A stretch of DNA of 64,000 bases from an uncultured Elusimicrobia bacterium (GCA_964508565.1 CAZDUB010000001.1:181726-245725), one strand, 5' to 3'. Shown: positions 1-64,000, counted from the first letter of the stretch. Translations and numbers: made by a program. The notes: generated by a model not told the origin, from the sequence alone.

Positions 1-1809
1 ATACTCAACGCAATTGAAATCTGTAATCCAAAAGATATTTTTGTTTGTTCAGACACACCTGACGAGATTGCTTTTATAAAAAATATGGCTATTGTTTCTG
101 GTGAAGAATCAGCAGCACTTAACATACCAGGGCACACTTTCCACTTTGATGGACCAAATGATCAAGGCAGAGACAGAGAAGTTACAAAATTTTTAGTTCC
201 AAAAGGAGACAAACTCTCAGCAAAACTAAATCAAATTGACCGTGAGGAAGGATTAAACGAAATTTTAGGTTTACTTAAAAACTCTATGGCTGGAAGGACA
301 ATGATTGTAAGATTTTTGTGTTTAGGTCCTGTTAATTCTATCTTCTCAATACCTTGTATGGAATGTACAGACAGCTGGTATGTAGCGCATTCGGTTGATT
401 TACTATATAGAGAAGGATACGAAATGTTTACTAAACTTGACAACAATGTAGAAATTTTTAAAACATTACACTCCTCAGGTGAAGTTGAAACAGAAACAAA
501 TGGCTTCCCAATAAGTAAAAATCATGATAAAAAAAGAATATATATTGACTACACTACAAATACAGTCTACAGTGTAAACACACAATACGCAGGCAATTCC
601 GTTGGTTTTAAAAAATTGGCACTGCGTCTTGCAATAAGAAAAGCACACAAAGAAGGATGGCTTGCGGAACATTTTATGTTAATGGGAGTAAAAGGTCCAA
701 ACAACAGAAAAACATACTTCGCAGGAGCATTCCCTTCTGGCTGTGGTAAAACTTCTACAGCGATGTTGCCTCAAGAGACAATTTTAGCAGATGATTTAGC
801 CTATGTAAAAGAAGTAAATGGTGAATGTCGCGCTGTAAATGTTGAAAAAGGAATTTTTGGAATAATTCAAGATATCAATCCAAAAGATGACCCATTAATC
901 TGGGAAGTTTTAACTTCGCCTGGAGAAATAATCTTTACTAATGTTTTAGTAAAAGATGCAAAAACCTGGTGGCTTGGAATGGGTTGCGAATTACCAAAAG
1001 AAGGAAGAAACTTTAGTGGAATTTGGTATAAAGGAAAAAAAGACCAAACTGGTCAAGAAATCCCTCCAGCACACAAAAATGCAAGATACACAGTGTCTCT
1101 AAAAGCGCTAGACAACTGCGATGACCAACTTGAAAACCCAGAAGGTGTTATTCTTTCTGGTATAATGTTTGGAGGAAGAGATTATAGAGGTTATGTGCCT
1201 GTACAAGAAAGTTTTGACTGGACACACGGAGTTATAGCATATGGTGCCGCATTAGAAACAGAAACTACTTTTGCTATTGTTGGACAAGAAGGCAAATACG
1301 AAATTAATATTATGAGCATACAAGATTTTGTCTCAATTCCTTTAGGAACCTATGTAAAAAACTACATTGAGTTTGGTAAAAAATTAACAAAACAAAGACC
1401 TACAATTTTTGGAGTAAACTACTTCTTACGCGATTTAAAAACAGGTGAATTTCTTAACGGTCGCAGAGATAAACATGTGTGGGTAAAATGGATGGAACTA
1501 AGAGTACACAGAGACGTAAAAGCAAGAAAAACACCTACAGGTCTTATTCCACTTTATGAGGACTTAGTGCCTCTATTTAAAACTCTCTTGAATAAAGATT
1601 ACACAAAAGAAGATTATATAAAACAATTCACAATCCGCGTACCAGAAAACTTAACAAAAATTGAAAGAGTAAAACAATTCTGGCAACACGAAGAAAATAC
1701 ACCACAAGAGATCTTTGATGTGTTAGAAGCACAAAAACAACGCCTACTTGAAGTTCAAAAGAAGTTCGGCGACTATATCTCTCCTGAAAACTTTGAAGTT
1801 GTGGAGTAA
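1..1809 (+). CDS. pckG: Phosphoenolpyruvate carboxykinase (GTP), 5' end outside window
   Basis: Frame is open from base 1 (ILNAIEICNPKDIFVCSDTPDEIAFIKN precedes the first ATG at 85). GTP-PEPCK signatures include the P-loop AFPSGCGKTSTAML and FGVNYFLRD. Confidence 0.93.
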   Translation: MLNAIEICNPKDIFVCSDTPDEIAFIKNMAIVSGEESAALNIPGHTFHFDGPNDQGRDREVTKFLVPKGDKLSAKLNQIDREEGLNEILGLLKNSMAGRTMIVRFLCLGPVNSIFSIPCMECTDSWYVAHSVDLLYREGYEMFTKLDNNVEIFKTLHSSGEVETETNGFPISKNHDKKRIYIDYTTNTVYSVNTQYAGNSVGFKKLALRLAIRKAHKEGWLAEHFMLMGVKGPNNRKTYFAGAFPSGCGKTSTAMLPQETILADDLAYVKEVNGECRAVNVEKGIFGIIQDINPKDDPLIWEVLTSPGEIIFTNVLVKDAKTWWLGMGCELPKEGRNFSGIWYKGKKDQTGQEIPPAHKNARYTVSLKALDNCDDQLENPEGVILSGIMFGGRDYRGYVPVQESFDWTHGVIAYGAALETETTFAIVGQEGKYEINIMSIQDFVSIPLGTYVKNYIEFGKKLTKQRPTIFGVNYFLRDLKTGEFLNGRRDKHVWVKWMELRVHRDVKARKTPTGLIPLYEDLVPLFKTLLNKDYTKEDYIKQFTIRVPENLTKIERVKQFWQHEENTPQEIFDVLEAQKQRLLEVQKKFGDYISPENFEVVE

Positions 1810-1837
1810 CAACAACACTTTGTTTAAAAAACAGTAG

Positions 1838-2110
1838 TATATTTCCCCTCTATCAAGAGGGGAATTAAAGGGGTGTGTTTTCACTCTACCATATACCACG
1901 TTGGGTATGGGGCAAGTCAAGAGGAGACAAAAAATATGTGTTTCCTCTCTATTGAGAGGGGATTAAGGGATGTGTTTATTGAGCATATAGCTTATTGCTT
2001 ATGGCGTTCGGCTTGTAGTTAATAGTGAGCAGTCAGAGTTGACAGCTAAAAGTTTAAAAGGTGTTACTCTAAACTTCTCTGTATGTTCTGCGTTCTCTGT
2101 GGTTAAATTT
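1838..2110. repeat. Mosaic intergenic repeat block (two hairpin/SD-like modules, a shared spacer module, a CTCTGTG-type module)
   Basis: 1838-1881 and 1938-1980 match 4931-4975 (TCCCCTCTATYAAGAGGGGAATTAAAGGGGTGTGTTT). 1984-2007 is the reverse complement of 61190-61215. 2070-2105 resembles units at 23280-23605. Confidence 0.85.
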
Positions 2111-2140
2111 TTATATTACCAAGCGAAAAAGGAGGCCACT

Positions 2141-2629
2141 ATGAAAAAATTAGTAAGTATAATAATGGGCTCTGACTCAGACCTGCCAACAATGAAAGAC
2201 ACAGCAAAAACTTTAGAAGAATTCGGTGTTGGATACGAAATAAAAATTCTTTCTGCTCACAGGACTCCAGACAACTTAAAAGAATATATAAAACAAGCAG
2301 AACAACAAGGAACAGAACTCTTCATTGCAGCAGCAGGCGGAGCAGCTCATCTTGCAGGAGTAGTTGCTGCTTATACTACGCTTCCAGTAATTGGTGTTCC
2401 AATGGACTCTCCACTTAACGGTTTTGATTCAATCCTTTCAATGTTACAAATGCCACCAGGAGTTCCTGTAGCTGTAGTTTCAAAAGGTTCTTGGGGAGCA
2501 AAAAACTCAGCAATCTTAGCAGTACAGATTTTATCTTTAAAATATCCAGAATTCAAGGAAAAACTATCTCAATATAAAACAAAAATGGCACAAACTGTAA
2601 TAGAAAAAAATAAAAACATAAATATCTAA
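2141..2629 (+). CDS. purE: N5-carboxyaminoimidazole ribonucleotide mutase
   Basis: MKKLVSIIMGSDSDLP...SAHRTP...GVPM signatures. AAAGGAGG sits 7 nt upstream of the ATG at 2141. The TTG-extended ORF from 2039 runs through repeat sequence. Confidence 0.9.
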   Translation: MKKLVSIIMGSDSDLPTMKDTAKTLEEFGVGYEIKILSAHRTPDNLKEYIKQAEQQGTELFIAAAGGAAHLAGVVAAYTTLPVIGVPMDSPLNGFDSILSMLQMPPGVPVAVVSKGSWGAKNSAILAVQILSLKYPEFKEKLSQYKTKMAQTVIEKNKNINI

Positions 2630-2632
2630 AAG

Positions 2633-3166
2633 ATGTCAAAGGCTATATTTTTAGATAGAGACGGTACCATAAACGAAGATGTAGGAGATTTATGTACAAT
2701 AGACAAGTTGTTTTTTACAACAAACGCAATTGAAGCATTAAAAATTTTACAACAAGCAGGATATATTTTAATTATCATAACAAACCAAACCGGAATAAAC
2801 AAAGGAATTTTTAGCAGAGAACAATTTTTAAAATTTAACGAAGAATATCTTAAAATCTTAAAAAACTTTGGAGTTGAAATAAAAGAAGTTTTTTACTGTC
2901 CACATTTAAAAGAAGAAAACTGTGTTTGCAGAAAACCAAGCACATATTTTATACAAAAAGCAAAAGAAAAATACAAAATAAATCTTTTAGAGTCATATGT
3001 GATAGGTGACCATCCTCACGACATAGAAATGGGCAACAACGCTAAAACTAAAACTATCTATTTATTATCAGGACATGGTAGGAAACATCTAAACGAGTTA
3101 AAAATACAACCTAATTACATAGCAGAAAATCTTTACGAGGCAACATTATGGATAACAAAAAAATAA
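2633..3166 (+). CDS. gmhB: D,D-heptose 1,7-bisphosphate phosphatase (HAD-IIIA)
   Basis: FLDRDGTIN, ITNQTGI and the zinc motif CPHLKEENCVCRKP, then VIGDHPHD. Confidence 0.85.
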   Translation: MSKAIFLDRDGTINEDVGDLCTIDKLFFTTNAIEALKILQQAGYILIIITNQTGINKGIFSREQFLKFNEEYLKILKNFGVEIKEVFYCPHLKEENCVCRKPSTYFIQKAKEKYKINLLESYVIGDHPHDIEMGNNAKTKTIYLLSGHGRKHLNELKIQPNYIAENLYEATLWITKK

Positions 3167-3609
3167 AGCTGAATAAAAAATATATTTCATCAGAAAAATT
3201 TATAAATAAATTTTATGGTAATTTAGTAATTTTTTGTAGCGACGAAAGATTTGTAGAGGCAACAATTGAATTTATAAAAAAGCATACAAAACGAGCAGAC
3301 TTCTTCGTGATAGCTGGAGGCACAGCATTTTGGTGTTTAAATGAAAAAGAAAATATTAATAGGCTAAGGTTTCTTATAGAAAAACACAAAATAAAAAACA
3401 TATATGTTTTTGCTCATCAAGATTGTGGATTTTACAAATATCTTTATCCAGAGTTAACTCAACAAGAAATTTTTTATATACAGATTTCAGATTTGATATT
3501 TTTCAAAGAAAAAATTAAAAAAGAATTTAAACAGATAAAGAAGGTGTGTTTACTCTATATCAAGTTTGAGAACCAAAAAATTTACTTCTTAGAAATACAA
3601 CAAAAATAG
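3148..3609 (+). CDS. Hypothetical protein with beta-carbonic-anhydrase-like motifs
   Basis: CSDERF ... AHQDCG spacing recalls the beta-CA CxDxR / HxxC zinc ligands. Overlaps the gmhB end by 19 nt. Function not established. Confidence 0.35.
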   Translation: MDNKKIKLNKKYISSEKFINKFYGNLVIFCSDERFVEATIEFIKKHTKRADFFVIAGGTAFWCLNEKENINRLRFLIEKHKIKNIYVFAHQDCGFYKYLYPELTQQEIFYIQISDLIFFKEKIKKEFKQIKKVCLLYIKFENQKIYFLEIQQK

Positions 3610-3628
3610 TTAACCTAAGGAGAAGCAA

Positions 3629-4822
3629 ATGAAACCACTCTCTTCAAAAATCAAAAAAATTCAACCATCAGCAACACTAAGTATCACAGCAAAAGCTAAA
3701 CAACTAAAGGCTCAAGGAATAAAAGTTATAGCATTTGCAGCAGGCGAACCTGACTTTGATACCCCTCAACTTGTAAAACAAAAAACAAAAGAAGCTTTAG
3801 ATAAAGGGCTAACAAAATATACTCCCACAGCAGGTATTCCTGAACTGAGACAAGCTATATGTGAAAAACTAAAAAAAGAAAACAACTTAGAATACACACC
3901 AGAAGAAATTATAGTATGCTGTGGAGCAAAACACGCAATTTTTAACGCTGTAATGGCTTTAGTTGACGATGATGATGAAGTTTTACTTCCTGCTCCTTAC
4001 TGGGTAAGCTATCCTGAAATGGTAAACTTTGCAGGTGGCAAAATAGTCACAATCCCTACAAACCAACAAACAAACTTTAAGCTCACAAAAGAACTTTTAG
4101 AAAAATATATAACTCCAAAAACAAAACTTTTAATTCTTAACTATCCATCTAACCCAACAGGAATGACATATACAAAAGAAGAACTCAAAGATATAGCAGA
4201 AGTTTTAGTAAAACACCAAATATATTGTATTTCAGACGAAATTTATGAAAAATTAACTTATGAGCTGCCACATATAAGCATTGCTTCACTAAGTCCAGAA
4301 ATTAAAAAATTAACAATAGTAATAAATGGTCTTTCAAAATCTCACTCAATGACTGGTTGGCGCGTAGGATATGCTTGTGGAGAGAAAGAAATTATTAAAG
4401 CAATGAACAATCTTCAAGACCATTCAACTTCCAACATTACATCTTTTGTCCAATATGCTTGTGTTGACGCAATAAAATGTTGTAACGAAGATGTTCAAAA
4501 CATGGTTTCTGAATTTAAAAAACGAAGGGACTACATTGTAGAAGAAATAAACAAAATTCCAGGGCTTTCAACTATTAAACCTCAGGGAGCATTTTATGTT
4601 TGGGTAAATATCTCACAACTAAAAGGCAAAAAATATAAAAACGAAGAAATAACAAACTCTTTAAAACTTGCAGAACTTCTACTTACTGAAGCCAAAGTAG
4701 CAGTAATCCCAGGTTGTGCATTTGGTGACGACAACTATATTAGACTCTCTTATGCAACCTCAATAGAAGATATAAAAGAAGGAATAAAAAATATAAAAGA
4801 GTTTGTAGGAAATCTAAGTTAA
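3629..4822 (+). CDS. Aspartate/aromatic aminotransferase (class I PLP)
   Basis: 397 aa; YPSNPTG and the PLP-lysine motif NGLSKSHSMTGWRVGY. AAGGAG RBS upstream. Confidence 0.9.
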   Translation: MKPLSSKIKKIQPSATLSITAKAKQLKAQGIKVIAFAAGEPDFDTPQLVKQKTKEALDKGLTKYTPTAGIPELRQAICEKLKKENNLEYTPEEIIVCCGAKHAIFNAVMALVDDDDEVLLPAPYWVSYPEMVNFAGGKIVTIPTNQQTNFKLTKELLEKYITPKTKLLILNYPSNPTGMTYTKEELKDIAEVLVKHQIYCISDEIYEKLTYELPHISIASLSPEIKKLTIVINGLSKSHSMTGWRVGYACGEKEIIKAMNNLQDHSTSNITSFVQYACVDAIKCCNEDVQNMVSEFKKRRDYIVEEINKIPGLSTIKPQGAFYVWVNISQLKGKKYKNEEITNSLKLAELLLTEAKVAVIPGCAFGDDNYIRLSYATSIEDIKEGIKNIKEFVGNLS

Positions 4823-4976
4823 TGCGTGGATGCGTAGATGCGCGGATGAGTTTATTTAGATTATTAATTACACATTAACGCACTTAAGCATCAACACATT
4901 GGGTTTATTATGTTCGTTGGGGTCAAGTATATATCTCCCCTCTATTAAGAGGGGAATTAAAGGGGTGTGTTTGTTA
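4823..4976. repeat. Mosaic intergenic repeat block (GCGTGGATGCGT module, TGGGTTTAT module, hairpin/SD-like module)
   Basis: 4823-4860 matches 11963-12010 and, reversed, 61295-61330. 4931-4975 matches 1838-1881. Confidence 0.85.
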
Positions 4977-5571
4977 ATGAATAGATTAAATAGAAAATTT
5001 TTTCTTTCTCATCCGAAAAATGTGGCACCAAAACTTTTAGGGAAATATCTCGTAAGGGTTCTACAAGAAGGCAAAATAGTAACCAAAATTGTAGAGACAG
5101 AAGCCTATGGTGGGTTTGAAGACAAAGCCTGTCATGTAGGTAGATTTGGAAGAACAAAACGAACTGAGTTGCTTTTTGGAGAAGTTGGACATGCTTATAT
5201 TTATCCTGTACATATAAATACTTATTGTTTGAATGTTGTTTGTCATAAAAAAAAATCAGGCAGGTGGTATTTTAATCCGTGCAGTAGAAGTTGTTGAAGG
5301 AGTGGAGTTAATCTTAAAAAATTTGTATAAAACTACTGCAAAATCAAAAAATCTTCTACTTAATGGCCCCGGCAGAGTTTGTAAAGCATTACAAATAAAC
5401 ATGGAACTAAACGGTATAGATATGATAGACGAAGATATCCTTTATCTTGTAGAAGGTGAAAAAATAAAAAAATCTCAAATTATAACGACACCAAGAATCA
5501 ATATACCGTATGCAAAAGAATCAAAAAACTGGCTTTGGCGCTTCTTGCTTTCCAATGCGGGTTTGAAATAA
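4977..5571 (+). pseudogene. 3-methyladenine DNA glycosylase (Mpg/AAG family), frameshifted in an A9 run
   Basis: N-terminal part IVETEAYGG..D.ACH...GRTKRTELLFG..GHAYIY...CLNVVC in one frame. C-terminal part QAGGILIRAVE...NGPGRVCKAL continues in the +1 frame. The switch is at the A-run 5247-5255; eight As would restore the frame. Confidence 0.8.
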
Positions 5572-5640
5572 TTTTGATAAAAAAATTATTTATTTTTCAA
5601 TATTGTTTTTTATAGTTTATTTCCAAACCCGCATTGGAAA
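5549..5640. repeat. Two inverted copies of the TTCCAA-TGCGGGT-TTGGAA hairpin motif
   Basis: 5549-5568 TTTCCAATGCGGGTTTGAAA and 5620-5640 TTTCCAAACCCGCATTGGAAA (reverse complement). Related copies at 19533, 24857 and 34830. Confidence 0.8.
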
Positions 5641-5673
5641 TAAAAAAAAGAAAAGGAGGAAACCAGTACAAAT

Positions 5674-6561
5674 ATGAAGACACTATCTACAACAAAAGAA
5701 TTAGGGCTTAATCCACATAAACAAGGTAAGGTAAGAGATATTTTTGACTTAGGTGACAGACTTCTTATTGTTACAACAGATAGAATATCAGTGTTTGATG
5801 TTGTTTTACCTGACCCTATTCCTTATAAAGGAATCATTTTAACACAACTCACAAAGTTTTGGTGTGAATATCTAAAAGATGTTATAGAAAATCATGTGAT
5901 TGAATTTGGAATTAATGGCGCTCCAGACGAGTTTAAAAAACATAAAGATGTCTTAGAACCAAGGACAATGATTGTAAAAAAAGCAAAAGTTATACCGATT
6001 GAGTGTATAGTTCGCGGATATTTGTCAGGTAGTGGCTGGAAAGAATATCAAAAGTCAGGAACTGTCTGCGGTATAAAACTACCAGAAGGGCTTAAAGAGT
6101 CAGAAAAACTTCCCCAACCAATTTTTACTCCTTCCACAAAGGCTGAAGTAGGTCATGACGAAAACATTAGTTTTGAAAAAGCTGTAGAAATTGTGGGAAA
6201 AGAAACAGCTGAATTTATTAAAGAAAAATCTATAGAACTTTATAAAAAAGCTGCTGAATATGCAGAAAAAAGAGGGATTATTATTGCTGATACAAAATTT
6301 GAATTCGGGGTTGACCAAACTGCTAAAATAATTCTGATAGATGAAATTCTAACTCCTGATTCTTCTCGTTTTTGGCCAAAAGATAGTTACAAAGTAGGAA
6401 CTTCACAACCTTCTTTAGATAAACAATATGTAAGAGATTATACAGAATCTACTGGGTGGAATAAAACTTATCCAGGGCCAAAGCTCCCAGCAAATGTTAT
6501 TGAGACAACTTCAAAAAAGTATAAAGAAATCTATAAAATGTTAACTGGAAAAGAAATTTAG
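5674..6561 (+). CDS. purC: SAICAR synthetase
   Basis: 295 aa; GKVRDIF, TDRISVFD and ADTKFEFG motifs. AAGGAGG RBS upstream. Confidence 0.92.
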   Translation: MKTLSTTKELGLNPHKQGKVRDIFDLGDRLLIVTTDRISVFDVVLPDPIPYKGIILTQLTKFWCEYLKDVIENHVIEFGINGAPDEFKKHKDVLEPRTMIVKKAKVIPIECIVRGYLSGSGWKEYQKSGTVCGIKLPEGLKESEKLPQPIFTPSTKAEVGHDENISFEKAVEIVGKETAEFIKEKSIELYKKAAEYAEKRGIIIADTKFEFGVDQTAKIILIDEILTPDSSRFWPKDSYKVGTSQPSLDKQYVRDYTESTGWNKTYPGPKLPANVIETTSKKYKEIYKMLTGKEI

Positions 6562-6575
6562 TATAAGCTTATTAT

Positions 6576-7493
6576 ATGATGCCAAAACAAGAAAAACCAA
6601 AAGTTTTAATAAGTGCGTGCTTAAATGGTCTAAGTTATAGGTATAATGGTACTGAAGCAAATGACGAGTTAGTAAACAAAATAAAACCTCTTTTTGAGTT
6701 AGTAAATGTTTGTCCTGAAGTTGGGATAGGACTTCCTATACCACGAAAACCTATAAGATTGCATTTTGAAAATAATAGATTTAGAGTAATCCAAGAAGAA
6801 AGCAACCTAGACTTAACTAAAAAACTTGAAGATTTCTCTCAAAATTTTTTAAAAAACTTAAAGGATATATGTGGCTGTATACTAAAGGCAAAATCTCCAA
6901 GTTGCGGCATAGCAAATGCTAAGTTCTATAAAGACAACAAAATTGCTGGCAGAACCTATGGGATCTTTGCAAGAACTATAAAAGAAAACTTACCTTATCT
7001 ACCTATTATAGATGAAGGAAGACTAAGAAACAAAGAACTTTTTTGGGAATTTTTAGTTAAAACATTTTTGCTTTTTAGATTTTATAACTCAAAATCTGAC
7101 ATAAAAAATTTGATAGAATTTCATTCTAAATATAAATACATACTTATGGGACTTTCTCAAAAATATCTTAAACTGCTTGGACAAATTCTTGCTAAGCACA
7201 CACCAAAAAATTTTAAAGAAACTCTAAATAATTACGAGTATTACCTTAAAGAAATTCTAAAACAATCTTTTAGAAGACCGAATTTAGCTAACGCTTTAAC
7301 TCACATTTTTGGACATATATCTAAATATTTATCAAAGAAAGAAAAAGAAAACTTTCTTAAAATAATAGAAAAATACCGCAAATTAAAAATTGATTTTCCC
7401 ACAGCTACTGAAATGTTAAAAATCTATGTGCTTAGGTTTGAGGATAGTTACCTTCAATCTCAGTATTTTTTTGAACCATTCCCTGAGATATAA
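6576..7493 (+). CDS. DUF523 + DUF1722 fusion protein (YbgA/TudS-like)
   Basis: N-terminal ISACLNG..YRYNG...CPEVGIGLPIPRKP is typical of DUF523. The helical C-terminal half is typical of DUF1722. Confidence 0.7.
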   Translation: MMPKQEKPKVLISACLNGLSYRYNGTEANDELVNKIKPLFELVNVCPEVGIGLPIPRKPIRLHFENNRFRVIQEESNLDLTKKLEDFSQNFLKNLKDICGCILKAKSPSCGIANAKFYKDNKIAGRTYGIFARTIKENLPYLPIIDEGRLRNKELFWEFLVKTFLLFRFYNSKSDIKNLIEFHSKYKYILMGLSQKYLKLLGQILAKHTPKNFKETLNNYEYYLKEILKQSFRRPNLANALTHIFGHISKYLSKKEKENFLKIIEKYRKLKIDFPTATEMLKIYVLRFEDSYLQSQYFFEPFPEI

Positions 7494-7681
7494 CTAATAA
7501 TCCACAATTTGTTAATTTCTTATATCATTATCCCTATCAACTTTGTAAGGACTTTTCTCCACACTAATTTTTCTTCGTCAGTAAGTGTTATTTTTTTATT
7601 TTTTTCAAAGTTATGACTATCAATAAATTTGTTTAAAGACTTTAAAAGTTTTGTATATTTTTCTATATGAAACTCCAAAAA

Positions 7682-8152
7682 CTAGTTTGGAATTTCATTG
7701 TTTTTTTCTATAAACATCTGTAGATTTTTTACACAAAGACCTTTAGATTTACTAAATTTTTCTTTAAATTCAGAATCGTTGAGGTATTCAAACATTAAAG
7801 AGATATATCTTGCTTCTAACTCTTTTATTAACTCGCACACTTTACAGACTCTTTTTTCTTTAAACAATCTTTTTTCTTTATTTTTTAATTTTTTGACAAC
7901 ATCGTTTAAAAGATTTTCATAACATAATGCTACAGCAAGGCTATCATTGTAAGAAGCAAGTTTATAAGAATGGTAAACGCAAAAACCAAAATTTTCTTTA
8001 AACTCTTGTCTAAAGCCTATATCGTTAACATTTTCGTATAATAAGTCATTGTAGAATTTTTCAACTTTATCTCTTATCAAAAAACATATAGGACACTCTT
8101 CAAACTCAAATGCACAGACAAGTTCAAAATATGGAATATGTTTTTCTTTCAT
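7682..8152 (-). CDS. Cysteine-rich hypothetical protein (resembles DUF6062)
   Basis: EECPICFL ... CVYH ... CKVCE ... C motifs. An in-frame TAG at 7682-7684 is followed by 53 more sense codons, to 7520. Confidence 0.5.
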   Translation of the reverse strand: MKEKHIPYFELVCAFEFEECPICFLIRDKVEKFYNDLLYENVNDIGFRQEFKENFGFCVYHSYKLASYNDSLAVALCYENLLNDVVKKLKNKEKRLFKEKRVCKVCELIKELEARYISLMFEYLNDSEFKEKFSKSKGLCVKNLQMFIEKNNEIPN

Positions 8153-8204
8153 AAAGTTTTACTTTTGTTATACAAAATATAAAAAAGTCTTTGAAAAAAC
8201 AAGT

Positions 8205-9452
8205 TTAGCTTACAAACAAAAAATATAGGTAGTAAACCAACATATTTAGAAAAGTCACCACTACACCTATTTTAAAAAATTCAAAAAAACTTATGAGGTT
8301 GTGTACCTTAAGTTTTCTTTCTGCGAGTTGAATTATGATTATGTTACTGGCTGCTCCAAGAATTGTTAAATTACCTGCAATTGTACTAGAAGTTGCTAAA
8401 CACATAAACTCTTTGTAAGTAGCAGACAAGTTTTTAAGAACAGGTATGTATAACACTACAAGAGGAACATTTGAAATAAACTGGCTTAACACAACACTTA
8501 CAATCATTATTGCAGGCAAAGATGCAAGATTAACCTTCAAAGAAAACAACAGTTTCTGAAATGTTCCTCCTTTCCATACAGAAGAGGTTAAAATAAACAT
8601 TGAAATAAAAAAAATTAGTGTTTGCCAATCAACTCTCTTTAGAATTTTTATTCTTTGGTTGCTAAAAATTAAAATTGGTAATGAAGAAATCAAAGTTATA
8701 TAAACAAGTTTTAAATCAAATTTAATTTTTAAGACATCAGATAATATTTTAAAGATGAGTAAAAGAAACATAATTGTTAAAGAAATTTTTGACAAAGTTG
8801 TAAGTTTTTTATTCTTTACTCGTCTATTTTTACCTAAAGAATCTTTTTCAATAGTAACTTTTTTAAAAAATTTTTTAATCACAAAATACGCCACGAATAT
8901 ATTTATAACAGTAGGAACAAAAAGATATTTAAAAAATACAAAGAATTGGTTTCTCACATTTAAATTGTTAGCAATTACAAAGTTTTGTGGATTACCTATT
9001 GGACTTAGAACACTTCCTATTGTGATTGAAAAAGCCAATGTTATAAGCAAAATTTTCACATCAATTTTATACTTTTCTGCAAGCAACAACATCACTGGAG
9101 TGGCTATAATTGCTATTGTATCATTTGTTAAAAACGCAGCCAAAAAACCCATCACAAACAAAATGTATATTAAAAGTTGGTCGTAATTTTTGACATTTTT
9201 GAAAAGTTTATATGTAAGATGTGTTAAATATCCGCTTCTTTCTAAAGATACTCCAATTACAAACATGCTAAACAAAAACAATATCACCTCCCAATCAACA
9301 GCGTAAACTGCCTCTTTTAAAGAAATCTCTCCCAATAACAAAACCAACAAAGCACCAAAAGTCATTGCTTGCCAGATTTGTAGTTTTATGTTGCCAACTT
9401 GTCTTGTAATGATTAAAAAAATAACTAAAATTAAGACAATAAAAGAAATCAT
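8205..9452 (-). CDS. ArsB/NhaD-superfamily anion/ion permease
   Basis: 415 aa polytopic membrane protein. The two-lobed repeat layout and GNPQN-like loop (SPIGNPQNF) are typical of CitMHS/ArsB-type permeases. Confidence 0.6.
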   Translation of the reverse strand: MISFIVLILVIFLIITRQVGNIKLQIWQAMTFGALLVLLLGEISLKEAVYAVDWEVILFLFSMFVIGVSLERSGYLTHLTYKLFKNVKNYDQLLIYILFVMGFLAAFLTNDTIAIIATPVMLLLAEKYKIDVKILLITLAFSITIGSVLSPIGNPQNFVIANNLNVRNQFFVFFKYLFVPTVINIFVAYFVIKKFFKKVTIEKDSLGKNRRVKNKKLTTLSKISLTIMFLLLIFKILSDVLKIKFDLKLVYITLISSLPILIFSNQRIKILKRVDWQTLIFFISMFILTSSVWKGGTFQKLLFSLKVNLASLPAIMIVSVVLSQFISNVPLVVLYIPVLKNLSATYKEFMCLATSSTIAGNLTILGAASNIIIIQLAERKLKVHNLISFFEFFKIGVVVTFLNMLVYYLYFLFVS

Positions 9453-9544
9453 ATTTTCGCTCCAGAATTAAATTTTGCTAATATATAAAATTGTGTTATC
9501 TTATTCAATTGATTTTTAATTATCTATTTTATATTTCAATCAAT

Positions 9545-9901
9545 ATGGAAGAAATAACAGAAATTCTAACTTCCCAACAACTACATCTAACTCTTTCGCA
9601 AAAAAATTTTATTAAAGAAACTTATGAAATCTTATCTATTTTTTACCCTGACATAGTCAAGATCATAAAACAAAAATTCCACGAAATAAAAACTAAACAA
9701 AAAAACAAATATTTAGCTGGCGAAGAATTTTTTGAGTTTATACAAAATCTCCGATATCCTATAAGTTTTCAAAAAATAAAAAAAATTAAAAAAATACCAG
9801 AACTAAAAAAATATATAAACATAATAACTCTTGAATTAGACGAAGATAAATTTCCAGAAGAGTTGCGCAACAATTTAAAAGAAATCTTAAACCAGCTATG
9901 A
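9545..9901 (+). CDS. Hypothetical small protein, first gene of the radical-SAM/DUF763 trio
   Basis: ATG at 9545 (MEEITEILTS...). Stop overlaps the next start (ATGA at 9898-9901). No recognisable family. Confidence 0.5.
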   Translation: MEEITEILTSQQLHLTLSQKNFIKETYEILSIFYPDIVKIIKQKFHEIKTKQKNKYLAGEEFFEFIQNLRYPISFQKIKKIKKIPELKKYINIITLELDEDKFPEELRNNLKEILNQL

Positions 9902-10854
9902 TAAGAAAAACTCACTTTATCAACAAATACGACTACGGTAAAGATGTAGTTGATTTAGACGAATATGTGGTTTCTTTAGGCACAAACTGTAGTTTGGGAT
10001 GCGAGTATTGTTATTTAAAATTTTCAAAAACGCCACAACAACCAGTCATATACGAAAATTTTGAAAAGTTCACAGAAGAAATAAAAGAACTTTTTAACGC
10101 AACAAAAAAAGATATCTTTTATTTCAATCTTGGTGAAACCACAGATTCTTTTCTTACGAAACAACATTTTGAAACATTAGAAAAGCTTATTGAAATAATT
10201 AACACAACCGCTAAAGAACATAAAAAATTTTGTTTTGTTGAGTTAAGAACAAAAACTGCTAATATAAAAAAATTTGCCAAAAGATTATTTTTTGAAAATG
10301 TAAAATTAATATATGCTGCAACTTTTTCTCCGCAACAACTGATAGAGAAATTTGAAAAAGGTACTGCTAATTTAAAAGAAAGGCTCAACTCTTTAAGTTT
10401 TGCCCAACAGTTAAATTTTTTAGTCGGCATAAGGTTAGAACCTATAATTCTTTATCCTGTTTTAGGTATTAGTTACAAAGATATTTTAGAATCTACTGAA
10501 AATTTAGTTAACGAATACAAGTCATTAATAAAACTTACTCTTAACGAAATAAACCATAAAAATCTACACTCTATAGCTCTATCCACTTTGCGACTTACAA
10601 AAAAACAGTTTAAACTTTTAACTAAACAAAAAAGTCAACTTTGTTTTTTTGAAACTTTTTTATGTCCAGACGGAAAAATTAGGTATTCAAGACCAATAAG
10701 GATAAATATTTACAAACAACTTATAGATTTTATAAAAAATCTATACCCAGAACTTGTAGAGAAAACTTTATTATCATTTGAATTTGAATACATATGGAGA
10801 AACTGTAACCTCAAAATAAAAACTCTACCACAACTAAGTAGTAACTATTTATGA
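9898..10854 (+). CDS. Radical SAM protein, spore-photoproduct-lyase/SplB-like (COG1533-like)
   Basis: CSLGCEYCY = a CxxxCxxC cluster near the N-terminus. 318 aa, with the length and layout of DNA-photolyase-like radical SAM enzymes. Confidence 0.7.
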   Translation: MIRKTHFINKYDYGKDVVDLDEYVVSLGTNCSLGCEYCYLKFSKTPQQPVIYENFEKFTEEIKELFNATKKDIFYFNLGETTDSFLTKQHFETLEKLIEIINTTAKEHKKFCFVELRTKTANIKKFAKRLFFENVKLIYAATFSPQQLIEKFEKGTANLKERLNSLSFAQQLNFLVGIRLEPIILYPVLGISYKDILESTENLVNEYKSLIKLTLNEINHKNLHSIALSTLRLTKKQFKLLTKQKSQLCFFETFLCPDGKIRYSRPIRINIYKQLIDFIKNLYPELVEKTLLSFEFEYIWRNCNLKIKTLPQLSSNYL

Positions 10855-11945
10855 AAAGACGCTTTGCTGATTTACCACTTCATACGGGAGAAGCACCCAA
10901 GTGGCTTTTTGAAAGACAAAAAAAGCTGTTGTTTGAAATATGCAAAGTAGTTATTTTAGAATATGGCACACAAGAACTGCTTTATCGTTTAGCTGACCCT
11001 GTTTGGTTTCAAATTTTAGGTTGTATTTCTGGATTTGATTGGCACTCTTCCGGAGTTACAACTACAGTTAGCGCTGCTATAAAAGAAGCTTTTAGAAATT
11101 CGCCGGAATATGGATTGTATGCTTTTGGTGGGAAAGGCAAAACTGCTTTGAAAACTCCTCAAGAAATTTTATCCTCAAAGTACATAAACACACCAGAGTT
11201 TTTTGTTACAATTTCAAAACTTACAGCAAAAGTTGACAACAGCTGTATCCAAGATGGTTACCAAATATACCATCACACTATTTTCATAGATAAAGATGGT
11301 AACTGGTGCGTTGTCCAACAAGGAATGAATACTAACTTAAGATATGCTCGTAGGTATCATTGGTTTAACAAGACTACAAAATCTCAGCAAAAACAGTTTA
11401 TAATTTCACCACACACAGGTATCGCTGCACAAAAAAAAGAAAACAATGTTTTAAACTTTGTAGACGAGAACTCTCTTCCTCTACAAAAAAATATACTTGA
11501 ATATATTAACTTACAAAAACCAGAAGATATAATAAAAGATTTGTCCAAGATGGCATCCACTACAAGCCAACCAGACCTTTTTTTACCGCAAAGACATTAC
11601 ATCTTAAAAGAAGACTTTGACCACAAAAAACTTTATAAAATGTTTTGTAAAATAAAAAATCAAAATGTAAACTCTTTTTCAGATATATTATTAACAGAAG
11701 GAGTTGGACCTAAAACACTGCGTGCTTTGGGACTAATATCAGAACTGATCTACAACTATCCTGTATCTACAACAGACCCAGCGAGGTTTTCTTTTGCTTT
11801 CGGAGGAAAAGACGGACATCCATATCCTGTAGATAAAGAAAACTACGACAAAACACTAAATCTATTTAAAACTATAATAGACAAAGCAAAAATAGAAGGC
11901 AAAGAAAAATTGAGGATTTTAAAAATTTTAGCAACCAATGTGTGA
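10851..11945 (+). CDS. DUF763 family protein with helix-hairpin-helix motif
   Basis: N-terminal ADLPLHTGEAPKWLFERQ...LADPVWFQ...GFDWHSSGVTTT matches my memory of DUF763. LLTEGVGPKTLRALGLISELIY (nt about 11689-11752) is HhH-like. ATGA overlap with the upstream gene. Confidence 0.75.
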   Translation: MKRRFADLPLHTGEAPKWLFERQKKLLFEICKVVILEYGTQELLYRLADPVWFQILGCISGFDWHSSGVTTTVSAAIKEAFRNSPEYGLYAFGGKGKTALKTPQEILSSKYINTPEFFVTISKLTAKVDNSCIQDGYQIYHHTIFIDKDGNWCVVQQGMNTNLRYARRYHWFNKTTKSQQKQFIISPHTGIAAQKKENNVLNFVDENSLPLQKNILEYINLQKPEDIIKDLSKMASTTSQPDLFLPQRHYILKEDFDHKKLYKMFCKIKNQNVNSFSDILLTEGVGPKTLRALGLISELIYNYPVSTTDPARFSFAFGGKDGHPYPVDKENYDKTLNLFKTIIDKAKIEGKEKLRILKILATNV

Positions 11946-12195
11946 AGAAAGCAAATTAGTGAATGTGTGGATACGTATATGCGTGGATGAGTGGATAAGT
12001 TTATTTAGGTTTATTCTGCTTACGCATATAAATATTAACGCATGTACGCATTAACATATTGGGTCTATCGAGTTCATTGGGTTTATTGGGTTTGTTGAGT
12101 TTAATATATCACTAAAACCCTAACCTCTATATCCTAGAGCTCCTAACTCCTTTTACAATAAAACCAAATAACCAAACAACTATATAATCAAATTA
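11946..12195. repeat. Mosaic intergenic repeat block (modules A-B-C-D)
   Basis: GTGGATACGTATATGCGTGGATGAG (A), 9-bp-periodic TGGGTTTAT array 12058-12104 (B), TTAATATATCACTAAAACCCTAACC (C), AACCAAACAAC (D). The B-C-D order recurs at 52994-53130 and, reversed, at 60958-61140. Confidence 0.85.
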
Positions 12196-12212
12196 ACCAG
12201 TCAATTCTTATA

Positions 12213-13472
12213 CTATTGTCTTAACCCGATAGAGATACCACAATGGGAATATCTTTCTAATGGAGGCTTTGTTGCTAAATAATCTAATGTACTTGCTCCA
12301 ACGCAACCTAAAATTTTTCTATTCAAAAATCTCAATATCAAAACTATACAACTAATATTATTTAATAACATCCCTAATTTTTTCGTACTCATGACTTCCT
12401 TTCTTAAATTTACTGATGTATTTTTTGTATACTGAGTGTGCTTTTTTGTTATCATTCAACTTTTTTGTAATCTTTAAGCTCTTTATAACAATATCCAATT
12501 TTAAGTTTAGCATCAGCAGTAATATCTTTTAGCTTCGGCGGCAAGAATGGAAAAAAAGTTTGTGTATTATAAGACGGAAGTTGCATTTTTATAAATTCTA
12601 AACACAAATCTAAAGCGTTTTGATATTCTTTTTGTCTATAATACACATTTTGCTAAGTGATAAGTTAAAGCAGGCTTTAAAAAATTATTTGTTTCATACT
12701 TTTTATATAGAGATACTGCTTTCTCAATCACTTTTTCTTTCTCTTCAAGTTGTTCGTAACAAAAAATAATTCTTCAATGACATCAAATATATATATATTG
12801 AGTTATAATACTTCTGTAAAAATTGTTCATATTCTATTATTGCTTTTTGGTAACTATTATTATGGATTGTTTTTCTATCAGAATAAATTACCCTAAGACA
12901 ATACTGAGCATCTTGTGAGTATACAGTATTTATATATTTAGCATAGTCACTATATGCTATGGTTAAATATAGAAGAAGTAACGGATTTCTTTTCAATTCT
13001 TTCTCTGGAAGTTTTAAAATTTCATATTCTGCTTCTTTAGGATAACCCTGTGTTAAAGAAAACTACTAACCTCTTCAATATATTTTATATATAAAGTTTC
13101 ATCAAACTTTTTGTGCAAGTTATATTTTTTCTATCAAATTTTTTCTATAAGACGCTTCCATAACAATAAAATCTGATTTTAAATTTTTAAATTTTTTTCT
13201 ATTTCTTTAAAAATTTCGTAAGCTAAAGAAAAATTCTTAATACTTTCATATGACTTATCCAGAATCAACATAACAGAAGCTTTACGATGGTCTGAAAGCG
13301 CCTTGATTCTTAAAGCCTTATTACACTTAGATATTACTTTTTTTACTTTTTCATAATCTTTTTTCTCTTGATAAATGTAAATTTCCTTCATTATTCCCTC
13401 AATATCTTCTTGACAAAACAATTTTAAGGTTAAAAATAAACATAAAAAAACAAAAACGCTAAACCTCTTCAT
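12213..13472 (-). pseudogene. Decayed TPR-like secreted protein gene, broken into at least 4 fragments
   Basis: Successive minus-strand ORF fragments begin with a signal peptide (MKRFSVFVFLCLFL...). They carry TPR-like Y/A/L-rich helices such as YYRQKEYQNALD and GYCYKELKDYKK, interrupted by stops and frame changes. Confidence 0.55.
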
Positions 13473-13814
13473 AAGAAATTACACTCCATTCTGCAATTTT
13501 CTAATATGGACGGTCTACTAAATTTTACCAACATATTCAATTTATAACTTATTTTTTTGAAATTCTTCTTTTGAGAGTTCTGTTATAATCTTTACTTTAA
13601 CCTCTATTAAAGTAGCAAATCCTGGATATATAAAGTTATGACTATGAATGTATAAGTATAAGGTTAAAAGTAAATGAAATTTCTATAATGTCAAGAAATA
13701 CACAGAGTATTCGTTTAGTAAAACTTGACAAAGGTATCAAAGTTGCAGATGTCTGAGGAAGAGTAGTTAAGTTAAAAATAATTTATGCTTGAAAGATAAA
13801 AATTTTAAAAATTT

Positions 13815-13840
13815 CCCCGCCCGGGTTTTCCGGGCGGAGG
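13815..13840 (-). terminator. GC-rich hairpin, likely intrinsic terminator of the 13880-14155 gene
   Basis: CCGCCCGG (13817-13824) / CCGGGCGG (13830-13837), loop GTTTT. On the minus strand a T-rich tract follows (GGAAATTTTTAAAATT). Confidence 0.65.
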
Positions 13841-13879
13841 TTAGAAGTTCAAGAATTCACAATTCAGTACTTCAATAAA

Positions 13880-14155
13880 TTACTTTATCGTAGGAGCTGC
13901 TGTAGGTGTTGAAGATTTTACTTCTGTTTCTTTTGCCTTTTTGGATGATTTCTTAGCAGTCTTTTTCACTTTCTTAACACTTTCCTTCTTTTCTGTCTTT
14001 GCTGCTGATGTTACTGGAGTCGCTGGAGTTGTAGAAGTTGCTGTTTTTTTCTGTTGTGTCTGTGTAGTAACAGGTGTTGTTGCTTGTTTTTCTTCAGCAT
14101 AAATTGTACTAAATATAAAACCTATTAAAGCAAATAAAATAACTAATTTTTTCAT
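13880..14155 (-). CDS. Small secreted Lys/Thr/Pro-rich low-complexity protein
   Basis: Signal peptide MKKLVILFALIGFIFSTIYA, GGAGG RBS upstream, terminator downstream. Confidence 0.6.
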   Translation of the reverse strand: MKKLVILFALIGFIFSTIYAEEKQATTPVTTQTQQKKTATSTTPATPVTSAAKTEKKESVKKVKKTAKKSSKKAKETEVKSSTPTAAPTIK

Positions 14156-14228
14156 TGCCTGGTTCCTCCTTTTTTATAAATAATTTTAAAAAATTATTGT
14201 TAGTATTTACAAAAGCTTTGCAGAGAAA

Positions 14229-14546
14229 TTATAAAATAGGCGGGTCATCTCTTGGGAAAGAAATTAGATTAGAAAAAATTTCATAAATTATGAACTGTTC
14301 GTTACCATCGATGAGATTACTTAGAGGCTTAAAATAAAAACAAACATCAAGATTGTTGGTAATAGTGCTTAAATTAGGAAGAAGAAAATCAAAATTTATT
14401 TCTATGCGGGTTAAATAATCATTAGAAAAAGAATCTACATCAGTTGGATATTTATTTTCTATCTCAACTTCTTTACTACTAACAAGCGTGACTAAAAATA
14501 AAAACACTATGAATTCAAAAATCAGTAATTTAAATTTTCTATTCAT
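14229..14546 (-). CDS. Hypothetical secreted protein
   Basis: 105 aa ORF with an N-terminal hydrophobic signal-like segment. No family recognised. Confidence 0.35.
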   Translation of the reverse strand: MNRKFKLLIFEFIVFLFLVTLVSSKEVEIENKYPTDVDSFSNDYLTRIEINFDFLLPNLSTITNNLDVCFYFKPLSNLIDGNEQFIIYEIFSNLISFPRDDPPIL

Positions 14547-14889
14547 ATTCTTTGTTTTGTAATTTTGTATTAAATATTTTTGTCATTTGTCACAATAGTT
14601 TGGAATTATAACTAGCTATCCCGTTATTATATAAGACAACAAAAATTCTAAAAACTTGCGGTCTTTATTTTGATAACTATTTTATTTTTGTAGAAAAATT
14701 TCACATTAGAAAAACTCTGCTCAAAATAGTCTTTTGTAAGAACGGTTGGAATGTTATATTCATACAAATAATTAAGCACAAACAGAATAAGTTCCTCTTT
14801 TTATTCTACGATTAGGTCTTAATAACTCATTTCATTTTGAACTTATTGAGTAAGATTATAACTAACATTTCCAGCAAGATAATGAATTC

Positions 14890-15150
14890 TCACTTCAGTA
14901 CCATTTCACTGCTATTATTATGGTGTATAGAAATAAACTTGTCTGCTGCATAGCTTTTTGCAATGTTTGCCCTTTCTTTTAAATTCCCATTATAATTGGC
15001 ATTCTTCGTTAATTTAACATAATCTCCTTCAGTTGCCGGTTTGTCAGCTAATCTTTTAGTTATCTCAAGATTTATTTCTTTTTCTACTGTTCCTACAGCA
15101 TCATCTATAGCTCAAGTATCAGAATCTCGATATTCAGAATCAACCACAAA
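14890..15150 (-). pseudogene. N-acetylmuramoyl-L-alanine amidase (Amidase_3) remnant
   Basis: Minus-strand translation: FVVDSEYRDSDT*AIDDAVGTVEKEINLEITKRLADKPATEGDYVKLTKNANYNGNLKERANIAKSYAADKFISIHHNNS. This matches the Amidase_3 core (EKDINL...L.ER..iAN...AD.FISIH.N). It has an internal stop and has lost the GHGG motif. Confidence 0.7.
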
Positions 15151-15273
15151 AAACTTTGTCAAGTAGTGTTAAAAAAGTCCTAAATTATACAAATATCATT
15201 GATAAAATTTGATTTCTTTATAGAAATTTTGTATTTGACAATTAAACTACTATACAAACAAATTGCTAAACCA

Positions 15274-16179
15274 ATGAAAATTGTTTATTCACCAAAATAT
15301 GAGGTGGATTTAGGCGAACATCCTTTTGATACAAGAAAATACAGATTAATAAAAGAAAAACTTCAAAAAGAGTTTTCAACAGTTGAATTTGTAGAACCAA
15401 AGCAAGCTTCAGCCCAAACTTTAACCAAAGTCCACACAAAAGAATATGTTGAAAAAGTGCTAAACTTAAAGCTTTCCTATCATGAAATTCTAAGACTTGA
15501 AATCCCTCTAACAAAAGAAATTATAGAAGCTTCTTGTATATCTGTAGGTGGTACAATTTTAGCAGCAGAGTTAGCTTTAAAACAAAAAGTTGGGCTTCAT
15601 ATTGGCGGGGGGTGGCACCACGCTTATGCTGATCATGGAGAAGGTTTTTGTGTTTTTAACGACATCGCATGTGCTATAAAATATTTGCAGGAAAAAAACC
15701 TTGCTAAAAAGATAGCGGTTGTAGATTGTGATGTCCACCAAGGCAACGGAACTGCCAAAATTTTTGAAAATGACAACGATGTTTTTACATTTTCAATTCA
15801 CCAGAAAGAAATTTACCCTTTTCCAAAAGAAAAAAGTACACTTGATATTGAAGTTGCTGCCTATACAACAGATGATGAATACTTAAAACTATTAGAACAA
15901 GGACTAAAAGAAGTAAAAAAGTTCGTACCAGAAATTGTATTTTACCAAGCAGGAACAGATATCTATGAATACGATCAGCTTGCACAACTTAAAATAACAA
16001 AAAATGGTATCCTTAAGCGAGACATGATTGTTAAAGAATATTTCAAAGAAATTCCTATTATTGTCACTTTAGGAGGAGGTTATGCCTTCAAACTTGAAGA
16101 CACAGTTGAACTACACTACAACACACTTAAAATTTTTGTTGAAGATTTTTTAAGTATTGGAAAACAATTTAAAAAATAG
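15274..16179 (+). CDS. Histone deacetylase-family (zinc-dependent) deacetylase
   Basis: HIGGGWHHAYADHGEGFCVFND, DCDVHQGNGT and LGGGY signatures. Start taken at MKIVYSPKY. Confidence 0.85.
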   Translation: MKIVYSPKYEVDLGEHPFDTRKYRLIKEKLQKEFSTVEFVEPKQASAQTLTKVHTKEYVEKVLNLKLSYHEILRLEIPLTKEIIEASCISVGGTILAAELALKQKVGLHIGGGWHHAYADHGEGFCVFNDIACAIKYLQEKNLAKKIAVVDCDVHQGNGTAKIFENDNDVFTFSIHQKEIYPFPKEKSTLDIEVAAYTTDDEYLKLLEQGLKEVKKFVPEIVFYQAGTDIYEYDQLAQLKITKNGILKRDMIVKEYFKEIPIIVTLGGGYAFKLEDTVELHYNTLKIFVEDFLSIGKQFKK

Positions 16180-16229
16180 TAAATGTAAATTTTGTGGATA
16201 TAAAATTGCAGGAGTTTGGAATTAAAATT

Positions 16230-16733
16230 ATGGAACTTTTAGAACTTATCAAATCAAGACGGAGTATAAGAAAATTTAAACAACAACCAATTTCAGAAGA
16301 ATTTATTCAACAAATTTTGGAAGCTGCAAGATGGGCTCCTTCTGGGTTAAACAACCAACCTTGGCGGTTTATAATAATAAAAGACAAAAAATCTATTGAA
16401 GAACTTTCACAATTTACAAAGTACAGTTATATAATTAAACAAGCAGCAATATTGATTGTTGTGTTTTTAGACAACACTGCAAGTTATGATAGAACTAAAG
16501 ACATTCAAGCAATTGGTGCTTGTATTCAAAATATGCTTCTTATGTGTCATGCATTAGGTTTAGGTTGCTGTTGGATTGGTGAAATATTAAACAGAAAAGA
16601 TGAAGTTGAAAAATTTTTAGGGATTTCTTCCTCGCTTGAATTAATGGCAGTTTTAGCTATCGGTTGGCCACAAGAAACCCCAACAATAGGAAAAAGGAAG
16701 CCATTAGATGAGTTAATATTAAAAAAAATTTGA
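16230..16733 (+). CDS. Nitroreductase family protein
   Basis: LELIKSRRSIRKF, APSGLNNQPWRF and WIG motifs. ATG at 16230 preferred over the GTG at 16194. Confidence 0.85.
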   Translation: MELLELIKSRRSIRKFKQQPISEEFIQQILEAARWAPSGLNNQPWRFIIIKDKKSIEELSQFTKYSYIIKQAAILIVVFLDNTASYDRTKDIQAIGACIQNMLLMCHALGLGCCWIGEILNRKDEVEKFLGISSSLELMAVLAIGWPQETPTIGKRKPLDELILKKI

Positions 16734-16748
16734 TCTAAGGAGGTAAGT

Positions 16749-18134
16749 ATGATAAAATTAGACTACACCAACTGTATGCAAGATAAAGTAAAACAACATG
16801 GCCTTACACAACAGGAGTTGCAAAATTATAGACAAAAATTTGTAGAAATACACAACAGCATAAATCAAAAAATTGCTGACGAAAAGCTTATGCTTGGTTG
16901 GGCAAAACTCCCCTATTTAAACTTTGAAGTTGACAAAATTTTAAAAATGGCAAAAGAAGTAAAAAATAAGTTTGATACGCTTTTAGTTTTAGGGATAGGT
17001 GGATCTGCTTTGGGTAATATTGCTTTACAAACAGCTTTAAGAGATAAATTTTGGAATTACCTTCCAAAAAGTCAAAGAAAGGGATGGCTTAAACTATATG
17101 TTTTTGACAATGTAGACCCTGACACAGCAAAAAGTCTACTTAAACATATTGATATCAAAAAAACTCTTATTAATGTTATCTCAAAAGCTGGCGATACCGC
17201 TGAAACAGTTGCTACTTTTTTTGTATTTTATAACGAACTTGTCAAAAAAGTAGGCAAAAAAAATGCTAAAAAACATATAATAATAACCACAGGACCAAAA
17301 ACCGGTTTCTTACGCGAACTTGTAAATAAAGGGTATTCACAGTATGATTTCACAATTCCTGAAAATGTGGGCGGAAGATTTTCTGTACTGTCGCCTGTAG
17401 GGTTAGTTTCTGCTGCTCTTACAGGAATAAATATTAGGAATTTGCTTGCTGGTGCTAAAAACATGGCTGAGTTGTGTAAAGTAGAAAAAAATGTAAAAGA
17501 AAATGAAGCTTTTGAAAACCCTGCATTTATTTTTGCTTTAATAAACTATTTGTTATATCAAAAAGGAAAACACATCTGTGTAATGATGCCATATTCAGAC
17601 AGGTTATATGGATTTGCTGACTGGTTCCGCCAACTCTGGGCTGAGAGTTTAGGTAAAGAAAAAGATAACAATGGCAACATTGTAAACGTAGGTCCAACTC
17701 CAATAAAAGCTTTAGGTGTAACAGACCAACATTCCCAAATTCAGCTTTACCGTGAAGGACCAAACGACAAAATCATAGTATTTCTTTCAGTTGAAAAGTT
17801 TAGCTGTGAGATAAAAATTCCAAAATTCCCACAAGAACATTACTTATGTGGACATACATTAAATGAACTTTTTAAATCAGAAGAAAAAGCGACAATTGCA
17901 TCTCTAACCCAAGCACAAAGGCCAAATATGACTATTACCTTCCCACAAATAGATGAAGAAAGTATTGGTGAGTTTATCTATATGTTAGAACTTGCTACAG
18001 CTTATGCTGGTGAGTTATTTAACATAGACGCATTTAACCAACCAGGAGTTGTTTTGGGCAAAAACTACACATATGCACTTTTAGGAAGAAAAGGTTACGA
18101 AAAATATCTTGAAGAGTTAAAGATCTTTAAATAA
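16749..18134 (+). CDS. pgi: Glucose-6-phosphate isomerase
   Basis: 461 aa; LGIGGSALG, SKAGDTAET, GGRFSVLS and DQHSQIQLY signatures. AAGGAGG RBS. Confidence 0.9.
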   Translation: MIKLDYTNCMQDKVKQHGLTQQELQNYRQKFVEIHNSINQKIADEKLMLGWAKLPYLNFEVDKILKMAKEVKNKFDTLLVLGIGGSALGNIALQTALRDKFWNYLPKSQRKGWLKLYVFDNVDPDTAKSLLKHIDIKKTLINVISKAGDTAETVATFFVFYNELVKKVGKKNAKKHIIITTGPKTGFLRELVNKGYSQYDFTIPENVGGRFSVLSPVGLVSAALTGINIRNLLAGAKNMAELCKVEKNVKENEAFENPAFIFALINYLLYQKGKHICVMMPYSDRLYGFADWFRQLWAESLGKEKDNNGNIVNVGPTPIKALGVTDQHSQIQLYREGPNDKIIVFLSVEKFSCEIKIPKFPQEHYLCGHTLNELFKSEEKATIASLTQAQRPNMTITFPQIDEESIGEFIYMLELATAYAGELFNIDAFNQPGVVLGKNYTYALLGRKGYEKYLEELKIFK

Positions 18135-18227
18135 ATTATTTGATACAAAAAGTAAAGATCAAACAGAAAAAATTAGTAACTAAAGAACTCCAATATATTT
18201 TCTCCAATGTAGATGGAAAAATAACTG

Positions 18228-19532
18228 ATGAGAGCTTATGATATAATCCTTAAAAAAAGAAATAACGAAAAACTCTCAAAAGAAGAAATAGAGTATGTTG
18301 TTTTAGAATACACAAAAGGCACCATCCCTGACTATCAAATGGCAGCTTTTCTTATGGCTGTATATTTCAACAGTATGGATGAAAAAGAACTTTTCTACTT
18401 CACAGATGCTATGAAAAACTCTGGCAAAGTCTTGGATTTATCTTCTATTGACAAACCAAAAGTGGACAAACACTCAACCGGAGGTGTAGGTGATGGAGTA
18501 TCGTTATCTTTAGCACCACTTGTTGCAAGTTGTGATGTAGTTGTACCTATGATTTCCGGACGCGGACTTGGACATACAGGAGGAACTTTAGACAAACTTG
18601 AATCTATTGAAGGTTTCAATGTAAACCTAACTGAAACAGAATTCATAAAACAACTTAAAAAAATTGGTGTTGCTATAACAGGACAAACACAAAATTTAGT
18701 TCCTGCTGACAAAAAAATTTATGCTTTAAGAGATGTTACTGCTACAGTGGATTCTATTCCGTTAATTACAGCCTCTATCATGAGCAAAAAGTTAGCAGAA
18801 GGAATTGATGGTTTGTTACTTGATGTAAAAACTGGTAATGGTGCATTTATGGAAAAATTTGAAGATTCTGTAAAACTTGCAAAAACAATGGTAGAAATTG
18901 GCAAAAAAGCTAAAAAGAAAGTCTTAGCCTTAATTACTGATATGAACCAGCCATTAGGTGAATATATTGGGAACGCTTTAGAAGTGTATCAAGCTATTAA
19001 AATTTTAAAAAATGAAGGTCCTAAAGATATCACAGAACTTGTAATATACGAAGCTGCAAAGATGCTTCTTTTAGCAGGAGTTGAACAAAATTTTGATTCT
19101 GCAAAAAAGAAAGTAACAAAAAAACTTTCTTCAGGAGAAGCTTTAGAAAAATTTAGACAAATGGTTGAATTACAAAAAGGAAATACAAAAGTAATAGACA
19201 ATGAAGAAATCTTAATAAAAGCAAAATACAAAAAACCAATTTTATCTAATAAGAGTGGTTATATAACATACATAGATACCAAACTTGTAGGAGTTTGCTG
19301 TTGTGTATTAGGTGCAGGCAGAACAAAAATCGAAGACAAAATTGACTATACTGTTGGTTTTAAGATTCTAAAAAAGATAAACGATTTCGTAGAAAAAAAT
19401 GAACCACTACTTTATGTCTACTACAACGACGAACAAAAATTTAACCAAATAAAACAAAAATTAATCTCAGCTTTTAAAATTTCTAACCAAAAAACTAAAA
19501 ATTTAAAACTAATCTATAAAGAAATCCACTAA
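18228..19532 (+). CDS. Thymidine/pyrimidine-nucleoside phosphorylase
   Basis: 434 aa; DKHSTGGVGD, SGRGLGHTGGTLDKLE and TASIMSKK signatures. Confidence 0.9.
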   Translation: MRAYDIILKKRNNEKLSKEEIEYVVLEYTKGTIPDYQMAAFLMAVYFNSMDEKELFYFTDAMKNSGKVLDLSSIDKPKVDKHSTGGVGDGVSLSLAPLVASCDVVVPMISGRGLGHTGGTLDKLESIEGFNVNLTETEFIKQLKKIGVAITGQTQNLVPADKKIYALRDVTATVDSIPLITASIMSKKLAEGIDGLLLDVKTGNGAFMEKFEDSVKLAKTMVEIGKKAKKKVLALITDMNQPLGEYIGNALEVYQAIKILKNEGPKDITELVIYEAAKMLLLAGVEQNFDSAKKKVTKKLSSGEALEKFRQMVELQKGNTKVIDNEEILIKAKYKKPILSNKSGYITYIDTKLVGVCCCVLGAGRTKIEDKIDYTVGFKILKKINDFVEKNEPLLYVYYNDEQKFNQIKQKLISAFKISNQKTKNLKLIYKEIH

Positions 19533-19555
19533 ACTTCCAATGCGGGTTTGGAAGT
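19533..19555. repeat. Hairpin ACTTCCAA-TGCGGGT-TTGGAAGT between convergent genes
   Basis: Perfect 8-bp stem, 7-nt loop. Sits between the stop at 19532 and the reverse gyrase stop at 19555-19557. Confidence 0.8.
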
Positions 19556-22500
19556 TATCTATCGGTTAACTTTTGAAACTCCTGGTATATTGTTCTCAAC
19601 ATCTCCTGATGGTCCTTTTCTCCATTTTCTACTATATCCATAAGATGTTCTAATTCACGAGTAGTTTCTTCTCCTATATAATCTTGATATCTTTGTTTTA
19701 ACAAACTATAAACTTTTTTCCCAAGTTGTGTTGCTTTAAGTCTTTTGTAAGTATCTTCTATAATATAGCCTCTTTTAAAAAGAATCTCAACAATTTTCGC
19801 ATATGTTGAGGGTCTACCTATTTCTTTCTTCTTCATTTCTTCAATTATACTAGCCTGAGTAAATAAAGGAATGGTATGTTTTTTATAGACTTTTTTATAA
19901 GTTATTTCATAAAGTTTTTGTTCAAAAGGAGAATATAATATTTGTGGATTAAAAGAAAGCCATCCTTCCTCCTTCACTGTAAATGGTAGTTCTGCCTCTA
20001 TTGCTCTCCCATCAACTTCTATAATTAATTTTTGTTTAGTTACCACAGGAACTTTCATTTGGCTAACTAAAAACCTATTAAATATAAGAGAGTAAACTTT
20101 AAGATGTTTAACATTAATCTCCTGAGTGAGTTTTTCTTTTATAAAATCACTAAGTTCTTGAGGAGCAAGCGGTTTTACAGGTCTTATTGCTTCATGAGCT
20201 CCTTTATCTCCCCAGCTTCTTCCTACAAAAAAGTCTTTTTTTCCTATTTTTTCAAGATAAAGCTTTGCAACATTTTGTCCTGTAGTAGAAATCCTTGTAG
20301 AGTCAGTTCTGTGATAAGTGATAAAGCCGTTTTCAAAAAGTGACTGCAGAATTTCCATCGTTTCATTTACACTAAAACCAAATTTTCTAGACACCTCTGA
20401 CAAAATAGAAGAGGTATTAAATGGAGGAAGTGCTGATAGTTCTTCATCTTTAACATCTACAATTTTTATATAAGCTTGGTTGCTTTTAATTATTCCTTCC
20501 ACTTCTAAAGAAAAACCATTATCAAATTTTAAAAGTGTAAAAGTTTTTTGACTTTTGAGATGTTCTTCTTCTCTTTCTACAATCCAACCTAAAACTGTAC
20601 TTTGAACTCTTCCAGCTGAAAGAGTTTTAGACCTAAATTTTTTTTGTAACTTTGAACTTAACTCAAAACCTATCCATCTGTCTTCTACTCTTCTTACAAT
20701 TTGAGCTTTAACGAGATTTTCTGAAACATATCTTTGGTTATTTTTTGCTTCTTGAAAACCATATCTTGTTATCTCATGCATTTCTATTCTTTTTATGTTT
20801 TTGTTTACAGGCAATATATATTGGAATACATCCCAAGATATTTTTTCTCCTTCTACATCTGGGTCTGTAGCTACTAAAATCTCATCTGCCTCTAAAGCAA
20901 TTTCACGAAGACTTTTAAGTATTTCTTTTTTATCAGATATTTCCTGGGAGGCACACTTTGGACAATTTTCATACTCGTCGGTAAATTGATATCCACAACT
21001 TTTACATCTTTTTATAGAATTATATAATGGAACAAAATCTTTTCCTAAAAGTTCTACTCCATAAATTCCATTTTTAGTTTCTAAATCGTAGAGATGCCCT
21101 TTGGTTGCTGTAATTAGTAAAATTCCATCAGGAGTAACTGACTCGTGAACCAAAAGTTCTCCGTACTTTCTTGTAGAAGATTTTTCTAAAAATTTTGAAA
21201 TAGTTTCTGCTTTTGTAGGAGATTCTACAATCATTAAAGTAGATTTTGAATCTTTTACATTATCTAAATCAACTTTTTTTCTTGTCTCATCTACTTCTTG
21301 AAGAATCTTTTCCCAATTAACTTCTTCCTCGTTTAACCAATCTTCCTCTGTAAGAAACATTAATCTTGACCTTAAAGATTCAAAAATTTTATCATCCTCT
21401 TCAAAAAGAATTGAAACACCTTTAGTTAAACCTGTTCCTAACATTCTAGAAGTTCTTCCGGAAGCCTGAATGTAGGTATATACATCTGGAACAACTATAT
21501 TATCTTCTAATATTTTGAAATTAGCAAAGGCTATTTTTAATATCTCAAACCATCTTTCAGCAGGGAGTAAATCTTTTGTGATTTCTTTTAACTTCTCAGG
21601 AGGAATTTTTGAAATGTTCAAAAGAAAATTTTTTGCTTTTGGATTATCTTTAGAATATTCTCTTATTACTCTTTCCAGAATAAATCTTGGAGCTTTCTCA
21701 ATACTAATTGGGTAATAAAAAGCTGGTGTATCCCAAAAAATCACATATTTTATCCTTAAAGGTAAATCTATTCCTCTGACAAGTTTACCATAGTAAGAAC
21801 TTACTCCACACAACACTCCCAACTTTCCCTCTTTAAACATTTCAAAACTTTCCTCAAATTTATCCCATGTTTTGCCTACTTGTAAACCTTTTTTTTCTAA
21901 AGAGTTTGTCAACTTTATTCCTTCTTCTTCTGTTCCTACAAAAATAATTATACCATCTTTTAAAAGCTGAATTATATCTAAGAGTTTTTTGACATTTTTT
22001 TCTTTTATTCTTATATTAGTAATATTTCTTACACTAAAAACAAACTTACCTATTTCAAAACCAAGTAGTTCTCTAAAAAGTAAAGGTTTAAGTCCCCGGG
22101 GTTTAGCAGTAGCAGAAGACACCACTAATATCCCATGGTTTTTTACTGAATTCTGCTGTGTTTCTCTTCTTTCTTTTTTCTTTAATTTGTAGAAAGTTTC
22201 GTCAATTGTTTGCTTTTGTATTCCAATCATCATTAAAAGAGTATCTATGTTTTTAGAAGATTTTAAAACAGCATCAACATCATCTACGAAAACAAAAGAA
22301 AATAATTTTTCTGATAGGGATTCCCTTCTTTTTGCTATAAATTGAGAAGAAACTATTAATATATCAAAGTTGTCTTCTAAAAAATTTTTCTCAAAATCTT
22401 CTTTTTCTTTTTTTGTCATCAAAGATTTATAAGAAAGAATTTTAATTTTTATGTCTAACTTTTTTGATATTAATTTTTTTAATCTTTCTTCTGCTTGAGA

Positions 22501-22902
22501 AACTAAAGACAAGGTTGGAAATACCAAAGCTGTTTTTTTACCATTTTTAGCAAACCATAAAGAAGCAATTAATCCAAAAGTTGTTTTTCCTACACCAGTA
22601 GGAGCAACCATAGTGAAACTTTTAGAAAGTACAAGGCGTTTCGCCCAAAACCTTTGATATCCTACCAAAGGCTTTTCAAATGTTTCTTCAAAGAAATTTT
22701 TGAAATCTTCGTATTGAGAGTAAAAAGAAAAGTAAAACAAAAAATCTTTTAATGAATTATTCTTTTTTAAATCTGCTAAAACATCCTGAGAGCTTTCTTT
22801 AGGAAGACAAATCTCACAAGGTAAGCCTTTTTCATTTCTATAATCTGTATTTATTCCACTACAATTTACACATGAATGATAATATTTTGCTCCTACAGCC
22901 AC
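19555..22902 (-). CDS. rgy: Reverse gyrase
   Basis: 1115 aa. N-terminal zinc finger (CVNC...CEIC); SF2 helicase motifs APTGVGKTT and VDDVDA. C-terminal topoisomerase IA part with TOPRIM LMIVESPTKA and active-site region ITYHRTDST. Confidence 0.95.
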   Translation of the reverse strand: MAVGAKYYHSCVNCSGINTDYRNEKGLPCEICLPKESSQDVLADLKKNNSLKDFLFYFSFYSQYEDFKNFFEETFEKPLVGYQRFWAKRLVLSKSFTMVAPTGVGKTTFGLIASLWFAKNGKKTALVFPTLSLVSQAEERLKKLISKKLDIKIKILSYKSLMTKKEKEDFEKNFLEDNFDILIVSSQFIAKRRESLSEKLFSFVFVDDVDAVLKSSKNIDTLLMMIGIQKQTIDETFYKLKKKERRETQQNSVKNHGILVVSSATAKPRGLKPLLFRELLGFEIGKFVFSVRNITNIRIKEKNVKKLLDIIQLLKDGIIIFVGTEEEGIKLTNSLEKKGLQVGKTWDKFEESFEMFKEGKLGVLCGVSSYYGKLVRGIDLPLRIKYVIFWDTPAFYYPISIEKAPRFILERVIREYSKDNPKAKNFLLNISKIPPEKLKEITKDLLPAERWFEILKIAFANFKILEDNIVVPDVYTYIQASGRTSRMLGTGLTKGVSILFEEDDKIFESLRSRLMFLTEEDWLNEEEVNWEKILQEVDETRKKVDLDNVKDSKSTLMIVESPTKAETISKFLEKSSTRKYGELLVHESVTPDGILLITATKGHLYDLETKNGIYGVELLGKDFVPLYNSIKRCKSCGYQFTDEYENCPKCASQEISDKKEILKSLREIALEADEILVATDPDVEGEKISWDVFQYILPVNKNIKRIEMHEITRYGFQEAKNNQRYVSENLVKAQIVRRVEDRWIGFELSSKLQKKFRSKTLSAGRVQSTVLGWIVEREEEHLKSQKTFTLLKFDNGFSLEVEGIIKSNQAYIKIVDVKDEELSALPPFNTSSILSEVSRKFGFSVNETMEILQSLFENGFITYHRTDSTRISTTGQNVAKLYLEKIGKKDFFVGRSWGDKGAHEAIRPVKPLAPQELSDFIKEKLTQEINVKHLKVYSLIFNRFLVSQMKVPVVTKQKLIIEVDGRAIEAELPFTVKEEGWLSFNPQILYSPFEQKLYEITYKKVYKKHTIPLFTQASIIEEMKKKEIGRPSTYAKIVEILFKRGYIIEDTYKRLKATQLGKKVYSLLKQRYQDYIGEETTRELEHLMDIVENGEKDHQEMLRTIYQEFQKLTDR

Positions 22903-23152
22903 AATTTAACCCTCCTATTTAGTCTCTAAAATCCATCTATTTTTTATTTTTTTTATTAATTATCTTCAAGATTTCAATGAAATCTTCTATAACAACTTAT
23001 TTATTTTATTAAATGATTTATCTTGTTTCTTCAAAGTTTCAATTTTTATTTAAAATTTCTATCTCAATACCCAACTTTTCAAACAACATTTTAGTGGCTC
23101 AAGGTACGCAAAACTATAAAGAGTTCTGGGTAGTCTGAACCACATGCGGTTC

Positions 23153-23605
23153 AGAGTAAACACCTCCTTTAGCCCATCCTTGATAGGAGGAAAATTAATT
23201 CACAGTTCATAGTTTAAAGTTAAAAGTATAAAGTGAAAAAGTGTGGATATGTCTATGGTTTGTTAATATTTTTATCTAACTAAATATCTCTTTTAAATTC
23301 CTTTGTATCCTTTGAGTCTCTTATCTTCTCTGTGATGAAAAATAAAAAACAAAAACACAAAGAGCACAAAGGCACAGAGAATTTAGGAGAGTAAAAACAA
23401 GCAAATCTATGAATAATTTTGTTCAATTTTATCTTACTACTTCTCTGTGTCCTTTGGGTCTTTTGTCTTCTTTGTGGTGAAAAAAACAACGAACTATGAA
23501 GAATACAAAGACACAGAGAGATTATAAGAAAATAACTACTCAATGAATTTTAAACTTATTTATCTTCTCTGTGGCTTTTTATTCTCTATGGTGAAATAAA
23601 TAGTC
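23153..23605. repeat. Mosaic repeat block: reversed hairpin/SD module, AGTTTAAAGTTAAAAGT module, and about 5 alternating CTCTGTG..CTTTGTG units
   Basis: 23153-23200 is the reverse complement of the 61145-61185 type. 23201-23243 is the reverse complement of 59930-59972. CTCTGTG/CACAGAG-type units alternate in orientation across 23318-23600 and recur at 61360-61500. Confidence 0.85.
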
Positions 23606-23708
23606 AACCTTAAATATGAAAAATTTTCATTTAATTAAGATCTCAATTGATTTGTTGAGTTAAATTTTATATTAGTTAAATATTATAAACAACTTTGGAG
23701 GAAATTTT

Positions 23709-24023
23709 ATGAACGAGTTTGAACTAATAACTTTTGTTGTCCAAAGAGGAAAGATGGATAAAGTCATAAAAGAAGTTTTAAAAGCAGGAGCTGCTGGTGC
23801 TACTATATTTTTTGCAAGAGGCACCGGCGTAAGAGAGCGCCTTAAACTTCTTGGAACATTCATCCAACCTGAAAAAGAAGTCGCTTTTATCATAGCAAAA
23901 AAAGAAGAAACTCAAAAAATTTTAGATGTTATTGTGAAAACAGCAAATCTTGACAAACCAGGCCAAGGAATTGCTTTTGTACAACCTGTAAGCAAAGTAG
24001 TAGGATATGTAGAAATAAAATGA
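23709..24023 (+). CDS. P-II-like signal transduction protein
   Basis: 104 aa with a beta-alpha-beta layout: ITFVVQRGKMDKVIKEVLKAGAAGATIFFARGTG...GQGIAFVQPV. GGAGG RBS. Confidence 0.6.
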   Translation: MNEFELITFVVQRGKMDKVIKEVLKAGAAGATIFFARGTGVRERLKLLGTFIQPEKEVAFIIAKKEETQKILDVIVKTANLDKPGQGIAFVQPVSKVVGYVEIK

Positions 24024-24616
24024 GAACAGCCTTCATTATAATTTTACTTTTTTTAACTTATTCTCTTTTCTACCTATCTCCATCTAAATCCGTTACAAAA
24101 GAAAATGTAGAAATAAAATTTCTCTCTGAATTCCATAAAGTTATAAAACAAAAGAACTCTAACAAGTTAAAAACATATACCATAACAGATATAAATAATT
24201 CTCTAAAAAACAATTTTGTAATAATTTATGAAATTATGTTAGAACAAACCAAAAAGTATCAAAAAATTTTTTTATATGCGAGCTGTTTATTAATCTTTTC
24301 ATCAATAATTTTAACTTTAATTTTTCACAAAACTGCTTTTTCTTTTGTTATTAATTTTATAAACAACTTTGAATTTTCCTTAGGAGACACTCTTATAGTT
24401 TTAATATCTTTATTTTCTTTAGGCAGTTGGTTTTTTCTAAAACAAAATTTCTGGCAAGAAGTTGGAGTTATTATCTTTGTTGAACCTTTTGCATTCTTGA
24501 TAGTTGCAAGTATAAACCTAAAAATATACGACTTTAACTATCCAATATGGAGTCGCCTTTTTAAAAGTTTTTTTGTTCCTATAATAACTGGATTTCTAAT
24601 TATTCTTTTGAGGTAA
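24020..24616 (+). CDS. Hypothetical membrane protein
   Basis: 198 aa with several hydrophobic spans. ATGA overlap with the P-II-like gene. Confidence 0.45.
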   Translation: MRTAFIIILLFLTYSLFYLSPSKSVTKENVEIKFLSEFHKVIKQKNSNKLKTYTITDINNSLKNNFVIIYEIMLEQTKKYQKIFLYASCLLIFSSIILTLIFHKTAFSFVINFINNFEFSLGDTLIVLISLFSLGSWFFLKQNFWQEVGVIIFVEPFAFLIVASINLKIYDFNYPIWSRLFKSFFVPIITGFLIILLR

Positions 24617-24620
24617 ATAT

Positions 24621-24842
24621 ATGATAAAAAACATCCTTGGAATCCTAATTTTCTTAGCAGCAGTGATTTATGGAGTTTATACAACTATTTTGATAGCACA
24701 AGAAGGCATTTCTGCAGTAGCTTATCTAGATCTAAGCGGAATAATAAATGGTGTATTTCTACCTATCCCTTTAATAATATCTATATTTTTGGCTCTCATC
24801 GGAATTCTTGTATCTTACAGTAGTAAAAGTAAAAAACTTTAA
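24621..24842 (+). CDS. Hypothetical small membrane protein (2 TM)
   Basis: 73 aa, two hydrophobic helices, 4 nt after the upstream stop. Confidence 0.4.
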   Translation: MIKNILGILIFLAAVIYGVYTTILIAQEGISAVAYLDLSGIINGVFLPIPLIISIFLALIGILVSYSSKSKKL

Positions 24843-24856
24843 TTTTTCAATCAACT

Positions 24857-24875
24857 TTCCAATGCGGGTTTGTAA
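24857..24875. repeat. Hairpin motif copy TTCCAATGCGGGTTTGTAA
   Basis: Same conserved loop TGCGGGT. Lies between the convergent stops at 24842 and 24879. Confidence 0.7.
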
Positions 24876-24878
24876 AAA

Positions 24879-25775
24879 CTACAAAATTTTACTTAATCTT
24901 TCTTTAAGCTTACAAAAGGAACATACTTGAGAAACTGTAGGTTCTCCGCAAATAGTACAAGCCATAAATTTTGGTTTTTCTTCTTTAAGATGAGGTTGAA
25001 GTTTTCTTAAAAAATCTAAATAAAACCTCAATTTAGTCCCTGGGCTTTTTTCTTCAATCAGCGATAGAATTTTTTTATAATGAATAGAAGTAGCATTTTT
25101 AGAAAATGGACATTCTTCTTCAATATAATTTATATCTGAAAAAAGAGCATAGATAGCATTTTCTTTTTCAGTAAACTTAAGAAGTGGTTTTACCTTTCGT
25201 ACAAAACCCTCTCCTTCAGAAAGAACAGGTTTTTGTCTTATAAGATATTCTATATTCCAGTTAAGAATATTCAAAAGCAAAGTAGTACTTTCATCATCTA
25301 AATTATGGCCAGTAGCTACTACATTATAACCATTTTGTTTAGCAAAACTATTCATATAATACCTTTTAATCTGGCCACAAAATGAACATGTAGGTCTTTT
25401 TTCTAATTCATCTATTTTAGGAATACTTGCTAAATACTGGGAGATATCTATAATGTAGAGTTTTAGAGATCTTTTTTTAGCAAATTCTTCACAGACAACT
25501 CTAGATTTTTCAGAATAATCACCTATGCCAAGATATATATGAAATCCAGCAACTTCATAACCAAGTTTATAAAGCGCATCCAACAAAGATAAACTATCCT
25601 TTCCCCCAGAAACAGCTACTAAAATTTTATCTTCTTTTTTAAACATCTTAAACTCATCTATTGTATGTTGAAGTCTTCTAAGATACCACTCAATATAGTG
25701 TTCTTTACAGAAAGCTATTCTATATTGTGGAAGATAAACTAATGCTTTAGTTTCACACTTATAACATTTTTTCAT
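24879..25775 (-). CDS. ttuA: tRNA 2-thiolation ATPase, TtuA/NcsA family (PP-loop)
   Basis: N-terminal CYKC...FCKEH zinc finger, PP-loop VAVSGGKDS, C-terminal CTICGE...CSFC finger. Confidence 0.8.
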   Translation of the reverse strand: MKKCYKCETKALVYLPQYRIAFCKEHYIEWYLRRLQHTIDEFKMFKKEDKILVAVSGGKDSLSLLDALYKLGYEVAGFHIYLGIGDYSEKSRVVCEEFAKKRSLKLYIIDISQYLASIPKIDELEKRPTCSFCGQIKRYYMNSFAKQNGYNVVATGHNLDDESTTLLLNILNWNIEYLIRQKPVLSEGEGFVRKVKPLLKFTEKENAIYALFSDINYIEEECPFSKNATSIHYKKILSLIEEKSPGTKLRFYLDFLRKLQPHLKEEKPKFMACTICGEPTVSQVCSFCKLKERLSKIL

Positions 25776-25786
25776 AATTTTTTTAC

Positions 25787-25990
25787 TTATCCTCCAGACA
25801 AAGCATTTATCAATCTTAACTCTTCTTTATCTTTTATAATATCTGTATCTTGAAGAACTTCCTCACCCCGGATTAAGAAAGCATATTCTGTTGAAAGTCC
25901 TAAGGCTTTTATTATATCTATAGCTCTAACTTTATCAGTAGAAAATTCTAATTCTTTTATTTGCCCCCTATAGTAGATTTTTACTCTCAT
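25787..25990 (-). CDS. ThiS/MoaD-like sulfur carrier ending in GG (TtuB-like)
   Basis: MRVKIYYRG...LINALSGG* has a ubiquitin-like size and a C-terminal Gly-Gly. It sits 11 nt upstream of ttuA. The GTG-extended ORF to 26053 is less likely. Confidence 0.7.
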   Translation of the reverse strand: MRVKIYYRGQIKELEFSTDKVRAIDIIKALGLSTEYAFLIRGEEVLQDTDIIKDKEELRLINALSGG

Positions 25991-26172
25991 AGTTTTACTT
26001 CTTATAGTTAAACAAATCAACTTTTCCAGCTTTAGAAATGTTATTTTTACCACTTTGGAGTAAATATTACTACAACGATTAATTACGAAGAATAATAAGT
26101 AAAAAACAAAACGGGAAGATAAATAATATACTTTCCTTTTTTATCACATCCTTTTTATCAACTCAACATACA

Positions 26173-26202
26173 TATTTAATAAAAATATAGATTAATTGTC
26201 AA
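26173..26202 (-). promoter_or_regulatory. Candidate sigma70-type promoter for the ttuB-ttuA pair
   Basis: Minus strand TTGACA (26202-26197), then a 17-18 nt spacer, then TTAAAT/TAAATA. Confidence 0.3.
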
Positions 26203-26264
26203 CAATTTTTACAAATCTTTATTAGCCAACTTCACAATGCAACTTTAGAAATGTAAATCTTTCT

Positions 26265-29200
26265 TTATTCAATGTCACCTTCTATATCTAGTACGATATT
26301 TTGCAGCTGTCTCAATTTCTCCTTTTCTACTTTCCAGTAGCCTCTCTTCTCTGATTCTATTAGAAGTTCACATATTTTTACAGCAGCGTAAGGATTATTT
26401 TGCTGAATTTTTTTTCTCATTTCTTCATCAAAAATTAGCTTATTGGCAACTTCATCAAATATCCAGTTTTCAACTTTCCCAGTTGTAGCAGCAAAAGCTA
26501 GAAGATATTCCACCCTATCCTTTATTTTCTTTGCACCGTGGAAATCGTGCTTTAACATCCCCTCTATCCAGCGAGGATTGAGGATTCTTGTTCTAGTAGC
26601 TCTCTCAATAGATATTTTCAAATCTTCCACTACTATATCTTCTTCAGTTGAATCTATAACCAAAATTTCTGCTTTATCACCTTTCTTATCCTGAACGGTT
26701 CTTGATAAACCGCCTAAAAATTCATAGTAATGGTCTAAGTCTGTAACTTCATACTCTGTGTTATCCCTTTCCTGGGTTACAATATCAATAGATTTAAGCA
26801 CATTAAAGAATGCTTGTTCATTTTTCTCTACTCTCCCTTTGAAATACGCATAGCTCATGCTATCGTCGTAGCTTTTGACTAAATCCTTCTCATCTTTCCA
26901 TGCACTACTTTCAATTAATGTTCTCATTGATGTTGTGTATTCTGTTGGTGATGGACCAAATATTCTCGCGAGAGCAAAATCTTTTAGTTCACTCTTTGAT
27001 TGTAAAAAATGTTTTTTTATGTAATTATTTTCAGGTGGTTCATCGAGATTAGCAACCATCGCTACTGCTCTATTAATCAAATCAATAAGTGTTGGAAGAG
27101 TATCTCTAAATATTCCGCAAATTGTGATTACAACATCTATCCTTGGTCTATTCAGTTCTTCTAATGATATGACTTCAAGCTCCTTAAACCAAGGACTTTT
27201 TTTATGTTTTATCCTTACTCCGAGTAGAGAAAGAATAGTAGCAATAGTATCTCCACCAGTTTTCATTGTTTCAAATCCCCACAAAACAATTCCTACGCTT
27301 TCAGGATATTTCCAGTACTTTTTCAGATAGGATTCAATTAAGAGTTCTGCGGCTTTTTTTCCTCTCATTTCTGCTGCAATTGTTGGTATCAACCTCGGGT
27401 CAAACGCATACATTGCTCTTCCAGATGGGTATACTTCGGGGTCACGAATAGGATCACCGCCGCGTGCTGGAAAAATATATCTTCCTTCCAAAGCACGTAA
27501 AAGCATCTCACTTTCTGAAGAATTATAAACATTTTCTACAATATTTCTTACGAAATCAACGTATCCTTTGGGAAGCCATTTAGGTGATTTATCATGAAGT
27601 ATTTCCTTAATTACTTCCTTCGCCTGGCTCTCTATTTCATCCGCTATATTTGATTCCCTTACTTTATCCCAATCAAGTGCTTTTTGTTTTGCAATTAACT
27701 TCAGGATAGATGGGAACTCTCTCTCAATTCGTAACACACCAAGAAGATAATCAATCATTTCTTCTTCTGTAAACTTTCTGTTCATTATATGTAATCCATA
27801 GGGGATAAGTCTTCTTTTCATCTTGTACAGTTCTTTTCTTAATTCCAAAGGTTCTTGAGGTAAATGCAGGTCATTTGCGGTTTCCTTAATAACTTCTAAA
27901 GTTTTTTCGTCTTTATTTTCATCGTATTGATTGAGCAAATCTTCTAAAATGATATATTTTTCATAAAGACCTGAGGTCTTCATGGGTGGGGATGCGTGAG
28001 AGATGCAAATTGCATAAGAGCGTCTTTTGGCAATCGTTGATTCTGAAGGATTCCCAATCCAATAGTAATATATGTGAGGCATATTCCCAATTAGTATATC
28101 AGGGAAACATTCCGATGAAAGAGCAACTTCTTTGCCTCTAGTAAACTCAACTGTGCCATGCATACCAAAGTGTATTACTGCATTTGCACGAAACTCTTTT
28201 TCTAAAAAGAAATAGTATGCAAGATACTGGTGATGTGGTGGCAAGTCTTTATCGTGATAGGCTTTATCAGGATCTTCATGTACACCCCTTGATGGTTGAA
28301 TACCTAAAAATACATTTCCTAAAATTACACCGGGAATTAAAATATTGTTGCCATCAACCATTACTTTTCCTGGCGGTTTCCCCCAATGTTTTATTACATC
28401 CTCCTGTACAGATACTGGAAGCGATTTAAACCACGAGATGTATTTCTCAGCAGTTATCCTCAAGCCTGATTTATGAAGATAGTTTGGACTATTCACTATT
28501 CCTAAAGAGAGAAAGAGTTCTTTTAAGGTGGTGTTTGGAATCTCTACATTATATCCCTTCTCATTTAGCTTATTTAGAAATATCTTTAAACTTTCAAAAA
28601 CATCAAGATAGCCAGCACTTGCTAAGTTATCCTCTCCAGGTGGATAGTTATAAGTAAGGATTGCAACGCGTTTTTCATTATTGGGTGTATTTCTTAAAGT
28701 GAGCCAGTTTTTCACTCTTGTCGCTAGCTTTTTTACTCTATCTTCTAACACTTTTGGTCTTTTTATTTTTCCCATGGTGGGGTCATTGAAACTTTCTAAT
28801 CCTGATATGAAAACAGGCTCTATACCACCATCAAGTTCAGGCAAACTTATACCTATTACAATCTCTAATGGATCTAATCCTTGTTTACTTTTTTTCCATT
28901 TTTCTATCTCGGTTGAATATGATCTGAGCCCTATCATCAACGGGATGTCTACTTTCTGCAAGAATTGATAAGTTGGTTCCGGCTCTCCACCATAAGGTCC
29001 TCCATGAATTCTGAAGTATTGAAGGTTAATTAAAAGGTCTATATCAGTTAGATACTTGTTGATTGCTTCAATATTGTGTTCTACTTTGGAGACAACAAAA
29101 ATCAAATTAACATCATCTTTCAGATACTTAAAAAGTGCATCTGCTATTACTCTACATTCACCGAAATGTATTCCACCGTATAGTAAGGCACCAACTGTTG

Positions 29201-29861
29201 GCTTTTTAGGGTTATATGGAAGCATCTTTTTGTATTCTTCAATGTGCTTAAGCAAGCCTTTTGCTGGCAGATAAAGACCATAATCAAAAATTTTTGGTGG
29301 TGAAATTTTTCTTATACTTTTAACTCTGCCATACTCTTTAAGCAATAGGAGGATAAGATTCTTCAGATTTTCTGTATCTCCTTCGCTATAATACTGTATT
29401 GCCAGAACCCAGTTCCGCATATCTTTTAACATTCCAAAAGGTATGATTTTCCCAAGTTTTTTTGCCAGCTCAGAAAATTTCTTTGTTTTGATATAAGTAT
29501 GAACATTAAATTCTTTTTCTTCACCTTTAAAGATCACCTCTCCGTTAAATTTGTCCATCTTTATTAATTTCCAGATATGTTGACCACCTGCAACTAAAAC
29601 AACTATGGTTTTTTCTTTTCCTTCAAGCATACGGGGAAGTTCTCGCCCTATTCTAACATCTCCTCTTATATCCACCAGTATGATGTCTGAAGAATCTATT
29701 TCTTTTTCAAGGGGAGTCATGGGAACATCTGCATTTTCATATTCATCAAAATATACTTTTTTGATTTCAACAATATTACCATACTCGTTTCTTATTTTTT
29801 CGGCAGCTTCTTTTAAAGCCACTGTATCATTTATCGTAGTTAAAGCTAAAATTTTTTTCAT
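26265..29861 (-). CDS. CobN/Mg-chelatase large-subunit family protein
   Basis: 1198 aa. The region [18 protein letters not shown] and the overall length are typical of CobN/BchH-type chelatases. 4-nt overlap with the upstream ChlI/ChlD gene. Confidence 0.85.
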
Positions 29862-31648
29862 ATGATTTCCTCAAGATAAAAATGTGGTGCGTTAAACGCT
29901 TTAGCAATATCTTCAAGCAATCCAATACTTCTGTTCTTGCTTTCGGCATTTACTATCACAAGGTTTATGTTCTCACCAAAAGATAAAAGAAATCTTATAT
30001 CTTCTTCAATACTATTTTTGATATAAACATTACCTCTACCATCAGAAATTAAAATAACAGTGGGAATTACATTGGTTTCTTTTTTGGCAATTTCAAATGC
30101 CTTATAAAGTGCAGGTGTGAGCGGTGTTTTACCTCCTGTGGGAAGATTTTCCAATGCATTCTCAATTTTGGTGACATCCGAGGTAGGTGGTACTAAAACC
30201 TCAGCATCATGATCTCTAAATGTTACCAAAGCAACTGAATTTTTCTTTTCATAAGTTCGCTTAAGCAGAATCCATGCAAGAGTTTTAGCAAACTTAATCT
30301 TTTTCTCCATCCTCATTGAGGATGAAGAATCAAGTAAGATTATGTAAAGTGCCTTACCTTTAGTAATTCTCACTTTTTCCATAAGATGTTCTGGTAGAAC
30401 TTCCAATTTCCCAGTTTCTCTAACTGCTTTTCTTAAAGTAGCATCAACTGCTATACTTGTTGGATTTTCGCTCTCCCTTGCTTTGATATATAAACCTCTC
30501 TCACCATTTGTTCTTGGGAAATCTTTTCCGTGTAGAGATGTGTTTGCATCAAGCTTCAATATATCTTTTTTTTTTACCTCGGCATTTTCCTCAAAGTCAG
30601 ATACTTCGTCTCTCGTTTTCCCATGCAAAATTGCTTCTAACATCTCTTTTCGGAGAGGTGTGCTGTTTTCAAAAGGTTTCTGACGTATTCTATGCGAAAG
30701 CGCTAATATAGCAGCTTCTTTTATGTCATCTTCTGTTACATAATCTCTTCCACTTAGTGCGGCGAGTGCCCTTACAGTTTTCTCCATTACAATATCAGCA
30801 CGGTGCGTTTTAATACCTAATGATGTTGTTATTTCTACAATACTTTCAAGTATTTCGTTTGAAATCTTCACTTTAGAAAGAGCTGCTTGTGCATTAATTA
30901 TACGCTTTCGCAACTTTTCTTGTTCTTCTTTGAACTGTTCTTCAAATTTCCACGGATCGGTATCAAACACTCTCCGATATTTCACTATTTTGATTCTATC
31001 TTCTTTCGAAGACAATGCGTTTACTTCTACACACAAACCAAACCTATCCAGTAATTGTGGTCTAAGATTGCCTTCTTCCGGATTCATTGTCCCCACCAAG
31101 ATAAAACGCGCTGGATGGTACAAAGATATGCCTTCCCTTTCTACAATATTGACACCCATAGCAGCAGAATCTAAAAGGATATTGACAAGATGGTCGTCAA
31201 GCAAATTTACTTCATCAATATAGAGTATGTTTCTATTAGCTCTTGCTAATATGCCAGGTTCTAATGCTTTTATACCTTCTTTAAGTGCTCTTTTGATATC
31301 AATTGTTCCAACGACCATATCTTCTGTAGCAGATAGAGGCATATCTACAATTTCCATTTTTCTTTCTATATATGGTAACTGTCCTTCCCGCTCGTATCGT
31401 TCTTGACAGGACTTACACATTAATCTCAAATCTTCGGGATGACAGTTAAATGGACAGCCTTCCACAACTTTTATTTTAGGAAGTAAATCTGCTAAAGCAC
31501 GCACAGCGGTAGATTTTCCAGTCCCTTTGTCTCCATTTATTAACACTCCACCAATAGTTGGATCTATTGCGTTGACAATTAAAGCTTTTTTCATCAACTC
31601 CTGTCCTACAATTGCTGTAAACGGAAATACTACAAATTTATGGTGCAT
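29858..31648 (-). CDS. ChlI-ChlD fusion (AAA+ ATPase + vWA/MIDAS) chelatase subunit
   Basis: Walker [10 protein letters not shown]; Cys-rich insert [17 protein letters not shown]; Walker [11 protein letters not shown]-terminal vWA domain with MIDAS motif LLDSSSSM. Confidence 0.85.
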
Positions 31649-31671
31649 ATTGTTTTCTCCTTTTATAAAAT

Positions 31672-31830
31672 TTATGCAAGACGATGAGTAAAAAGAAAAT
31701 TTTCATTCTCAAGAATTTTAGAAGCACCAAAATATGATAATTCGCTACTATTAAAAATAGATATTTTGTTGCCAAGTGTCTAGCAAGCGCTATATCGTGT
31801 ATTGAAATTATTTTCGTTTGTAGTAAATTT
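31672..31830 (-). pseudogene. C-terminal remnant of an ABC-transporter ATPase
   Basis: Minus-strand translation IISIHDIALARH / [34 protein letters not shown], with a 1-nt frame change. It matches the HDLNLA...G.p.evl tail of ABC ATPases. No N-terminal part remains. Confidence 0.55.
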
Positions 31831-31894
31831 TAACAAACTTATATCTCCGTCCAAAAGCTAAAGTAGATACCTAACAATTTTTATAAAAAACTTT

Positions 31895-32494
31895 TTATTT
31901 CTTAGTAACACAAAAGTAAATTTTATTATTTTCAATAAAATTTATCTCTGAAAATTTTGCTTTTTTAGACAACAATACAAGTTCTTTATCTGTGGGTATA
32001 AAATCTTTTGCTACAAGACCTTCAAGTTTCTTATGGTGAGAATTAATTTCTTCTCTATTTTTTGAGTGTGCAATTATAAAATAACCATCTTTTTTAAGAA
32101 CGCGATATACTTCTTTTAATGCTTTTAACTTATTAACAAAATGTGGAAATGTGTTAAAGCAAACTACTCCATCAAATTTTTCGTTTTCAAAAGGCATATT
32201 GTGAGCATTTGCTTTCACATATACAAACCTATCAGCAAATTTTTCTTTTGCTTTGTTTAACATCTTTTGTGAAAAATCTAAAGCATAAACTTTACCTTTT
32301 TTACCTACAAGTTTTTCTAAATACGGCAATAAAATTCCTGTACCACAACCTAAATCTAAAATATTATCTCCTTTTTTAAAAAATTGTTTTAACAAAGGAA
32401 AAATTTTTTGTTCTATTTTTTTTATAGTTTGTTTTATTTTTGGTGAACTATCCCAATTTTCTGCAAGTTTATCAAAAAATTGTTTTCTGTTCAT
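31895..32494 (-). CDS. Class I SAM-dependent methyltransferase
   Basis: ILDLGCGTGILL motif I, 199 aa. 4-nt overlap with the upstream permease gene. Confidence 0.8.
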   Translation of the reverse strand: MNRKQFFDKLAENWDSSPKIKQTIKKIEQKIFPLLKQFFKKGDNILDLGCGTGILLPYLEKLVGKKGKVYALDFSQKMLNKAKEKFADRFVYVKANAHNMPFENEKFDGVVCFNTFPHFVNKLKALKEVYRVLKKDGYFIIAHSKNREEINSHHKKLEGLVAKDFIPTDKELVLLSKKAKFSEINFIENNKIYFCVTKK

Positions 32495-33279
32495 AGTTTT
32501 TTAGGTGATAGTAAAACACAGAAAATAAAAATTATATTTGAAATTACAATTGTAGTTGCTGCTATTGGTAAATTTAAAAAGTATGAAGTTAAAAGTCCTA
32601 CTAATGAAGACAATACTGCAAAAACTACAGAAACAACATACATTTTATTTAAATCGTATGTTAACTGATATGAAGACAACCCTGGCAGCGTAATCAAACC
32701 AAATATTAAAAGTCCTCCAATGTAATTAAGAGTTACTGCAACAGTTATTCCGCAAAGAAATATTAAACTTAAAAATATGAACTTTTCATATATACCAACT
32801 GATTTTGCAATCTCTCTATTAAACAACACTGCGAGAATTTCTTTATAAAACAAAATAGTAAAAAGAACTATAATAAACAAAACTATTGCTAAAAACAACA
32901 CAGAATTCCATGAGACATTAAGAATATTTCCCCATATATAACTTAAAACTTCTGCTTTAGAACCTTTAATTAAACCTGCTAAAATAAACGCTATTCCTAA
33001 AACAAATGAAAAAATTACACTTGTAGAGATGTTTACAGAAAATTCTGCTCTTTCTGCAATGGGACCTAGAAGAATTGAAGCTATTAAACAAAAAATTACT
33101 GAAGAAAACAACGGATTGATATTACTTAGAACTCCAAATATAGCTCCTGCAAAAGCAGCATGTGACATAGTTACACTTATAAAAGGGATATTTAACAAAA
33201 CAACCCACACACTCACAATGCCACAAACTATCCCAGTTAAAATTGATGTTAAAAAAATTTTTATAAAAAACTGTGACAT
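32491..33279 (-). CDS. Metal ABC transporter permease (ABC-3/ZnuB-like)
   Basis: 262 aa polytopic protein with the size and hydrophobic pattern of the ABC-3 family. Adjacent to the ATPase and binding protein. Confidence 0.75.
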   Translation of the reverse strand: MSQFFIKIFLTSILTGIVCGIVSVWVVLLNIPFISVTMSHAAFAGAIFGVLSNINPLFSSVIFCLIASILLGPIAERAEFSVNISTSVIFSFVLGIAFILAGLIKGSKAEVLSYIWGNILNVSWNSVLFLAIVLFIIVLFTILFYKEILAVLFNREIAKSVGIYEKFIFLSLIFLCGITVAVTLNYIGGLLIFGLITLPGLSSYQLTYDLNKMYVVSVVFAVLSSLVGLLTSYFLNLPIAATTIVISNIIFIFCVLLSPKKL

Positions 33280-33280
33280 T

Positions 33281-34066
33281 TTATGGATGTAAACTTCCTA
33301 TATGGAAGTGCCTTTTATTGTTTATTAATTCAATTTGTACAGAACATTCATAAAGTAAAGACAGTGTCTCCTCTTTTAAAACTTCATTAGGCTCACCAAC
33401 AGAAACAACTTCACCATTTTTTAAAAGCACAACTTTGTTGCAACAATCTGGTATGTGGCTTAAAATATGTGTAACGAAAATTGTGGTGATATGTTTTCGT
33501 AAGTAAATGTTTTTAATTAATTGAAGTAGTTCAAACTGAGATTTTGGGTCAAGGTTAGATGTGGGTTCATCTAAAAGCAAAATTTTAGGTTGTTGTACAA
33601 GTGCTCTTGCAATAGAAACTTTTTGATATTCACCACCTGAGATATGTCCAACAGGTTTTTTTAATAAGTGTTTTATTTTTAGCAAAGTTATAACTTCTTC
33701 AATAATTTCTTTGTCCTTTAAGGAAAGTTTCTTAAAAAGTCCAATTTTTCCATATCGTCCAATGCTAATAACATCTTCTACTAAAATTGGCAAATTAGCA
33801 TCTATGTTATACTGTTGTGGGACATATCCTATATCCTTTCTTATCTTAACAACATTTTTTGAATTTAATTTTTCAGTAAAAACATAAATCTCACCTTTAG
33901 AAACTCTTGTTAACCCGTTAATTGTTCTCAACAAAGTTGTCTTTCCTGAACCATTAGGCCCTATTACTGAAACAAAAGAGTTTTCTTCTATATCCAAACT
34001 TATATTATTTAGGGCACTCTTATGTTTATAAAAAACTGAAACATTTTTTATTTCAACTATTTTCAC
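33281..34066 (-). CDS. Metal ABC transporter ATP-binding protein (ZnuC-like)
   Basis: Walker A GPNGSGKTT, signature ISGGEYQK, Walker B LLLDEPTSNLD. Confidence 0.88.
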   Translation of the reverse strand: MKIVEIKNVSVFYKHKSALNNISLDIEENSFVSVIGPNGSGKTTLLRTINGLTRVSKGEIYVFTEKLNSKNVVKIRKDIGYVPQQYNIDANLPILVEDVISIGRYGKIGLFKKLSLKDKEIIEEVITLLKIKHLLKKPVGHISGGEYQKVSIARALVQQPKILLLDEPTSNLDPKSQFELLQLIKNIYLRKHITTIFVTHILSHIPDCCNKVVLLKNGEVVSVGEPNEVLKEETLSLLYECSVQIELINNKRHFHIGSLHP

Positions 34067-34830
34067 TTTAATGCCTTTTTAATTTTTGAAATGTTTTTAA
34101 GTAGTGTTTCTATGTAACTGCCTTCTACGAAATTTGTTAAAACAATGTGTTTTGCATTTAATTCTTTTGCAAGTTGCCTACCAATATTTGGACCGCTTTG
34201 TAGATTATCCACAACAAGATTGATATTTTCTTTTATGTTCAAAACATTTGCAATATCTTTTAAACTGATTTGTTCTTGTCTTGGGTAGGAATAAACCACA
34301 CTAAATCCTAACCATTCAAGAAACTCTTTTTGATGTTCAGAACAGATAACTTTTATATCTTTATATTTCTGAAAATCTTTTTTTATTCGTTGTTCAATTT
34401 TCTTTATTTTTTCAGAATACTTGTCATAATTATTTTTATAAACTTCTTTATTTTGGGGGTCAATCTCTGACAATATTTCCAAAATCTTTTCTGCAACAGC
34501 AAGATTTATTTGTGGTATCATAAAATTTCCTTCAATAGGAATTTTGTAACTTTTTGTCTCTTTCATTAAATTTTTTATCCACTGTTCCCAACCATGATAG
34601 AAAAATATATCAGAATTAAGGATTTTTTGTGCATCTTTTGGTGACAAATCAAAATGCCCTGGGCACATATCTGAAGGAACTATCTCTAAAACTTCTGCTT
34701 TATCTTGCGCTATTTCTTTTACAATAGAAGCAATATTTGTAGTAGTAGCAACAATATTTAACTTTTTTGCGTAGGAATAAACAGAAACACAAAAAATTAG
34801 AAATAACACATATAAAATCTTTCTTTTCAT
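34063..34830 (-). CDS. Periplasmic metal-binding protein (TroA/ZnuA-like, short form)
   Basis: Signal peptide and LNIVATTTNIASIVKEI. Unusual Cys-His site SDMCPGHFD where ZnuA-type proteins carry DPH. Confidence 0.65.
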   Translation of the reverse strand: MKRKILYVLFLIFCVSVYSYAKKLNIVATTTNIASIVKEIAQDKAEVLEIVPSDMCPGHFDLSPKDAQKILNSDIFFYHGWEQWIKNLMKETKSYKIPIEGNFMIPQINLAVAEKILEILSEIDPQNKEVYKNNYDKYSEKIKKIEQRIKKDFQKYKDIKVICSEHQKEFLEWLGFSVVYSYPRQEQISLKDIANVLNIKENINLVVDNLQSGPNIGRQLAKELNAKHIVLTNFVEGSYIETLLKNISKIKKALK

Positions 34831-34875
34831 CCAACGCAGGCTTGGAAATTTGGAAAGTTCGTTGTAATTATTTCT

Positions 34876-36666
34876 TTAAAACAAATAATTAACTCCTAAC
34901 CCAAACGTTCTTTTAGGCATTGTATAAACATCGGAAGCGCCAGGTACTTCTGTATAAATTTTGTATTCCGCATCCGTTATATTATCAATTGTAGCATAAA
35001 TACTTAAGTTTTTTATTATTTCGTAGTTAAGTTTTAAATTTAAAACATTATAATCATCAAGTTTTGTTTTTGTTGTCCCTTGTAGATAATAATATTCATT
35101 CACATACTCATCAGTTAACAACCCACTTATTTTTCCTTTTTTGAAATTAATCATTGCGACTAACTTATTTTTTGGTTGAGCAATCACTTTGTCTTTAGTA
35201 TCAAGATAACTATAGCTTAGCGAACTTCCTAAACCTTCAATAACTTTAAGATTAAATAGTACTTCGAAACCGTTAAAATCAAAATCACCTATGTTTTGTT
35301 TTTTGCCAGAAACTACTTGAATTAAATCTTTACCTTTCATATTAAACGCTGTTAAGTCAATATTCATAAAATTGAAAATTTTTTGTCTAACTCCAAATTC
35401 TATATTTGTAACTCTTTCTGGTTTTAATTCTGGATTCGCAGATGCGTATAAAAATAAATCGTTTAAATGAGGTGGTCTAAATCCTTGGCTATAAAGCGCT
35501 CTTAAGGTTATAGTATTAAACAACTTATAAACCAAACCAAACCTTGGAGTTACTGCTTCTTTTGCGTATTCGTCATAATTGTATCTTACTCCAGCATTAA
35601 CTGTAAGTCTGCTAAAAAATGTGTGAGCATCATCTATATAAACTCCATATTCATATTTTGTATAATCCTTGTTTAAAAAAGCTGCTGGAGCCCCTGATAA
35701 AACTTTTCCCCAAAAATATCTATAGTCAACTCCGTAACTTAAAATGTTGTTTTCTAAAAGGTTAGAGTTACCATTTATCACTACACCATTAGTATAATCT
35801 TGTGAATGCCATCCGTCAGAAAATTTATGTTCACCAAATGTTCTATAAATCTTTGTTGTAAGATTTGCAAAACCTAAATTTGTCTTTAAGTTTAAATCAG
35901 TAGAACCTCGTTTATAATCATTCCAAGTACCTGAAGCAGCAGGAAATGGTTCGTATTTTATACCATCAAAATATTTCCCACTAAATGATAACTCAAAATT
36001 TTTACTAAACATATATCCAATATTCCCACCAAAATCTGTGGCTTTGTACTGAGAACTTTCAGTGTGTCCGTCAGAATATCTTCTGTCAACACTAAATAAC
36101 CAGTTTAATCTGCCTAAGTCTCGCCCTATTTGAAACTTACTAATTTGTGTATTAAATGACCCTCCATACAAATTCAAACTTCCTTCCAAATCTTTTTTTG
36201 CTTTTTTAGTAATAATATTTACAACACCGCCAAACGCTTCTGAACCATAAATTACTGATTCTGGACCACGAATAACTTCTATTCTTTCAACATTATTCAA
36301 TGGCAAAGTATGTGTTACAGAACAGCCCATAAGCGCCATTTTATCTGGTCTGCCATCTATAAAAATACCAAGTTGTCTTCCATTGTTGCCAATACCACGA
36401 ATGTTTACATCTGCTCTACCAAAGGCAGATGTCCTTGTAACAAAAATTCCAGGAAGCAAATTAAGAATGTCTGTTGTCTGATATACATTTGTTAACTCAA
36501 TATCATCTTTTGTTACCACTGAAACAGACAATGAAGAGTTTTCTGTTGGTTGTTCATACTTTTTTGCTGTGACAGAGATTCTCTCAGCAGAAAGATACAC
36601 CTCTTGTTGTGCATAACAAAAAACTGCTAAAGATATTAAGATATTAAAATATATTTGTTTCTTCAT
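34876..36666 (-). CDS. TonB-dependent outer-membrane receptor (small, 596 aa)
   Basis: Signal peptide; plug motifs (IEVIRGPESVIYGSEAFGGVVNIITK); beta-barrel ending in a C-terminal F (GVNYLF). Confidence 0.88.
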   Translation of the reverse strand: MKKQIYFNILISLAVFCYAQQEVYLSAERISVTAKKYEQPTENSSLSVSVVTKDDIELTNVYQTTDILNLLPGIFVTRTSAFGRADVNIRGIGNNGRQLGIFIDGRPDKMALMGCSVTHTLPLNNVERIEVIRGPESVIYGSEAFGGVVNIITKKAKKDLEGSLNLYGGSFNTQISKFQIGRDLGRLNWLFSVDRRYSDGHTESSQYKATDFGGNIGYMFSKNFELSFSGKYFDGIKYEPFPAASGTWNDYKRGSTDLNLKTNLGFANLTTKIYRTFGEHKFSDGWHSQDYTNGVVINGNSNLLENNILSYGVDYRYFWGKVLSGAPAAFLNKDYTKYEYGVYIDDAHTFFSRLTVNAGVRYNYDEYAKEAVTPRFGLVYKLFNTITLRALYSQGFRPPHLNDLFLYASANPELKPERVTNIEFGVRQKIFNFMNIDLTAFNMKGKDLIQVVSGKKQNIGDFDFNGFEVLFNLKVIEGLGSSLSYSYLDTKDKVIAQPKNKLVAMINFKKGKISGLLTDEYVNEYYYLQGTTKTKLDDYNVLNLKLNYEIIKNLSIYATIDNITDAEYKIYTEVPGASDVYTMPKRTFGLGVNYLF

Positions 36667-36789
36667 TTTTATCCTCCTTTAGTTGTTAAAAATAGTTGTT
36701 TAAGGAGTAGTTTATAAAAATTGTTACCTCCTTTCTCAATTTATGGTTTAGTTCATCTTTTGTACTACTTTTATAAAATTCGTGTTACT

Positions 36790-36887
36790 AAAAATTTACT
36801 CATTTAGTTACCTCGTTGTTTAGTCGTCTTTGTGATTTTTTAAACCACCACACAACCAGACAACTAAACAACCAAATGACTATACAA
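36790..36887. repeat. Repeat module D copy (AACCAGACAACTAAACAACCAAA)
   Basis: 36840-36885 matches 53085-53125 and, reversed, 60958-61005. Confidence 0.7.
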
Positions 36888-37298
36888 TTAAACAACCGAG
36901 GTAAAACTTAAAGCAGTGTGGTTAACTCCTTTTGCTGATTTCAATTTATCAGCAAGTGCTTGAATTTTTTTTGAATTACCACGAGTTATAATTACTTCTA
37001 AACAGTTGTCATGGTCTAAATGAATATGTTGAGATGCAACAATAATATCTTGATAGTCGTGTTGAATATCTACAATTTTGTCTACAAGTTCTCTTTTGTG
37101 ATGGTTGTAAACAATAGATATAACACCTGCACACTCTTTGTTTAAAACCCAATTTTCTTTTACAAATTCAGCACGAATTAAATCTCTTATTGCTTCTGAA
37201 CGGTTTTTATAATTTTTTTCTCTTATGTAATTATCAAATTTTAAAAGCAATCCTTCTGGAATTGCAACGCCAAACCTTTTAAGTTTTTCTTTTTTCAT
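36888..37298 (-). CDS. nikR: Nickel-responsive regulator NikR
   Basis: Ribbon-helix-helix N-terminus RFGVAIPEGLL..FD.....NYKNRSEAIRDLIR. C-terminal metal site HIHLDHDNC. Confidence 0.88.
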   Translation of the reverse strand: MKKEKLKRFGVAIPEGLLLKFDNYIREKNYKNRSEAIRDLIRAEFVKENWVLNKECAGVISIVYNHHKRELVDKIVDIQHDYQDIIVASQHIHLDHDNCLEVIITRGNSKKIQALADKLKSAKGVNHTALSFTSVV

Positions 37299-37338
37299 AG
37301 TAGCACTTATTTTAAAAAAGTAGCAAAAAATTTATAAG

Positions 37339-37378
37339 TTGTCAACACTTGACAAAAAAATAATTATTAAATAAATAA
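37339..37378. promoter_or_regulatory. Palindrome TTGTCAACACTTGACAA carrying back-to-back -35 boxes (divergent promoter/operator candidate)
   Basis: Perfect 7-3-7 inverted repeat at 37339-37355. TTGACA reads on both strands (37349-37354 plus; 37345-37340 minus). An A/T-rich -10 candidate TAAATA lies at 37372-37377. Confidence 0.5.
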
Positions 37379-37388
37379 TATAAAATAT

Positions 37389-37673
37389 ATGAAAAAGAGC
37401 CTTCGGTTATTTATTCTTACATCATTTGTTTTAATACTTTTTAGCAGTTTTTTCCACTTTCATAGCGATATTTCTGAATTACAAAACCAAGATAATTGTT
37501 TAATATGTTTTTATATTGGACAAATTTCTAATAGTATTCTATTTTTTAATTTAGTTTTTTTGCTTGTTTTATTTTTAGTTTGTTTTGTGTATATAAATAT
37601 AGAAAACATTTCTTATATATATTTCATTTCAAAACTTCAAATCCGTGCTCCTCCTTTAAAACTCATCGGATAA
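37389..37673 (+). CDS. Small membrane/secreted protein resembling DUF2946
   Basis: Signal anchor, HFH, CLIC pair and a C-terminal RAPP motif. I recall these features from DUF2946 proteins encoded beside metal-uptake receptors. Confidence 0.45.
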   Translation: MKKSLRLFILTSFVLILFSSFFHFHSDISELQNQDNCLICFYIGQISNSILFFNLVFLLVLFLVCFVYINIENISYIYFISKLQIRAPPLKLIG

Positions 37674-37730
37674 ATCCAACTATTTAAAAACTCACGAGTT
37701 TTTTATTTAACCTAACTAAGGGGGGGTAAA

Positions 37731-38807
37731 ATGAAGAGTTTAAATAATTTATTAGTTTTCCTTTTAACAATTTTGAGTTTTACTTCAATATCTTTTTCAA
37801 CAACGCCACTTCCTGGTATGCGTGGAACACCTAATAATCTGCCCGATATTTCTGTAATTGGTGATTTCTACAGTGCTTTTTCAAAAGATTATTCAGAGAT
37901 TGTTACAGTGCGTTCTATAGAAACAGCATTTCAAGGATATATATATCCTGAGGTACGCTCTGATATCTTTCTTGCTTTACACAGGCACGAAGAAGCTTTA
38001 GAATTTGAACTTTGTGAAGGTTATGTTAGTTTTTTAAAACTGTTTGGGAAGCTTTCTGCTGAAGTTGGCAGACGACATGTAGAATTTGGCAAAGTCAACA
38101 AAATACACCAGCATCACAGACCTTATTTTGACCAACCAATTGTTATAACTAATTACTTAGGAGAGCATGGATTAGTTGGAGACGGATTAAATTTAAAATA
38201 TCTTTTACCACTTAACTTTTTTGCAGAGGTTTCTTTTGGAGGGTGGGAAGTTCCTAAAGCGCATACTCATCAACAAGAAACAGAAGAAACACATCAACAT
38301 TCAAACTTTATAAATGATAGAGTTTATACTTCAAAAATATGGTTTGGGTTTCCTTTAGCTAAAGTTTCTGAATTAGAGCTGGGATTTAATTATTTATTAG
38401 GAAAAGGGCCACATTATATAGAACACAAAGATGAAATAAGTATATTTTCTGCAGAAGTTAACTATAAATGGATATTTTCTACTTACAGAAATTTAACTTT
38501 ACAATCAGAACTTTTCTGGCTAACTCGTAGTGTTCCTGTAGAAACATTCAAAAGGTTTGGTGGTTATTTATTTACAAACTTGCAGTTATCAAAATATTGG
38601 TCTTTGGCAGCAAGATATGATTATGTAGAATTACCTAATCCTGAAGAGATTAACATAACACAAGCGCTTTCACTTATTGTTACCAAAAACTTAACAGAGA
38701 CCACTCTAATAAGAGGACAATATACTTATGACATCACTGAATCTGAACACAAAGGAGTTGTTCAGTTTGTTTTTGGTATAGGTCCACATAGCCATATGTT
38801 AGAATAA
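37731..38807 (+). CDS. Putative outer-membrane beta-barrel protein with His-rich loops
   Basis: Signal peptide, alternating beta-strand pattern. His clusters KIHQHHRP, KAHTHQQETEETHQH and GPHSHM. Confidence 0.5.
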   Translation: MKSLNNLLVFLLTILSFTSISFSTTPLPGMRGTPNNLPDISVIGDFYSAFSKDYSEIVTVRSIETAFQGYIYPEVRSDIFLALHRHEEALEFELCEGYVSFLKLFGKLSAEVGRRHVEFGKVNKIHQHHRPYFDQPIVITNYLGEHGLVGDGLNLKYLLPLNFFAEVSFGGWEVPKAHTHQQETEETHQHSNFINDRVYTSKIWFGFPLAKVSELELGFNYLLGKGPHYIEHKDEISIFSAEVNYKWIFSTYRNLTLQSELFWLTRSVPVETFKRFGGYLFTNLQLSKYWSLAARYDYVELPNPEEINITQALSLIVTKNLTETTLIRGQYTYDITESEHKGVVQFVFGIGPHSHMLE

Positions 38808-38824
38808 AACTTAACGGAGGTTTT

Positions 38825-39748
38825 ATGAGTTTTATGAAAAGAACTCTATTTATTTTAATTTTAAAAATTTTAATAATACAAAGCTTTTTATTCGCACAAA
38901 AAAAACTTTTTGTGGTAACCACTACTCAAGACCTTGCTGATTTAGCTAAAAATGTTGGTAAAGATAAAATAGAAGTTGTAAGCTTAACTTACGGTTGGCA
39001 GGACCCTCATAGAATAGAACTTCGTCCTTCTATGGTTTCTACTTTAGCAAAAGCAGATTTGGTTATAAAAATTGGTATGGATCTTGATAGTTGGGTTGAT
39101 AGTTTAATTTTTGCGTCAAGAAATTCAAAGATCGCCTATGGACAGAAAGGGTATTTAGATGTGTCTTCAAGGATAAAAAAATTAGAAGTGCCTGAAGGCA
39201 AAGTTGATGCTTCAATGGGAGATATACATATTTATGGCAATCCTCATTATTGGTTGTCACCAACTAATGCGAAGATTATCGTAGAAGATATTGCTGAAAG
39301 GTTAGCAGAATTATCTGAAGAAAACAAAACATTTTTTGAAGAAAATGCAAAACAGTATGTTAAAGAACTTGATAAAAAAATAAACGAGTGGACACAAAAA
39401 GTTGCCAATATAGAAAACAAGAAAGTTGTATCTTACCATAAGACTTTTGCATATTTCTACAACGAATTTGGTTTTAAAGAGATAGCTACAGTTGAACCAA
39501 AACCTGGGATACCACCAACACCAAAATATCTAAATAGTCTCATAGAAAAAATAAATCAAGAAAAACCTTTATGTATCCTACATGAAAGTTTTTATCCATT
39601 AAAAAACACAAAATTTCTCTCACAGAAAACAAATATTCCATATGTTGTAGTTTCAACTTCCGTTGGTGGAGAAAAAGGAATAGAAGACTATATAACTTTA
39701 ATAGATACTATTATTAACAAGATTTGTTCAGTAGCGCAAACAAAATAA
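38825..39748 (+). CDS. Metal ABC transporter substrate-binding protein (ZnuA/TroA family)
   Basis: Signal peptide; DPHRIELRP and GNPHYWLSP His-ligand motifs. Confidence 0.85.
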   Translation: MSFMKRTLFILILKILIIQSFLFAQKKLFVVTTTQDLADLAKNVGKDKIEVVSLTYGWQDPHRIELRPSMVSTLAKADLVIKIGMDLDSWVDSLIFASRNSKIAYGQKGYLDVSSRIKKLEVPEGKVDASMGDIHIYGNPHYWLSPTNAKIIVEDIAERLAELSEENKTFFEENAKQYVKELDKKINEWTQKVANIENKKVVSYHKTFAYFYNEFGFKEIATVEPKPGIPPTPKYLNSLIEKINQEKPLCILHESFYPLKNTKFLSQKTNIPYVVVSTSVGGEKGIEDYITLIDTIINKICSVAQTK

Positions 39749-39753
39749 ACATT

Positions 39754-40473
39754 ATGAAAAAAGATATCATTATTGAATTAAAAAATGTTTCTTGCGGTTA
39801 TAAAAAGAACATTGTACTTAAAGATGTGAACCTAACTATTGGAAGTGACGAATGCATCGGTATAATTGGACCAAATGGTGCCGGAAAAACGACTTTAGTA
39901 AAAACTATAATTGGCAATCTAAAACCAATCAAGGGAGAAATTATTAAATACAAGGATATAAAATTTGGTTATGTGCCTCAGCTATTTAGTATAGATGAAA
40001 CCTTCCCACTTACTGTTGAAGATGTGTTAAACTTTTCACTTCAAAATAAAATAAAACAAACCTCTACTCAGTGGAATGAAATTTTGGACACTACTGGTAT
40101 TAACCCAAAATATCTCTACCGCGACCTTTCCGGAGGACAGAAACAAAAAGTGCTTATACTGCGAGCTTTACTTTTACAACCTGATGTTTTAGTTTTGGAT
40201 GAACCTTTTAACGACTTAGATTTTTATAATGTAACAAATCTATTAAATTTTCTAAATGAGTTAAGAAAAAACTATAGATTTACAATTTTAATTATATCTC
40301 ACAGTTTAAATATTATTCTCAACTTTGTGCAGAAAATTTTTGTAATAAACAACTCTAAAGTTTCTGTAGTTGAGTCAACAAAGGATAAAAACAACTTAGA
40401 AGAAGTTTTAAACTCAACTTTTAACATCAAAACAAAACTTTATCAGATTGAGGACAAAATAATACTGATATGA
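39754..40473 (+). CDS. Metal ABC transporter ATP-binding protein (ZnuC-like)
   Basis: GPNGAGKTT, LSGGQKQK, LVLDEPFNDLD. Start taken at MKKDIIIELKNV. Confidence 0.88.
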   Translation: MKKDIIIELKNVSCGYKKNIVLKDVNLTIGSDECIGIIGPNGAGKTTLVKTIIGNLKPIKGEIIKYKDIKFGYVPQLFSIDETFPLTVEDVLNFSLQNKIKQTSTQWNEILDTTGINPKYLYRDLSGGQKQKVLILRALLLQPDVLVLDEPFNDLDFYNVTNLLNFLNELRKNYRFTILIISHSLNIILNFVQKIFVINNSKVSVVESTKDKNNLEEVLNSTFNIKTKLYQIEDKIILI

Positions 40474-41279
40474 AAACTATTTTAATACAGCCCTTCATAA
40501 TTTTGGCAGGAATTGCAACTACAATAGCATCTTTAGGGCTTTCTGTTTTTAGTCCAGTTGTTGTTTTTAAAAGAGATATTTTTGTGCCATTAGCAATTGC
40601 AGAAACTGCTTTATGTGGAGTTATAATAGGAACCGTAGTTGGTATCAATTTTTATCTTACTGCGATAGTATTCTCTCTTATTACAATTTTACTTTTATTT
40701 TCTATTAAAACCAACAAATCTCTACCACAAGAGACAGTTATTGCTATAGTGTATGTATTTGCGTCTGCATTAAGTATAATAGCTTTATCAAAGTCACCAG
40801 TTTTACACTCTCAAGCTACCGATGTCCTTTTTGGTAATGTACTTACTGTAGGGCAATATGAAACTTGGTTTTCGCTTATAACAACACTAATTTCACTAAC
40901 TACTTTGTTTTTACTCTACGGCAAGTTTGTGTTTGCTTTTAGTGACATTGAAACAGCCAAAAGTTGTGGATTAAATGTTGGGCTTTTAAATTTCATTTTT
41001 TATTCAATTTTAAGTTTAATTATAACCGCTAGTATAAAAATATTAGGATTACTTCTAACTTTTAGTTATTTGCTTTTACCAACTACGGTTGCTTCTTTAG
41101 TTAGTTGTCGTTCATTAAAGAGTACAACTCTGTTTGGTGTTATAAGTTCACTTATATCTACATGGATAGGATTTATACTTTCAGTTTATCTTGATACTCC
41201 TACAGGCCCAACTATAGTCATAACCTTTTTGTTGGTAATTAGCGTTATTTACTTTATTAAGAAAATTTTTAAACTTTGA
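40470..41279 (+). CDS. Metal ABC transporter permease (ZnuB-like)
   Basis: 269 aa polytopic ABC-3-type permease. ATGA overlap with the ATPase gene. Confidence 0.8.
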   Translation: MKTILIQPFIILAGIATTIASLGLSVFSPVVVFKRDIFVPLAIAETALCGVIIGTVVGINFYLTAIVFSLITILLLFSIKTNKSLPQETVIAIVYVFASALSIIALSKSPVLHSQATDVLFGNVLTVGQYETWFSLITTLISLTTLFLLYGKFVFAFSDIETAKSCGLNVGLLNFIFYSILSLIITASIKILGLLLTFSYLLLPTTVASLVSCRSLKSTTLFGVISSLISTWIGFILSVYLDTPTGPTIVITFLLVISVIYFIKKIFKL

Positions 41280-41290
41280 AGCTAAAAAAA

Positions 41291-42085
41291 CTACAATGAA
41301 AGCTTTCTAAAAATTATAAGAAAGCCTGTATGTGCAACCATTCTGTCTTTTGGGCGTAAACTTTGCTGTTTTTTTTGCCATTCTCTTTGTATAGTTTCAT
41401 ATATATCTTCTAAAATAAATTTAGAAGAAAAACTCTCTTCTACTGTATCAACAAGTTTGAAAACTTGCAGTACTGTTGGAAGCCAAAAAACTGCCAAACC
41501 TGATGGGGCTAAAATTTTGTATAAATTCTCAAGTATTTCCCAAGGATCCGGAATGTCAATTATTGCTCTGTCAAAATTGTTTTCTTCAGGAATTTGTTGT
41601 TTAAAATCTAAATTAAGTAGTTTTAAATTCTTTATTTCTTCTGTTGGTTTTTTGTAGTAGTTTTCTATATTCTTTTTTGCAACCTCTAACATATCCTGTC
41701 TAATATCACAACTAATAACTATTCCGCTTTCTCCCACAGCTCTAAGCAAAAACAAAGTCAATGCTCCTGAACCTGTCCCACATTCAAAAACTTTAGCACC
41801 ACTAAATATATCTCCTAAAACTAAGATTTGACCAATGTCTTTTGGATAAATTATCTGTCCTGCTCTTTTTAACTTGAAAAGGATATAGTCAGTAAGTGTT
41901 GGTTTTAACACAAGAAGTTTTTCGTTTTGTGAAGAATATACTATGCAACCTTGATTTTTACCTATTATGTCGTTGTGTTTTATCTGTCCTTTATGGTAGT
42001 GAAATACTCCATCTTTTTTAAGTTCAAAAATATACTTTCTTTTTTTGCTATCTATTACAACTACCAAACAGTTCTCTTGAAACAT
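41291..42085 (-). CDS. trmI: tRNA (adenine58-N1)-methyltransferase TrmI/GCD14 family
   Basis: QIIYPKD, ECGTGSGALTLFL, DIPDPW and HTGFLI signatures. Confidence 0.88.
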   Translation of the reverse strand: MFQENCLVVVIDSKKRKYIFELKKDGVFHYHKGQIKHNDIIGKNQGCIVYSSQNEKLLVLKPTLTDYILFKLKRAGQIIYPKDIGQILVLGDIFSGAKVFECGTGSGALTLFLLRAVGESGIVISCDIRQDMLEVAKKNIENYYKKPTEEIKNLKLLNLDFKQQIPEENNFDRAIIDIPDPWEILENLYKILAPSGLAVFWLPTVLQVFKLVDTVEESFSSKFILEDIYETIQREWQKKQQSLRPKDRMVAHTGFLIIFRKLSL

Positions 42086-42194
42086 AATGTTTTCCCTTTT
42101 TATTTCGTTTTAATTCTAATACAATAACATATAGTTTATTTTCAACAACTCTATAATTGTTTTTTGATTTTAAATTTTATATTCAATAAATCAT

Positions 42195-42848
42195 ATGGAA
42201 GAAGTAAAAGAAATAAAATTTTTCAATCAACATTTTTATAAGCTTGTAAAAACTGCTGGCTGGCCTACTATACAAATTGACGGTATCCAAATGCACAGAA
42301 TCAGCCGACTGACACCCGAACTGGATGCTGCCAAAAAAGTTGAAGCACTTAATCCACCAGCAGGTAGTTTGGTTTTAGATATCTGTACTGGTTTAGGATA
42401 TACCGCTATTTTTTTAATCCAAAGAAATTGTAGAGTAATTAGTATAGAAAAGGACGAAAATGTACTTTATATTGCTAAACATAATCCTTACTCTAAACCA
42501 TTTTTTGATAATATTGTAGGAGATGAGTATCCCCCTGTTGGGAAAATTAAACACATTTTAGGAGATGCAAAAGAAGTCATTAAAACTTTCAGAGACGAAC
42601 AATTTGAGTATATCTTACACGACCCACCAAGGTTTAATATTGCAGAAGAACTTTACTCAAACGAGTTTTACCAACATCTTTATAGAATATTAAAATATAA
42701 TGGAAAAATCTTACATTATGTTGGTTCACCTAAAATTAAATACAAAAATGTAGATATTATTGGCAACATAATAAAAAGATTAAAAAATGCTGGTTTTAAA
42801 AAAATACAACCGATAGCAGAAATTGAATGTTTTTTAATATCAAAATAG
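42195..42848 (+). CDS. SAM-dependent methyltransferase with DPPRF motif (COG2521-like)
   Basis: LDICTGLGYTAI motif I and HDPPRF motif IV, as in amino-methyltransferases. Confidence 0.55.
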   Translation: MEEVKEIKFFNQHFYKLVKTAGWPTIQIDGIQMHRISRLTPELDAAKKVEALNPPAGSLVLDICTGLGYTAIFLIQRNCRVISIEKDENVLYIAKHNPYSKPFFDNIVGDEYPPVGKIKHILGDAKEVIKTFRDEQFEYILHDPPRFNIAEELYSNEFYQHLYRILKYNGKILHYVGSPKIKYKNVDIIGNIIKRLKNAGFKKIQPIAEIECFLISK

Positions 42849-42852
42849 CAAA

Positions 42853-43869
42853 ATGAAATTTATACCTAACGAAATTTATCAAAAATTCATCTTAAGAATA
42901 AAATCAGTAGAATCTCTCCTTAAAAAAGAAAAAAGTATAGTTGTGGCGGTTTCAGGTGGACCTGATAGTATGTTTTTGTTACTGTTGCTTTATAACTTTT
43001 CAATAAAAAACAAGTTAAAACTCATACCAGTATATATAAACCACAAAGTAAGAACCCAAAAAGAAATAGAAAAAGATATTCAAACAATAAAACTTTTTTG
43101 TAAAGACAAAAATTTAGAGTTAATTGTCAAAGAAATATCTGCTGAAAAAAAAGACGAAGAAACTCTAAGAGAGCTAAGATATAAAAAACTTTTTGAAGTA
43201 GCAAAAAAATTTAGTACAAAACTTATAGCCACAGCACACACATTAGACGATGTAGTAGAAACTTTTTTTCTTAATTTGCTAAGAGGAACAGGCATAAAAG
43301 GTCTATGTAGTATTCCTGCCATTAGAGAAGAAAAGTTTCAAAATTCAACTTTTTATATCATACGACCTATAATTGATATTTCAAAAAACGAACTTTTAGA
43401 TGTACTAAAACAACAAAAAATAAAATATACAATTGATAGAACAAACAAAGAAATTCTCTACAAAAGAAATTTATTTAGAAACAAAATTTCTCCTTTGCTT
43501 TTTAAAATTAACACAAATTACAAATCAAACATATTAAAAACTATTGAACTTCTACAGCAAACATATAATTTTATAGATGAAATTATTTTAGAAAAAGCTT
43601 ATTCTGTTATAAAGACAAAGAAAGATGAGGTTCGTATTGATTTAAAAAAATTTTTAATGTATAATAACTTTATTAAAAGAGAGCTACTTCATAGAGTTTT
43701 GTCAGACGTAGCTATAAGACACAAATTAAGATTCAAACAAGGATATAAAGCTACTATTGAAAAAATTTTAAGTTTCATAAACAACTTAAAAGAAAAAGAA
43801 TTATTTGTAAATAAAAATTTAAATCTTATAAAAGTTAGAAATACTTTAAAACTAAAAATTAACAAATGA
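42853..43869 (+). CDS. tilS: tRNA(Ile)-lysidine synthetase
   Basis: PP-loop VAVSGGPDSMFLL. Conserved tilS-hpt-ftsH gene order. Confidence 0.88.
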   Translation: MKFIPNEIYQKFILRIKSVESLLKKEKSIVVAVSGGPDSMFLLLLLYNFSIKNKLKLIPVYINHKVRTQKEIEKDIQTIKLFCKDKNLELIVKEISAEKKDEETLRELRYKKLFEVAKKFSTKLIATAHTLDDVVETFFLNLLRGTGIKGLCSIPAIREEKFQNSTFYIIRPIIDISKNELLDVLKQQKIKYTIDRTNKEILYKRNLFRNKISPLLFKINTNYKSNILKTIELLQQTYNFIDEIILEKAYSVIKTKKDEVRIDLKKFLMYNNFIKRELLHRVLSDVAIRHKLRFKQGYKATIEKILSFINNLKEKELFVNKNLNLIKVRNTLKLKINK

Positions 43870-44396
43870 CTTCAAAATCAAAACCAAAACTAAAAATCTT
43901 AATTTCGGAAGAAAAAATAAAAAAAAGAGTAACCGAAATTGCAAAAAAGATATCTAAAGATTATAAGAATAAAGACAATATTTTAATTGTTGGTATACTA
44001 AAGGGCAGCACAATTTTTTTAAGTGATTTAGTAAGACAACTTGACATAGATTGTGAAATTGATTTTATTGCTGTTAGGTCATATGAAGGTAAAAATTCTA
44101 CAGGTGTGGTACAACTCATATTGGACCTTTATGACAATCCCGTAGGCAAAAATATAATCCTTGTAGAAGATATAATAGATACTGGAAAGACATTAAAATT
44201 TTTGATAGAAACTCTATCTACAAGAAAAGTAAAATCTATAAAGACATGCGTTTTGTTAAACAAATCTGTTAGAAAAAAAGCTAAAATAAAAATAGACTAC
44301 AAAGGTTTTGATATTCCAAACAAATTTGTAGTTGGTTATGGTTTGGATTATAACGAAAAATATAGGAACCTCCCATATATAGCAACAATAGAATAA
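43866..44396 (+). CDS. hpt: Hypoxanthine phosphoribosyltransferase
   Basis: PRPP motif ILVEDIIDTGKTL; 176 aa. Confidence 0.9.
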   Translation: MTSKSKPKLKILISEEKIKKRVTEIAKKISKDYKNKDNILIVGILKGSTIFLSDLVRQLDIDCEIDFIAVRSYEGKNSTGVVQLILDLYDNPVGKNIILVEDIIDTGKTLKFLIETLSTRKVKSIKTCVLLNKSVRKKAKIKIDYKGFDIPNKFVVGYGLDYNEKYRNLPYIATIE

Positions 44397-44424
44397 ATCT
44401 TATAAAAGAAAAGGAACTACTAAA

Positions 44425-46236
44425 ATGAAGAAAAACGAGTTAAAATCTCTAATTTCATGGGTATTAATTTTCCTTTTACTTTTTCTATTTTTAAGAGGTT
44501 TAAGAGAAATCCAAGTAGAAAAAGAAATTCCTTATTCTGAATTTAAGGCATTACTTCGTGCAGGAAGAATTGTTGAGATAAAAATTAAATCTGACACAAT
44601 TACTGGTAAGTATATAGAAGATATTCAAACTAACAAAATTGCTCAATTTAAAACTTATCGCGTATTAGAAGACAACAAACTTGTTGAAGAATTAGACGCT
44701 GCTAATGTAAAATATACTGCCACAAGCGATAGAGGTAGTTGGTTGTGGAGTGTTTTGTTAAACTTTGGACCTGTAATTTTGATATTTATTTTGTGGTATC
44801 TGTGGACAAAACAATTACAATCCGGTGGTAAACAAGCAATGATGTTTGGCAAATCTCGTGCTAGGGTATATATGGGCAAAAATAAAAGTGAAGTCACATT
44901 TAAAGATGTTGCTGGATGTGATGAAGTAAAAGAAGAGTTAGCAGAAATTATCGAATTTTTAAAAGACCCTAAAAAATTTCAGCGTCTTGGTGGAAAAATA
45001 CCAAAAGGTGTATTATTATATGGTCCTCCCGGAACAGGAAAAACACTTTTAGCAAAAGCAGTAGCAGGTGAAGCAGGAGTTCCTTTCTTTTCTGCTTCTG
45101 GTTCTGAGTTTGTAGAAATGTTTGTAGGAGTTGGTGCTGCAAGAGTAAGAGATCTTTTTGAACAAGGGCGAAAACATGCCCCTTGTTTACTTTTTATAGA
45201 TGAACTGGATGCGGTAGGAAGACATAGGTTTGCAGGTATCGGTGGAGGGCATGATGAAAGAGAACAAACTTTAAATCAGCTTCTTGTAGAATTAGATGGT
45301 TTTGATACTACTGAAGGAGTTATACTTATTGCTGCAACTAACAGACCAGATGTTTTAGATCCTGCGTTGTTGCGACCTGGTAGGTTTGATAGACACATTG
45401 TTGTTCCTGTGCCAGACATAAAAGGAAGGGAAGAAATATTAAAAGTACATACCAGAAAAGTAAAGTTAGCCCCTGATGTAAACCTCTCTATTATAGCACA
45501 AAGAACTCCAGGATTTGTTGGTGCTGACCTTGCTAATTTAGTAAACGAAGCAGCGCTTTTAGCCGCAAGAAAAAATAAAGAGGCGGTAGATATGTCTGAT
45601 TTTGATGAAGCAATAGAAAAAGTGATGGCAGGCCCTGCAAGAAAATCAAGAGTAATATCAGAAAGAGAAAAAAAGATAATAGCTTATCACGAATCAGGCC
45701 ATGCATTAGTTGCTAAATTAACTCCTGGATGTGACCCTGTACATAAAATTTCATTAATTCCTCGAGGTCCGGCTTTGGGCTATACTTTACAGCTTCCTGC
45801 TGAAGATAAATATATTGTATCAAAACAAGAATTGCTAAATAAAATTTCTGTTCTTTTGGGAGGAAGAATCGCAGAAAAAATTATATTTAACGACTTAACA
45901 ACTGGTGCACAAAACGATTTATCAAAAGCAACAGAAATCGCCACTAAGATGGTTACTGAATATGGAATGTCTGATAAAATTGGTCCTTTAACATTAAGAA
46001 AAAGAGAAGAAGAAATATTTTTAGGAAGAGATTATCTTACAAAAGAAAAGCTATATTCAGAATTTACAGCAAAACTAATTGACGACGAAATAAAAAATAT
46101 AATAGAAAGCTGTGTCCAAAATGTAGAAAAGCTACTTTCAGAAAATATAAACAAACTTCATGCATTAGCAAAAAGATTAATGGAAAAAGAAGTTTTAGAA
46201 GCATCAGAAATAGACGAAATTATAAACAACAATTAA
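44425..46236 (+). CDS. ftsH: ATP-dependent zinc metalloprotease FtsH
   Basis: [20 protein letters not shown], and the zinc site HESGHAL. Confidence 0.97.
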
Positions 46237-46240
46237 TTTT

Positions 46241-46810
46241 ATGAAAAAAATAGACAAAGAAAGAATAGAAAAAGCTGTTAGAGAAATTTTAATAGCAGTT
46301 GGCGAAGACCCAAACAGGGAAGGACTAAAAAATACACCAAAACGAGTAGCTAAATTTTATGAAGAAGCATTAAGCGGCTACTTTTTAGAACCAAAAGAGA
46401 TACTCACAGTATATTTTGAAACAGAAGAACATGAAGAGGTTGTATTAGAAAAAAACATTCCTTTTTACTCACTTTGTGAACACCATCTTTTACCATTTTT
46501 TGGCAAGATTCACATCGCTTACATCCCACACAAAAAACGGCTTTTGGGAATATCAAAACTTGCAAGAGTAGTAGATGTTTTTTCAAAACGCCTACAACTT
46601 CAAGAACGACTTACAAAACACATTGCTGACACCATAATGGAAAAGGCAAAACCTTTAGGTGTAATGGTTGTATGTGAAGCAGAACATCTGTGCTTATCAA
46701 TGCGTGGTGTTAAAAAACCAGGACATAAAATTGTCACTTCTTGCATGCGCGGAGTGTTTTTAAAAGACCTTCGTGCAAGAATGGAAGTTTTGGAGTTGAT
46801 AAAGGAATGA
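46241..46810 (+). CDS. folE: GTP cyclohydrolase I
   Basis: [10 protein letters not shown] and CLSMRGV signatures; 189 aa. Confidence 0.93.
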
Positions 46811-47618
46811 TAGTATTAAGTTGTACAAACTGGTTAGTTATTGGAAGAGAAGAAAATTGGTTAACAGCATTCTCACAACCAGTACCCTTATGGGGATTAA
46901 AATTAAAATATAAAAACGAATTTAATCAAATAAAGATTGGAGATTTTTTATGGTGTTATATAACCGCACCAATTTCTGGAGTAATTGGGTTAAGTACTTT
47001 GATGACAAAAATTTAATCTGGGCAGATGAAATTAAAACAAGACAAGCTATATGGGTTTTTAGATTCAGATTTAAACTCCTTAAGGTAATAGAACCACAAT
47101 TTTGGAAAAATGAAAAAATAAAAATCTCAGATTTTAATTTAAACTGGCAAATCGGGTTTCAGCAATTATCAAAAGAACACATAGAAAAACTTATTGAAAG
47201 AAGCAAGAATTTATTTGCAATAAATGGAGACTTCTATACAGGAGCATCTATTATAAAACCCGCAGCAGAAGAGAAAAAAGAGTACGAAGAACAGACCAAT
47301 ATACACGATGATTTAAAGCGAAAAATAGCACTTATAGGAATGCTTCAAAATTTTTACACTGAAGAAGAATATCAAATTAGTTTACAAGCAGAAAGAAAAA
47401 ACATAGATGTCGTTTGGAAAAGAGAAATTAAAGGAGTGCCTACCTATGGATTTAAAATTGAATTGTCTGGCAATATAGAAAAAGCCATTCAAAGATTAAA
47501 AATTGCACATCAGTTGTGGACAAAAATTTTAATTTCTGAGCAAGTTGTGCAATTATTTTCTAAGAAAAAAGATTTGAGAGATTACGAAGCATCATTAGGT
47601 ATTTATGACATCTACTAA
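46807..47618 (+). pseudogene. PUA/EVE-like N-domain + restriction-endonuclease-like C-domain protein, frameshifted at a G-run
   Basis: ATGA overlap with folE. The N-terminal part NWLVIGREENW...IKIGDFLWCYITAPISGVIG stops at 47016. The reading continues in the next frame as VKYFDDKNLIWADE...; one extra G at about 46990 (ATTGGG) restores it. The C-terminal part NIDVVWKREIKGVPTYGFKIELSGNIEKAIQRL looks PD-(D/E)xK/HSDR_N-like. Confidence 0.5.
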
Positions 47619-48441
47619 AATCATTGGTATCCTCAATATTACCCCTGATTCGTTTTTTGATGGCGGCAAGTTTTTTTCTTTAGAGTCTGCTTTGAAACAA
47701 ACAGAGAGCCTTATTAATGAAGGCGCAGATATCATAGATGTAGGTGGAGAGTCAACCCGCCCTGGTAGCCAACCAATAAGTGTAGAAGAAGAATTAAGGC
47801 GTGTAATTCCTGTAATAAAAGAAATTAAAAAAAACTTTCCAAAAGTACCAATCTCTATAGACAGCTACAAATACGAAGTTATAAAAGAAGCCTTAGAAAG
47901 TGGTGCCGAAATTATAAACGACATTTATGCGTTAAGATATTCACCACAGATTGTTAATTTGCTTAAAAGATATCCTCAAACAAAAGTAATTCTTATGCAT
48001 ATGCAAGGTACTCCTCAAACTATGCAGATAAACCCACAATACAAAAAAGGTGTTGTAAACGAAATAAAAGAATTTTTTGTTGAAAGGATAAAATTTCTTT
48101 TAGAAAACGGAATTAAAGAAGATAGGGTAATTTTAGACCCTGGTATTGGTTTTGGCAAAACAACTCAACATAACATTGAAATCTTAAAAAATCTTCAAGA
48201 ATTTAAACACTTAACGGTGATCGGTGAACAGTTAACGTTTCCTTTGCTTATTGGTCTTTCAAGAAAAAGTTTCATAGGAAGAATTTTAGGTTCTGAAGAA
48301 ACTCCCCTTCCTCCACAAGAACGTTACGAAGGCACAATAGTTTTACATACATATTGTATAATTCAAAAAGTAGATTACTTAAGAGTTCACGATGTAAAAC
48401 CAACAAAACAAGCATTAAAGCTTATTAGTTTACTACTATGA
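47605..48441 (+). CDS. folP: Dihydropteroate synthase
   Basis: GILNITPDSFFDGG, DVGGESTRPG and DPGIGFGK signatures. Confidence 0.93.
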   Translation: MTSTKIIGILNITPDSFFDGGKFFSLESALKQTESLINEGADIIDVGGESTRPGSQPISVEEELRRVIPVIKEIKKNFPKVPISIDSYKYEVIKEALESGAEIINDIYALRYSPQIVNLLKRYPQTKVILMHMQGTPQTMQINPQYKKGVVNEIKEFFVERIKFLLENGIKEDRVILDPGIGFGKTTQHNIEILKNLQEFKHLTVIGEQLTFPLLIGLSRKSFIGRILGSEETPLPPQERYEGTIVLHTYCIIQKVDYLRVHDVKPTKQALKLISLLL

Positions 48442-49076
48442 ACTTACATTCATTTACAAATTTACAATTCATATCTTTTTTATTTTTCGTAGTTTTAATA
48501 TCTTTTTCCGGAGTGCTTTCACCTGGACCTTTAACCGCTACAGCTATTGCAAAAGGATACAAAAATAAGAATGCAGGAGTTTTTATTTCGTTGGGACACG
48601 CAGCAGTAGAAATCCCTCTTATATTTTTGCTTTACTTTGGACTCTCAAGACTTTTTAGTTCCAACTCATTTAAGATTATAATTTCTTTTATAGGAGGAGT
48701 TGCTCTTTTATGGTTAGGTTTTAATATGATTAAAGAAAAAAACTATAACTTAGAAACAAAAGATATCCCTTATGACTCTTTTTTTGCGGGAATAATTGCA
48801 ACATCTTCAAATCCTTATTTTTTTCTTTGGTGGGCAACAATCGGAGTAGGATTAATTTTTACTGCCTCGCAGTTTGGATTTTTTGGAGTTGTAATATTTT
48901 CTTTTGTTCACTGGTTGTGTGATTTTGTCTGGTATAGAGTTTTATCGTTAGCTGTCTTTAAAATAAAAAAATTGACAAACAAACTTAACTTAATTCTAAA
49001 AATATGTGGAGTAACACTGGCTATTTACGGAGTATGGTTTTTAACTATGGGAGTAAAACTAATACATAAGTCTTAA
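48438..49076 (+). CDS. LysE-family translocator
   Basis: 212 aa, six hydrophobic spans, SPGP motif near the N-terminus. Confidence 0.7.
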   Translation: MNLHSFTNLQFISFLFFVVLISFSGVLSPGPLTATAIAKGYKNKNAGVFISLGHAAVEIPLIFLLYFGLSRLFSSNSFKIIISFIGGVALLWLGFNMIKEKNYNLETKDIPYDSFFAGIIATSSNPYFFLWWATIGVGLIFTASQFGFFGVVIFSFVHWLCDFVWYRVLSLAVFKIKKLTNKLNLILKICGVTLAIYGVWFLTMGVKLIHKS

Positions 49077-49112
49077 AAAAATTACATAAATTTTGATAAA
49101 TTAAATTCTTCT

Positions 49113-49685
49113 TTAAGAAATTTTTGTACTTTTTCTTACTTCCGAAAAAAAATTTAGTGCTTGGGGTATTTTGTAATCAGGATAAGTCCAATCTAGTATT
49201 TGAAACTGTTTGTTTTTATAAATCAAAGTAACCTCAGCAAAGATACCCTCATCCAGATAAATCCTGTGAGAGTAGTTTTTAGTTGAAAACAGGACAAGTT
49301 TTGAACCTTCAACATAACCAGGGTCAATGTTGACTTTTCTGTTGCTATTTTCGTCGCAGAAGTATTTTTTTTCTATTTCGTTGCTTAATATCTTTATTCT
49401 ATAAAGTTGATGAGCCTCAATTATAGGCGAGAAGCTTATCCAATATCGGAAGATATTTTTCCCCATTTCTTCATTGTAGTAATCTGAAAAATCAAATCTA
49501 ATAACTTCGCTTTGATTGTCAATTTTTTCTATCCCAAATTGTTTAAATTCTGACTCTATTTTTGAGTTTATATTAAAAATAATATCAGCAATATTTGTTA
49601 AATTAAACTTCTCTTTAAACCAATCTAAAGCAAACAAAACACCGCAGATCATTTTTACCTTGTGAATTTTTTTTATTTCTCCCAT
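49113..49685 (-). CDS. Hypothetical protein (resembles DUF4416)
   Basis: 190 aa soluble protein. Family assignment is from memory only. Confidence 0.4.
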   Translation of the reverse strand: MGEIKKIHKVKMICGVLFALDWFKEKFNLTNIADIIFNINSKIESEFKQFGIEKIDNQSEVIRFDFSDYYNEEMGKNIFRYWISFSPIIEAHQLYRIKILSNEIEKKYFCDENSNRKVNIDPGYVEGSKLVLFSTKNYSHRIYLDEGIFAEVTLIYKNKQFQILDWTYPDYKIPQALNFFSEVRKSTKIS

Positions 49686-49724
49686 CTTGTTTCTATATAA
49701 AAAAAATCATAAATTCTTCAACTA

Positions 49725-49753
49725 TTGATAAACTTATCAATTTTTTATATATT
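49725..49753 (+). promoter_or_regulatory. Candidate promoter of the sigma/anti-sigma genes, with a palindromic -35 region
   Basis: TTGATA (49725-49730), a 17 nt spacer, then TATATT (49748-49753). The -35 lies inside the palindrome TTGATAAACTTATCAA (49725-49740). Confidence 0.5.
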
Positions 49754-49786
49754 TTTTGAAAATTTTAAGAATAAAGGAAGCCTTTA

Positions 49787-50410
49787 ATGACACTTTCTAC
49801 AAAAAATAAACTAAAGGATGAACAATTAGTTGAACTTGCTCAAAAAGGTGATACTCGTGCATTTGAACAACTTATAAAAAGATACGAGGACAAGATATTT
49901 TCTTTAGCATATCGTATATTACAAAATAAAGAAGACGCGTATGATGTTTTACAAGAGACAGCAATAAGTGCGTTTAAAAACTTACACAAGTTTAAGTTTA
50001 AATCTTCTTTTTCTACCTGGATTTATAAAATTGCCTTAAATTTTGCTTTAATGCAAAAAAGAAAACAAAAAAGTTTACAAAAGAAAGCACAAATGTTAGA
50101 AGTTGAAAATGATGATAGAATTCCTGAATCCTTAGATATGGAAAATCTAAAAGAAATTGTTGATTGGTCAGAAAACCCTCATATAAGTTTAGAAAATAAA
50201 GAAACAAGAGATATATTAGCAAAAACATTAGATAAGTTACCTGATAAATATAAAACTGTCTTCATACTTAAAGAACTTGAAGGCAGGTCTATTGAAGAAG
50301 TATCAAAAATTTTAGGACTTTCTGTGGCTGCAATTAAAACAAGGCTACATCGCAGTAGAATGTATTTAAGGGAAATGTTAGATAGATACATAACACAAGG
50401 AACTATTTAA
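49787..50410 (+). CDS. ECF-type RNA polymerase sigma factor
   Basis: Region 2 (DAYDVLQETAISAFKNLHKF) and region 4 HTH (RSIEEVSKILGLSVAAIKTRLHRSR). Confidence 0.88.
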   Translation: MTLSTKNKLKDEQLVELAQKGDTRAFEQLIKRYEDKIFSLAYRILQNKEDAYDVLQETAISAFKNLHKFKFKSSFSTWIYKIALNFALMQKRKQKSLQKKAQMLEVENDDRIPESLDMENLKEIVDWSENPHISLENKETRDILAKTLDKLPDKYKTVFILKELEGRSIEEVSKILGLSVAAIKTRLHRSRMYLREMLDRYITQGTI

Positions 50411-50439
50411 TAAACAATTTACAACTTACGAGGTAAAAT

Positions 50440-50721
50440 ATGATAATAAGATGTAAAGATATATTTAGATTATTATCAGCACTTCATGATTGTGAGTTAG
50501 AGAAAGAAATAGAAGAAATAATGTTACAACACATAAACGAATGTGAAAGATGTCTTGCTTTGTTCAACACATTTGAGAAAACATTAGACCTTTTTGATTC
50601 TTTGGAACCAATAGTACTTGAGAAAGAATATAAACAAAAATTCCATAAATGGCTAAGAGTAGAAATTAGACAAATTGAAATAAAAAGGAAAAAATATATA
50701 AGGAGAAAAAAATATCTATGA
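50440..50721 (+). CDS. Soluble zinc-binding anti-sigma factor (zf-HC2/ZAS type)
   Basis: HINECERC = the HxxxCxxC motif. 93 aa with no hydrophobic span. Directly follows the sigma gene. Confidence 0.7.
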   Translation: MIIRCKDIFRLLSALHDCELEKEIEEIMLQHINECERCLALFNTFEKTLDLFDSLEPIVLEKEYKQKFHKWLRVEIRQIEIKRKKYIRRKKYL

Positions 50722-51056
50722 GTATGAGTACAGTCAACCCCCAACAACTTATACAGCAAGTTAGTGATTTTGAACAAAAAAAAGAACAAGAAGTAAAAAA
50801 GTTTATTGAAGAAACTAATTCAGCTCTTAAGGAATACGAAGCTGAATTACAAAAAAAACTTTTTTCAGAAATTGAAAATTATCAAAAACAAAAAGAAATA
50901 GAGTTTAAAACAGAACTTAATAAATATCAAACACAAATAGAACAAGAATTTAACAAAAAAATAGAAAAAATCAAAAATCATACTAATAAATTACAAAACG
51001 ATTTTTCAAAAATAGTGGACACTTTAACTAACAATTTGTTAAAATTATGGCTATAG
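50718..51056 (+). CDS. V-type ATPase peripheral-stalk subunit (G/H-like coiled coil)
   Basis: 112 aa, E/K/Q-rich coiled coil, in the position of the first gene of Thermus-type atpG-I-K-E-C operons. ATGA overlap with the anti-sigma gene. Confidence 0.45.
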   Translation: MSMSTVNPQQLIQQVSDFEQKKEQEVKKFIEETNSALKEYEAELQKKLFSEIENYQKQKEIEFKTELNKYQTQIEQEFNKKIEKIKNHTNKLQNDFSKIVDTLTNNLLKLWL

Positions 51057-52993
51057 ATAAAATAAAGAAGGTACTATTTTTTATACCAAACGACATTTAC
51101 GAGAATTTTATAGTTGACCTTAAAAAAGCATCTGCTGTAGAAATAATTGAAGCAGAAGAAAAAAAGAAAGAATCCTACGCAGCATTTAGAAACTTTTCAA
51201 ATGAAAAAATAAAGTCGTTGATAACAAAAATAGAAACAATTTTGAGTACTTTCCCTAAATATATTGATATTAAATTAGAACTGCCTAATGTCTATGAATA
51301 CAACACAGCCCTTACAGAAGAAGAAATAAAATATATAGAAGAAAAATATAACAAAATTGAAAATATTGATAGAGAAATCAAATCTCTACAGAATTTAATA
51401 AATTTACTTACAATAAATTTAGCATTACTTGAAAATTTTAAAAATCTTGATATAGATATACAAAAATTAAAATTACTTAAAACAATAAAATATTATTTCT
51501 TAAAACTAAACACAAAAGATTTTCAAAAATTCTCAAAAGAACTAAATAATGTTGAAAATTGTTTTTTATGGGTTACTAACAAAACAAAAGATAGCATGTA
51601 TTTGTTTGTATGTTTGTATATAAGCTCAGAATTAAAATTTAATGAAATTGTCAAAAAATATGAATTAAACTTTTTAAACATAACTGATATCTTAACTTCA
51701 ACTACTATAAACGAAGAGATTAATATAATATCAAAAGAAATAAGAAACAAAAAATCACAAATTGAAAAACTTGTTTTAGAACTTAAAGAAATTTATATTA
51801 ATTGTTTTAGTAACTTATACAAGATATATATTAAATGTTTGGAGATTCAAGATATAATATATTCCCAACAAAATGTATCTTTTACAAATTATCTAAAGAT
51901 ATTAACCTGTTGGATACCAAACAAATTTATAAGAAAAATCGAGGAGTTACTTAAACGATATCCACAAGTAAGTATGGTGTCTTTTGAACCACAAAAAGAA
52001 GAAGATATCCCAACTGTTCTTAACAACAGACAAATTTCATCTCCATACGAATTTATAACTACACTATATGGTTATCCAAAAGTTGGTACAGTTGACCCAA
52101 CCGAACTTTTAGCACCATTTTTTACTATATTTTTTGCTCTGTGTTTAAGTGACATTTTCTATGGATTTTTAATGTTAGTTATGTGGTTACTACTAAGGAA
52201 GAAAGTTCCTGAAAGCTCTGAGTATTATAAACTAATAATTCTATTTAAATATTTAGGATTAGTTTCTATTTTGGTAGGAATTTTCTTTGATAGTTTTTTA
52301 GGTTTTAGTTTAATAAAGAATTTTAAGTTTCCATTAAACACAGCATTATTTGATCCATTAAACAGACCTATTGACATGTTGAAATTCACATTTGCATTGG
52401 GATTTTTACAAGTAATTTTTGGATTATCTGTTAATACAGTAAAAGATTTAAAAAACAAAGAAGCTGCTTCAGCTATAGACAGCATTAGCTGGATTTTATT
52501 TATAATCTCTTTTGCACCAATAGTTTATAGTTTATTTTTCCCATCAGATGTACCTAAAAATCTAAAAAGTATATCAAGTAAGCTAAGTTTAGTGCTTTTT
52601 ATATTTATTGTAATCTATCAATCAAGAGATATAAAACCTATATTTTTGAAACCAATAAATATCTTTGTAAAAGCATATAACACCATTGGATTTTATGCTG
52701 ATATGTTGTCATACTCTCGTATTTTAGCTTTAGCTTTAGCATCTTCTGCTATTGCTCAAACTATAAATTTACTTGTTTATAGATTATTTAAAGCAGAACT
52801 TTTAGGAATAAAATTTGTTGAACCAGCAATAGCGCCTTTAGCATTTGTTGGTGGACATGTTTTTAACTTCCTTATGGGAATTTTAGGCGGACTTGTGCAT
52901 TCAGCAAGATTACAATATCTAGAATTTTTCTCAAAATTTTTTGTTGGTGGCGGAAGACCAATAAAATTATTTTCACCAGTAAAACAAAGATAG
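51047..52993 (+). CDS. ntpI: V-type ATPase subunit I (a)
   Basis: 648 aa with a cytoplasmic N-half and a membrane C-half. Contains YSRILALALAS and ARLQYLEFFSKFFVGGG. Confidence 0.9.
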   Translation: MAIDKIKKVLFFIPNDIYENFIVDLKKASAVEIIEAEEKKKESYAAFRNFSNEKIKSLITKIETILSTFPKYIDIKLELPNVYEYNTALTEEEIKYIEEKYNKIENIDREIKSLQNLINLLTINLALLENFKNLDIDIQKLKLLKTIKYYFLKLNTKDFQKFSKELNNVENCFLWVTNKTKDSMYLFVCLYISSELKFNEIVKKYELNFLNITDILTSTTINEEINIISKEIRNKKSQIEKLVLELKEIYINCFSNLYKIYIKCLEIQDIIYSQQNVSFTNYLKILTCWIPNKFIRKIEELLKRYPQVSMVSFEPQKEEDIPTVLNNRQISSPYEFITTLYGYPKVGTVDPTELLAPFFTIFFALCLSDIFYGFLMLVMWLLLRKKVPESSEYYKLIILFKYLGLVSILVGIFFDSFLGFSLIKNFKFPLNTALFDPLNRPIDMLKFTFALGFLQVIFGLSVNTVKDLKNKEAASAIDSISWILFIISFAPIVYSLFFPSDVPKNLKSISSKLSLVLFIFIVIYQSRDIKPIFLKPINIFVKAYNTIGFYADMLSYSRILALALASSAIAQTINLLVYRLFKAELLGIKFVEPAIAPLAFVGGHVFNFLMGILGGLVHSARLQYLEFFSKFFVGGGRPIKLFSPVKQR

Positions 52994-53130
52994 GACTTTT
53001 TGAGTTTGTTGAGTTCGTTGGGTTTGTTGGTTCATTGAGTTTAATATATCACTGAACCCTAAACCCTATACCCTTTTGAGTACGACCAAACAACCAGAAA
53101 AACTAGACAACTAAAAACAAACTAAAAAGG
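52994..53130. repeat. Mosaic repeat block (modules B-C-D) between ntpI and ntpK
   Basis: TGAGTTTGTTGAGTTCGTTGGGTTTGTTGG array, TTAATATATCACTGAACCCTAAACCC, CAAACAACCAGAAAAACTAGACAACTAAAAAC. Same order as 12058-12190. Confidence 0.85.
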
Positions 53131-53142
53131 AGGTAAGGTTTT

Positions 53143-53619
53143 ATGGAACAATATCTTGGATTTATGTTAGTTATACTTGGCGCTGCTATATCAGCAGGGT
53201 TGGCTGGGTGTGGTTCTGCAATTGGTTGTGGTATAGTAGGAGAGGCAGCCTCAGGTGTTACTGCGGAAGACCCTAACAAATTTGGTCTTCTACTTGTATT
53301 ACAAGCACTCCCAGGAACGCAAGGATTTTACGGATTTGTAGGAATGTTTTTGATTTTAGGGAAACTTGCTGGTGTTAATATTACAAACATCACTGCTAGC
53401 CAAGGATTATCTGTTGTATTTGCTGCTTTACCTGTAGGGTTGGTTGGACTTGTTTCAGCAATATTTCAAGGTAAGGTTTGCGCTGGAGGCGTTAACTTAG
53501 TAGCAAGAAGACCGCAAGAAGTTGCTAAAGCAATGGTTTATGGAGCAGTAGTAGAAACTTACGCAATTTTAGGCTTAATCTCAACAATTTTGTTATTACA
53601 AAACATAAAGTTAGGCTAA
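53143..53619 (+). CDS. ntpK: V-type ATPase proteolipid subunit K (4-TM, duplicated hairpin)
   Basis: Close to my memory of Enterococcus hirae NtpK: LQALPGTQGFYGFV, SAIFQGKVCAGG, GAVVETYAILGL. Confidence 0.9.
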   Translation: MEQYLGFMLVILGAAISAGLAGCGSAIGCGIVGEAASGVTAEDPNKFGLLLVLQALPGTQGFYGFVGMFLILGKLAGVNITNITASQGLSVVFAALPVGLVGLVSAIFQGKVCAGGVNLVARRPQEVAKAMVYGAVVETYAILGLISTILLLQNIKLG

Positions 53620-53624
53620 AAACA

Positions 53625-54239
53625 ATGAAAGAACTTCAAAACATATTAGATAAGATTGAACAAGAAACAGCAAAAAAAATCGAAGAGTTAAAAAAAGAAG
53701 CTGAAGAGAAAAAACAACAAATTCAACATAAATATCAAAAAATTTTAGAAGAAAAAAAACACGAACTTGATAAAAAGTTCTCTGGGGAGTTAGAACTTGA
53801 GAAAAAAAGGTTTTACACTGAACAGTTTATAAACTATAACAAAGAAATTGAAAAAGTTAAAAATCATTTATTTACTATTCTGCTTTCAGAAGTAAAAAAA
53901 TCTATTTTAAACTTAGACAAACAGAAATATTATGCTTTAATTAAAAGTATTCTAACAAAAAATATATTTTTTGGAGAACCCAATTTAGTAATTTTTGACA
54001 AATCAAACAAGTTAACCAAAAATGATCAACAAAATCTTATAGCAGAAGTTTTATCTGAAGTTACAAAAATAAACAAAAATACAAAATTAGAAATTTCAAA
54101 AGATGGTGATTTAGATTTTGGAGTAAAAATTGTTGCTGGTAAAAAATCAAAAGAATATAAATTAGACGAAATAATAGAAGTTATAAAACCAGAAATAGAG
54201 AAAAAAATTAATGACATTTTAGCAGAGGCAGATGTATAA
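53625..54239 (+). CDS. ntpE: V-type ATPase subunit E
   Basis: 204 aa with an N-terminal long K/E-rich helix and a globular C-terminus. Operon position supports the call. Confidence 0.7.
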   Translation: MKELQNILDKIEQETAKKIEELKKEAEEKKQQIQHKYQKILEEKKHELDKKFSGELELEKKRFYTEQFINYNKEIEKVKNHLFTILLSEVKKSILNLDKQKYYALIKSILTKNIFFGEPNLVIFDKSNKLTKNDQQNLIAEVLSEVTKINKNTKLEISKDGDLDFGVKIVAGKKSKEYKLDEIIEVIKPEIEKKINDILAEADV

Positions 54240-54242
54240 ACT

Positions 54243-55007
54243 ATGACGACATATTCATTTCAAGTTGCTTATTTAAACGCTCTAAGAGTTAAAAAGGTTA
54301 TTCCAAACAATATTTTACAAGAGATTAACTCAAACAAAAATTTATCTATGCTTGTTTCTGTGTTAAAAGATTATAATTATAGAAAAATTTTTGATTTAAA
54401 AAACACAGACCAAGAAATTTTAGACAGTGCTAAATTTGAATCAATTCTTGAACAGGAACTTAATGATACATTGGAAACTATAAATGGTTTAATCAAAGAA
54501 AAAGACAAATTTATAATTGAAATATTGACCTATTTTTTTAACACTGAATTGGATACATATGAAAAAATAGTCCTATTTTTTAAACAATATAAACCAAAAA
54601 TAGAAAAACTTAATTCAACACTTTGCTGTCAGTTGTTAAAACTAATAATTGATTTCGAAAATATAAAATTATTTCTCTCCTATATTATTTTAGGTACAAA
54701 AAGTGTAAAATTTATTCCTGATGGTAATATTAATCCTCTTGTGTTAAAAGAAATTTTTCCTTCAGTGGAAAATTTGAATAAAGTATTTTCTGTTGTTTAC
54801 TATTCACCTGCAATTAAGGTGTCTATAGAACCACAAAACAAAAATTTTAACTATTACTTTATTTATTATTTACAACAACTTGTTTGGGAAAGCAAATTTT
54901 ATTATTTCACAATAGAACCTATAATATTTTATTTTTTTGAAAAATTTATAGAAGTTCAATACCTAAAAAAAATTTACTATTCTATCAAAGGTGTAAGTTA
55001 TGAGTGA
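54243..55007 (+). CDS. ntpC: V-type ATPase subunit C (d-like), short form
   Basis: 254 aa helical protein at the C position of the operon. Weak direct sequence support. Confidence 0.5.
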   Translation: MTTYSFQVAYLNALRVKKVIPNNILQEINSNKNLSMLVSVLKDYNYRKIFDLKNTDQEILDSAKFESILEQELNDTLETINGLIKEKDKFIIEILTYFFNTELDTYEKIVLFFKQYKPKIEKLNSTLCCQLLKLIIDFENIKLFLSYIILGTKSVKFIPDGNINPLVLKEIFPSVENLNKVFSVVYYSPAIKVSIEPQNKNFNYYFIYYLQQLVWESKFYYFTIEPIIFYFFEKFIEVQYLKKIYYSIKGVSYE

Positions 55008-56190
55008 GAAAGATATAGAATATCAACTTAAAGTTTTGTTAAGAGGGGTCTCCGATATTGTCTCAGTTGAAGAACTTAAACAAAAATTGCAAACAAAAAA
55101 ACAACTTACTGTAAAAATTGGTGTAGATCCAACAGCACCTGATATTCATTTAGGCCATGTAGTAATCTTAAACAAACTTAGACAGTTTCAAGAGTTTGGA
55201 CATAAAGTTGTATTTATAATAGGAGATTTTACTGCAAGAATAGGAGACCCTTCCGGTAGAAACAACACAAGGCCAATTCTTTCAGAAGAAGAAATTTTAA
55301 ATAATGCTAAAACTTATACACAACAAGTTTTTAAAATTTTGGATAAAGAAAAAACTGAAGTTGTTTATAACTCACAATGGCTTTATCCTTTAGGTATTGA
55401 TGGACTTTTACAGCTTTGTTCTAAATATACTGTAGCAAGGATGCTTGAAAGAGACGATTTTAACAACAGATACAAAAATAACATCCCAATTACTATATTA
55501 GAATTCATCTATCCACTTCTACAAGGCTACGACTCTGTAGTAGTAAAAGCAGATGTTGAAATCGGTGGTAACGACCAAAAGTTTAATCTTGTAGTTGGTA
55601 GAGACTTACAAAAAGACGCAGACCAACAACCTCAAGTAATAATTACTATGCCACTCTTAGAAGGAACTGACGGCGTAAGAAAAATGTCAAAATCGTACAA
55701 AAACTACATAGCAGTAAACGATCCACCAAAAGACATGTTTGGAAAAATTATGTCTATTCCTGATAGTATAATGCCAAAATACTTCGAACTTTTAACAAAC
55801 GAAGATATGAAAAAAGTTGAAGAAATGATAAAAAATAATCCAAAAGAAGCAAAGTCATATTTAGGATATCTGATTGTTAAACAGTTCTACGGAGAAGAAG
55901 AGGCAAAAAACGCACAACAAGAGTTTGAACAAGTTTTTTCAAAAAAAGAATTACCTTCAGATACACCTATTATTAAAGTAGAAAAGAAAAAATATGAGTT
56001 AATAGATTTACTAATACAACACAATCTCGTAAACTCAAAAAGCGAAGCGAAAAGATTATTAGCTCAAAACGGAATTAAAGTAAACAGAGAAAAAATTGAC
56101 AAAAATATTATTTTGGATTTTGTTGAAAATCCACAAGAAATTTTAGTACAAATAGGTAAGCTAAAGTTTGTAAAGTTTCTGCCAGAATAA
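55000..56190 (+). CDS. tyrS: Tyrosyl-tRNA synthetase
   Basis: HIGH-type motif PDIHLGH, KMSKS motif RKMSKS, C-terminal S4-like domain. Confidence 0.93.
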   Translation: MSEKDIEYQLKVLLRGVSDIVSVEELKQKLQTKKQLTVKIGVDPTAPDIHLGHVVILNKLRQFQEFGHKVVFIIGDFTARIGDPSGRNNTRPILSEEEILNNAKTYTQQVFKILDKEKTEVVYNSQWLYPLGIDGLLQLCSKYTVARMLERDDFNNRYKNNIPITILEFIYPLLQGYDSVVVKADVEIGGNDQKFNLVVGRDLQKDADQQPQVIITMPLLEGTDGVRKMSKSYKNYIAVNDPPKDMFGKIMSIPDSIMPKYFELLTNEDMKKVEEMIKNNPKEAKSYLGYLIVKQFYGEEEAKNAQQEFEQVFSKKELPSDTPIIKVEKKKYELIDLLIQHNLVNSKSEAKRLLAQNGIKVNREKIDKNIILDFVENPQEILVQIGKLKFVKFLPE

Positions 56191-56347
56191 CACCCTTAGG
56201 CAGGGGAGGTAATAAATTATATGGCAAAAAAATGCGGTAAAAAGAAAAAAGAGAAAGAAACAAAATAAAAATTAACTAACAATAAAGAAAGTGTTTCTTA
56301 GGATTATAAGAGTAACACAGTATTGATTTATTGAGAGAAGGTGGAGG

Positions 56348-56620
56348 TTGTTTATGTCGAAAAATTTGATGTATTTTATTTTACTTATAATAATAGGAAC
56401 ACTTATAGGTGCCTTTATTGGTAAAGCTTTTTCAAAGTTATTCCCAAAAGATTCTACAGTTAAAGACCTTCTTGCTACTGAAATCAAACCTGGACTCCAA
56501 CCAACTACTGTAGATTTGGGTGTGTTAGAGATAACTTTTGGAGCATTGATTAAACTAAACATTACAGCAGTCATAGGGTTAATCATTACAGCAATTATCT
56601 TTAGAAAGTTAATTTTATAA
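56348..56620 (+). CDS. Small membrane protein (resembles DUF4321)
   Basis: 90 aa with two terminal TM helices, upstream of maf. The antisense ORF 56272-56688 is rejected. Confidence 0.55.
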   Translation: MFMSKNLMYFILLIIIGTLIGAFIGKAFSKLFPKDSTVKDLLATEIKPGLQPTTVDLGVLEITFGALIKLNITAVIGLIITAIIFRKLIL

Positions 56621-56633
56621 CTTACAAAAATAA

Positions 56634-57212
56634 ATGGGCAAACTTGTATTAGCATCTTCTTCTGAAAGAAGGAAAGAAATCTTGTCACTTTTAGGGTTTA
56701 ACTTTATCGTTGATTCACATAAGTTTGACGAACCTAAATTAGACACTTATCCTTTTCCTAAAAAATTTGTAGAAAAAGTTGCTATAAACAAAGCAAAATC
56801 TGTTGCAAAATATCACAAAAACAAAATTATAGTTGCAGCAGATACAATTGTCGTATTTAAAAACAGAATTATTGGCAAACCAAAAGATGAAAAAGAAGCT
56901 GAAGAAATTTTAAGGACTCTATCTAACACAAAACATAAAGTTTTAAGTGGTCTTTGTATTTACTATCCAGCAAAAAAAGTTTTGTTATCTGGTGTGGAAG
57001 AATCAACTGTATATACAAATAAACTCTCCGAACAAAAAATAAAACAAATTGCTAAAAAACATTTAGACAAAGCTGGTGCCTACGCAGTTCAAGAAAAAAG
57101 TGACAAGTTTGTAAAAAAAATTGTTGGTGATTATTATAATGTAGTGGGTTTTCCTGTCTATCTATTTTTAGATTTATACAAAAAATTGCTAAAAAAGATA
57201 AAGACTATATAA
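56634..57212 (+). CDS. maf: Maf-family nucleoside triphosphate pyrophosphatase
   Basis: LVLASSSERRKEIL, AADTIV and GAYAVQE signatures. Confidence 0.9.
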   Translation: MGKLVLASSSERRKEILSLLGFNFIVDSHKFDEPKLDTYPFPKKFVEKVAINKAKSVAKYHKNKIIVAADTIVVFKNRIIGKPKDEKEAEEILRTLSNTKHKVLSGLCIYYPAKKVLLSGVEESTVYTNKLSEQKIKQIAKKHLDKAGAYAVQEKSDKFVKKIVGDYYNVVGFPVYLFLDLYKKLLKKIKTI

Positions 57213-58109
57213 ATGGAAAATAAACCAAATAAAGAGGTTCGTTTAGACCAGTTAGTTGACTATTCTCAACCCTACGCTGTATTGGAAGAGATAAAACACA
57301 ACTTTATTGCTCACTATCCTATAGCAGAGTTTATACCATTTAGATACATATTTAAAGATTTCATTGACCTTATGGAAGGTAGATACCCTGGATATAGGGG
57401 ATACAACACAAAATTTCACGACATTCAACATACAACAGATGTTTTACTTGCTTTGTCTAGATTAATTGATGGGTATAATATAAAAAATAACAAAAACAAA
57501 CTATCAGTGCAAAAAGTTAAACTTGCATTAATTGCAGGAGTGTTTCATGATACTGGATATCTTCAAACAATAGATGATCAAGAAGGTACCGGAGCCAAAT
57601 ATACAGCTATTCATGTAGAACGAAGTATAGAATTTATAGCAAAATATATGCAACAAAAAGGATATTCTCCTTTAGAATTTGAGACTGTCAAAAATATTGT
57701 ATTGTGTACAAAACTTTTAGTAGATCCTTTAAAAGATATAAACTTCAACGACGAAGAAGAAAAAACTTTAGGAATTATGCTTGGCACAGCAGACCTTATA
57801 GGGCAGATGTCTTGTAGGACATATCTTGAAAGGTTGGTATTTTTGTTTTATGAGTTTAAAGAAGCGGGTATTCCTGGATATACTTCTGAGTTTGACCTGC
57901 TTAAAAAAACAAAAGAGTTTTACGAGATGGTAAAAGACCGTATTGACAACAAATTAGGTAAAGTTTACCAATATTTGATATATCATTTCAAAAAAAGATA
58001 TAAAATCAACAAAAACTTATATCTTGTAGCTGTTGAAAGAGCAATAAACTACATAAACACAATATCTTCACCACAAGAAATGTATACAAAGTTAAGAAGA
58101 AAAATTTAG
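57213..58109 (+). CDS. HD-domain protein
   Basis: H...HD...D pattern: KFHDIQHTTDV ... GVFHDTGY ... ADLIGQ. Confidence 0.6.
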   Translation: MENKPNKEVRLDQLVDYSQPYAVLEEIKHNFIAHYPIAEFIPFRYIFKDFIDLMEGRYPGYRGYNTKFHDIQHTTDVLLALSRLIDGYNIKNNKNKLSVQKVKLALIAGVFHDTGYLQTIDDQEGTGAKYTAIHVERSIEFIAKYMQQKGYSPLEFETVKNIVLCTKLLVDPLKDINFNDEEEKTLGIMLGTADLIGQMSCRTYLERLVFLFYEFKEAGIPGYTSEFDLLKKTKEFYEMVKDRIDNKLGKVYQYLIYHFKKRYKINKNLYLVAVERAINYINTISSPQEMYTKLRRKI

Positions 58110-58111
58110 CT

Positions 58112-59023
58112 ATGCAAGAAATTTCTCAAGACTACTCTCTTATAGATAAATTTATAGAATTTATAAAATTAGAAAAAGGACTTTCTAAAAATACTGTTGA
58201 TGCTTACAGAAGAGATTTATCTCAATATTTTTCTTTCTTAAAAAAAATAAACAAAGATATTCACACAGTTACTCCACAAGATATAACAGATTTTCTTTGG
58301 CAACTAAAAGAAGAAAATTTAAAATCATCTTCAATATACAGAAAATCTTCCTGCATTGTTCAGTTTCATAAATTTCTACTCTTAGAAGAGATAACCAAAA
58401 ACAATCCAATTGAATTTTTAGCAAGACCGAAAATACAAAGAAAACTGCCACAAGTTCTAACAGTTGAAGAAGTTGAAAAACTTTTGAATTTTATTCCTAA
58501 AAATAGGTTTAATGATATAAGAAACAAAGCGATGATAGAGGTGTTGTATGCAACTGGTATGAGAGTATCTGAACTTGTAAATTTGAAGTTTGAGCAAATT
58601 GATTTAACAAATAAATACATAAGAGTAGTTGGTAAAGGTAACAAAGAAAGAATTGCACTTTTGAACAATAAAAGCATCCAAGCTTTAAAAGATTGGATAA
58701 AAATAAGAGATAAAAAATTTTCTAAAAAAAACTTAGGAGAGTACAACAACTACGTTTTTCTTTCAAAATTAGGCAAACCTATCTCAAGGATTGATTTTTG
58801 GGAACAACTAAAAAACTATGTAAAACAAGCAGGTATAACAAAAAATGTCTCACCTCATACTTTAAGACACTCTTTTGCAACTCATATGTTGAAATACGGA
58901 GCAGACCTACGAGTTGTACAGGAACTTTTAGGACACGCAGATATATCAACCACACAAATTTATACTCACATAGATAAACAACATCTTAAAGACATTCATA
59001 AGAAATATCACCCAAGAGGATAG
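58112..59023 (+). CDS. Tyrosine recombinase XerC/XerD family
   Basis: N-terminal SAM-like domain. Catalytic motifs ATGMRVSEL, HTLRHSFATH and LGHADISTTQIYTH. Confidence 0.88.
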   Translation: MQEISQDYSLIDKFIEFIKLEKGLSKNTVDAYRRDLSQYFSFLKKINKDIHTVTPQDITDFLWQLKEENLKSSSIYRKSSCIVQFHKFLLLEEITKNNPIEFLARPKIQRKLPQVLTVEEVEKLLNFIPKNRFNDIRNKAMIEVLYATGMRVSELVNLKFEQIDLTNKYIRVVGKGNKERIALLNNKSIQALKDWIKIRDKKFSKKNLGEYNNYVFLSKLGKPISRIDFWEQLKNYVKQAGITKNVSPHTLRHSFATHMLKYGADLRVVQELLGHADISTTQIYTHIDKQHLKDIHKKYHPRG

Positions 59024-59033
59024 CTTTTTATAT

Positions 59034-59266
59034 TTATTTAGAAAGTACCTCTTTCTCTTCAACTGAAGGAACTTTCCCAGCAAAAACAATTTTTCCATCA
59101 ACAATCACCGCAGGAGTAATCATAACTCCTAACTTTACAAACTCTTTTGGGTCATAAATATGGGTAACCTCAGCATCAACTAATCCTAAATTCCTACAAG
59201 CTTGTTTAACATTATTTTCAGTTGTTATACATCTTTGACAACCGACCCTGCAACTATTATTTTCAT
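59034..59266 (-). pseudogene. Small thioredoxin-fold protein (redox-active disulfide protein 2-like), frameshifted at a G-run
   Basis: AAGGAG RBS, then ATG (59266-59264) MKIIVAGS. The frame is then lost. The adjacent frame reads GCQRCITTENNVKQACRNLGLVDAEVTHIYDPKEFVKLGVMITPAVIVDGKIVFAGKVPSVEE. The span is 233 nt (3n+2); one extra G in GGGTCGG restores MKIIVAGSGCQRC. Confidence 0.7.
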
Positions 59267-59361
59267 ATAAATCTTTCTCCTTTGTTAATTAATTCTGTTA
59301 ACTTTCTTTTTTGTATTATTTCAAAAGATCATTAAAAGCTAACAGAATCCCTTACAAAAAG

Positions 59362-59676
59362 TTATAAATTTAAAAATTCTATTGATACATTTTTTTGTTC
59401 AAAAATTTTAAATTCTTGCTCAATTGCTTTCAAAATTGCACAAGGCACAACACAACTTGTTCTACAAACATATTTTGACGCAGTTTTATAAACTTTTGTA
59501 TCGCATAAAGGCAAAGTAACTTCTTCGCCAACTTTTATATCTTTTAGCTCTTCAACTAATTTTTTGATATATTCACAAGTTGTTTCTACTACAACATCAC
59601 AGGTTGATTCTGTTTTCCTTTTTATTTGTATTACTACTTCCTGATTACACTGCCCTGCTTTTACATATACAGTCAT
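59362..59676 (-). CDS. Cysteine-rich hypothetical protein (7 Cys in 104 aa)
   Basis: ORF with 7 Cys residues spread through 104 aa, same strand as the sufB/D-like gene. Confidence 0.5.
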   Translation of the reverse strand: MTVYVKAGQCNQEVVIQIKRKTESTCDVVVETTCEYIKKLVEELKDIKVGEEVTLPLCDTKVYKTASKYVCRTSCVVPCAILKAIEQEFKIFEQKNVSIEFLNL

Positions 59677-59703
59677 ATATCTAACTCCGTATAAAAAACA
59701 TAC

Positions 59704-59904
59704 TTATCCACAACAACAGCAACCAGAACCACTTCCACTCCTTCCATCTGAACTTATACAACAAAAACTACTAAATATTTGTTCTGTTTCTTCACTTCCA
59801 CATTTTGGACATTTTACTTTTAGTCCTTTTGATTTTTCTTCAACTGTTGCTTCTACTTCTATTTTAGTTTTACATTTTTTACATTGATATTCATAAGTTG
59901 GCAT
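59704..59904 (-). CDS. FmdB-family zinc-ribbon protein with Cys/Gly tail
   Basis: MPTYEYQCKKC...KCPKCGS is the CxxC...CxxC signature. The tail is SSFCCISSDGRSGSGSGCCCCG. GGAGG RBS. Confidence 0.75.
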   Translation of the reverse strand: MPTYEYQCKKCKTKIEVEATVEEKSKGLKVKCPKCGSEETEQIFSSFCCISSDGRSGSGSGCCCCG

Positions 59905-59929
59905 ATTTTTTTACCTCCTATTTATTATA

Positions 59930-59972
59930 CTTTACACTTTTAACTTTAAACTATGAACTGTGAACTATTAAC
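59930..59972. repeat. Repeat module G (reverse complement of 23201-23243)
   Basis: CTTTACACTTTTAACTTTAAACTATGAACTGTG is the reverse complement of CACAGTTCATAGTTTAAAGTTAAAAGTATAAAG, apart from one mismatch. Confidence 0.8.
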
Positions 59973-60004
59973 TATGAACTAAACTTTTCATTTTAACACT
60001 TTAA

Positions 60005-60940
60005 CTATCTAAACATACCTTTTATTATAACATCCACAGCTTCTTCTTCAGTTAAACCTCTTGCCATAAGAGTGTCTATTTGTTTTTTATCAATCCTACC
60101 AATGGAAGCTTCATGTGTGACTCTTGCAAGCTCGTGTAAAACATTAACAACAGGCACTGCTTTTGCTTTGGCATTACCTTGGATTATTTCTGTACAGTCA
60201 ACATGTCCTTTTGCATCTTTAGCAGAAGCAATAAGTTCATTAAATATCTCACTCACTGCGTTATCTCTTACTGCTACACGGCTTTTAATTAATCCTCTTG
60301 ATGCTAAACCTTCTAAAAATCCTGCTTCTCTTAGTCTAATTCTGTCATCTTTTATTCCATAAATCTTTGCATTCATTACCAAATTTGAATAATCTCCTAC
60401 ATGAACTTCATAGTCTAAATCAAACACTCCTACTCTTCCTTTAAGCAAAGTAAAGTTTGTTATGTAATTGCTATTTTTGCCAACATAAACTTTTGCTTTA
60501 GGGATAACTTCTATTCCACCAAAATCACTGTGGCTGTGAACTTCTTCATATTCATAGTATGCGTTATCTGCAATTTTTATCACAGCATCCATCTTGTGAA
60601 TAACTTTTTTAGCATTTGGAAAAGCACAATGTGCTAAAACTTTAACTTTCGCCCCATCTTCTACTTCTACATTCATAACTATTTCTTGAAGACCTTCCTC
60701 TGGTAGCACACCAAAACACATATGTACCGGATTTTCAATCTTTGTGTTTTTTAAAACACGCATTTTTACTTCTACACCGTTTTTTGTTTCTTTTGGTTCA
60801 ACTACTAATCCTTCTACAGTATGGGCACCTAAAACTTTGTTTTTGTTTACAACTAAATGAGCAACTTTTGTATCTTTTAGTTGAGAAGGATCTTGCTGGA
60901 TATATTCATACAAATTTACCATTAACTCAAAGTCACTCAT
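60005..60940 (-). CDS. SufB/SufD-family Fe-S scaffold protein, short form (SmsB-like)
   Basis: 311 aa with a beta-helix core. C-terminal signature VTHEASIGRIDKKQIDTLMARGLTEEEAVDVIIKGMF. Confidence 0.85.
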   Translation of the reverse strand: MSDFELMVNLYEYIQQDPSQLKDTKVAHLVVNKNKVLGAHTVEGLVVEPKETKNGVEVKMRVLKNTKIENPVHMCFGVLPEEGLQEIVMNVEVEDGAKVKVLAHCAFPNAKKVIHKMDAVIKIADNAYYEYEEVHSHSDFGGIEVIPKAKVYVGKNSNYITNFTLLKGRVGVFDLDYEVHVGDYSNLVMNAKIYGIKDDRIRLREAGFLEGLASRGLIKSRVAVRDNAVSEIFNELIASAKDAKGHVDCTEIIQGNAKAKAVPVVNVLHELARVTHEASIGRIDKKQIDTLMARGLTEEEAVDVIIKGMFR

Positions 60941-61533
60941 TTTTCCTCCTGGTAAAAGTTAATTTTTTAGTCGTTTGGTCGTCTGGTTGTTTAGTTGTCT
61001 GGTTTTATTGTTTCTAAAAGGGTTTAGGGGATAGGGGCTAGGGTTTAATGATATATTAACCCTAATAAACTCAATGAACCCAACAAAACCAAAAAATCCA
61101 ATAAACCCAATAAACTCAACAAACTCAATAAACTCTATCAACACCTCTTCCTCCTATCAAGGATGGACTAAGGGAGGTGTGTTTGTTTTATATCATACGC
61201 CATAAACAATAAGCTATATTCTTAATAAACACACCCCTTAACCTCCTCTTAATATAAGGGAAATTAGTTTGGAGTAGAAATCAATAAACTCAATTGCGTA
61301 GATGCATATATGCGTTGATGTGCATGAAATTCAATAAATTCAATGAACTCTCTGTGCTTTTGCACCCTCTGTAGTTTTATTTTTTACTTTTCACTACAGA
61401 GAAAACAAGAAACTCAAAGAGCACAAAGAAATTTAAAAACTCATTGAGTTTGTTTTTCTACTTTTATAACATCTCTGTGTCTTTGTGCCATCTGTGGTTT
61501 ATTGAACTCAATAAATCAACAAACTCATCTCCA
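60941..61533. repeat. 593-bp mosaic repeat block between the sufB/D-like and sufC-like genes
   Basis: Contains reversed modules D, C and B (60958-61140). Two oppositely oriented hairpin/SD modules lie at 61145-61185 and 61229-61268. Reversed module A is at 61295-61330, with CTCTGTG units and further AATAAACTC units at 61360-61530. Confidence 0.9.
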
Positions 61534-62262
61534 CTATTTACCATCAAGCAACGGTATATGAGATTCACATGGTATACATTTTTCTTTAAAATACTTACCA
61601 ACTTCTTGTGGTGTACCTTCTTTTACAACATATCCAGAACATATTAATGTTGTTCTATCAGCAATTTCTGCAACTTCTTCTCTGTGAGTAATAAGTAGAA
61701 TCGTGGTTCCTTTATTTTTTAATTCTTTTATCAAATCAATAATGTTGTCCAAAGCCAAGATATCTATTCCAGAGTCAGGTTCATCTAAAATTAATAATTT
61801 TGGTTGCATAGCATAAACTGCTGCCAACTCTATTCTTTTTCTTTCACCACCACTAAGCGTTCTGTCAACTATACGGTTTAGGTAATCTTTAGGATTTAAA
61901 GCAACAAGATTTAATGCTTCTTCAATTTTCTTTTCATCATAATTTTTCATGCCAACAGCAATATAGTCCTTTGCAGTTAAACCTTCAAATCGGGCAGGTT
62001 CTTGCCACGCAAGTGTTATGCCAAGTTGGGCTCTTTGAGTAATAGACATATACGTTATGTCTTTATCTTCAAAGTAAATTCTTCCTTTCTGTGGTCTATA
62101 ACCTGCTAAGCCCATTATACAATAAGCAATACTGGATTTGCCTGCTGCATTTGTACCAAGCAGGGAATGGATTGTTCCTTTTTCAACAGAAAAACTTACC
62201 TCTTTTAGCACTTCTCTACCTTCTAAATTAAGTGATACTTTTTCTAAATTTAATATCTTCAT
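61534..62262 (-). CDS. sufC: SufC-like Fe-S assembly ATPase (SmsC-like)
   Basis: Walker A GTNAAGKSS, LSGGERKRIELA, ILDEPDSGIDILAL. Confidence 0.85.
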   Translation of the reverse strand: MKILNLEKVSLNLEGREVLKEVSFSVEKGTIHSLLGTNAAGKSSIAYCIMGLAGYRPQKGRIYFEDKDITYMSITQRAQLGITLAWQEPARFEGLTAKDYIAVGMKNYDEKKIEEALNLVALNPKDYLNRIVDRTLSGGERKRIELAAVYAMQPKLLILDEPDSGIDILALDNIIDLIKELKNKGTTILLITHREEVAEIADRTTLICSGYVVKEGTPQEVGKYFKEKCIPCESHIPLLDGK

Positions 62263-62588
62263 AATAGATATTTTGCAAACTTCTTTTTTTCCTTTAACTG
62301 ATATTTTAATGTTTCATTTACACAAAAAGAAAAATTTGAAACACATTTATATTTTAAATAATAGAATCTATGTAGTCCAACTTTTCTGTCATCTACAATT
62401 CCTGATCTTTTAAGAACTGATAGATGTTTAGAGATATTTGACTGTTTTTCACCTAAAATTTTTCTAATTTCTTCTACAGTTTTTTCTGAGTTAGTCAAAA
62501 TATCAATAATTGCTAATCTCGTAGGATGTGCCAAAGCTTTTAATATTTCTGTTTTTTGTCTATACAATTCTTTGGTTTTTAAATTCAT
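62259..62588 (-). CDS. ArsR/SmtB-family transcriptional regulator
   Basis: ILKALAHPTRLAIIDIL...SNISKHLSVLKRSGIV winged helix. Start at MNLKTKEL, downstream of the predicted promoter. ATGA-type overlap with sufC. Confidence 0.85.
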   Translation of the reverse strand: MNLKTKELYRQKTEILKALAHPTRLAIIDILTNSEKTVEEIRKILGEKQSNISKHLSVLKRSGIVDDRKVGLHRFYYLKYKCVSNFSFCVNETLKYQLKEKKKFAKYLL

Positions 62589-62616
62589 AATATATATTCC
62601 TATTTTGTAATATAGT

Positions 62617-62652
62617 AATATATTTAATAAAAAATTATTTGTCAACAGACAA
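62617..62652 (-). promoter_or_regulatory. Promoter of the arsR-sufC genes with an overlapping palindrome
   Basis: Minus strand TTGACA (62645-62640), a 17 nt spacer, then TATATT (62622-62617). The inverted repeat TTGTCAACAGACAA (62639-62652) overlaps the -35. Confidence 0.6.
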
Positions 62653-62663
62653 GAAAAAATTAT

Positions 62664-63344
62664 TTATAGTTGATAAACTCCGTCAAAAATATATCTTTTT
62701 AACTCAATATGGTTTTCTAATATTAAATCTGCTTTAGAAAGATATTCTTTTGGTAATGTTGTAGTAACGGCTATACAAAAAAGTCCTGCGTTTTTTGCTG
62801 CAGCAATTCCTGTAGTAGAATTTTCTATTGCTACACTATCTAAAACAGTTGCTTTAAGTAAAGAAACTGCTTTTTGATAAGGCTCTGGATGGGGCTTTCT
62901 AAAGTTTATTTTGTCAGCTGTTATTATAACATCAAAGAGTTCTTTAATGTTTTTAGGTAAATCACTGTTTACTATTTCTTGGTCTGAGCCTGTTACTAAA
63001 GCAAGTTTTTTGTTATGATTTTTAAGTCTAACTAATATTTCATAAATTTCATCAAAAGGTTTTACAAATTTACTATATTTCTCAATAAAAAATTTTTTAT
63101 GGAGTTTAAAAATTTCAAAATAGGTTTCTTTTGTAAGTGTTTGTGAGCTTCTTTCAAAAATTTTTTTCATAACATCAAATGTCAGCGAACCTTCATTTAA
63201 CAACACATCTTCTTTTGTTATTTTAACTTTAAATTTTTCGCATGCTTCAGCTACAGCTAAAGCATGGTAATGCATGCTATCTAACACAACTCCGTCTAAA
63301 TCAAACAAAAAATTCTCTTTCTGATTTATTAAACCTGTTTTCAT
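62664..63344 (-). CDS. HAD-superfamily hydrolase (beta-phosphoglucomutase/phosphatase-like)
   Basis: FLFDLDGVVLDS motif I, VTGS motif II, and ENSTTGIAAAKNAG. Start taken at MKTGLINQ. Confidence 0.8.
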   Translation of the reverse strand: MKTGLINQKENFLFDLDGVVLDSMHYHALAVAEACEKFKVKITKEDVLLNEGSLTFDVMKKIFERSSQTLTKETYFEIFKLHKKFFIEKYSKFVKPFDEIYEILVRLKNHNKKLALVTGSDQEIVNSDLPKNIKELFDVIITADKINFRKPHPEPYQKAVSLLKATVLDSVAIENSTTGIAAAKNAGLFCIAVTTTLPKEYLSKADLILENHIELKRYIFDGVYQL

Positions 63345-63376
63345 ATTTAATTGTTGGTCCTTCCTAAAATGAGTAT

Positions 63377-64000
63377 TTACCAAGGTATATTGGTTGGTGG
63401 TACTGTCTGCCAACTTTTTCTAACCAAAACTACATTTAAGGAAGGTAAATTTAAATTTTCATCGAAATAAAGTATTGAAAATTCTGATACGCCAGTCCCT
63501 CTTGAAACATTTCCAACAACCCACACAGCACCATATATATCCATTGGACCTTCCATATCGTAGTTACCACCTACATATAAAAAACCAGCCAAGCCAACAT
63601 CCGTGTTAGCAGTATAAGGTCCATCAGACCATGTTTCTTGACCAAACCTAAAATACTTGCGTACTCTTTTGTAGCCATCGTCTGCTGGATATTGGTTTAT
63701 AGATGTGTTGTCTATTTTTTGGTATTCCAGATAAGCCTCAGTAGGTACTTTACACTGTTCAAGAGTAAGGCCTGTTTCTGGGTTACCTGTGTAAGCTAAG
63801 TTGTCACCAGTATAGTTTGTAAAATTACCGCGCACAATTAGTTGGCCTATAATACCACAACCGTTAGCACCGGTACTACCAGTCATTATAAGGTCACCGT
63901 CGTAGTACCATACCCGGCCAGCAAGTTTTGCAGGATGTCTCCACGGATTCTGCAGGTGCGGTTTACCATCGTGATTTTGTCCTGGAGTAAGATTACACCT
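63377..64000 (-). CDS. Hypothetical protein, N-terminus outside window, G+C-rich relative to neighbours
   Basis: The minus-strand frame stays open upstream of the first ATG to base 64000 (RCNLTPGQNHDGKPHLQNPWRHPAKLAGRVWYYDGDLIMTGSTG...). Gly/Asn/Tyr-rich, possibly a surface or pilus-associated protein. Confidence 0.5.
   Translation of the reverse strand, partial: RCNLTPGQNHDGKPHLQNPWRHPAKLAGRVWYYDGDLIMTGSTGANGCGIIGQLIVRGNFTNYTGDNLAYTGNPETGLTLEQCKVPTEAYLEYQKIDNTSINQYPADDGYKRVRKYFRFGQETWSDGPYTANTDVGLAGFLYVGGNYDMEGPMDIYGAVWVVGNVSRGTGVSEFSILYFDENLNLPSLNVVLVRKSWQTVPPTNIPW

Follow-up and report, generated by a model that had tools for sequence, protein, structure and literature searches.

Gene Organization of the Locus

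The window, i.e., the whole 64,000-nt stretch of DNA of an uncultured Elusimicrobia bacterium analyzed in this work, was characterized by a GC content of 30% and a coding density of 86%. Three real, conserved genes, all on the plus strand, occupy the region between positions 9545 and 11945. ORF1 (9545..9901) codes for a basic, all-helical orphan protein of 118 aa and lies upstream of a radical SAM gene, ORF2 (9898..10854), whose 318-aa product is an N-terminally truncated member of the SPL family (PF20903) lacking the hydrogen-donor Cys. The third gene, ORF3 (10851..11945), encodes a full-length DUF763 protein (PF05559) of 364 aa. Mechanical gene calling placed the start of ORF1 at TTG 9491; its 28 homologues align from the Met encoded by ATG 9545, and this ATG was taken as the start codon. 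All three products are basic, with a pI of about 9, which says little because the proteome is lysine-rich at a 30% GC content. No significant match to the PADLOC anti-phage defence models was obtained for any of them.

The first-pass annotation described the three ORFs as coupled by ATGA start/stop overlaps, and such overlaps are indeed present at 9898–9901 and 10851–10854. They are not distinctive in the window, since overlaps of exactly 4 nt occur at 11 of the 51 junctions between adjacent same-strand genes (16 of 51 when any overlap is counted). At the closest relative, locus L173, the chain of 4-nt overlaps runs on from the DUF763 gene into a Hist_deacetyl gene.

Upstream of ORF1, an intergenic region of 92 nt (9453..9544) separates it from the divergently oriented CitMHS transporter gene (8205–9452, minus strand). 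In this genome, the region is the only available place for an operon promoter. Promoter-like matches were no commoner there than in shuffled sequence (18 versus 14.6 expected, no excess), so no promoter was shown in this region. At three related loci (L081, L087 and L168), the CitMHS gene runs in the same direction as ORF1 and overlaps its start.

ORF2 Is a Predicted Cut-Down Member of the SPL Family

The product of ORF2 had been proposed to be a radical SAM enzyme of the SPL-like/SplB group. The family part of this assignment stood, as the protein matched PF20903 (SPL) with 51.2 bits at a cut-off of 27, the profile match beginning at position 77. Its identification with SplB did not, the score against the SplB equivalog model TIGR04070 being 66.2 bits relative to a cut-off of 400. 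The score against TIGR03886 was 21 bits (cut-off 437), and the match to PF04055 was weak (25.3 bits) and below the 29.5 cut-off; the cluster motif CSLGCEYC predicts membership of the radical SAM superfamily. The profile of the ORF2 family detected the SP lyase structure 4FHG in the PDB with an E value of 3.9e-14, and hhalign aligned ORF2 residues 17–304 with residues 79–346 of the 349 of full-length SPL-family proteins (probability 100, E 3e-56). Homologues of ORF2 formed 39 clusters, all from Endomicrobiia and WOR-3 type lineages.

The CxxxCxxC cluster recognized earlier near the N-terminus of ORF2 was confirmed as the [4Fe-4S]/SAM motif (CSLGCEYC, 9988..10011, with flanking Tyr37 and Tyr39), C31, C35 and C38 being invariant in 37 homologues. 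These three are the only invariant cysteines of the subfamily, and hence no SPASM-type auxiliary cluster is predicted in ORF2. The possibility that ORF2 is a SPASM/twitch peptide maturase was considered and rejected, as no conserved Cys was found beyond CxxxCxxC and maturase models gave noise-level matches only.

In SP lyase, roles have been described for Tyr96 and Tyr98, for the fourth, hydrogen-donor Cys (Cys140; Cys77 in Clostridium) and for a beta-hairpin with Arg304/Tyr305 at its tip (PMC3467042). The comparison of ORF2 with SplB of Geobacillus thermodenitrificans (PDB 4FHC–4FHG) and Bacillus subtilis indicated, besides PF20903 itself, the common CxxxCxxC motif with two tyrosines after it (CxYCY), the partial TIM-barrel core and the C-terminal region. 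CEYCY of ORF2 aligned with CHYCY of 4FHG, so that the invariant Y37 and Y39 correspond to Tyr96 and Tyr98; the invariant K119 occupies the position of Lys174, and T143 (Ser or Thr in the family) that of Ser195. The dipeptide R262-Y263 (10681..10686) is invariant in the subfamily and matched R-Y in the alignment to full-length proteins of the SPL family, and its distance from the aligned E-T anchor is within one residue of that in the SP lyase structure chain. By this indirect route, Arg262-Tyr263 is probably the counterpart of the hairpin tip Arg304/Tyr305.

Other features of SplB are missing from ORF2. Only 30 residues precede the cluster, and about 78 N-terminal residues, which form an alpha/beta domain of a four-stranded sheet and three helices in SplB, are absent together with the region of the Clostridium Cys77 counterpart. 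The segment FNLGETTD, containing the GETTD motif (10132..10146), paired with FEAASTSD of the C140S chain of 4FHG, which puts Glu80 at the position of Cys140; in the 37 homologues, G79 is invariant and E80 nearly so. The lesion-binding Arg193 is replaced by Ala141. Finally, unlike SplB, ORF2 invariably has an orphan helical protein as its partner. Because its TIGR04070 score is below the cut-off and both the N-terminal domain and the catalytic Cys are missing, ORF2 is not regarded as a SplB orthologue, and judging from these alignments, it is not a true SP lyase and is a cut-down member of the SPL family.

The G-E-x-x-D motif was also found in other SPL-family members that are not SplB. Many full-length SplB-type (COG1533) proteins of non-sporeformers, which like ORF2 represent the SPL family outside sporeformers, share it with Glu at the Cys140 position. 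They differ from ORF2 in retaining the N-terminal domain (82–107 residues before the cluster) and in having no ORF1-like partner. SplB-type proteins of non-sporeformers were reported to be SOS-regulated (PMC8565304).

Spore formation is not known from the Endomicrobiia-type host lineage discussed here. The sole SPL-family enzyme known to have been characterized acts on DNA, and a nucleic-acid theme is plausible for ORF2 by analogy. The proposal of a nucleic-acid substrate draws on that one characterized relative, two of whose lesion-specific residues ORF2 does not have.

ORF1 Encodes an Orphan Helical Protein Constantly Paired with ORF2

Searches of Pfam, NCBIfam and PADLOC with ORF1 matched no family, and the PHROGs matches were weak (E 0.007 at best) and confined to families of unknown function. 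In a word-index search, the homologues of ORF1 formed 29 clusters, all of Endomicrobiia or WOR-3 type, and HMMER, run exhaustively against 1.84 billion representatives, yielded 17 matches to the family. The AF2 model (pLDDT 89) comprised seven helices, and neither its fold nor its sequence had a match in the PDB. Seven polar residues, T16, S18, E25, R70, Y71, K77 and E97, are invariant. The idea that ORF1 is the detached N-terminal domain of SP lyase was dismissed (hhalign probability 0.2; ORF1 all-helical).

The earlier description of the ORF1 product as a small protein was correct as to size and incomplete as to its standing, for it is the constant partner of ORF2. ORF1 lies directly 5' of the radical SAM gene at every locus examined (the window, L081–L088, L167, L168 and L173), with the genes of the comparison loci called by a crude longest-ORF heuristic. 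The two families occurred in the same taxa and on the same contigs. In WOR-3, the ORF1–ORF2 pair is kept, and at L169, which represents a divergent third group, a remote ORF1 homologue occupies the same position, with its stop overlapping the start of the radical SAM gene. The genes neighboring the pair in WOR-3 and at L169 are not repair genes. No ORF1-like gene was found beside distant SPL-family genes (0 of 76 loci). The ORF1–ORF2 pair is thus the conserved unit, with a 1:1 linkage between its members.

As to the role of ORF1, a subunit of the enzyme, its regulator and its substrate are all possible. Control of the radical SAM gene at the transcriptional or post-transcriptional level, with ORF1 as a dedicated regulator in the manner of SplA and not as a subunit, has a precedent in the Bacillus splAB operon, in which the small gene directly 5' of splB encodes a negative regulator of SP lyase (PMC1976550). 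The arrangement is alike in that a small gene and, immediately after it, an SPL-family radical SAM gene share an operon, and ORF1 is suitably small, helical and basic. The likeness is limited to gene order, though, as ORF1 gave no significant Pfam/NCBIfam match and no detectable homology to SplA, and its identification as a SplA homologue was rejected; nor does it resemble any regulator family or HTH fold. SplA is a TRAP-like, beta-rich protein, whereas ORF1 is predicted to be all-helical. In contrast to splAB, the stop of ORF1 overlaps the start of the enzyme gene, an overlap that favors equimolar co-translation, and ORF1 and the enzyme diverge together, as far as the remote pair at L169. A purely regulatory role is therefore considered very unlikely.

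The strict 1:1 gene pairing and the handful of invariant polar residues could also suit an ORF1 that serves as the substrate, with the radical SAM enzyme modifying a conserved residue, e.g., in the T-x-S-Q-K or L-R-Y-P motifs. This role appears least credible, and we give it hardly any weight: ORF2 has neither the cysteines of a SPASM/twitch cluster nor a peptide-recognition domain, ORF1 is predicted with high confidence as a folded helical bundle and not as a leader-core peptide, and no characterized SPL-family member acts on protein.

DUF763 Contains a Predicted DNA-Binding Helix-Hairpin-Helix

The assignment of the third ORF to DUF763 was fully supported by the match to PF05559 (392.9 bits at a cut-off of 35.5; E 1.5e-117), which spanned positions 2–319 of the 319 in the profile, and the DUF763 motifs quoted in the first-pass annotation proved invariant or almost invariant in 89 homologues. 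ORF3, a typical full-length representative of this family, stands apart solely by its Endomicrobiia-specific place behind the radical SAM pair; its homologues formed more than 8000 clusters and are 47–50% identical across many phyla. DUF763 was absent from the IMG/VR viral contigs, and no functional study of it was found in searchable papers.

An HhH-like motif had also been noticed in ORF3, and GVGPKTLRALGLISELIY was located at nt 11700–11753, about 11 nt away from where it had been placed. The whole helix-hairpin-helix (11676..11753) comprises residues 276–301 with the hairpin G-V-G-P-K-T. The AF2 model of ORF3 (pLDDT 81, pTM 0.79) contained a helix at 276–280, a loop and a helix at 287–301; G286 is invariant and K288 nearly so. 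The Pfam HHH model matched in register but below threshold in four of five DUF763 homologues (13.8–17.4 bits, cut-off 24). The profile of the DUF763 C-terminal part found RuvA as the best PDB match (E=0.002), and most of the next matches were also HhH proteins (topoisomerase V, ComEA and endonuclease III). On these sequence and model grounds, the HhH of DUF763 is judged a genuine, predicted DNA-binding motif.

The comparison of folds that had been suggested as a way of relating DUF763 to glycosylases or nucleases gave no such relationship, as Foldseek searches of the PDB and BFVD returned nothing at E<=0.001, and a profile search against PDB sequences was likewise negative. The candidate identity of DUF763 as an HhH-GPD glycosylase was rejected in view of no Pfam HhH-GPD match and no Foldseek match to a glycosylase. 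With EndoIII-like proteins, hhalign aligned DUF763 over 28 columns only, around GVGxKT (probability 39–68%), and generic HhH proteins outscored EndoIII against the C-terminal profile.

Neighborhoods of DUF763 and the Radical SAM Pair

In other genomes, the association of DUF763 with repair genes is weak. Repair genes were located beside DUF763 at about 14 of 80 loci and differed by lineage: a PCMT-DUF763-PolX-EndoIII-like operon in Actinomycetota, a PD-(D/E)XK gene directly 3' of DUF763 at seven Dehalococcoidia loci, and an AlkB gene overlapping the DUF763 start on a Rhodopseudomonas plasmid. Most neighborhoods consisted of unrelated housekeeping genes. For 35 of the 80 DUF763 genes, there was no close same-strand neighbor, and the most recurrent neighbor family was present at seven loci at most.

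A conserved adjacency of DUF763 and radical SAM genes across genomes, whose lack the first-pass annotation had named as refuting its proposal, turned out to be essentially absent outside one lineage. Among the 80 diverse DUF763-seeded genomes (at least 1.3 kb of upstream sequence present for 71 of the 80 loci), an SPL-family gene was found within 6 kb of DUF763 in one, with an unrelated gene between them. Among 80 SPL-family-seeded metagenome loci, DUF763 stood beside the SPL-family gene at two, both close relatives of the window. In WOR-3 and the L169 group, DUF763 was not adjacent to the radical SAM pair. The order of the trio was kept at all Endomicrobiia-type loci seen (the window, L173, L081/82, L087/88, L167 and L168), so the adjacency is specific to this lineage. 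The radical SAM proteins of these loci are only about 55% identical, and at L167 the trio is kept with both flanks different; both observations allow for a real functional connection to DUF763 within this lineage.

These data bear on the view that the trio works as a single obligate machine for DNA repair or modification, in which the radical SAM enzyme acts on the lesion, DUF763 handles the DNA and ORF1 is a third subunit. The constant order of the trio, its persistence at L167 amid other flanking genes, the HhH of DUF763 and its repair-gene neighbors elsewhere all speak for such a machine, as does an unrelated genome (L058) in which a different SPL-family gene lies 0.8 kb 5' of DUF763. It is nevertheless judged unlikely. 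The pairs of WOR-3 and the L169 group have no DUF763 alongside. SPL-family genes are missing within 6 kb of DUF763 at 79 of the 80 diverse loci, and the DUF763 family is some 200-fold more widespread than the radical SAM subfamily (more than 8000 clusters versus 39). No fused proteins were among the matches listed, and at L168 the radical SAM gene and DUF763 are separated by an inserted nucleotidyltransferase gene. Moreover, most trio loci lie within one larger syntenic block of unrelated genes, from CitMHS to PGI, and the order of the trio may thus be plain inheritance. The proposal that DUF763 is the DNA-handling partner of the radical enzyme was not upheld. Of the repair module suggested in the first-pass annotation, what survives is the family calls, the HhH and the nucleic-acid theme; the joining of the radical SAM gene and DUF763 into a module finds no support outside one lineage.

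The opposite extreme is that the gene order reflects nothing but inheritance in a compact genome, with unrelated functions of the three genes and an ORF2 that does not act on nucleic acid but is, e.g., a small-molecule or cofactor-related lyase of SPL descent. The frequent 4-nt overlaps in the window are consistent with it, as are the overlaps that join unrelated genes in relatives (DUF763/Hist_deacetyl and CitMHS/ORF1), the loss from ORF2 of the SP-specific Cys140, Arg193 and N-terminal domain, and the lack of repair genes around the pair in WOR-3 and at L169. Against this stand the invariant Arg-Tyr tip signature and the whole SPL C-terminal region kept in ORF2, the SOS control reported for SPL-family members of other non-sporeformers (PMC8565304), and an ORF1–ORF2 pairing far too constant for chance. 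This explanation, too, seems improbable.

Discussion

The reading that we favor, with a probability of roughly one half, is that one densely packed operon of an Endomicrobiia-type genome contains two separate, neighboring units, the ORF1–ORF2 pair and DUF763. ORF1 and ORF2 would be the two components of a radical SAM system that is rare and lineage-restricted. In ORF2, the [4Fe-4S]/SAM site is intact, as are the Lys and the Ser/Thr that contact SAM and the two active-site tyrosines; the Arg-Tyr tip with which SP lyase acts on DNA is probably retained as well. ORF2 would therefore most likely generate a 5'-deoxyadenosyl radical and abstract hydrogen from a nucleic-acid lesion or base other than the classical spore photoproduct. 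ORF1 would most likely be an accessory subunit on which ORF2 depends, serving as an adaptor for substrate recognition or in place of the lost N-terminal domain.

DUF763, which is distributed independently and far more widely, combines its HhH with an otherwise unmatched fold and probably functions as an autonomous DNA-damage-processing protein. Its adjacency to the radical SAM gene and the ATGA overlaps could then be explained by operon packing in this lineage, reflecting at most a shared theme of DNA maintenance and no obligate partnership.

A putative two-gene repair system composed of a COG4277 radical SAM protein and a COG1573 uracil-DNA-glycosylase-like protein has been mentioned previously (PMC8565304). 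It resembles the ORF1–ORF2 pair in concept, as a radical SAM protein operonically paired with a second protein and presumed to act in repair. The radical SAM family and the partner are different in the window, where ORF2 does not match such models and DUF763 is not UDG-like.

A bolder extension, to which we assign a distinctly low probability, is a hitherto unknown radical-based DNA repair route in anaerobic Endomicrobiia. In such a route, ORF1 would be the specificity subunit of the Cys-less SPL-type enzyme, whose task would be to split or de-modify a lesion other than SP (e.g., another thymine or dihydropyrimidine adduct), and DUF763 would process the product. DUF763 would then be a widespread HhH enzyme with a novel fold; its invariant Lys288 and Asp309 recall the way in which Lys and Asp are arranged in HhH glycosylase-lyases. 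If this were true, a family present in thousands of bacteria and archaea would gain its first function, that of a DNA-damage-processing enzyme.

Gene Layout of the Trio

The three genes are packed on the plus strand in the order ORF1 (9545–9901, 118 aa), encoding a small protein, ORF2 (9898–10854, 318 aa), encoding a radical SAM enzyme of the spore photoproduct lyase (SPL) family, and ORF3 (10851–11945, 364 aa), encoding a DUF763 protein. The ATGA start/stop overlaps by which the first-pass annotation had linked them are present at both junctions, 9898–9901 and 10851–10854. The start of ORF1 was placed at ATG 9545 and not at the mechanically assigned TTG 9491, because 28 homologues align from the methionine of ATG 9545. 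The window has a GC content of 30% and a coding density of about 86%, and 16 of its 51 same-strand adjacent gene pairs overlap. Since 11 of the 51 do so by exactly 4 nt, the overlaps of the trio, though real, are typical of this genome; when genomes are compact, overlapping start and stop codons lend a functional module little support. The closest homologues bear Endomicrobiia or Elusimicrobiota names.

Structured RNAs or terminators around the trio were considered and rejected. Rfam gave no matches across 9000–15400, which includes the 3.2-kb stretch 3′ of DUF763, and no intrinsic terminator was found 3′ of this gene. An imperfect 31-nt inverted repeat (11954–12052; 71% complementary, 37-nt spacer) starts 9 nt past the DUF763 stop codon, but its RNA fold did not surpass that of shuffled sequence (z = −1.56), and a terminator-like T run is absent after it. 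An origin of the trio in a defence system was rejected for lack of PADLOC matches, and a phage origin because the PHROGs search with ORF2 returned an unnamed family only and DUF763 was absent from viral contigs.

ORF2 Is a Truncated Member of the SPL Family

The assignment of ORF2 to the SplB/SPL group held at the level of the family, with 51.2 bits against the Pfam SPL profile (PF20903, cut-off 27) and a weak match to Pfam Radical_SAM, but not at the level of the SP lyase orthologue, as the SplB equivalog TIGR04070 gave only 66 bits against a cut-off of 400. A profile built from 37 homologues of ORF2 matched SP lyase structures with an E-value of 3.9e-14. When ORF2 was compared by hhalign with 40 full-length, distantly related members of the SPL family (probability 100), its residues 17–304 paired with positions 79–346 of 349, and therefore about 78 N-terminal residues are missing. 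The missing region corresponds to an alpha/beta domain in the SP lyase structure (PMC3467042).

Residue equivalences were taken from sequence alignments and are given in SP lyase numbering. The cluster cysteines Cys90, Cys94 and Cys97 (C31, C35 and C38 in ORF2), Tyr96 and Tyr98 (Y37 and Y39) and Lys174 (K119) are kept and invariant, and Ser195 is kept as T143, the family having Ser or Thr at this position. The hydrogen donor Cys140 is lost, being replaced by Glu80 within a near-invariant G-E-T-T-D, and so is the lesion-binding Arg193, replaced by Ala141. Many full-length family members from metagenomes that are not SplB have G-E-x-x-D as well. The invariant Arg262-Tyr263 of ORF2 pair with the R-Y of full-length members and lie no more than one residue from where the spacing would place the hairpin tip Arg304/Tyr305. 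As the invariant cysteines are three only, ORF2 has no auxiliary cluster of the SPASM type. With the N-terminus, Cys140 and Arg193 lost and a low TIGR04070 score, ORF2 is thus, as judged from its sequence, a divergent, truncated and cysteine-less SPL-family member but not an orthologue of SP lyase. That it acts on nucleic acid is slightly favoured. SplB-type proteins of non-sporeformers have been described as SOS-regulated (PMC8565304).

ORF1 Is the Constant Gene Partner of ORF2

ORF1 had no matches in Pfam, NCBIfam or PADLOC, and its PHROGs matches were weak (best E 0.007) and to families of unknown function. Its AF2 model is confident (pLDDT 89) and has seven helices; no match to the PDB was obtained by fold or by sequence. 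The family is small, comprising 29 clusters in a word-index search and only 17 matches when 1.84 billion representatives were searched exhaustively with HMMER. The radical SAM subfamily of ORF2 comprises 39 clusters; both are limited to lineages of the Endomicrobiia and WOR-3 types, where they occur on common contigs. ORF1 lay directly 5′ of the radical SAM gene at every locus examined, including WOR-3, in which the ORF1 homologue is 40% identical and no DUF763 gene follows the radical SAM gene. A 335-aa gene found there instead was rejected as a cryptic DUF763 (BLASTP E 1.7). A more divergent group is represented by L169, whose enzyme is 38% identical; here the radical SAM gene is overlapped at its start by a 131-aa ORF with F/L-T-x-S/T-Q-K/R and R-Y-P motifs in common with ORF1. 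This ORF can be regarded as a remote ORF1 homologue only with caution, because hhalign gave a low probability (E 1.2e-3).

The reading of ORF1 as the SPL N-terminal domain in detached form was rejected. In hhalign, comparison with the N-terminal regions of the 40 full-length members gave a probability of 0.2, and the all-helical ORF1 model differs from the alpha/beta domain of SP lyase (PMC3467042). In Bacillus, splA, encoding a small negative regulator, precedes splB (PMC1976550); splA is an analogue of ORF1 in gene arrangement, not a homologue. The real partner of ORF2 is ORF1, and we put the probability that the two form a functional unit at about 0.8.

DUF763: Family, Fold and Neighbourhoods

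The identification of ORF3 as DUF763 was borne out over the full length of the profile (392.9 bits, positions 2–319 of 319). The family is highly conserved, with more than 8000 clusters at 47–50% identity across phyla, and is found in thousands of bacteria and archaea; no functional study of it (PF05559, COG1415, IPR008482) was found in the papers searched. A DUF763 gene is further carried by 230 plasmids or chromids, the majority from Rhizobium and Sinorhizobium, with haloarchaea in addition, and therefore genetically tractable hosts exist.

The AF2 model of DUF763 (pLDDT 81, pTM 0.79) was compared by fold, as the first-pass annotation had proposed with glycosylases and nucleases in mind, and Foldseek returned nothing at E ≤ 0.001 in the PDB or BFVD. 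The family profile likewise matched no PDB sequence. The helix-hairpin-helix (HhH) that had been noted in ORF3 is, going by profiles and the predicted model, genuine. Residues 276–301 are modelled as helix, hairpin and helix, Pfam HHH matches in register, though below threshold, in four of five homologues, and the best PDB matches of the C-terminal profile were RuvA (E 0.002), topoisomerase V, ComEA and EndoIII.

DUF763 was also considered as a divergent HhH-GPD glycosylase. Residues 262–289, including G-V-G-x-K-T, aligned with EndoIII-like neighbours in hhalign at a probability of 39–68%, but the likeness is confined to 28 columns round the hairpin and no fold match was found. Because generic HhH proteins such as RuvA outscore EndoIII, no glycosylase homology is claimed; a resemblance of DUF763 Lys288/Asp309 to EndoIII Lys120/Asp138 is speculation. 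The GGKGKT loop was also considered as a Walker A motif, which was rejected, as family-wide conservation is limited to G-G-K.

Genes of repair type neighbour DUF763 in about 14 of 80 loci from diverse genomes. The clearest such context is an operon in two Actinomycetota MAGs (L027, 5986–9516; L045, 5244–9550) with genes, in this order, for protein isoaspartate methyltransferase (PCMT), DUF763, PolX overlapping the DUF763 stop codon and an EndoIII-like HhH-GPD glycosylase. PCMT adjoins DUF763 in L045 only; in L027 it is found 2.3 kb upstream, beyond a glycosyltransferase gene. In seven Dehalococcoidia-type loci (L006, L014, L016, L017, L029, L041 and L049), DUF763 is followed directly, on the same strand, by a gene whose product of about 440 aa belongs to the PD-(D/E)XK family, and L006 has a DNA methyltransferase (N6/N4) gene on the 5′ side. 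On plasmid pBAL398.3 of Rhodopseudomonas sp. BAL398 (L170, 5393–7263), an AlkB dioxygenase gene and DUF763 share a single base, at the end of the former and the start of the latter. These neighbourhoods are suggestive, not conclusive, of a repair role, and an action of DUF763 on DNA is rated a little above even odds.

DUF763 Is Not Generally Tied to the Radical SAM Gene

DUF763 had been proposed as the DNA-handling partner of the radical enzyme, to be checked by adjacency across genomes. Profile searches of the 80 DUF763 loci and of 80 SPL-family loci from metagenomes argue against this. An SPL-family gene lay within 6 kb of DUF763 at one of the 80 loci (L058), where it belongs to a different subfamily from ORF2 and is separated from DUF763 by a crotonase gene. 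Conversely, DUF763 adjoined an SPL-family gene at 2 of the 80 metagenome loci, both the closest relatives of the window. No close same-strand neighbour was found for 35 of the 80 DUF763 genes, no neighbouring family occurred in more than seven loci, and neither BLAST clustering nor Pfam counts (137 and 50 neighbouring ORFs) revealed a universal conserved neighbour.

Among Endomicrobiia-type loci, the window, L173, L081/82, L087/88, L167 and L168 have retained the order ORF1, radical SAM gene, DUF763. Most of these loci have in common a larger block of CitMHS transporter, trio, Hist_deacetyl, second radical SAM gene and PGI, in which 4-nt overlaps reach clearly unrelated genes (DUF763/Hist_deacetyl in L173; CitMHS/ORF1 in L081 and L168). 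In L168, the radical SAM gene and DUF763 are separated by an inserted nucleotidyltransferase gene. Most of the conservation can therefore be put down to inherited gene order. A functional link of the trio specific to the Endomicrobiia may nevertheless exist, and L167, the only locus with different genes on both flanks, speaks for a real one. What had been noted about the three ORFs is real, but the main conclusion drawn from it fails as a general rule, since DUF763 is not a conserved DNA-handling partner of the radical enzyme, and an obligate three-part module is unlikely. DUF763 is an independent, probably DNA-related neighbour of the radical SAM pair in a packed operon.

The second radical SAM gene of the relatives (about 360 aa, Radical_SAM plus Fer4_12) lies between Hist_deacetyl and PGI (L173, 7967–9058; L081, 7980–9059; L168, 7548–8648); in the window a nitroreductase gene (16194–16733, plus strand) occupies its position. 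DUF763 and Hist_deacetyl overlap directly in L173 and L081, whereas in the window an ORF-poor stretch of 3.2 kb (11946–15198) separates DUF763 from Hist_deacetyl (15199–16179). A gene on its minus strand, with a signal peptide and weak TPR matches, is present in fragments (12213–13472), and there are also two small secreted-looking minus-strand ORFs (13880–14155 and 14229–14546); the stretch has the appearance of an insertion whose genes are decaying. At 13816–13842 there is a GC-rich hairpin, CCCCGCCCGGGTTTTCCGGGCGGAGG, after which the minus strand has an A/T run with T stretches at its end, AAATTTTTAAAATTTTT; this probably serves the small Thr/Lys-rich ORF 13880–14155 as its intrinsic terminator.

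Upstream of the trio, two overlapping plus-strand ORFs in different frames encode the halves of a methylpurine-DNA glycosylase (Pur_DNA_glyco), with profile positions 2–86 in 4899–5297 and 82–179 in 5233–5571. The closest relative, L173, has a single intact 195-aa gene at the equivalent place; the split at 4899–5571 reflects either a frameshift in the gene or an error in sequencing. Between SAICAR synthase and CitMHS lie genes for a 2-thiouracil-desulfurase (DUF523) plus DUF1722 fusion protein (6576–7493, plus strand) and a Cys-rich DUF6062 protein (7682–8152, minus strand), both absent from the matching L173 stretch. The E. coli homologue of the fusion protein, ybgA, is presumably in an operon with photolyase.

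Significance

SP lyase, the textbook case of an enzyme that undoes DNA damage directly by radical chemistry, is the sole SPL-family member known to be characterised. ORF1 and ORF2 are probably an orphan two-component SPL-type radical SAM system acting on a nucleic-acid substrate other than spore photoproduct. A natural SPL variant lacking the N-terminal domain and the donor cysteine and having a dedicated partner would reveal how this chemistry is retargeted and how the radical is quenched without a cysteine relay. DUF763 is highly conserved, without known function or recognisable fold, and present in tractable rhizobia; its HhH and scattered operon links to PolX, EndoIII-like, PD-(D/E)XK, AlkB and SPL-type genes make a role in DNA damage a specific hypothesis that would be inexpensive to test.

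Follow-up and report, generated by a model that had tools for sequence, protein, structure and literature searches.

Two separately conserved nickel-regulated modules lie side by side in the window, the whole 64 kb stretch of DNA that was analysed. Module A (31895-37326) holds nikR, a TonB-dependent receptor, a ZnuABC-like importer and a methyltransferase, while Module B (26265-31648) pairs a fused ChlI-ChlD AAA+/vWA protein with a 1198-aa subunit of the CobN/ChlH family. With some reserve, we lean to the view that the region is a nickel-starvation locus whose two modules belong to the NikR regulon independently of each other. Gene identities were assigned by Pfam and NCBIfam profile searches, riboswitches were searched for with Rfam, and the ORF scan took in about 50 ORFs of the window. 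The host is a thermophile, and reverse gyrase is present. The preliminary description had eight genes running along the minus strand from 37298 to 26265, an arrangement confirmed by ORF calls and profile assignments, together with 4-nt overlaps at the binding protein/ATPase, permease/methyltransferase and chlID/cobN boundaries. The features are as follows.

37300..37326, no strand assigned: NikR-box-like operator, GTAGCAC-N13-GTAGCAA, abutting the nikR start codon
36888..37298, minus strand: nikR, nickel-responsive ribbon-helix-helix repressor (NF003381, PF08753 NikR_C)
36805..36883, minus strand: strong stem-loop just 3' of the nikR stop codon (predicted fold energy)
36762..36788, no strand assigned: NikR-box operator of the receptor operon (exact pattern match)
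34876..36666, minus strand: TonB-dependent outer-membrane receptor with Plug, beta-barrel and signal peptide (PF07715, PF00593)
34063..34830, minus strand: short periplasmic binding protein of the ZnuA/TroA type, whose metal site is a variant (PF01297)
33281..34066, minus strand: ABC transporter ATPase (PF00005)
32491..33279, minus strand: ABC-3 (ZnuB-type) permease (PF00950)
31895..32494, minus strand: class I SAM methyltransferase (Methyltransf_11), its start overlapping the permease stop (PF08241)
31649..31894, minus strand: non-coding junction of Modules A and B (ORF, blastx, H-loop pattern, operator and fold scans)
29858..31648, minus strand: ChlI-ChlD hybrid (TIGR02442, AAA_lid_2, Mg_chelatase, VWA_2)
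26265..29861, minus strand: CobN/ChlH-superfamily large chelatase subunit, 1198 aa, of an archaeal-type clade (PF02514, TIGR02025)

The nickel regulation proposed in the preliminary description is supported by the regulator and by its operators. With NF003381 the repressor reaches 168 bits (cut-off 105); it also matches PF08753 NikR_C and keeps all four nickel ligands, the spacing H-x10-H-x-H-x5-C of E. coli NikR being readable in QHDYQDIIVASQHIHLDHDNC. The NikR signal is GTGTTAC-N13/14-GTAACAC (PMC545781), a comparative-genomics prediction and not a footprint, and the pattern used here, GTRNYAC-N13-GTRNYAC, fits both this signal and its reversed form. At no more than one mismatch, the pattern has only two matches in the 64 kb, where 0.45 are expected, one before nikR and the other before the receptor. 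The nikR operator lies downstream of a TTGACA -35 hexamer and therefore probably mediates autoregulation; an equivalent site was found upstream of nikR in L087-L089 and L093, which are among the related loci described below. The receptor operator reads GTAACAC-GAATTTTATAAAA-GTAGTAC on the coding strand and is located 95 nt upstream of the receptor ATG. The stem-loop behind nikR (-30.7 kcal/mol, z = -6.0, with 0/200 shuffles folding as well) carries no U-tract; it probably marks where the nikR transcript stops, or else acts as an insulator. Control of Module A by NikR is regarded as highly likely.

The Module A cassette was seen at seven other loci (L087-L093) from several phyla, including the window's own lineage, Elusimicrobiota and WOR-3. 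A NikR box precedes the receptor in 7/7 of these cassettes and nikR is adjacent in four, and chelatase genes were found in none of the seven. The methyltransferase is the conserved last gene, with the same position and overlap in L087-L091 and L093, and belongs to the importer cassette, which it accompanies at loci without the chelatase. The receptor reached no NCBIfam equivalog and the methyltransferase no NCBIfam cut-off, while the binding protein scores 111 bits against a cut-off of 29 for PF01297. It contains SDMCPGHFD, of which MCPGHFD is invariant in its subfamily. When 22 members of this subfamily were aligned with the canonical ZnuA that the window also encodes, and in a separate alignment with PsaA, the canonical His/His/His(Glu)/Asp metal ligands of ZnuA/TroA cluster A-I proved to be missing: the first ligand region reads CPGH, the NPH loop, which bears the second His, is deleted, and the last ligand region reads LTNF. 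The cassette has its regulator and operator class in common with NikABCDE and NikMNQO, but differs from them in its TonB receptor and ZnuABC-family system, its Cys-Pro-Gly-His binding protein and its obligatory methyltransferase. No description of this combination was found in the literature searched.

Module B falls within the class I (ATP-dependent) chelatase superfamily, as it combines a large subunit carrying histidine motifs with an AAA+/vWA partner. In the ChlI-ChlD hybrid (596 aa), a linker joins one AAA+ domain to a vWA domain; the protein carries a Walker A motif (GDKGTGKS) and a MIDAS motif (DSSSS) and gives Pfam matches to AAA_lid_2, Mg_chelatase, AAA_5 and VWA_2. Its scores stay below the cut-offs of TIGR02442 'putative cobaltochelatase' (695 bits vs 779), BchI (454 vs 467) and BchD (375 vs 500). 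The large subunit matches PF02514 with 1065 bits over residues 156-1182 and passes TIGR02025 BchH (893 bits, cut-off 829) but not TIGR02257 CobN (673 bits, cut-off 822); its PDB matches descend from ChlH (4zhj, 582 bits) through CobN (446) to HmuS (342). Comparison with the described active-site motifs placed HFGMHG at residues 564-569 and the second motif at 1040-1051. The protein is predicted to be cytoplasmic, having neither signal peptide nor membrane anchor and an N-terminus that is not hydrophobic. The best-scoring characterised relative is thus the Mg-chelatase ChlH/BchH + ChlI + ChlD, likewise cytoplasmic and likewise made up of three functional elements, namely a large subunit that binds the substrate, an AAA+ ATPase and a vWA/MIDAS domain. 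Module B differs from it in having one hybrid in place of separate I and D subunits, in its thermophilic host, in its NikR control and in the adjacent metal importers. An assignment as chlorophyll Mg-chelatase was rejected although TIGR02025 is passed, given the single fused ChlID and the absence of bch/chl genes from the window.

Archaeal proteins share 70-75% identity with the large subunit, whose clade includes many methanogens and archaea with MCR or MCR-like enzymes (Methanobacteriaceae, Methanolliviera, Alkanophaga, Helarchaeota and WYZ-LMO2 Archaeoglobi). Proteins 70-82% identical occur in Endomicrobia, in Thermodesulfobacterium and in Clostridia and Actinomycetes genome bins. Throughout the relatives, the chlID-cobN pair is conserved with its 4-nt overlap, and nikR adjoins it at four loci (L011, L028, L044 and L061). 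Furthermore, a NikR box was found within 250 nt upstream of chlID at 10 of 43 testable related loci, or 0.83 boxes per kb vs a background of 0.042 per kb, a roughly 20-fold enrichment (Poisson P ~2e-10); further NikR sites were found at L011, L044, L061 and L082/L083. The pair always lies beside importers of metals or metal chelates, of varied types: Nik/CbiMNQO, ECF type, BtuFCD type with a TonB receptor, and NikABCDE type. NikMNQO adjoins it in L001 and in L028, where the gene order is nikR-chlID-cobN-(NikK-like DUF4198)-CbiM-CbiQ-CbiO. In M. marburgensis under nickel limitation, the CobN paralogue CobN1 rises ~300-fold and a ChlID-like protein ~6-fold (PMC12350162 supplements). CobN1 (MTBMA_c06860), a possible orthologue, resembles the large subunit in its CobN annotation, its anaerobic host and its induction together with NikR1, but it is a protein of 143 kDa vs 137 kDa here and is absent from the 120 best homologues of the large subunit. 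We consider it likely that the response to nickel starvation includes this chelatase clade, in Bacteria as well as Archaea.

The junction between the modules is a 246-nt gap (31649-31894) with no ORF, no NikR box even at 2 mismatches, no terminator-like site and no significant fold; promoter-like hexamers are present at a frequency no higher than chance. The decayed ABC-ATPase fragment that the preliminary description placed here is a plausible reading. A six-frame search of the window for the H-loop pattern gave a single match, the H-loop-like peptide IISIHDIALARHLATKYLFL at 31782-31811 in one frame of the gap, but besides the missing ORF, the best blastx matches of the gap, to CbiO/NikO-type ATPases that flank cobN in relatives, reach E values of 0.3-2.5, no better than shuffled sequence. 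Such a fragment would be what is left, frame-shifted, of the 3' end of an ATPase gene of the CbiO/NikO type. The G+C contrast of 40-50% against 18-25% described earlier was overstated: chlID has 36.2% and cobN 35.1%, the transporter genes 25-31% and the window 30.2%, while several housekeeping genes have 34-40%. Only third-position G+C is mildly raised in chlID and cobN (z = +2.0 and +2.5 vs 49 other genes). Arrival of the chelatase pair as a block is nevertheless supported, by this raised GC3, by the 70-75% identity to archaeal CobN and by three syntenic relatives (FtsH 88.6% identical) in which the same nikR-receptor-ABC-MTase cassette ends at the methyltransferase with no chlID or cobN. The pair would have been added downstream of the cassette in the window's lineage. 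As to the earlier suggestion to look for recurrence of the layout of receptor, ABC, methyltransferase, CobN and ChlID, the exact arrangement was found at no other locus among those compared.

In the proposed mechanism, Ni-NikR would bind both operators when nickel is plentiful and turn off nikR and the receptor operon, whereas scarcity of nickel would allow expression of Module A and passage of nickel across both membranes. Since the window, unlike the relatives, has no NikR operator before chlID, chlID-cobN is probably transcribed by read-through from the receptor promoter, and co-regulation in this genome rests on such read-through because the gap upstream of chlID lacks a NikR box. Module B, a putative cytoplasmic ATP-driven machine of class I chelatase type from the archaeal-type clade, would take nickel from a tetrapyrrole-like chelate, or insert it into one, during nickel acquisition. 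The role favoured here is an ATP-driven handling of chelated nickel, probably for salvage. That Module B removes nickel from the chelate is held only tentatively, and that it inserts nickel is rather doubtful. To our knowledge, all chelatases characterised so far that work with an AAA+/vWA motor are metal-inserting, and the proven dechelatase, HmuS, is a periplasm-facing protein that lacks this motor, so ATP-driven nickel removal would be without precedent. We likewise know of no nickel tetrapyrrole in non-methanogenic bacteria, and insertion would therefore be without a known product. It also counts against the favoured explanation that the importer is of the free-ion (ABC-3/ZnuA) type, which offers no obvious delivery of a chelate to the chelatase. 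Precedents exist for CobN-like proteins in receptor-linked operons under a matching metal regulator, namely HmuS with iron and Pseudomonas aeruginosa PA1921-PA1925 with Zur. The latter locus, compared by its published description, similarly combines a methyltransferase, a TonB-dependent receptor, a CobN-like protein and induction by starvation for a single metal, but its regulator is Zur (zinc) and ExbD-like partners take the place of ChlID.

Insertion could alternatively make ChlID-CobN a biosynthetic nickel chelatase, driving scarce Ni2+ into sirohydrochlorin or a related tetrapyrrole with ATP. Induced at limiting nickel, it would be a high-affinity substitute for CfbA, which serves the F430 pathway without ATP. 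Such a role was put forward by Kaster et al., 2011, and it agrees with the induction of M. marburgensis CobN1 by nickel limitation, with the many methanogens and MCR or MCR-like archaea of the clade, with ChlH/BchH as closest characterised relatives, and with a cytoplasmic protein that is paired with an AAA+/vWA motor, the characteristic feature of chelatases that insert metal. This proposal is opposed by the 70-82% identical proteins of bacteria without known F430 or MCR, the window organism included, and by neighbours that are importers and not biosynthetic genes. The preliminary description had seen no tetrapyrrole gene in the window, and indeed none was found among the about 50 ORFs scanned. 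CfbA, moreover, accounts for nickel insertion in methanogens, and a biosynthetic chelatase is thought unlikely here. The two modules could also be unrelated neighbours, chlID-cobN being driven by a promoter of its own in the 246-nt gap, not regulated by nickel, and adjacent through an accident of insertion. The gap without a NikR box, its chance-level promoter-like hexamers, the layout unique among the loci compared and the cassettes complete without a chelatase in relatives would all fit. However, both modules are NikR-linked independently in other genomes, and insertion exactly behind a NikR-controlled operon is therefore unlikely to have been functionally neutral. The modules also share a strand with no terminator-like site between them, and the pair has lost the NikR box of its relatives, which fits capture by the upstream NikR-controlled promoter; mere adjacency is judged improbable.

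A cobalt chelatase for corrinoid synthesis or re-metallation, under a NikR-type regulator that is cobalt-responsive or cross-regulating, was also considered. CobNST belongs to the same ATP-driven superfamily, proteins of the Module B type are often annotated as aerobic cobaltochelatases, many database entries name the large subunit CobN, and the best NCBIfam match of ChlID is the 'putative cobaltochelatase'; in addition, MNQO transporters of the Nik and Cbi kinds are not easily distinguished, and BtuF-like binding proteins adjoin cobN in some loci. Yet the CobN equivalog misses its cut-off whereas BchH passes its own, the nickel ligands of NikR are intact, L028 encodes the NikK-like DUF4198 protein, and the window holds no CobS/CobT, cob or cbi genes. 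The earlier observation that no B12-box-like element precedes the receptor was upheld, as Rfam gave no riboswitch of any kind in the window (the cobalamin riboswitch, RF00174, was matched neither at the gathering threshold nor at E<=5), nor does a cobalamin riboswitch occur in the TonB-receptor/cobN loci. The identity as cobaltochelatase CobN was rejected, in line with the preliminary description, which had treated this CobN as an orphan, and a cobalt role is very unlikely. The same description held that CobN-like genes beside TonB uptake genes are annotated only speculatively; this is outdated, as HmuS is a demonstrated heme dechelatase (PMC12583661), although the clade found here is itself uncharacterised. 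An HmuS-type dechelatase harvesting iron from heme would account for the common superfamily, the two shared active-site motifs (HFGxHG and DHxxEFxGG) and the TonB-dependent receptor, and HmuS (Bacteroidota, hmuYRSTUV) is likewise expressed under scarcity of the metal that it supplies. But HmuS is membrane-anchored, periplasm-facing, NADH-dependent and without an AAA+/vWA partner, whereas the large subunit has no N-terminal anchor and is paired with ChlID under NikR, not iron, in a locus lacking hmuY/T/U/V genes. HmuS, which has a Met79/His254 heme site and a Met-rich insertion of its own, is the most distant solved relative, told apart here by anchor, partners and PDB score, and HmuS identity was rejected; an iron-harvesting role is extremely unlikely.

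CobN/ChlH-like proteins are found widely among methanogens, Asgard archaea and anaerobic bacteria without synthesis of chlorophyll or of B12 by the aerobic pathway, and a 2025 structural study describes their role there as unclear. Through its conserved NikR operators and adjacent nikR genes, one clade of these chelatases, large and highly conserved, is linked to nickel starvation, which agrees with methanogen proteomics, where a CobN paralogue is among the strongest responses to nickel limitation. If true, nickel specificity of the pair would give ATP-driven chelatases a third metal, after Mg and Co, or alternatively make it the first dechelatase driven by ATP, one that recovers nickel from nickel tetrapyrroles in the environment, such as F430, or from other nickel chelates. 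The receptor/ZnuABC-like/methyltransferase cassette is a further candidate nickel importer, with an unusual soft-ligand site. Conceivably, the archaeal-type ChlID-CobN is a nickel-specific class I (de)chelatase under NikR in Bacteria and Archaea and the Module A cassette an undescribed nickel uptake system. In sulfidic habitats, the availability of nickel sets a limit to methanogenesis, to hydrogen metabolism and to CO/CO2 fixation.

Eight minus-strand genes run head to tail from 37298 to 26265, as the preliminary description had it, and profile searches bore out their identities:

nikR, minus strand: NF003381 at 168 bits (cut-off 105)
TonB-dependent receptor, minus strand: Plug domain and barrel
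periplasmic binding protein (SBP), minus strand: ZnuA family
ABC ATPase, minus strand
ABC-3 permease, minus strand
SAM methyltransferase (MTase), minus strand: Methyltransf_11, reaching none of the curated cut-offs
chlID, 596 aa, minus strand: a vWA domain and a single ChlI-like AAA+ domain; TIGR02442 at 695 bits (cut-off 779)
cobN, 1198 aa, minus strand: CobN/Mg-chelatase domain, PF02514 at 1065 bits

The several 4-nt overlaps noticed earlier are found at three joints (SBP/ATPase, permease/MTase and chlID/cobN), and larger spacers separate nikR from the receptor (221 nt) and the MTase from chlID (246 nt). Tetrapyrrole biosynthesis genes were absent from the roughly 50 window ORFs scanned, and no riboswitch was detected by Rfam at gathering or permissive thresholds, in agreement with the earlier reading that the window holds neither such a gene nor a B12-box-like element. 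The host is a thermophile, since the window encodes a reverse gyrase (19555-22902, minus strand; helicase, topoisomerase IA and reverse gyrase zinc finger). TtuA (24879-25775) and a ThiS-like carrier (25787-26053) adjoin it and fit a thermophile-type tRNA 2-thiolation. At 51047-55007 lies an apparent V/A-type ATPase cluster: a 648-aa ORF resembles subunit I, a G+C-rich one of 158 aa looks like the proteolipid, and the other ORFs are of subunit size.

The ligand pattern H-x10-H-x-H-x5-C was read in the NikR protein. Comparison of intergenic regions with those of relatives having nikR beside chlID revealed a 27-bp element, GTRNYAC-N13-GTRNYAC, which is of the class of the NikR signal predicted in delta-proteobacteria, GTGTTAC-N13/14-GTAACAC, or its reversed form (PMC545781). 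The whole 64-kb window contains two matches with at most one mismatch, with 0.45 expected, and a stem-loop lies between them:

37300-37326, putative NikR operator abutting the nikR start codon, with a TTGACA hexamer upstream of the operator
36805-36883, minus strand, stem-loop that directly follows the nikR stop codon and precedes the NikR box of the receptor
36762-36788, putative NikR operator 95 nt 5' of the receptor ATG

The stem-loop (-30.7 kcal/mol, z = -6, with none of 200 shuffles equally stable) is without a U-tract, and Rfam returned nothing for it besides chance miRNA-like matches; the fold of the receptor leader was not significant (z = -0.5). Since the hairpin comes after the nikR stop codon but ahead of the second operator, nikR probably forms a transcription unit by itself, with the receptor operon beginning at a NikR-controlled promoter. 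By analogy with established NikR behaviour at uptake operons, nickel-bound NikR would repress through these candidate operators.

Divergent from nikR, a second metal-uptake cluster occupies 37389-41279 on the plus strand in the order 94-aa membrane ORF, 358-aa His-rich secreted protein, canonical ZnuA, ZnuC and ZnuB. The nikR-proximal operator sits 62 nt 5' of the 94-aa ORF, and the intergenic region holds a perfect palindrome at 37339-37355 (TTGTCAA-GTG-TTGACAA), which puts TTGACA on both strands and fits either back-to-back divergent promoters or the operator of another regulator. The 358-aa protein, possibly of the outer membrane, has no Pfam match; its ORF and the znuABC block are kept in two related loci (L087 and L088), there away from nikR and without a NikR box.

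The homologues of the binding protein are short (250-285 aa) and make up a subfamily in which the motif MCPGHFD (with Cys56 and His59) is invariant at the site of the first His ligand of canonical ZnuA, the NPH loop with the second His ligand is deleted, and the motifs VVDNLQS and LTNF are conserved. Their genes share a cassette of receptor, variant binding protein, ATPase, ABC-3 permease and an MTase overlapping the permease, present at seven loci:

L087-L089, window's own lineage; FtsH 88.6% identical; tilS, folE and folP syntenic
L090, Elusimicrobiota locus
L091, WOR-3 locus
L092, FmdE-domain gene (10378-10794) in place of the MTase, unlike all other cassettes
L093, cassette

At four of the seven loci nikR adjoins the cassette, and at all seven a NikR box lies 5' of the receptor, that of L092 being a perfect GTGTTAC-N13-GTAACAC. 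The full receptor-ABC-MTase-CobN-ChlID layout, whose recurrence was to be checked, did not recur: chlID/cobN was found within 10 kb of the cassette in 0/7 loci, and a metagenome scan with CobN gave six loci, none with the window's layout. From the seven boxes and the chelatase-free cassettes, the cassette is predicted to belong to the NikR regulon as a self-contained and widespread unit. The MTase is assigned to the uptake cassette, not to the chelatase, because it is present in cassettes without chelatase. The regulation of the cassette and the Cys/His site suggest that it imports nickel.

Among the curated models, BchH/ChlH fits the large subunit better (TIGR02025 BchH, 893 bits, cut-off 829) than CobN does (TIGR02257, 673 bits, cut-off 822). 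The solved structures matched in the order ChlH (582 bits), CobN (446 and 422 bits) and the heme dechelatase HmuS (342 bits). Both superfamily active-site motifs are retained, and a membrane anchor is absent. Three assignments were rejected: CobN-type, on its score below cut-off and a window without CobS/CobT, cob genes or a B12 riboswitch; BchH-type, despite a score above cut-off, on the fused ChlID (454 bits against 467 for BchI, 375 against 500 for BchD) and a window without bch genes; and HmuS-type, on the weakest structural match, the missing anchor and the presence of a ChlID partner. Identity of the large subunit is 82-86% in Endomicrobia, Caldisericum and Omnitrophica, 70-75% in Archaeoglobaceae, Asgard archaea, Thermodesulfobacterium and genome bins of Clostridia and Actinomycetes, and about 60% in Methanobacteriaceae; such high identity across scattered taxa points to repeated horizontal transfer.

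The chlID-cobN pair is a conserved core across 80 genome loci, and nikR adjoins it in four (L011, L028, L044 and L061); Methanothermobacter tenebrarum is among its cultivated carriers. A NikR box occurs within 250 nt 5' of chlID in 10 of the 43 testable loci, for instance at L028 5718-5744 and L023 5294-5320; the rate is 0.83 per kb, where the background has 0.042 per kb (Poisson P ~2e-10). Among these box-bearing loci are ones from Firmicutes, Actinomycetes, Elusimicrobia, Euryarchaeota, Bathyarchaeia and Methanobacteriaceae, and further NikR-box sites are found in L011, L044, L061 and L082/L083. Judged from these sites and neighbourhoods, this one clade of orphan class I chelatases is a conserved predicted member of the NikR regulon in Bacteria and Archaea both. 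The nickel regulation first proposed from the window is supported by its NikR protein and the two operator matches.

The neighbours of chlID-cobN are almost always importers, whose type varies: in L028, Nik/CbiMNQO and a NikK-like DUF4198 protein; in methanogens, Bathyarchaeia and Dethiobacter, an ECF system between chlID and cobN, its S component without family match; a BtuF/IsdE-like binding protein and FecCD permease, behind a TonB receptor in those bacteria that have an outer membrane; and NikABCDE/Opp-like systems. A B12 riboswitch was absent from the TonB-receptor/cobN loci of relatives. The ECF insert (L014-L016, L018, L020, L021, L029 and L033) combines a fused double ATPase with a CbiQ-like T component and the S component, of 184 aa; the chelatase may work on the substrate of this transporter. 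The Dethiobacter locus L020 has three NikR-box-like sites, including 12568-12594 and 16328-16354, one of the boxes being 5' of a NikABCDE/Opp-like operon following cobN; a second cobN paralogue stands at the locus end, and this genome seems to cluster several nickel-regulated units round the chelatase. The window also encodes a DUF763 protein (10851-11945), a family which, by N-terminal similarity, belongs to a conserved cluster a few genes 5' of chlID, beside a response-regulator gene, in Methanobacteriaceae loci (L014, L015, L024 and L033).

The 246-nt gap between MTase and chlID lacks an ORF and a terminator-like site; it has no NikR box even when two mismatches are allowed, and its fold is not significant (z = -0.2). 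In one frame of the gap IISIHDIALARHLATKYLFL makes a good ABC H-loop, to which the six frames of the window offer no second match, and another frame continues it with a stretch resembling a C-terminus. In blastx the gap best matched, with scores no better than those of shuffled controls, CbiO/NikO-type ATPases flanking cobN in L028, L042, L060 and L001. The G+C contrast described earlier (40-50% against 18-25%) was too strong, although chlID (36.2%) and cobN (35.1%) do lie above the window (30.2%); transporter genes have 25-31%, and several housekeeping genes of the window also reach 34-40%. Third-position G+C is modestly high (z = +2.0 for chlID and +2.5 for cobN, against 49 other genes), a hint of foreign origin with no discontinuity. 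A sharp G+C island at chlID/cobN was ruled out, GC3 alone being mildly raised. Given the junction features, and since syntenic relatives lack the chelatase, the most parsimonious history would be that a chlID-cobN block entered behind the cassette, perhaps with the end of an ATPase gene attached, and lost its own operator. Arrival as a block had been proposed before and is supported by the syntenic relatives, the 70-75% identity of CobN to archaeal proteins and the GC3 hint. The preliminary observation was largely right; the functional coupling of importer, MTase and chelatase proposed with it is a conjecture.

When nickel is scarce, NikR would leave both operators, and the receptor and ABC system would import nickel; chlID-cobN would be expressed too, here by read-through, whereas the relatives would use a NikR-controlled promoter belonging to the pair. 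Removal of nickel from an imported chelate is the favoured, though still tentative, role for the pair. It is consistently linked to importers, chelate-type ones included, and its expression is tied to starvation; its regulatory logic matches that of HmuS with iron and of the Zur-controlled Pseudomonas aeruginosa cluster PA1921-PA1925, which also contains a methyltransferase. However, ATP-driven dechelation is without precedent, and the window's importer resembles a free-ion system. The AAA+/vWA motor and cytoplasmic location would suit the opposite direction, insertion of nickel by the chelatase, but this appears less likely: no nickel tetrapyrrole is known in bacteria carrying 70-80% identical proteins, and in methanogens CfbA already serves that step. 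The remaining probability falls to other rivals.

Under nickel limitation of M. marburgensis, its CobN paralogue CobN1 rose about 300-fold and the ChlID-like MTBMA_c09440 about 6-fold (source data, PMC12350162), while the ZnuABC-like transporter beside nikR2 gave no clear response. CobN1 (143 kDa), one of three CobN proteins of that species (CobN1/2/3; D9PVN3, D9PWA1, D9PYM3), is a possible orthologue of the window's large subunit. A 2025 HmuS study described CobN-annotated sequences of Methanobacteriota and thermophiles as unlinked to cob genes and unclear in function. No report of NikR operators on chlID-cobN was found in the searchable literature, and the literature searched offered nothing direct on a NikR-chelatase link. 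In conclusion, the main result lies outside the window, in the predicted NikR link of one clade of orphan class I chelatases.
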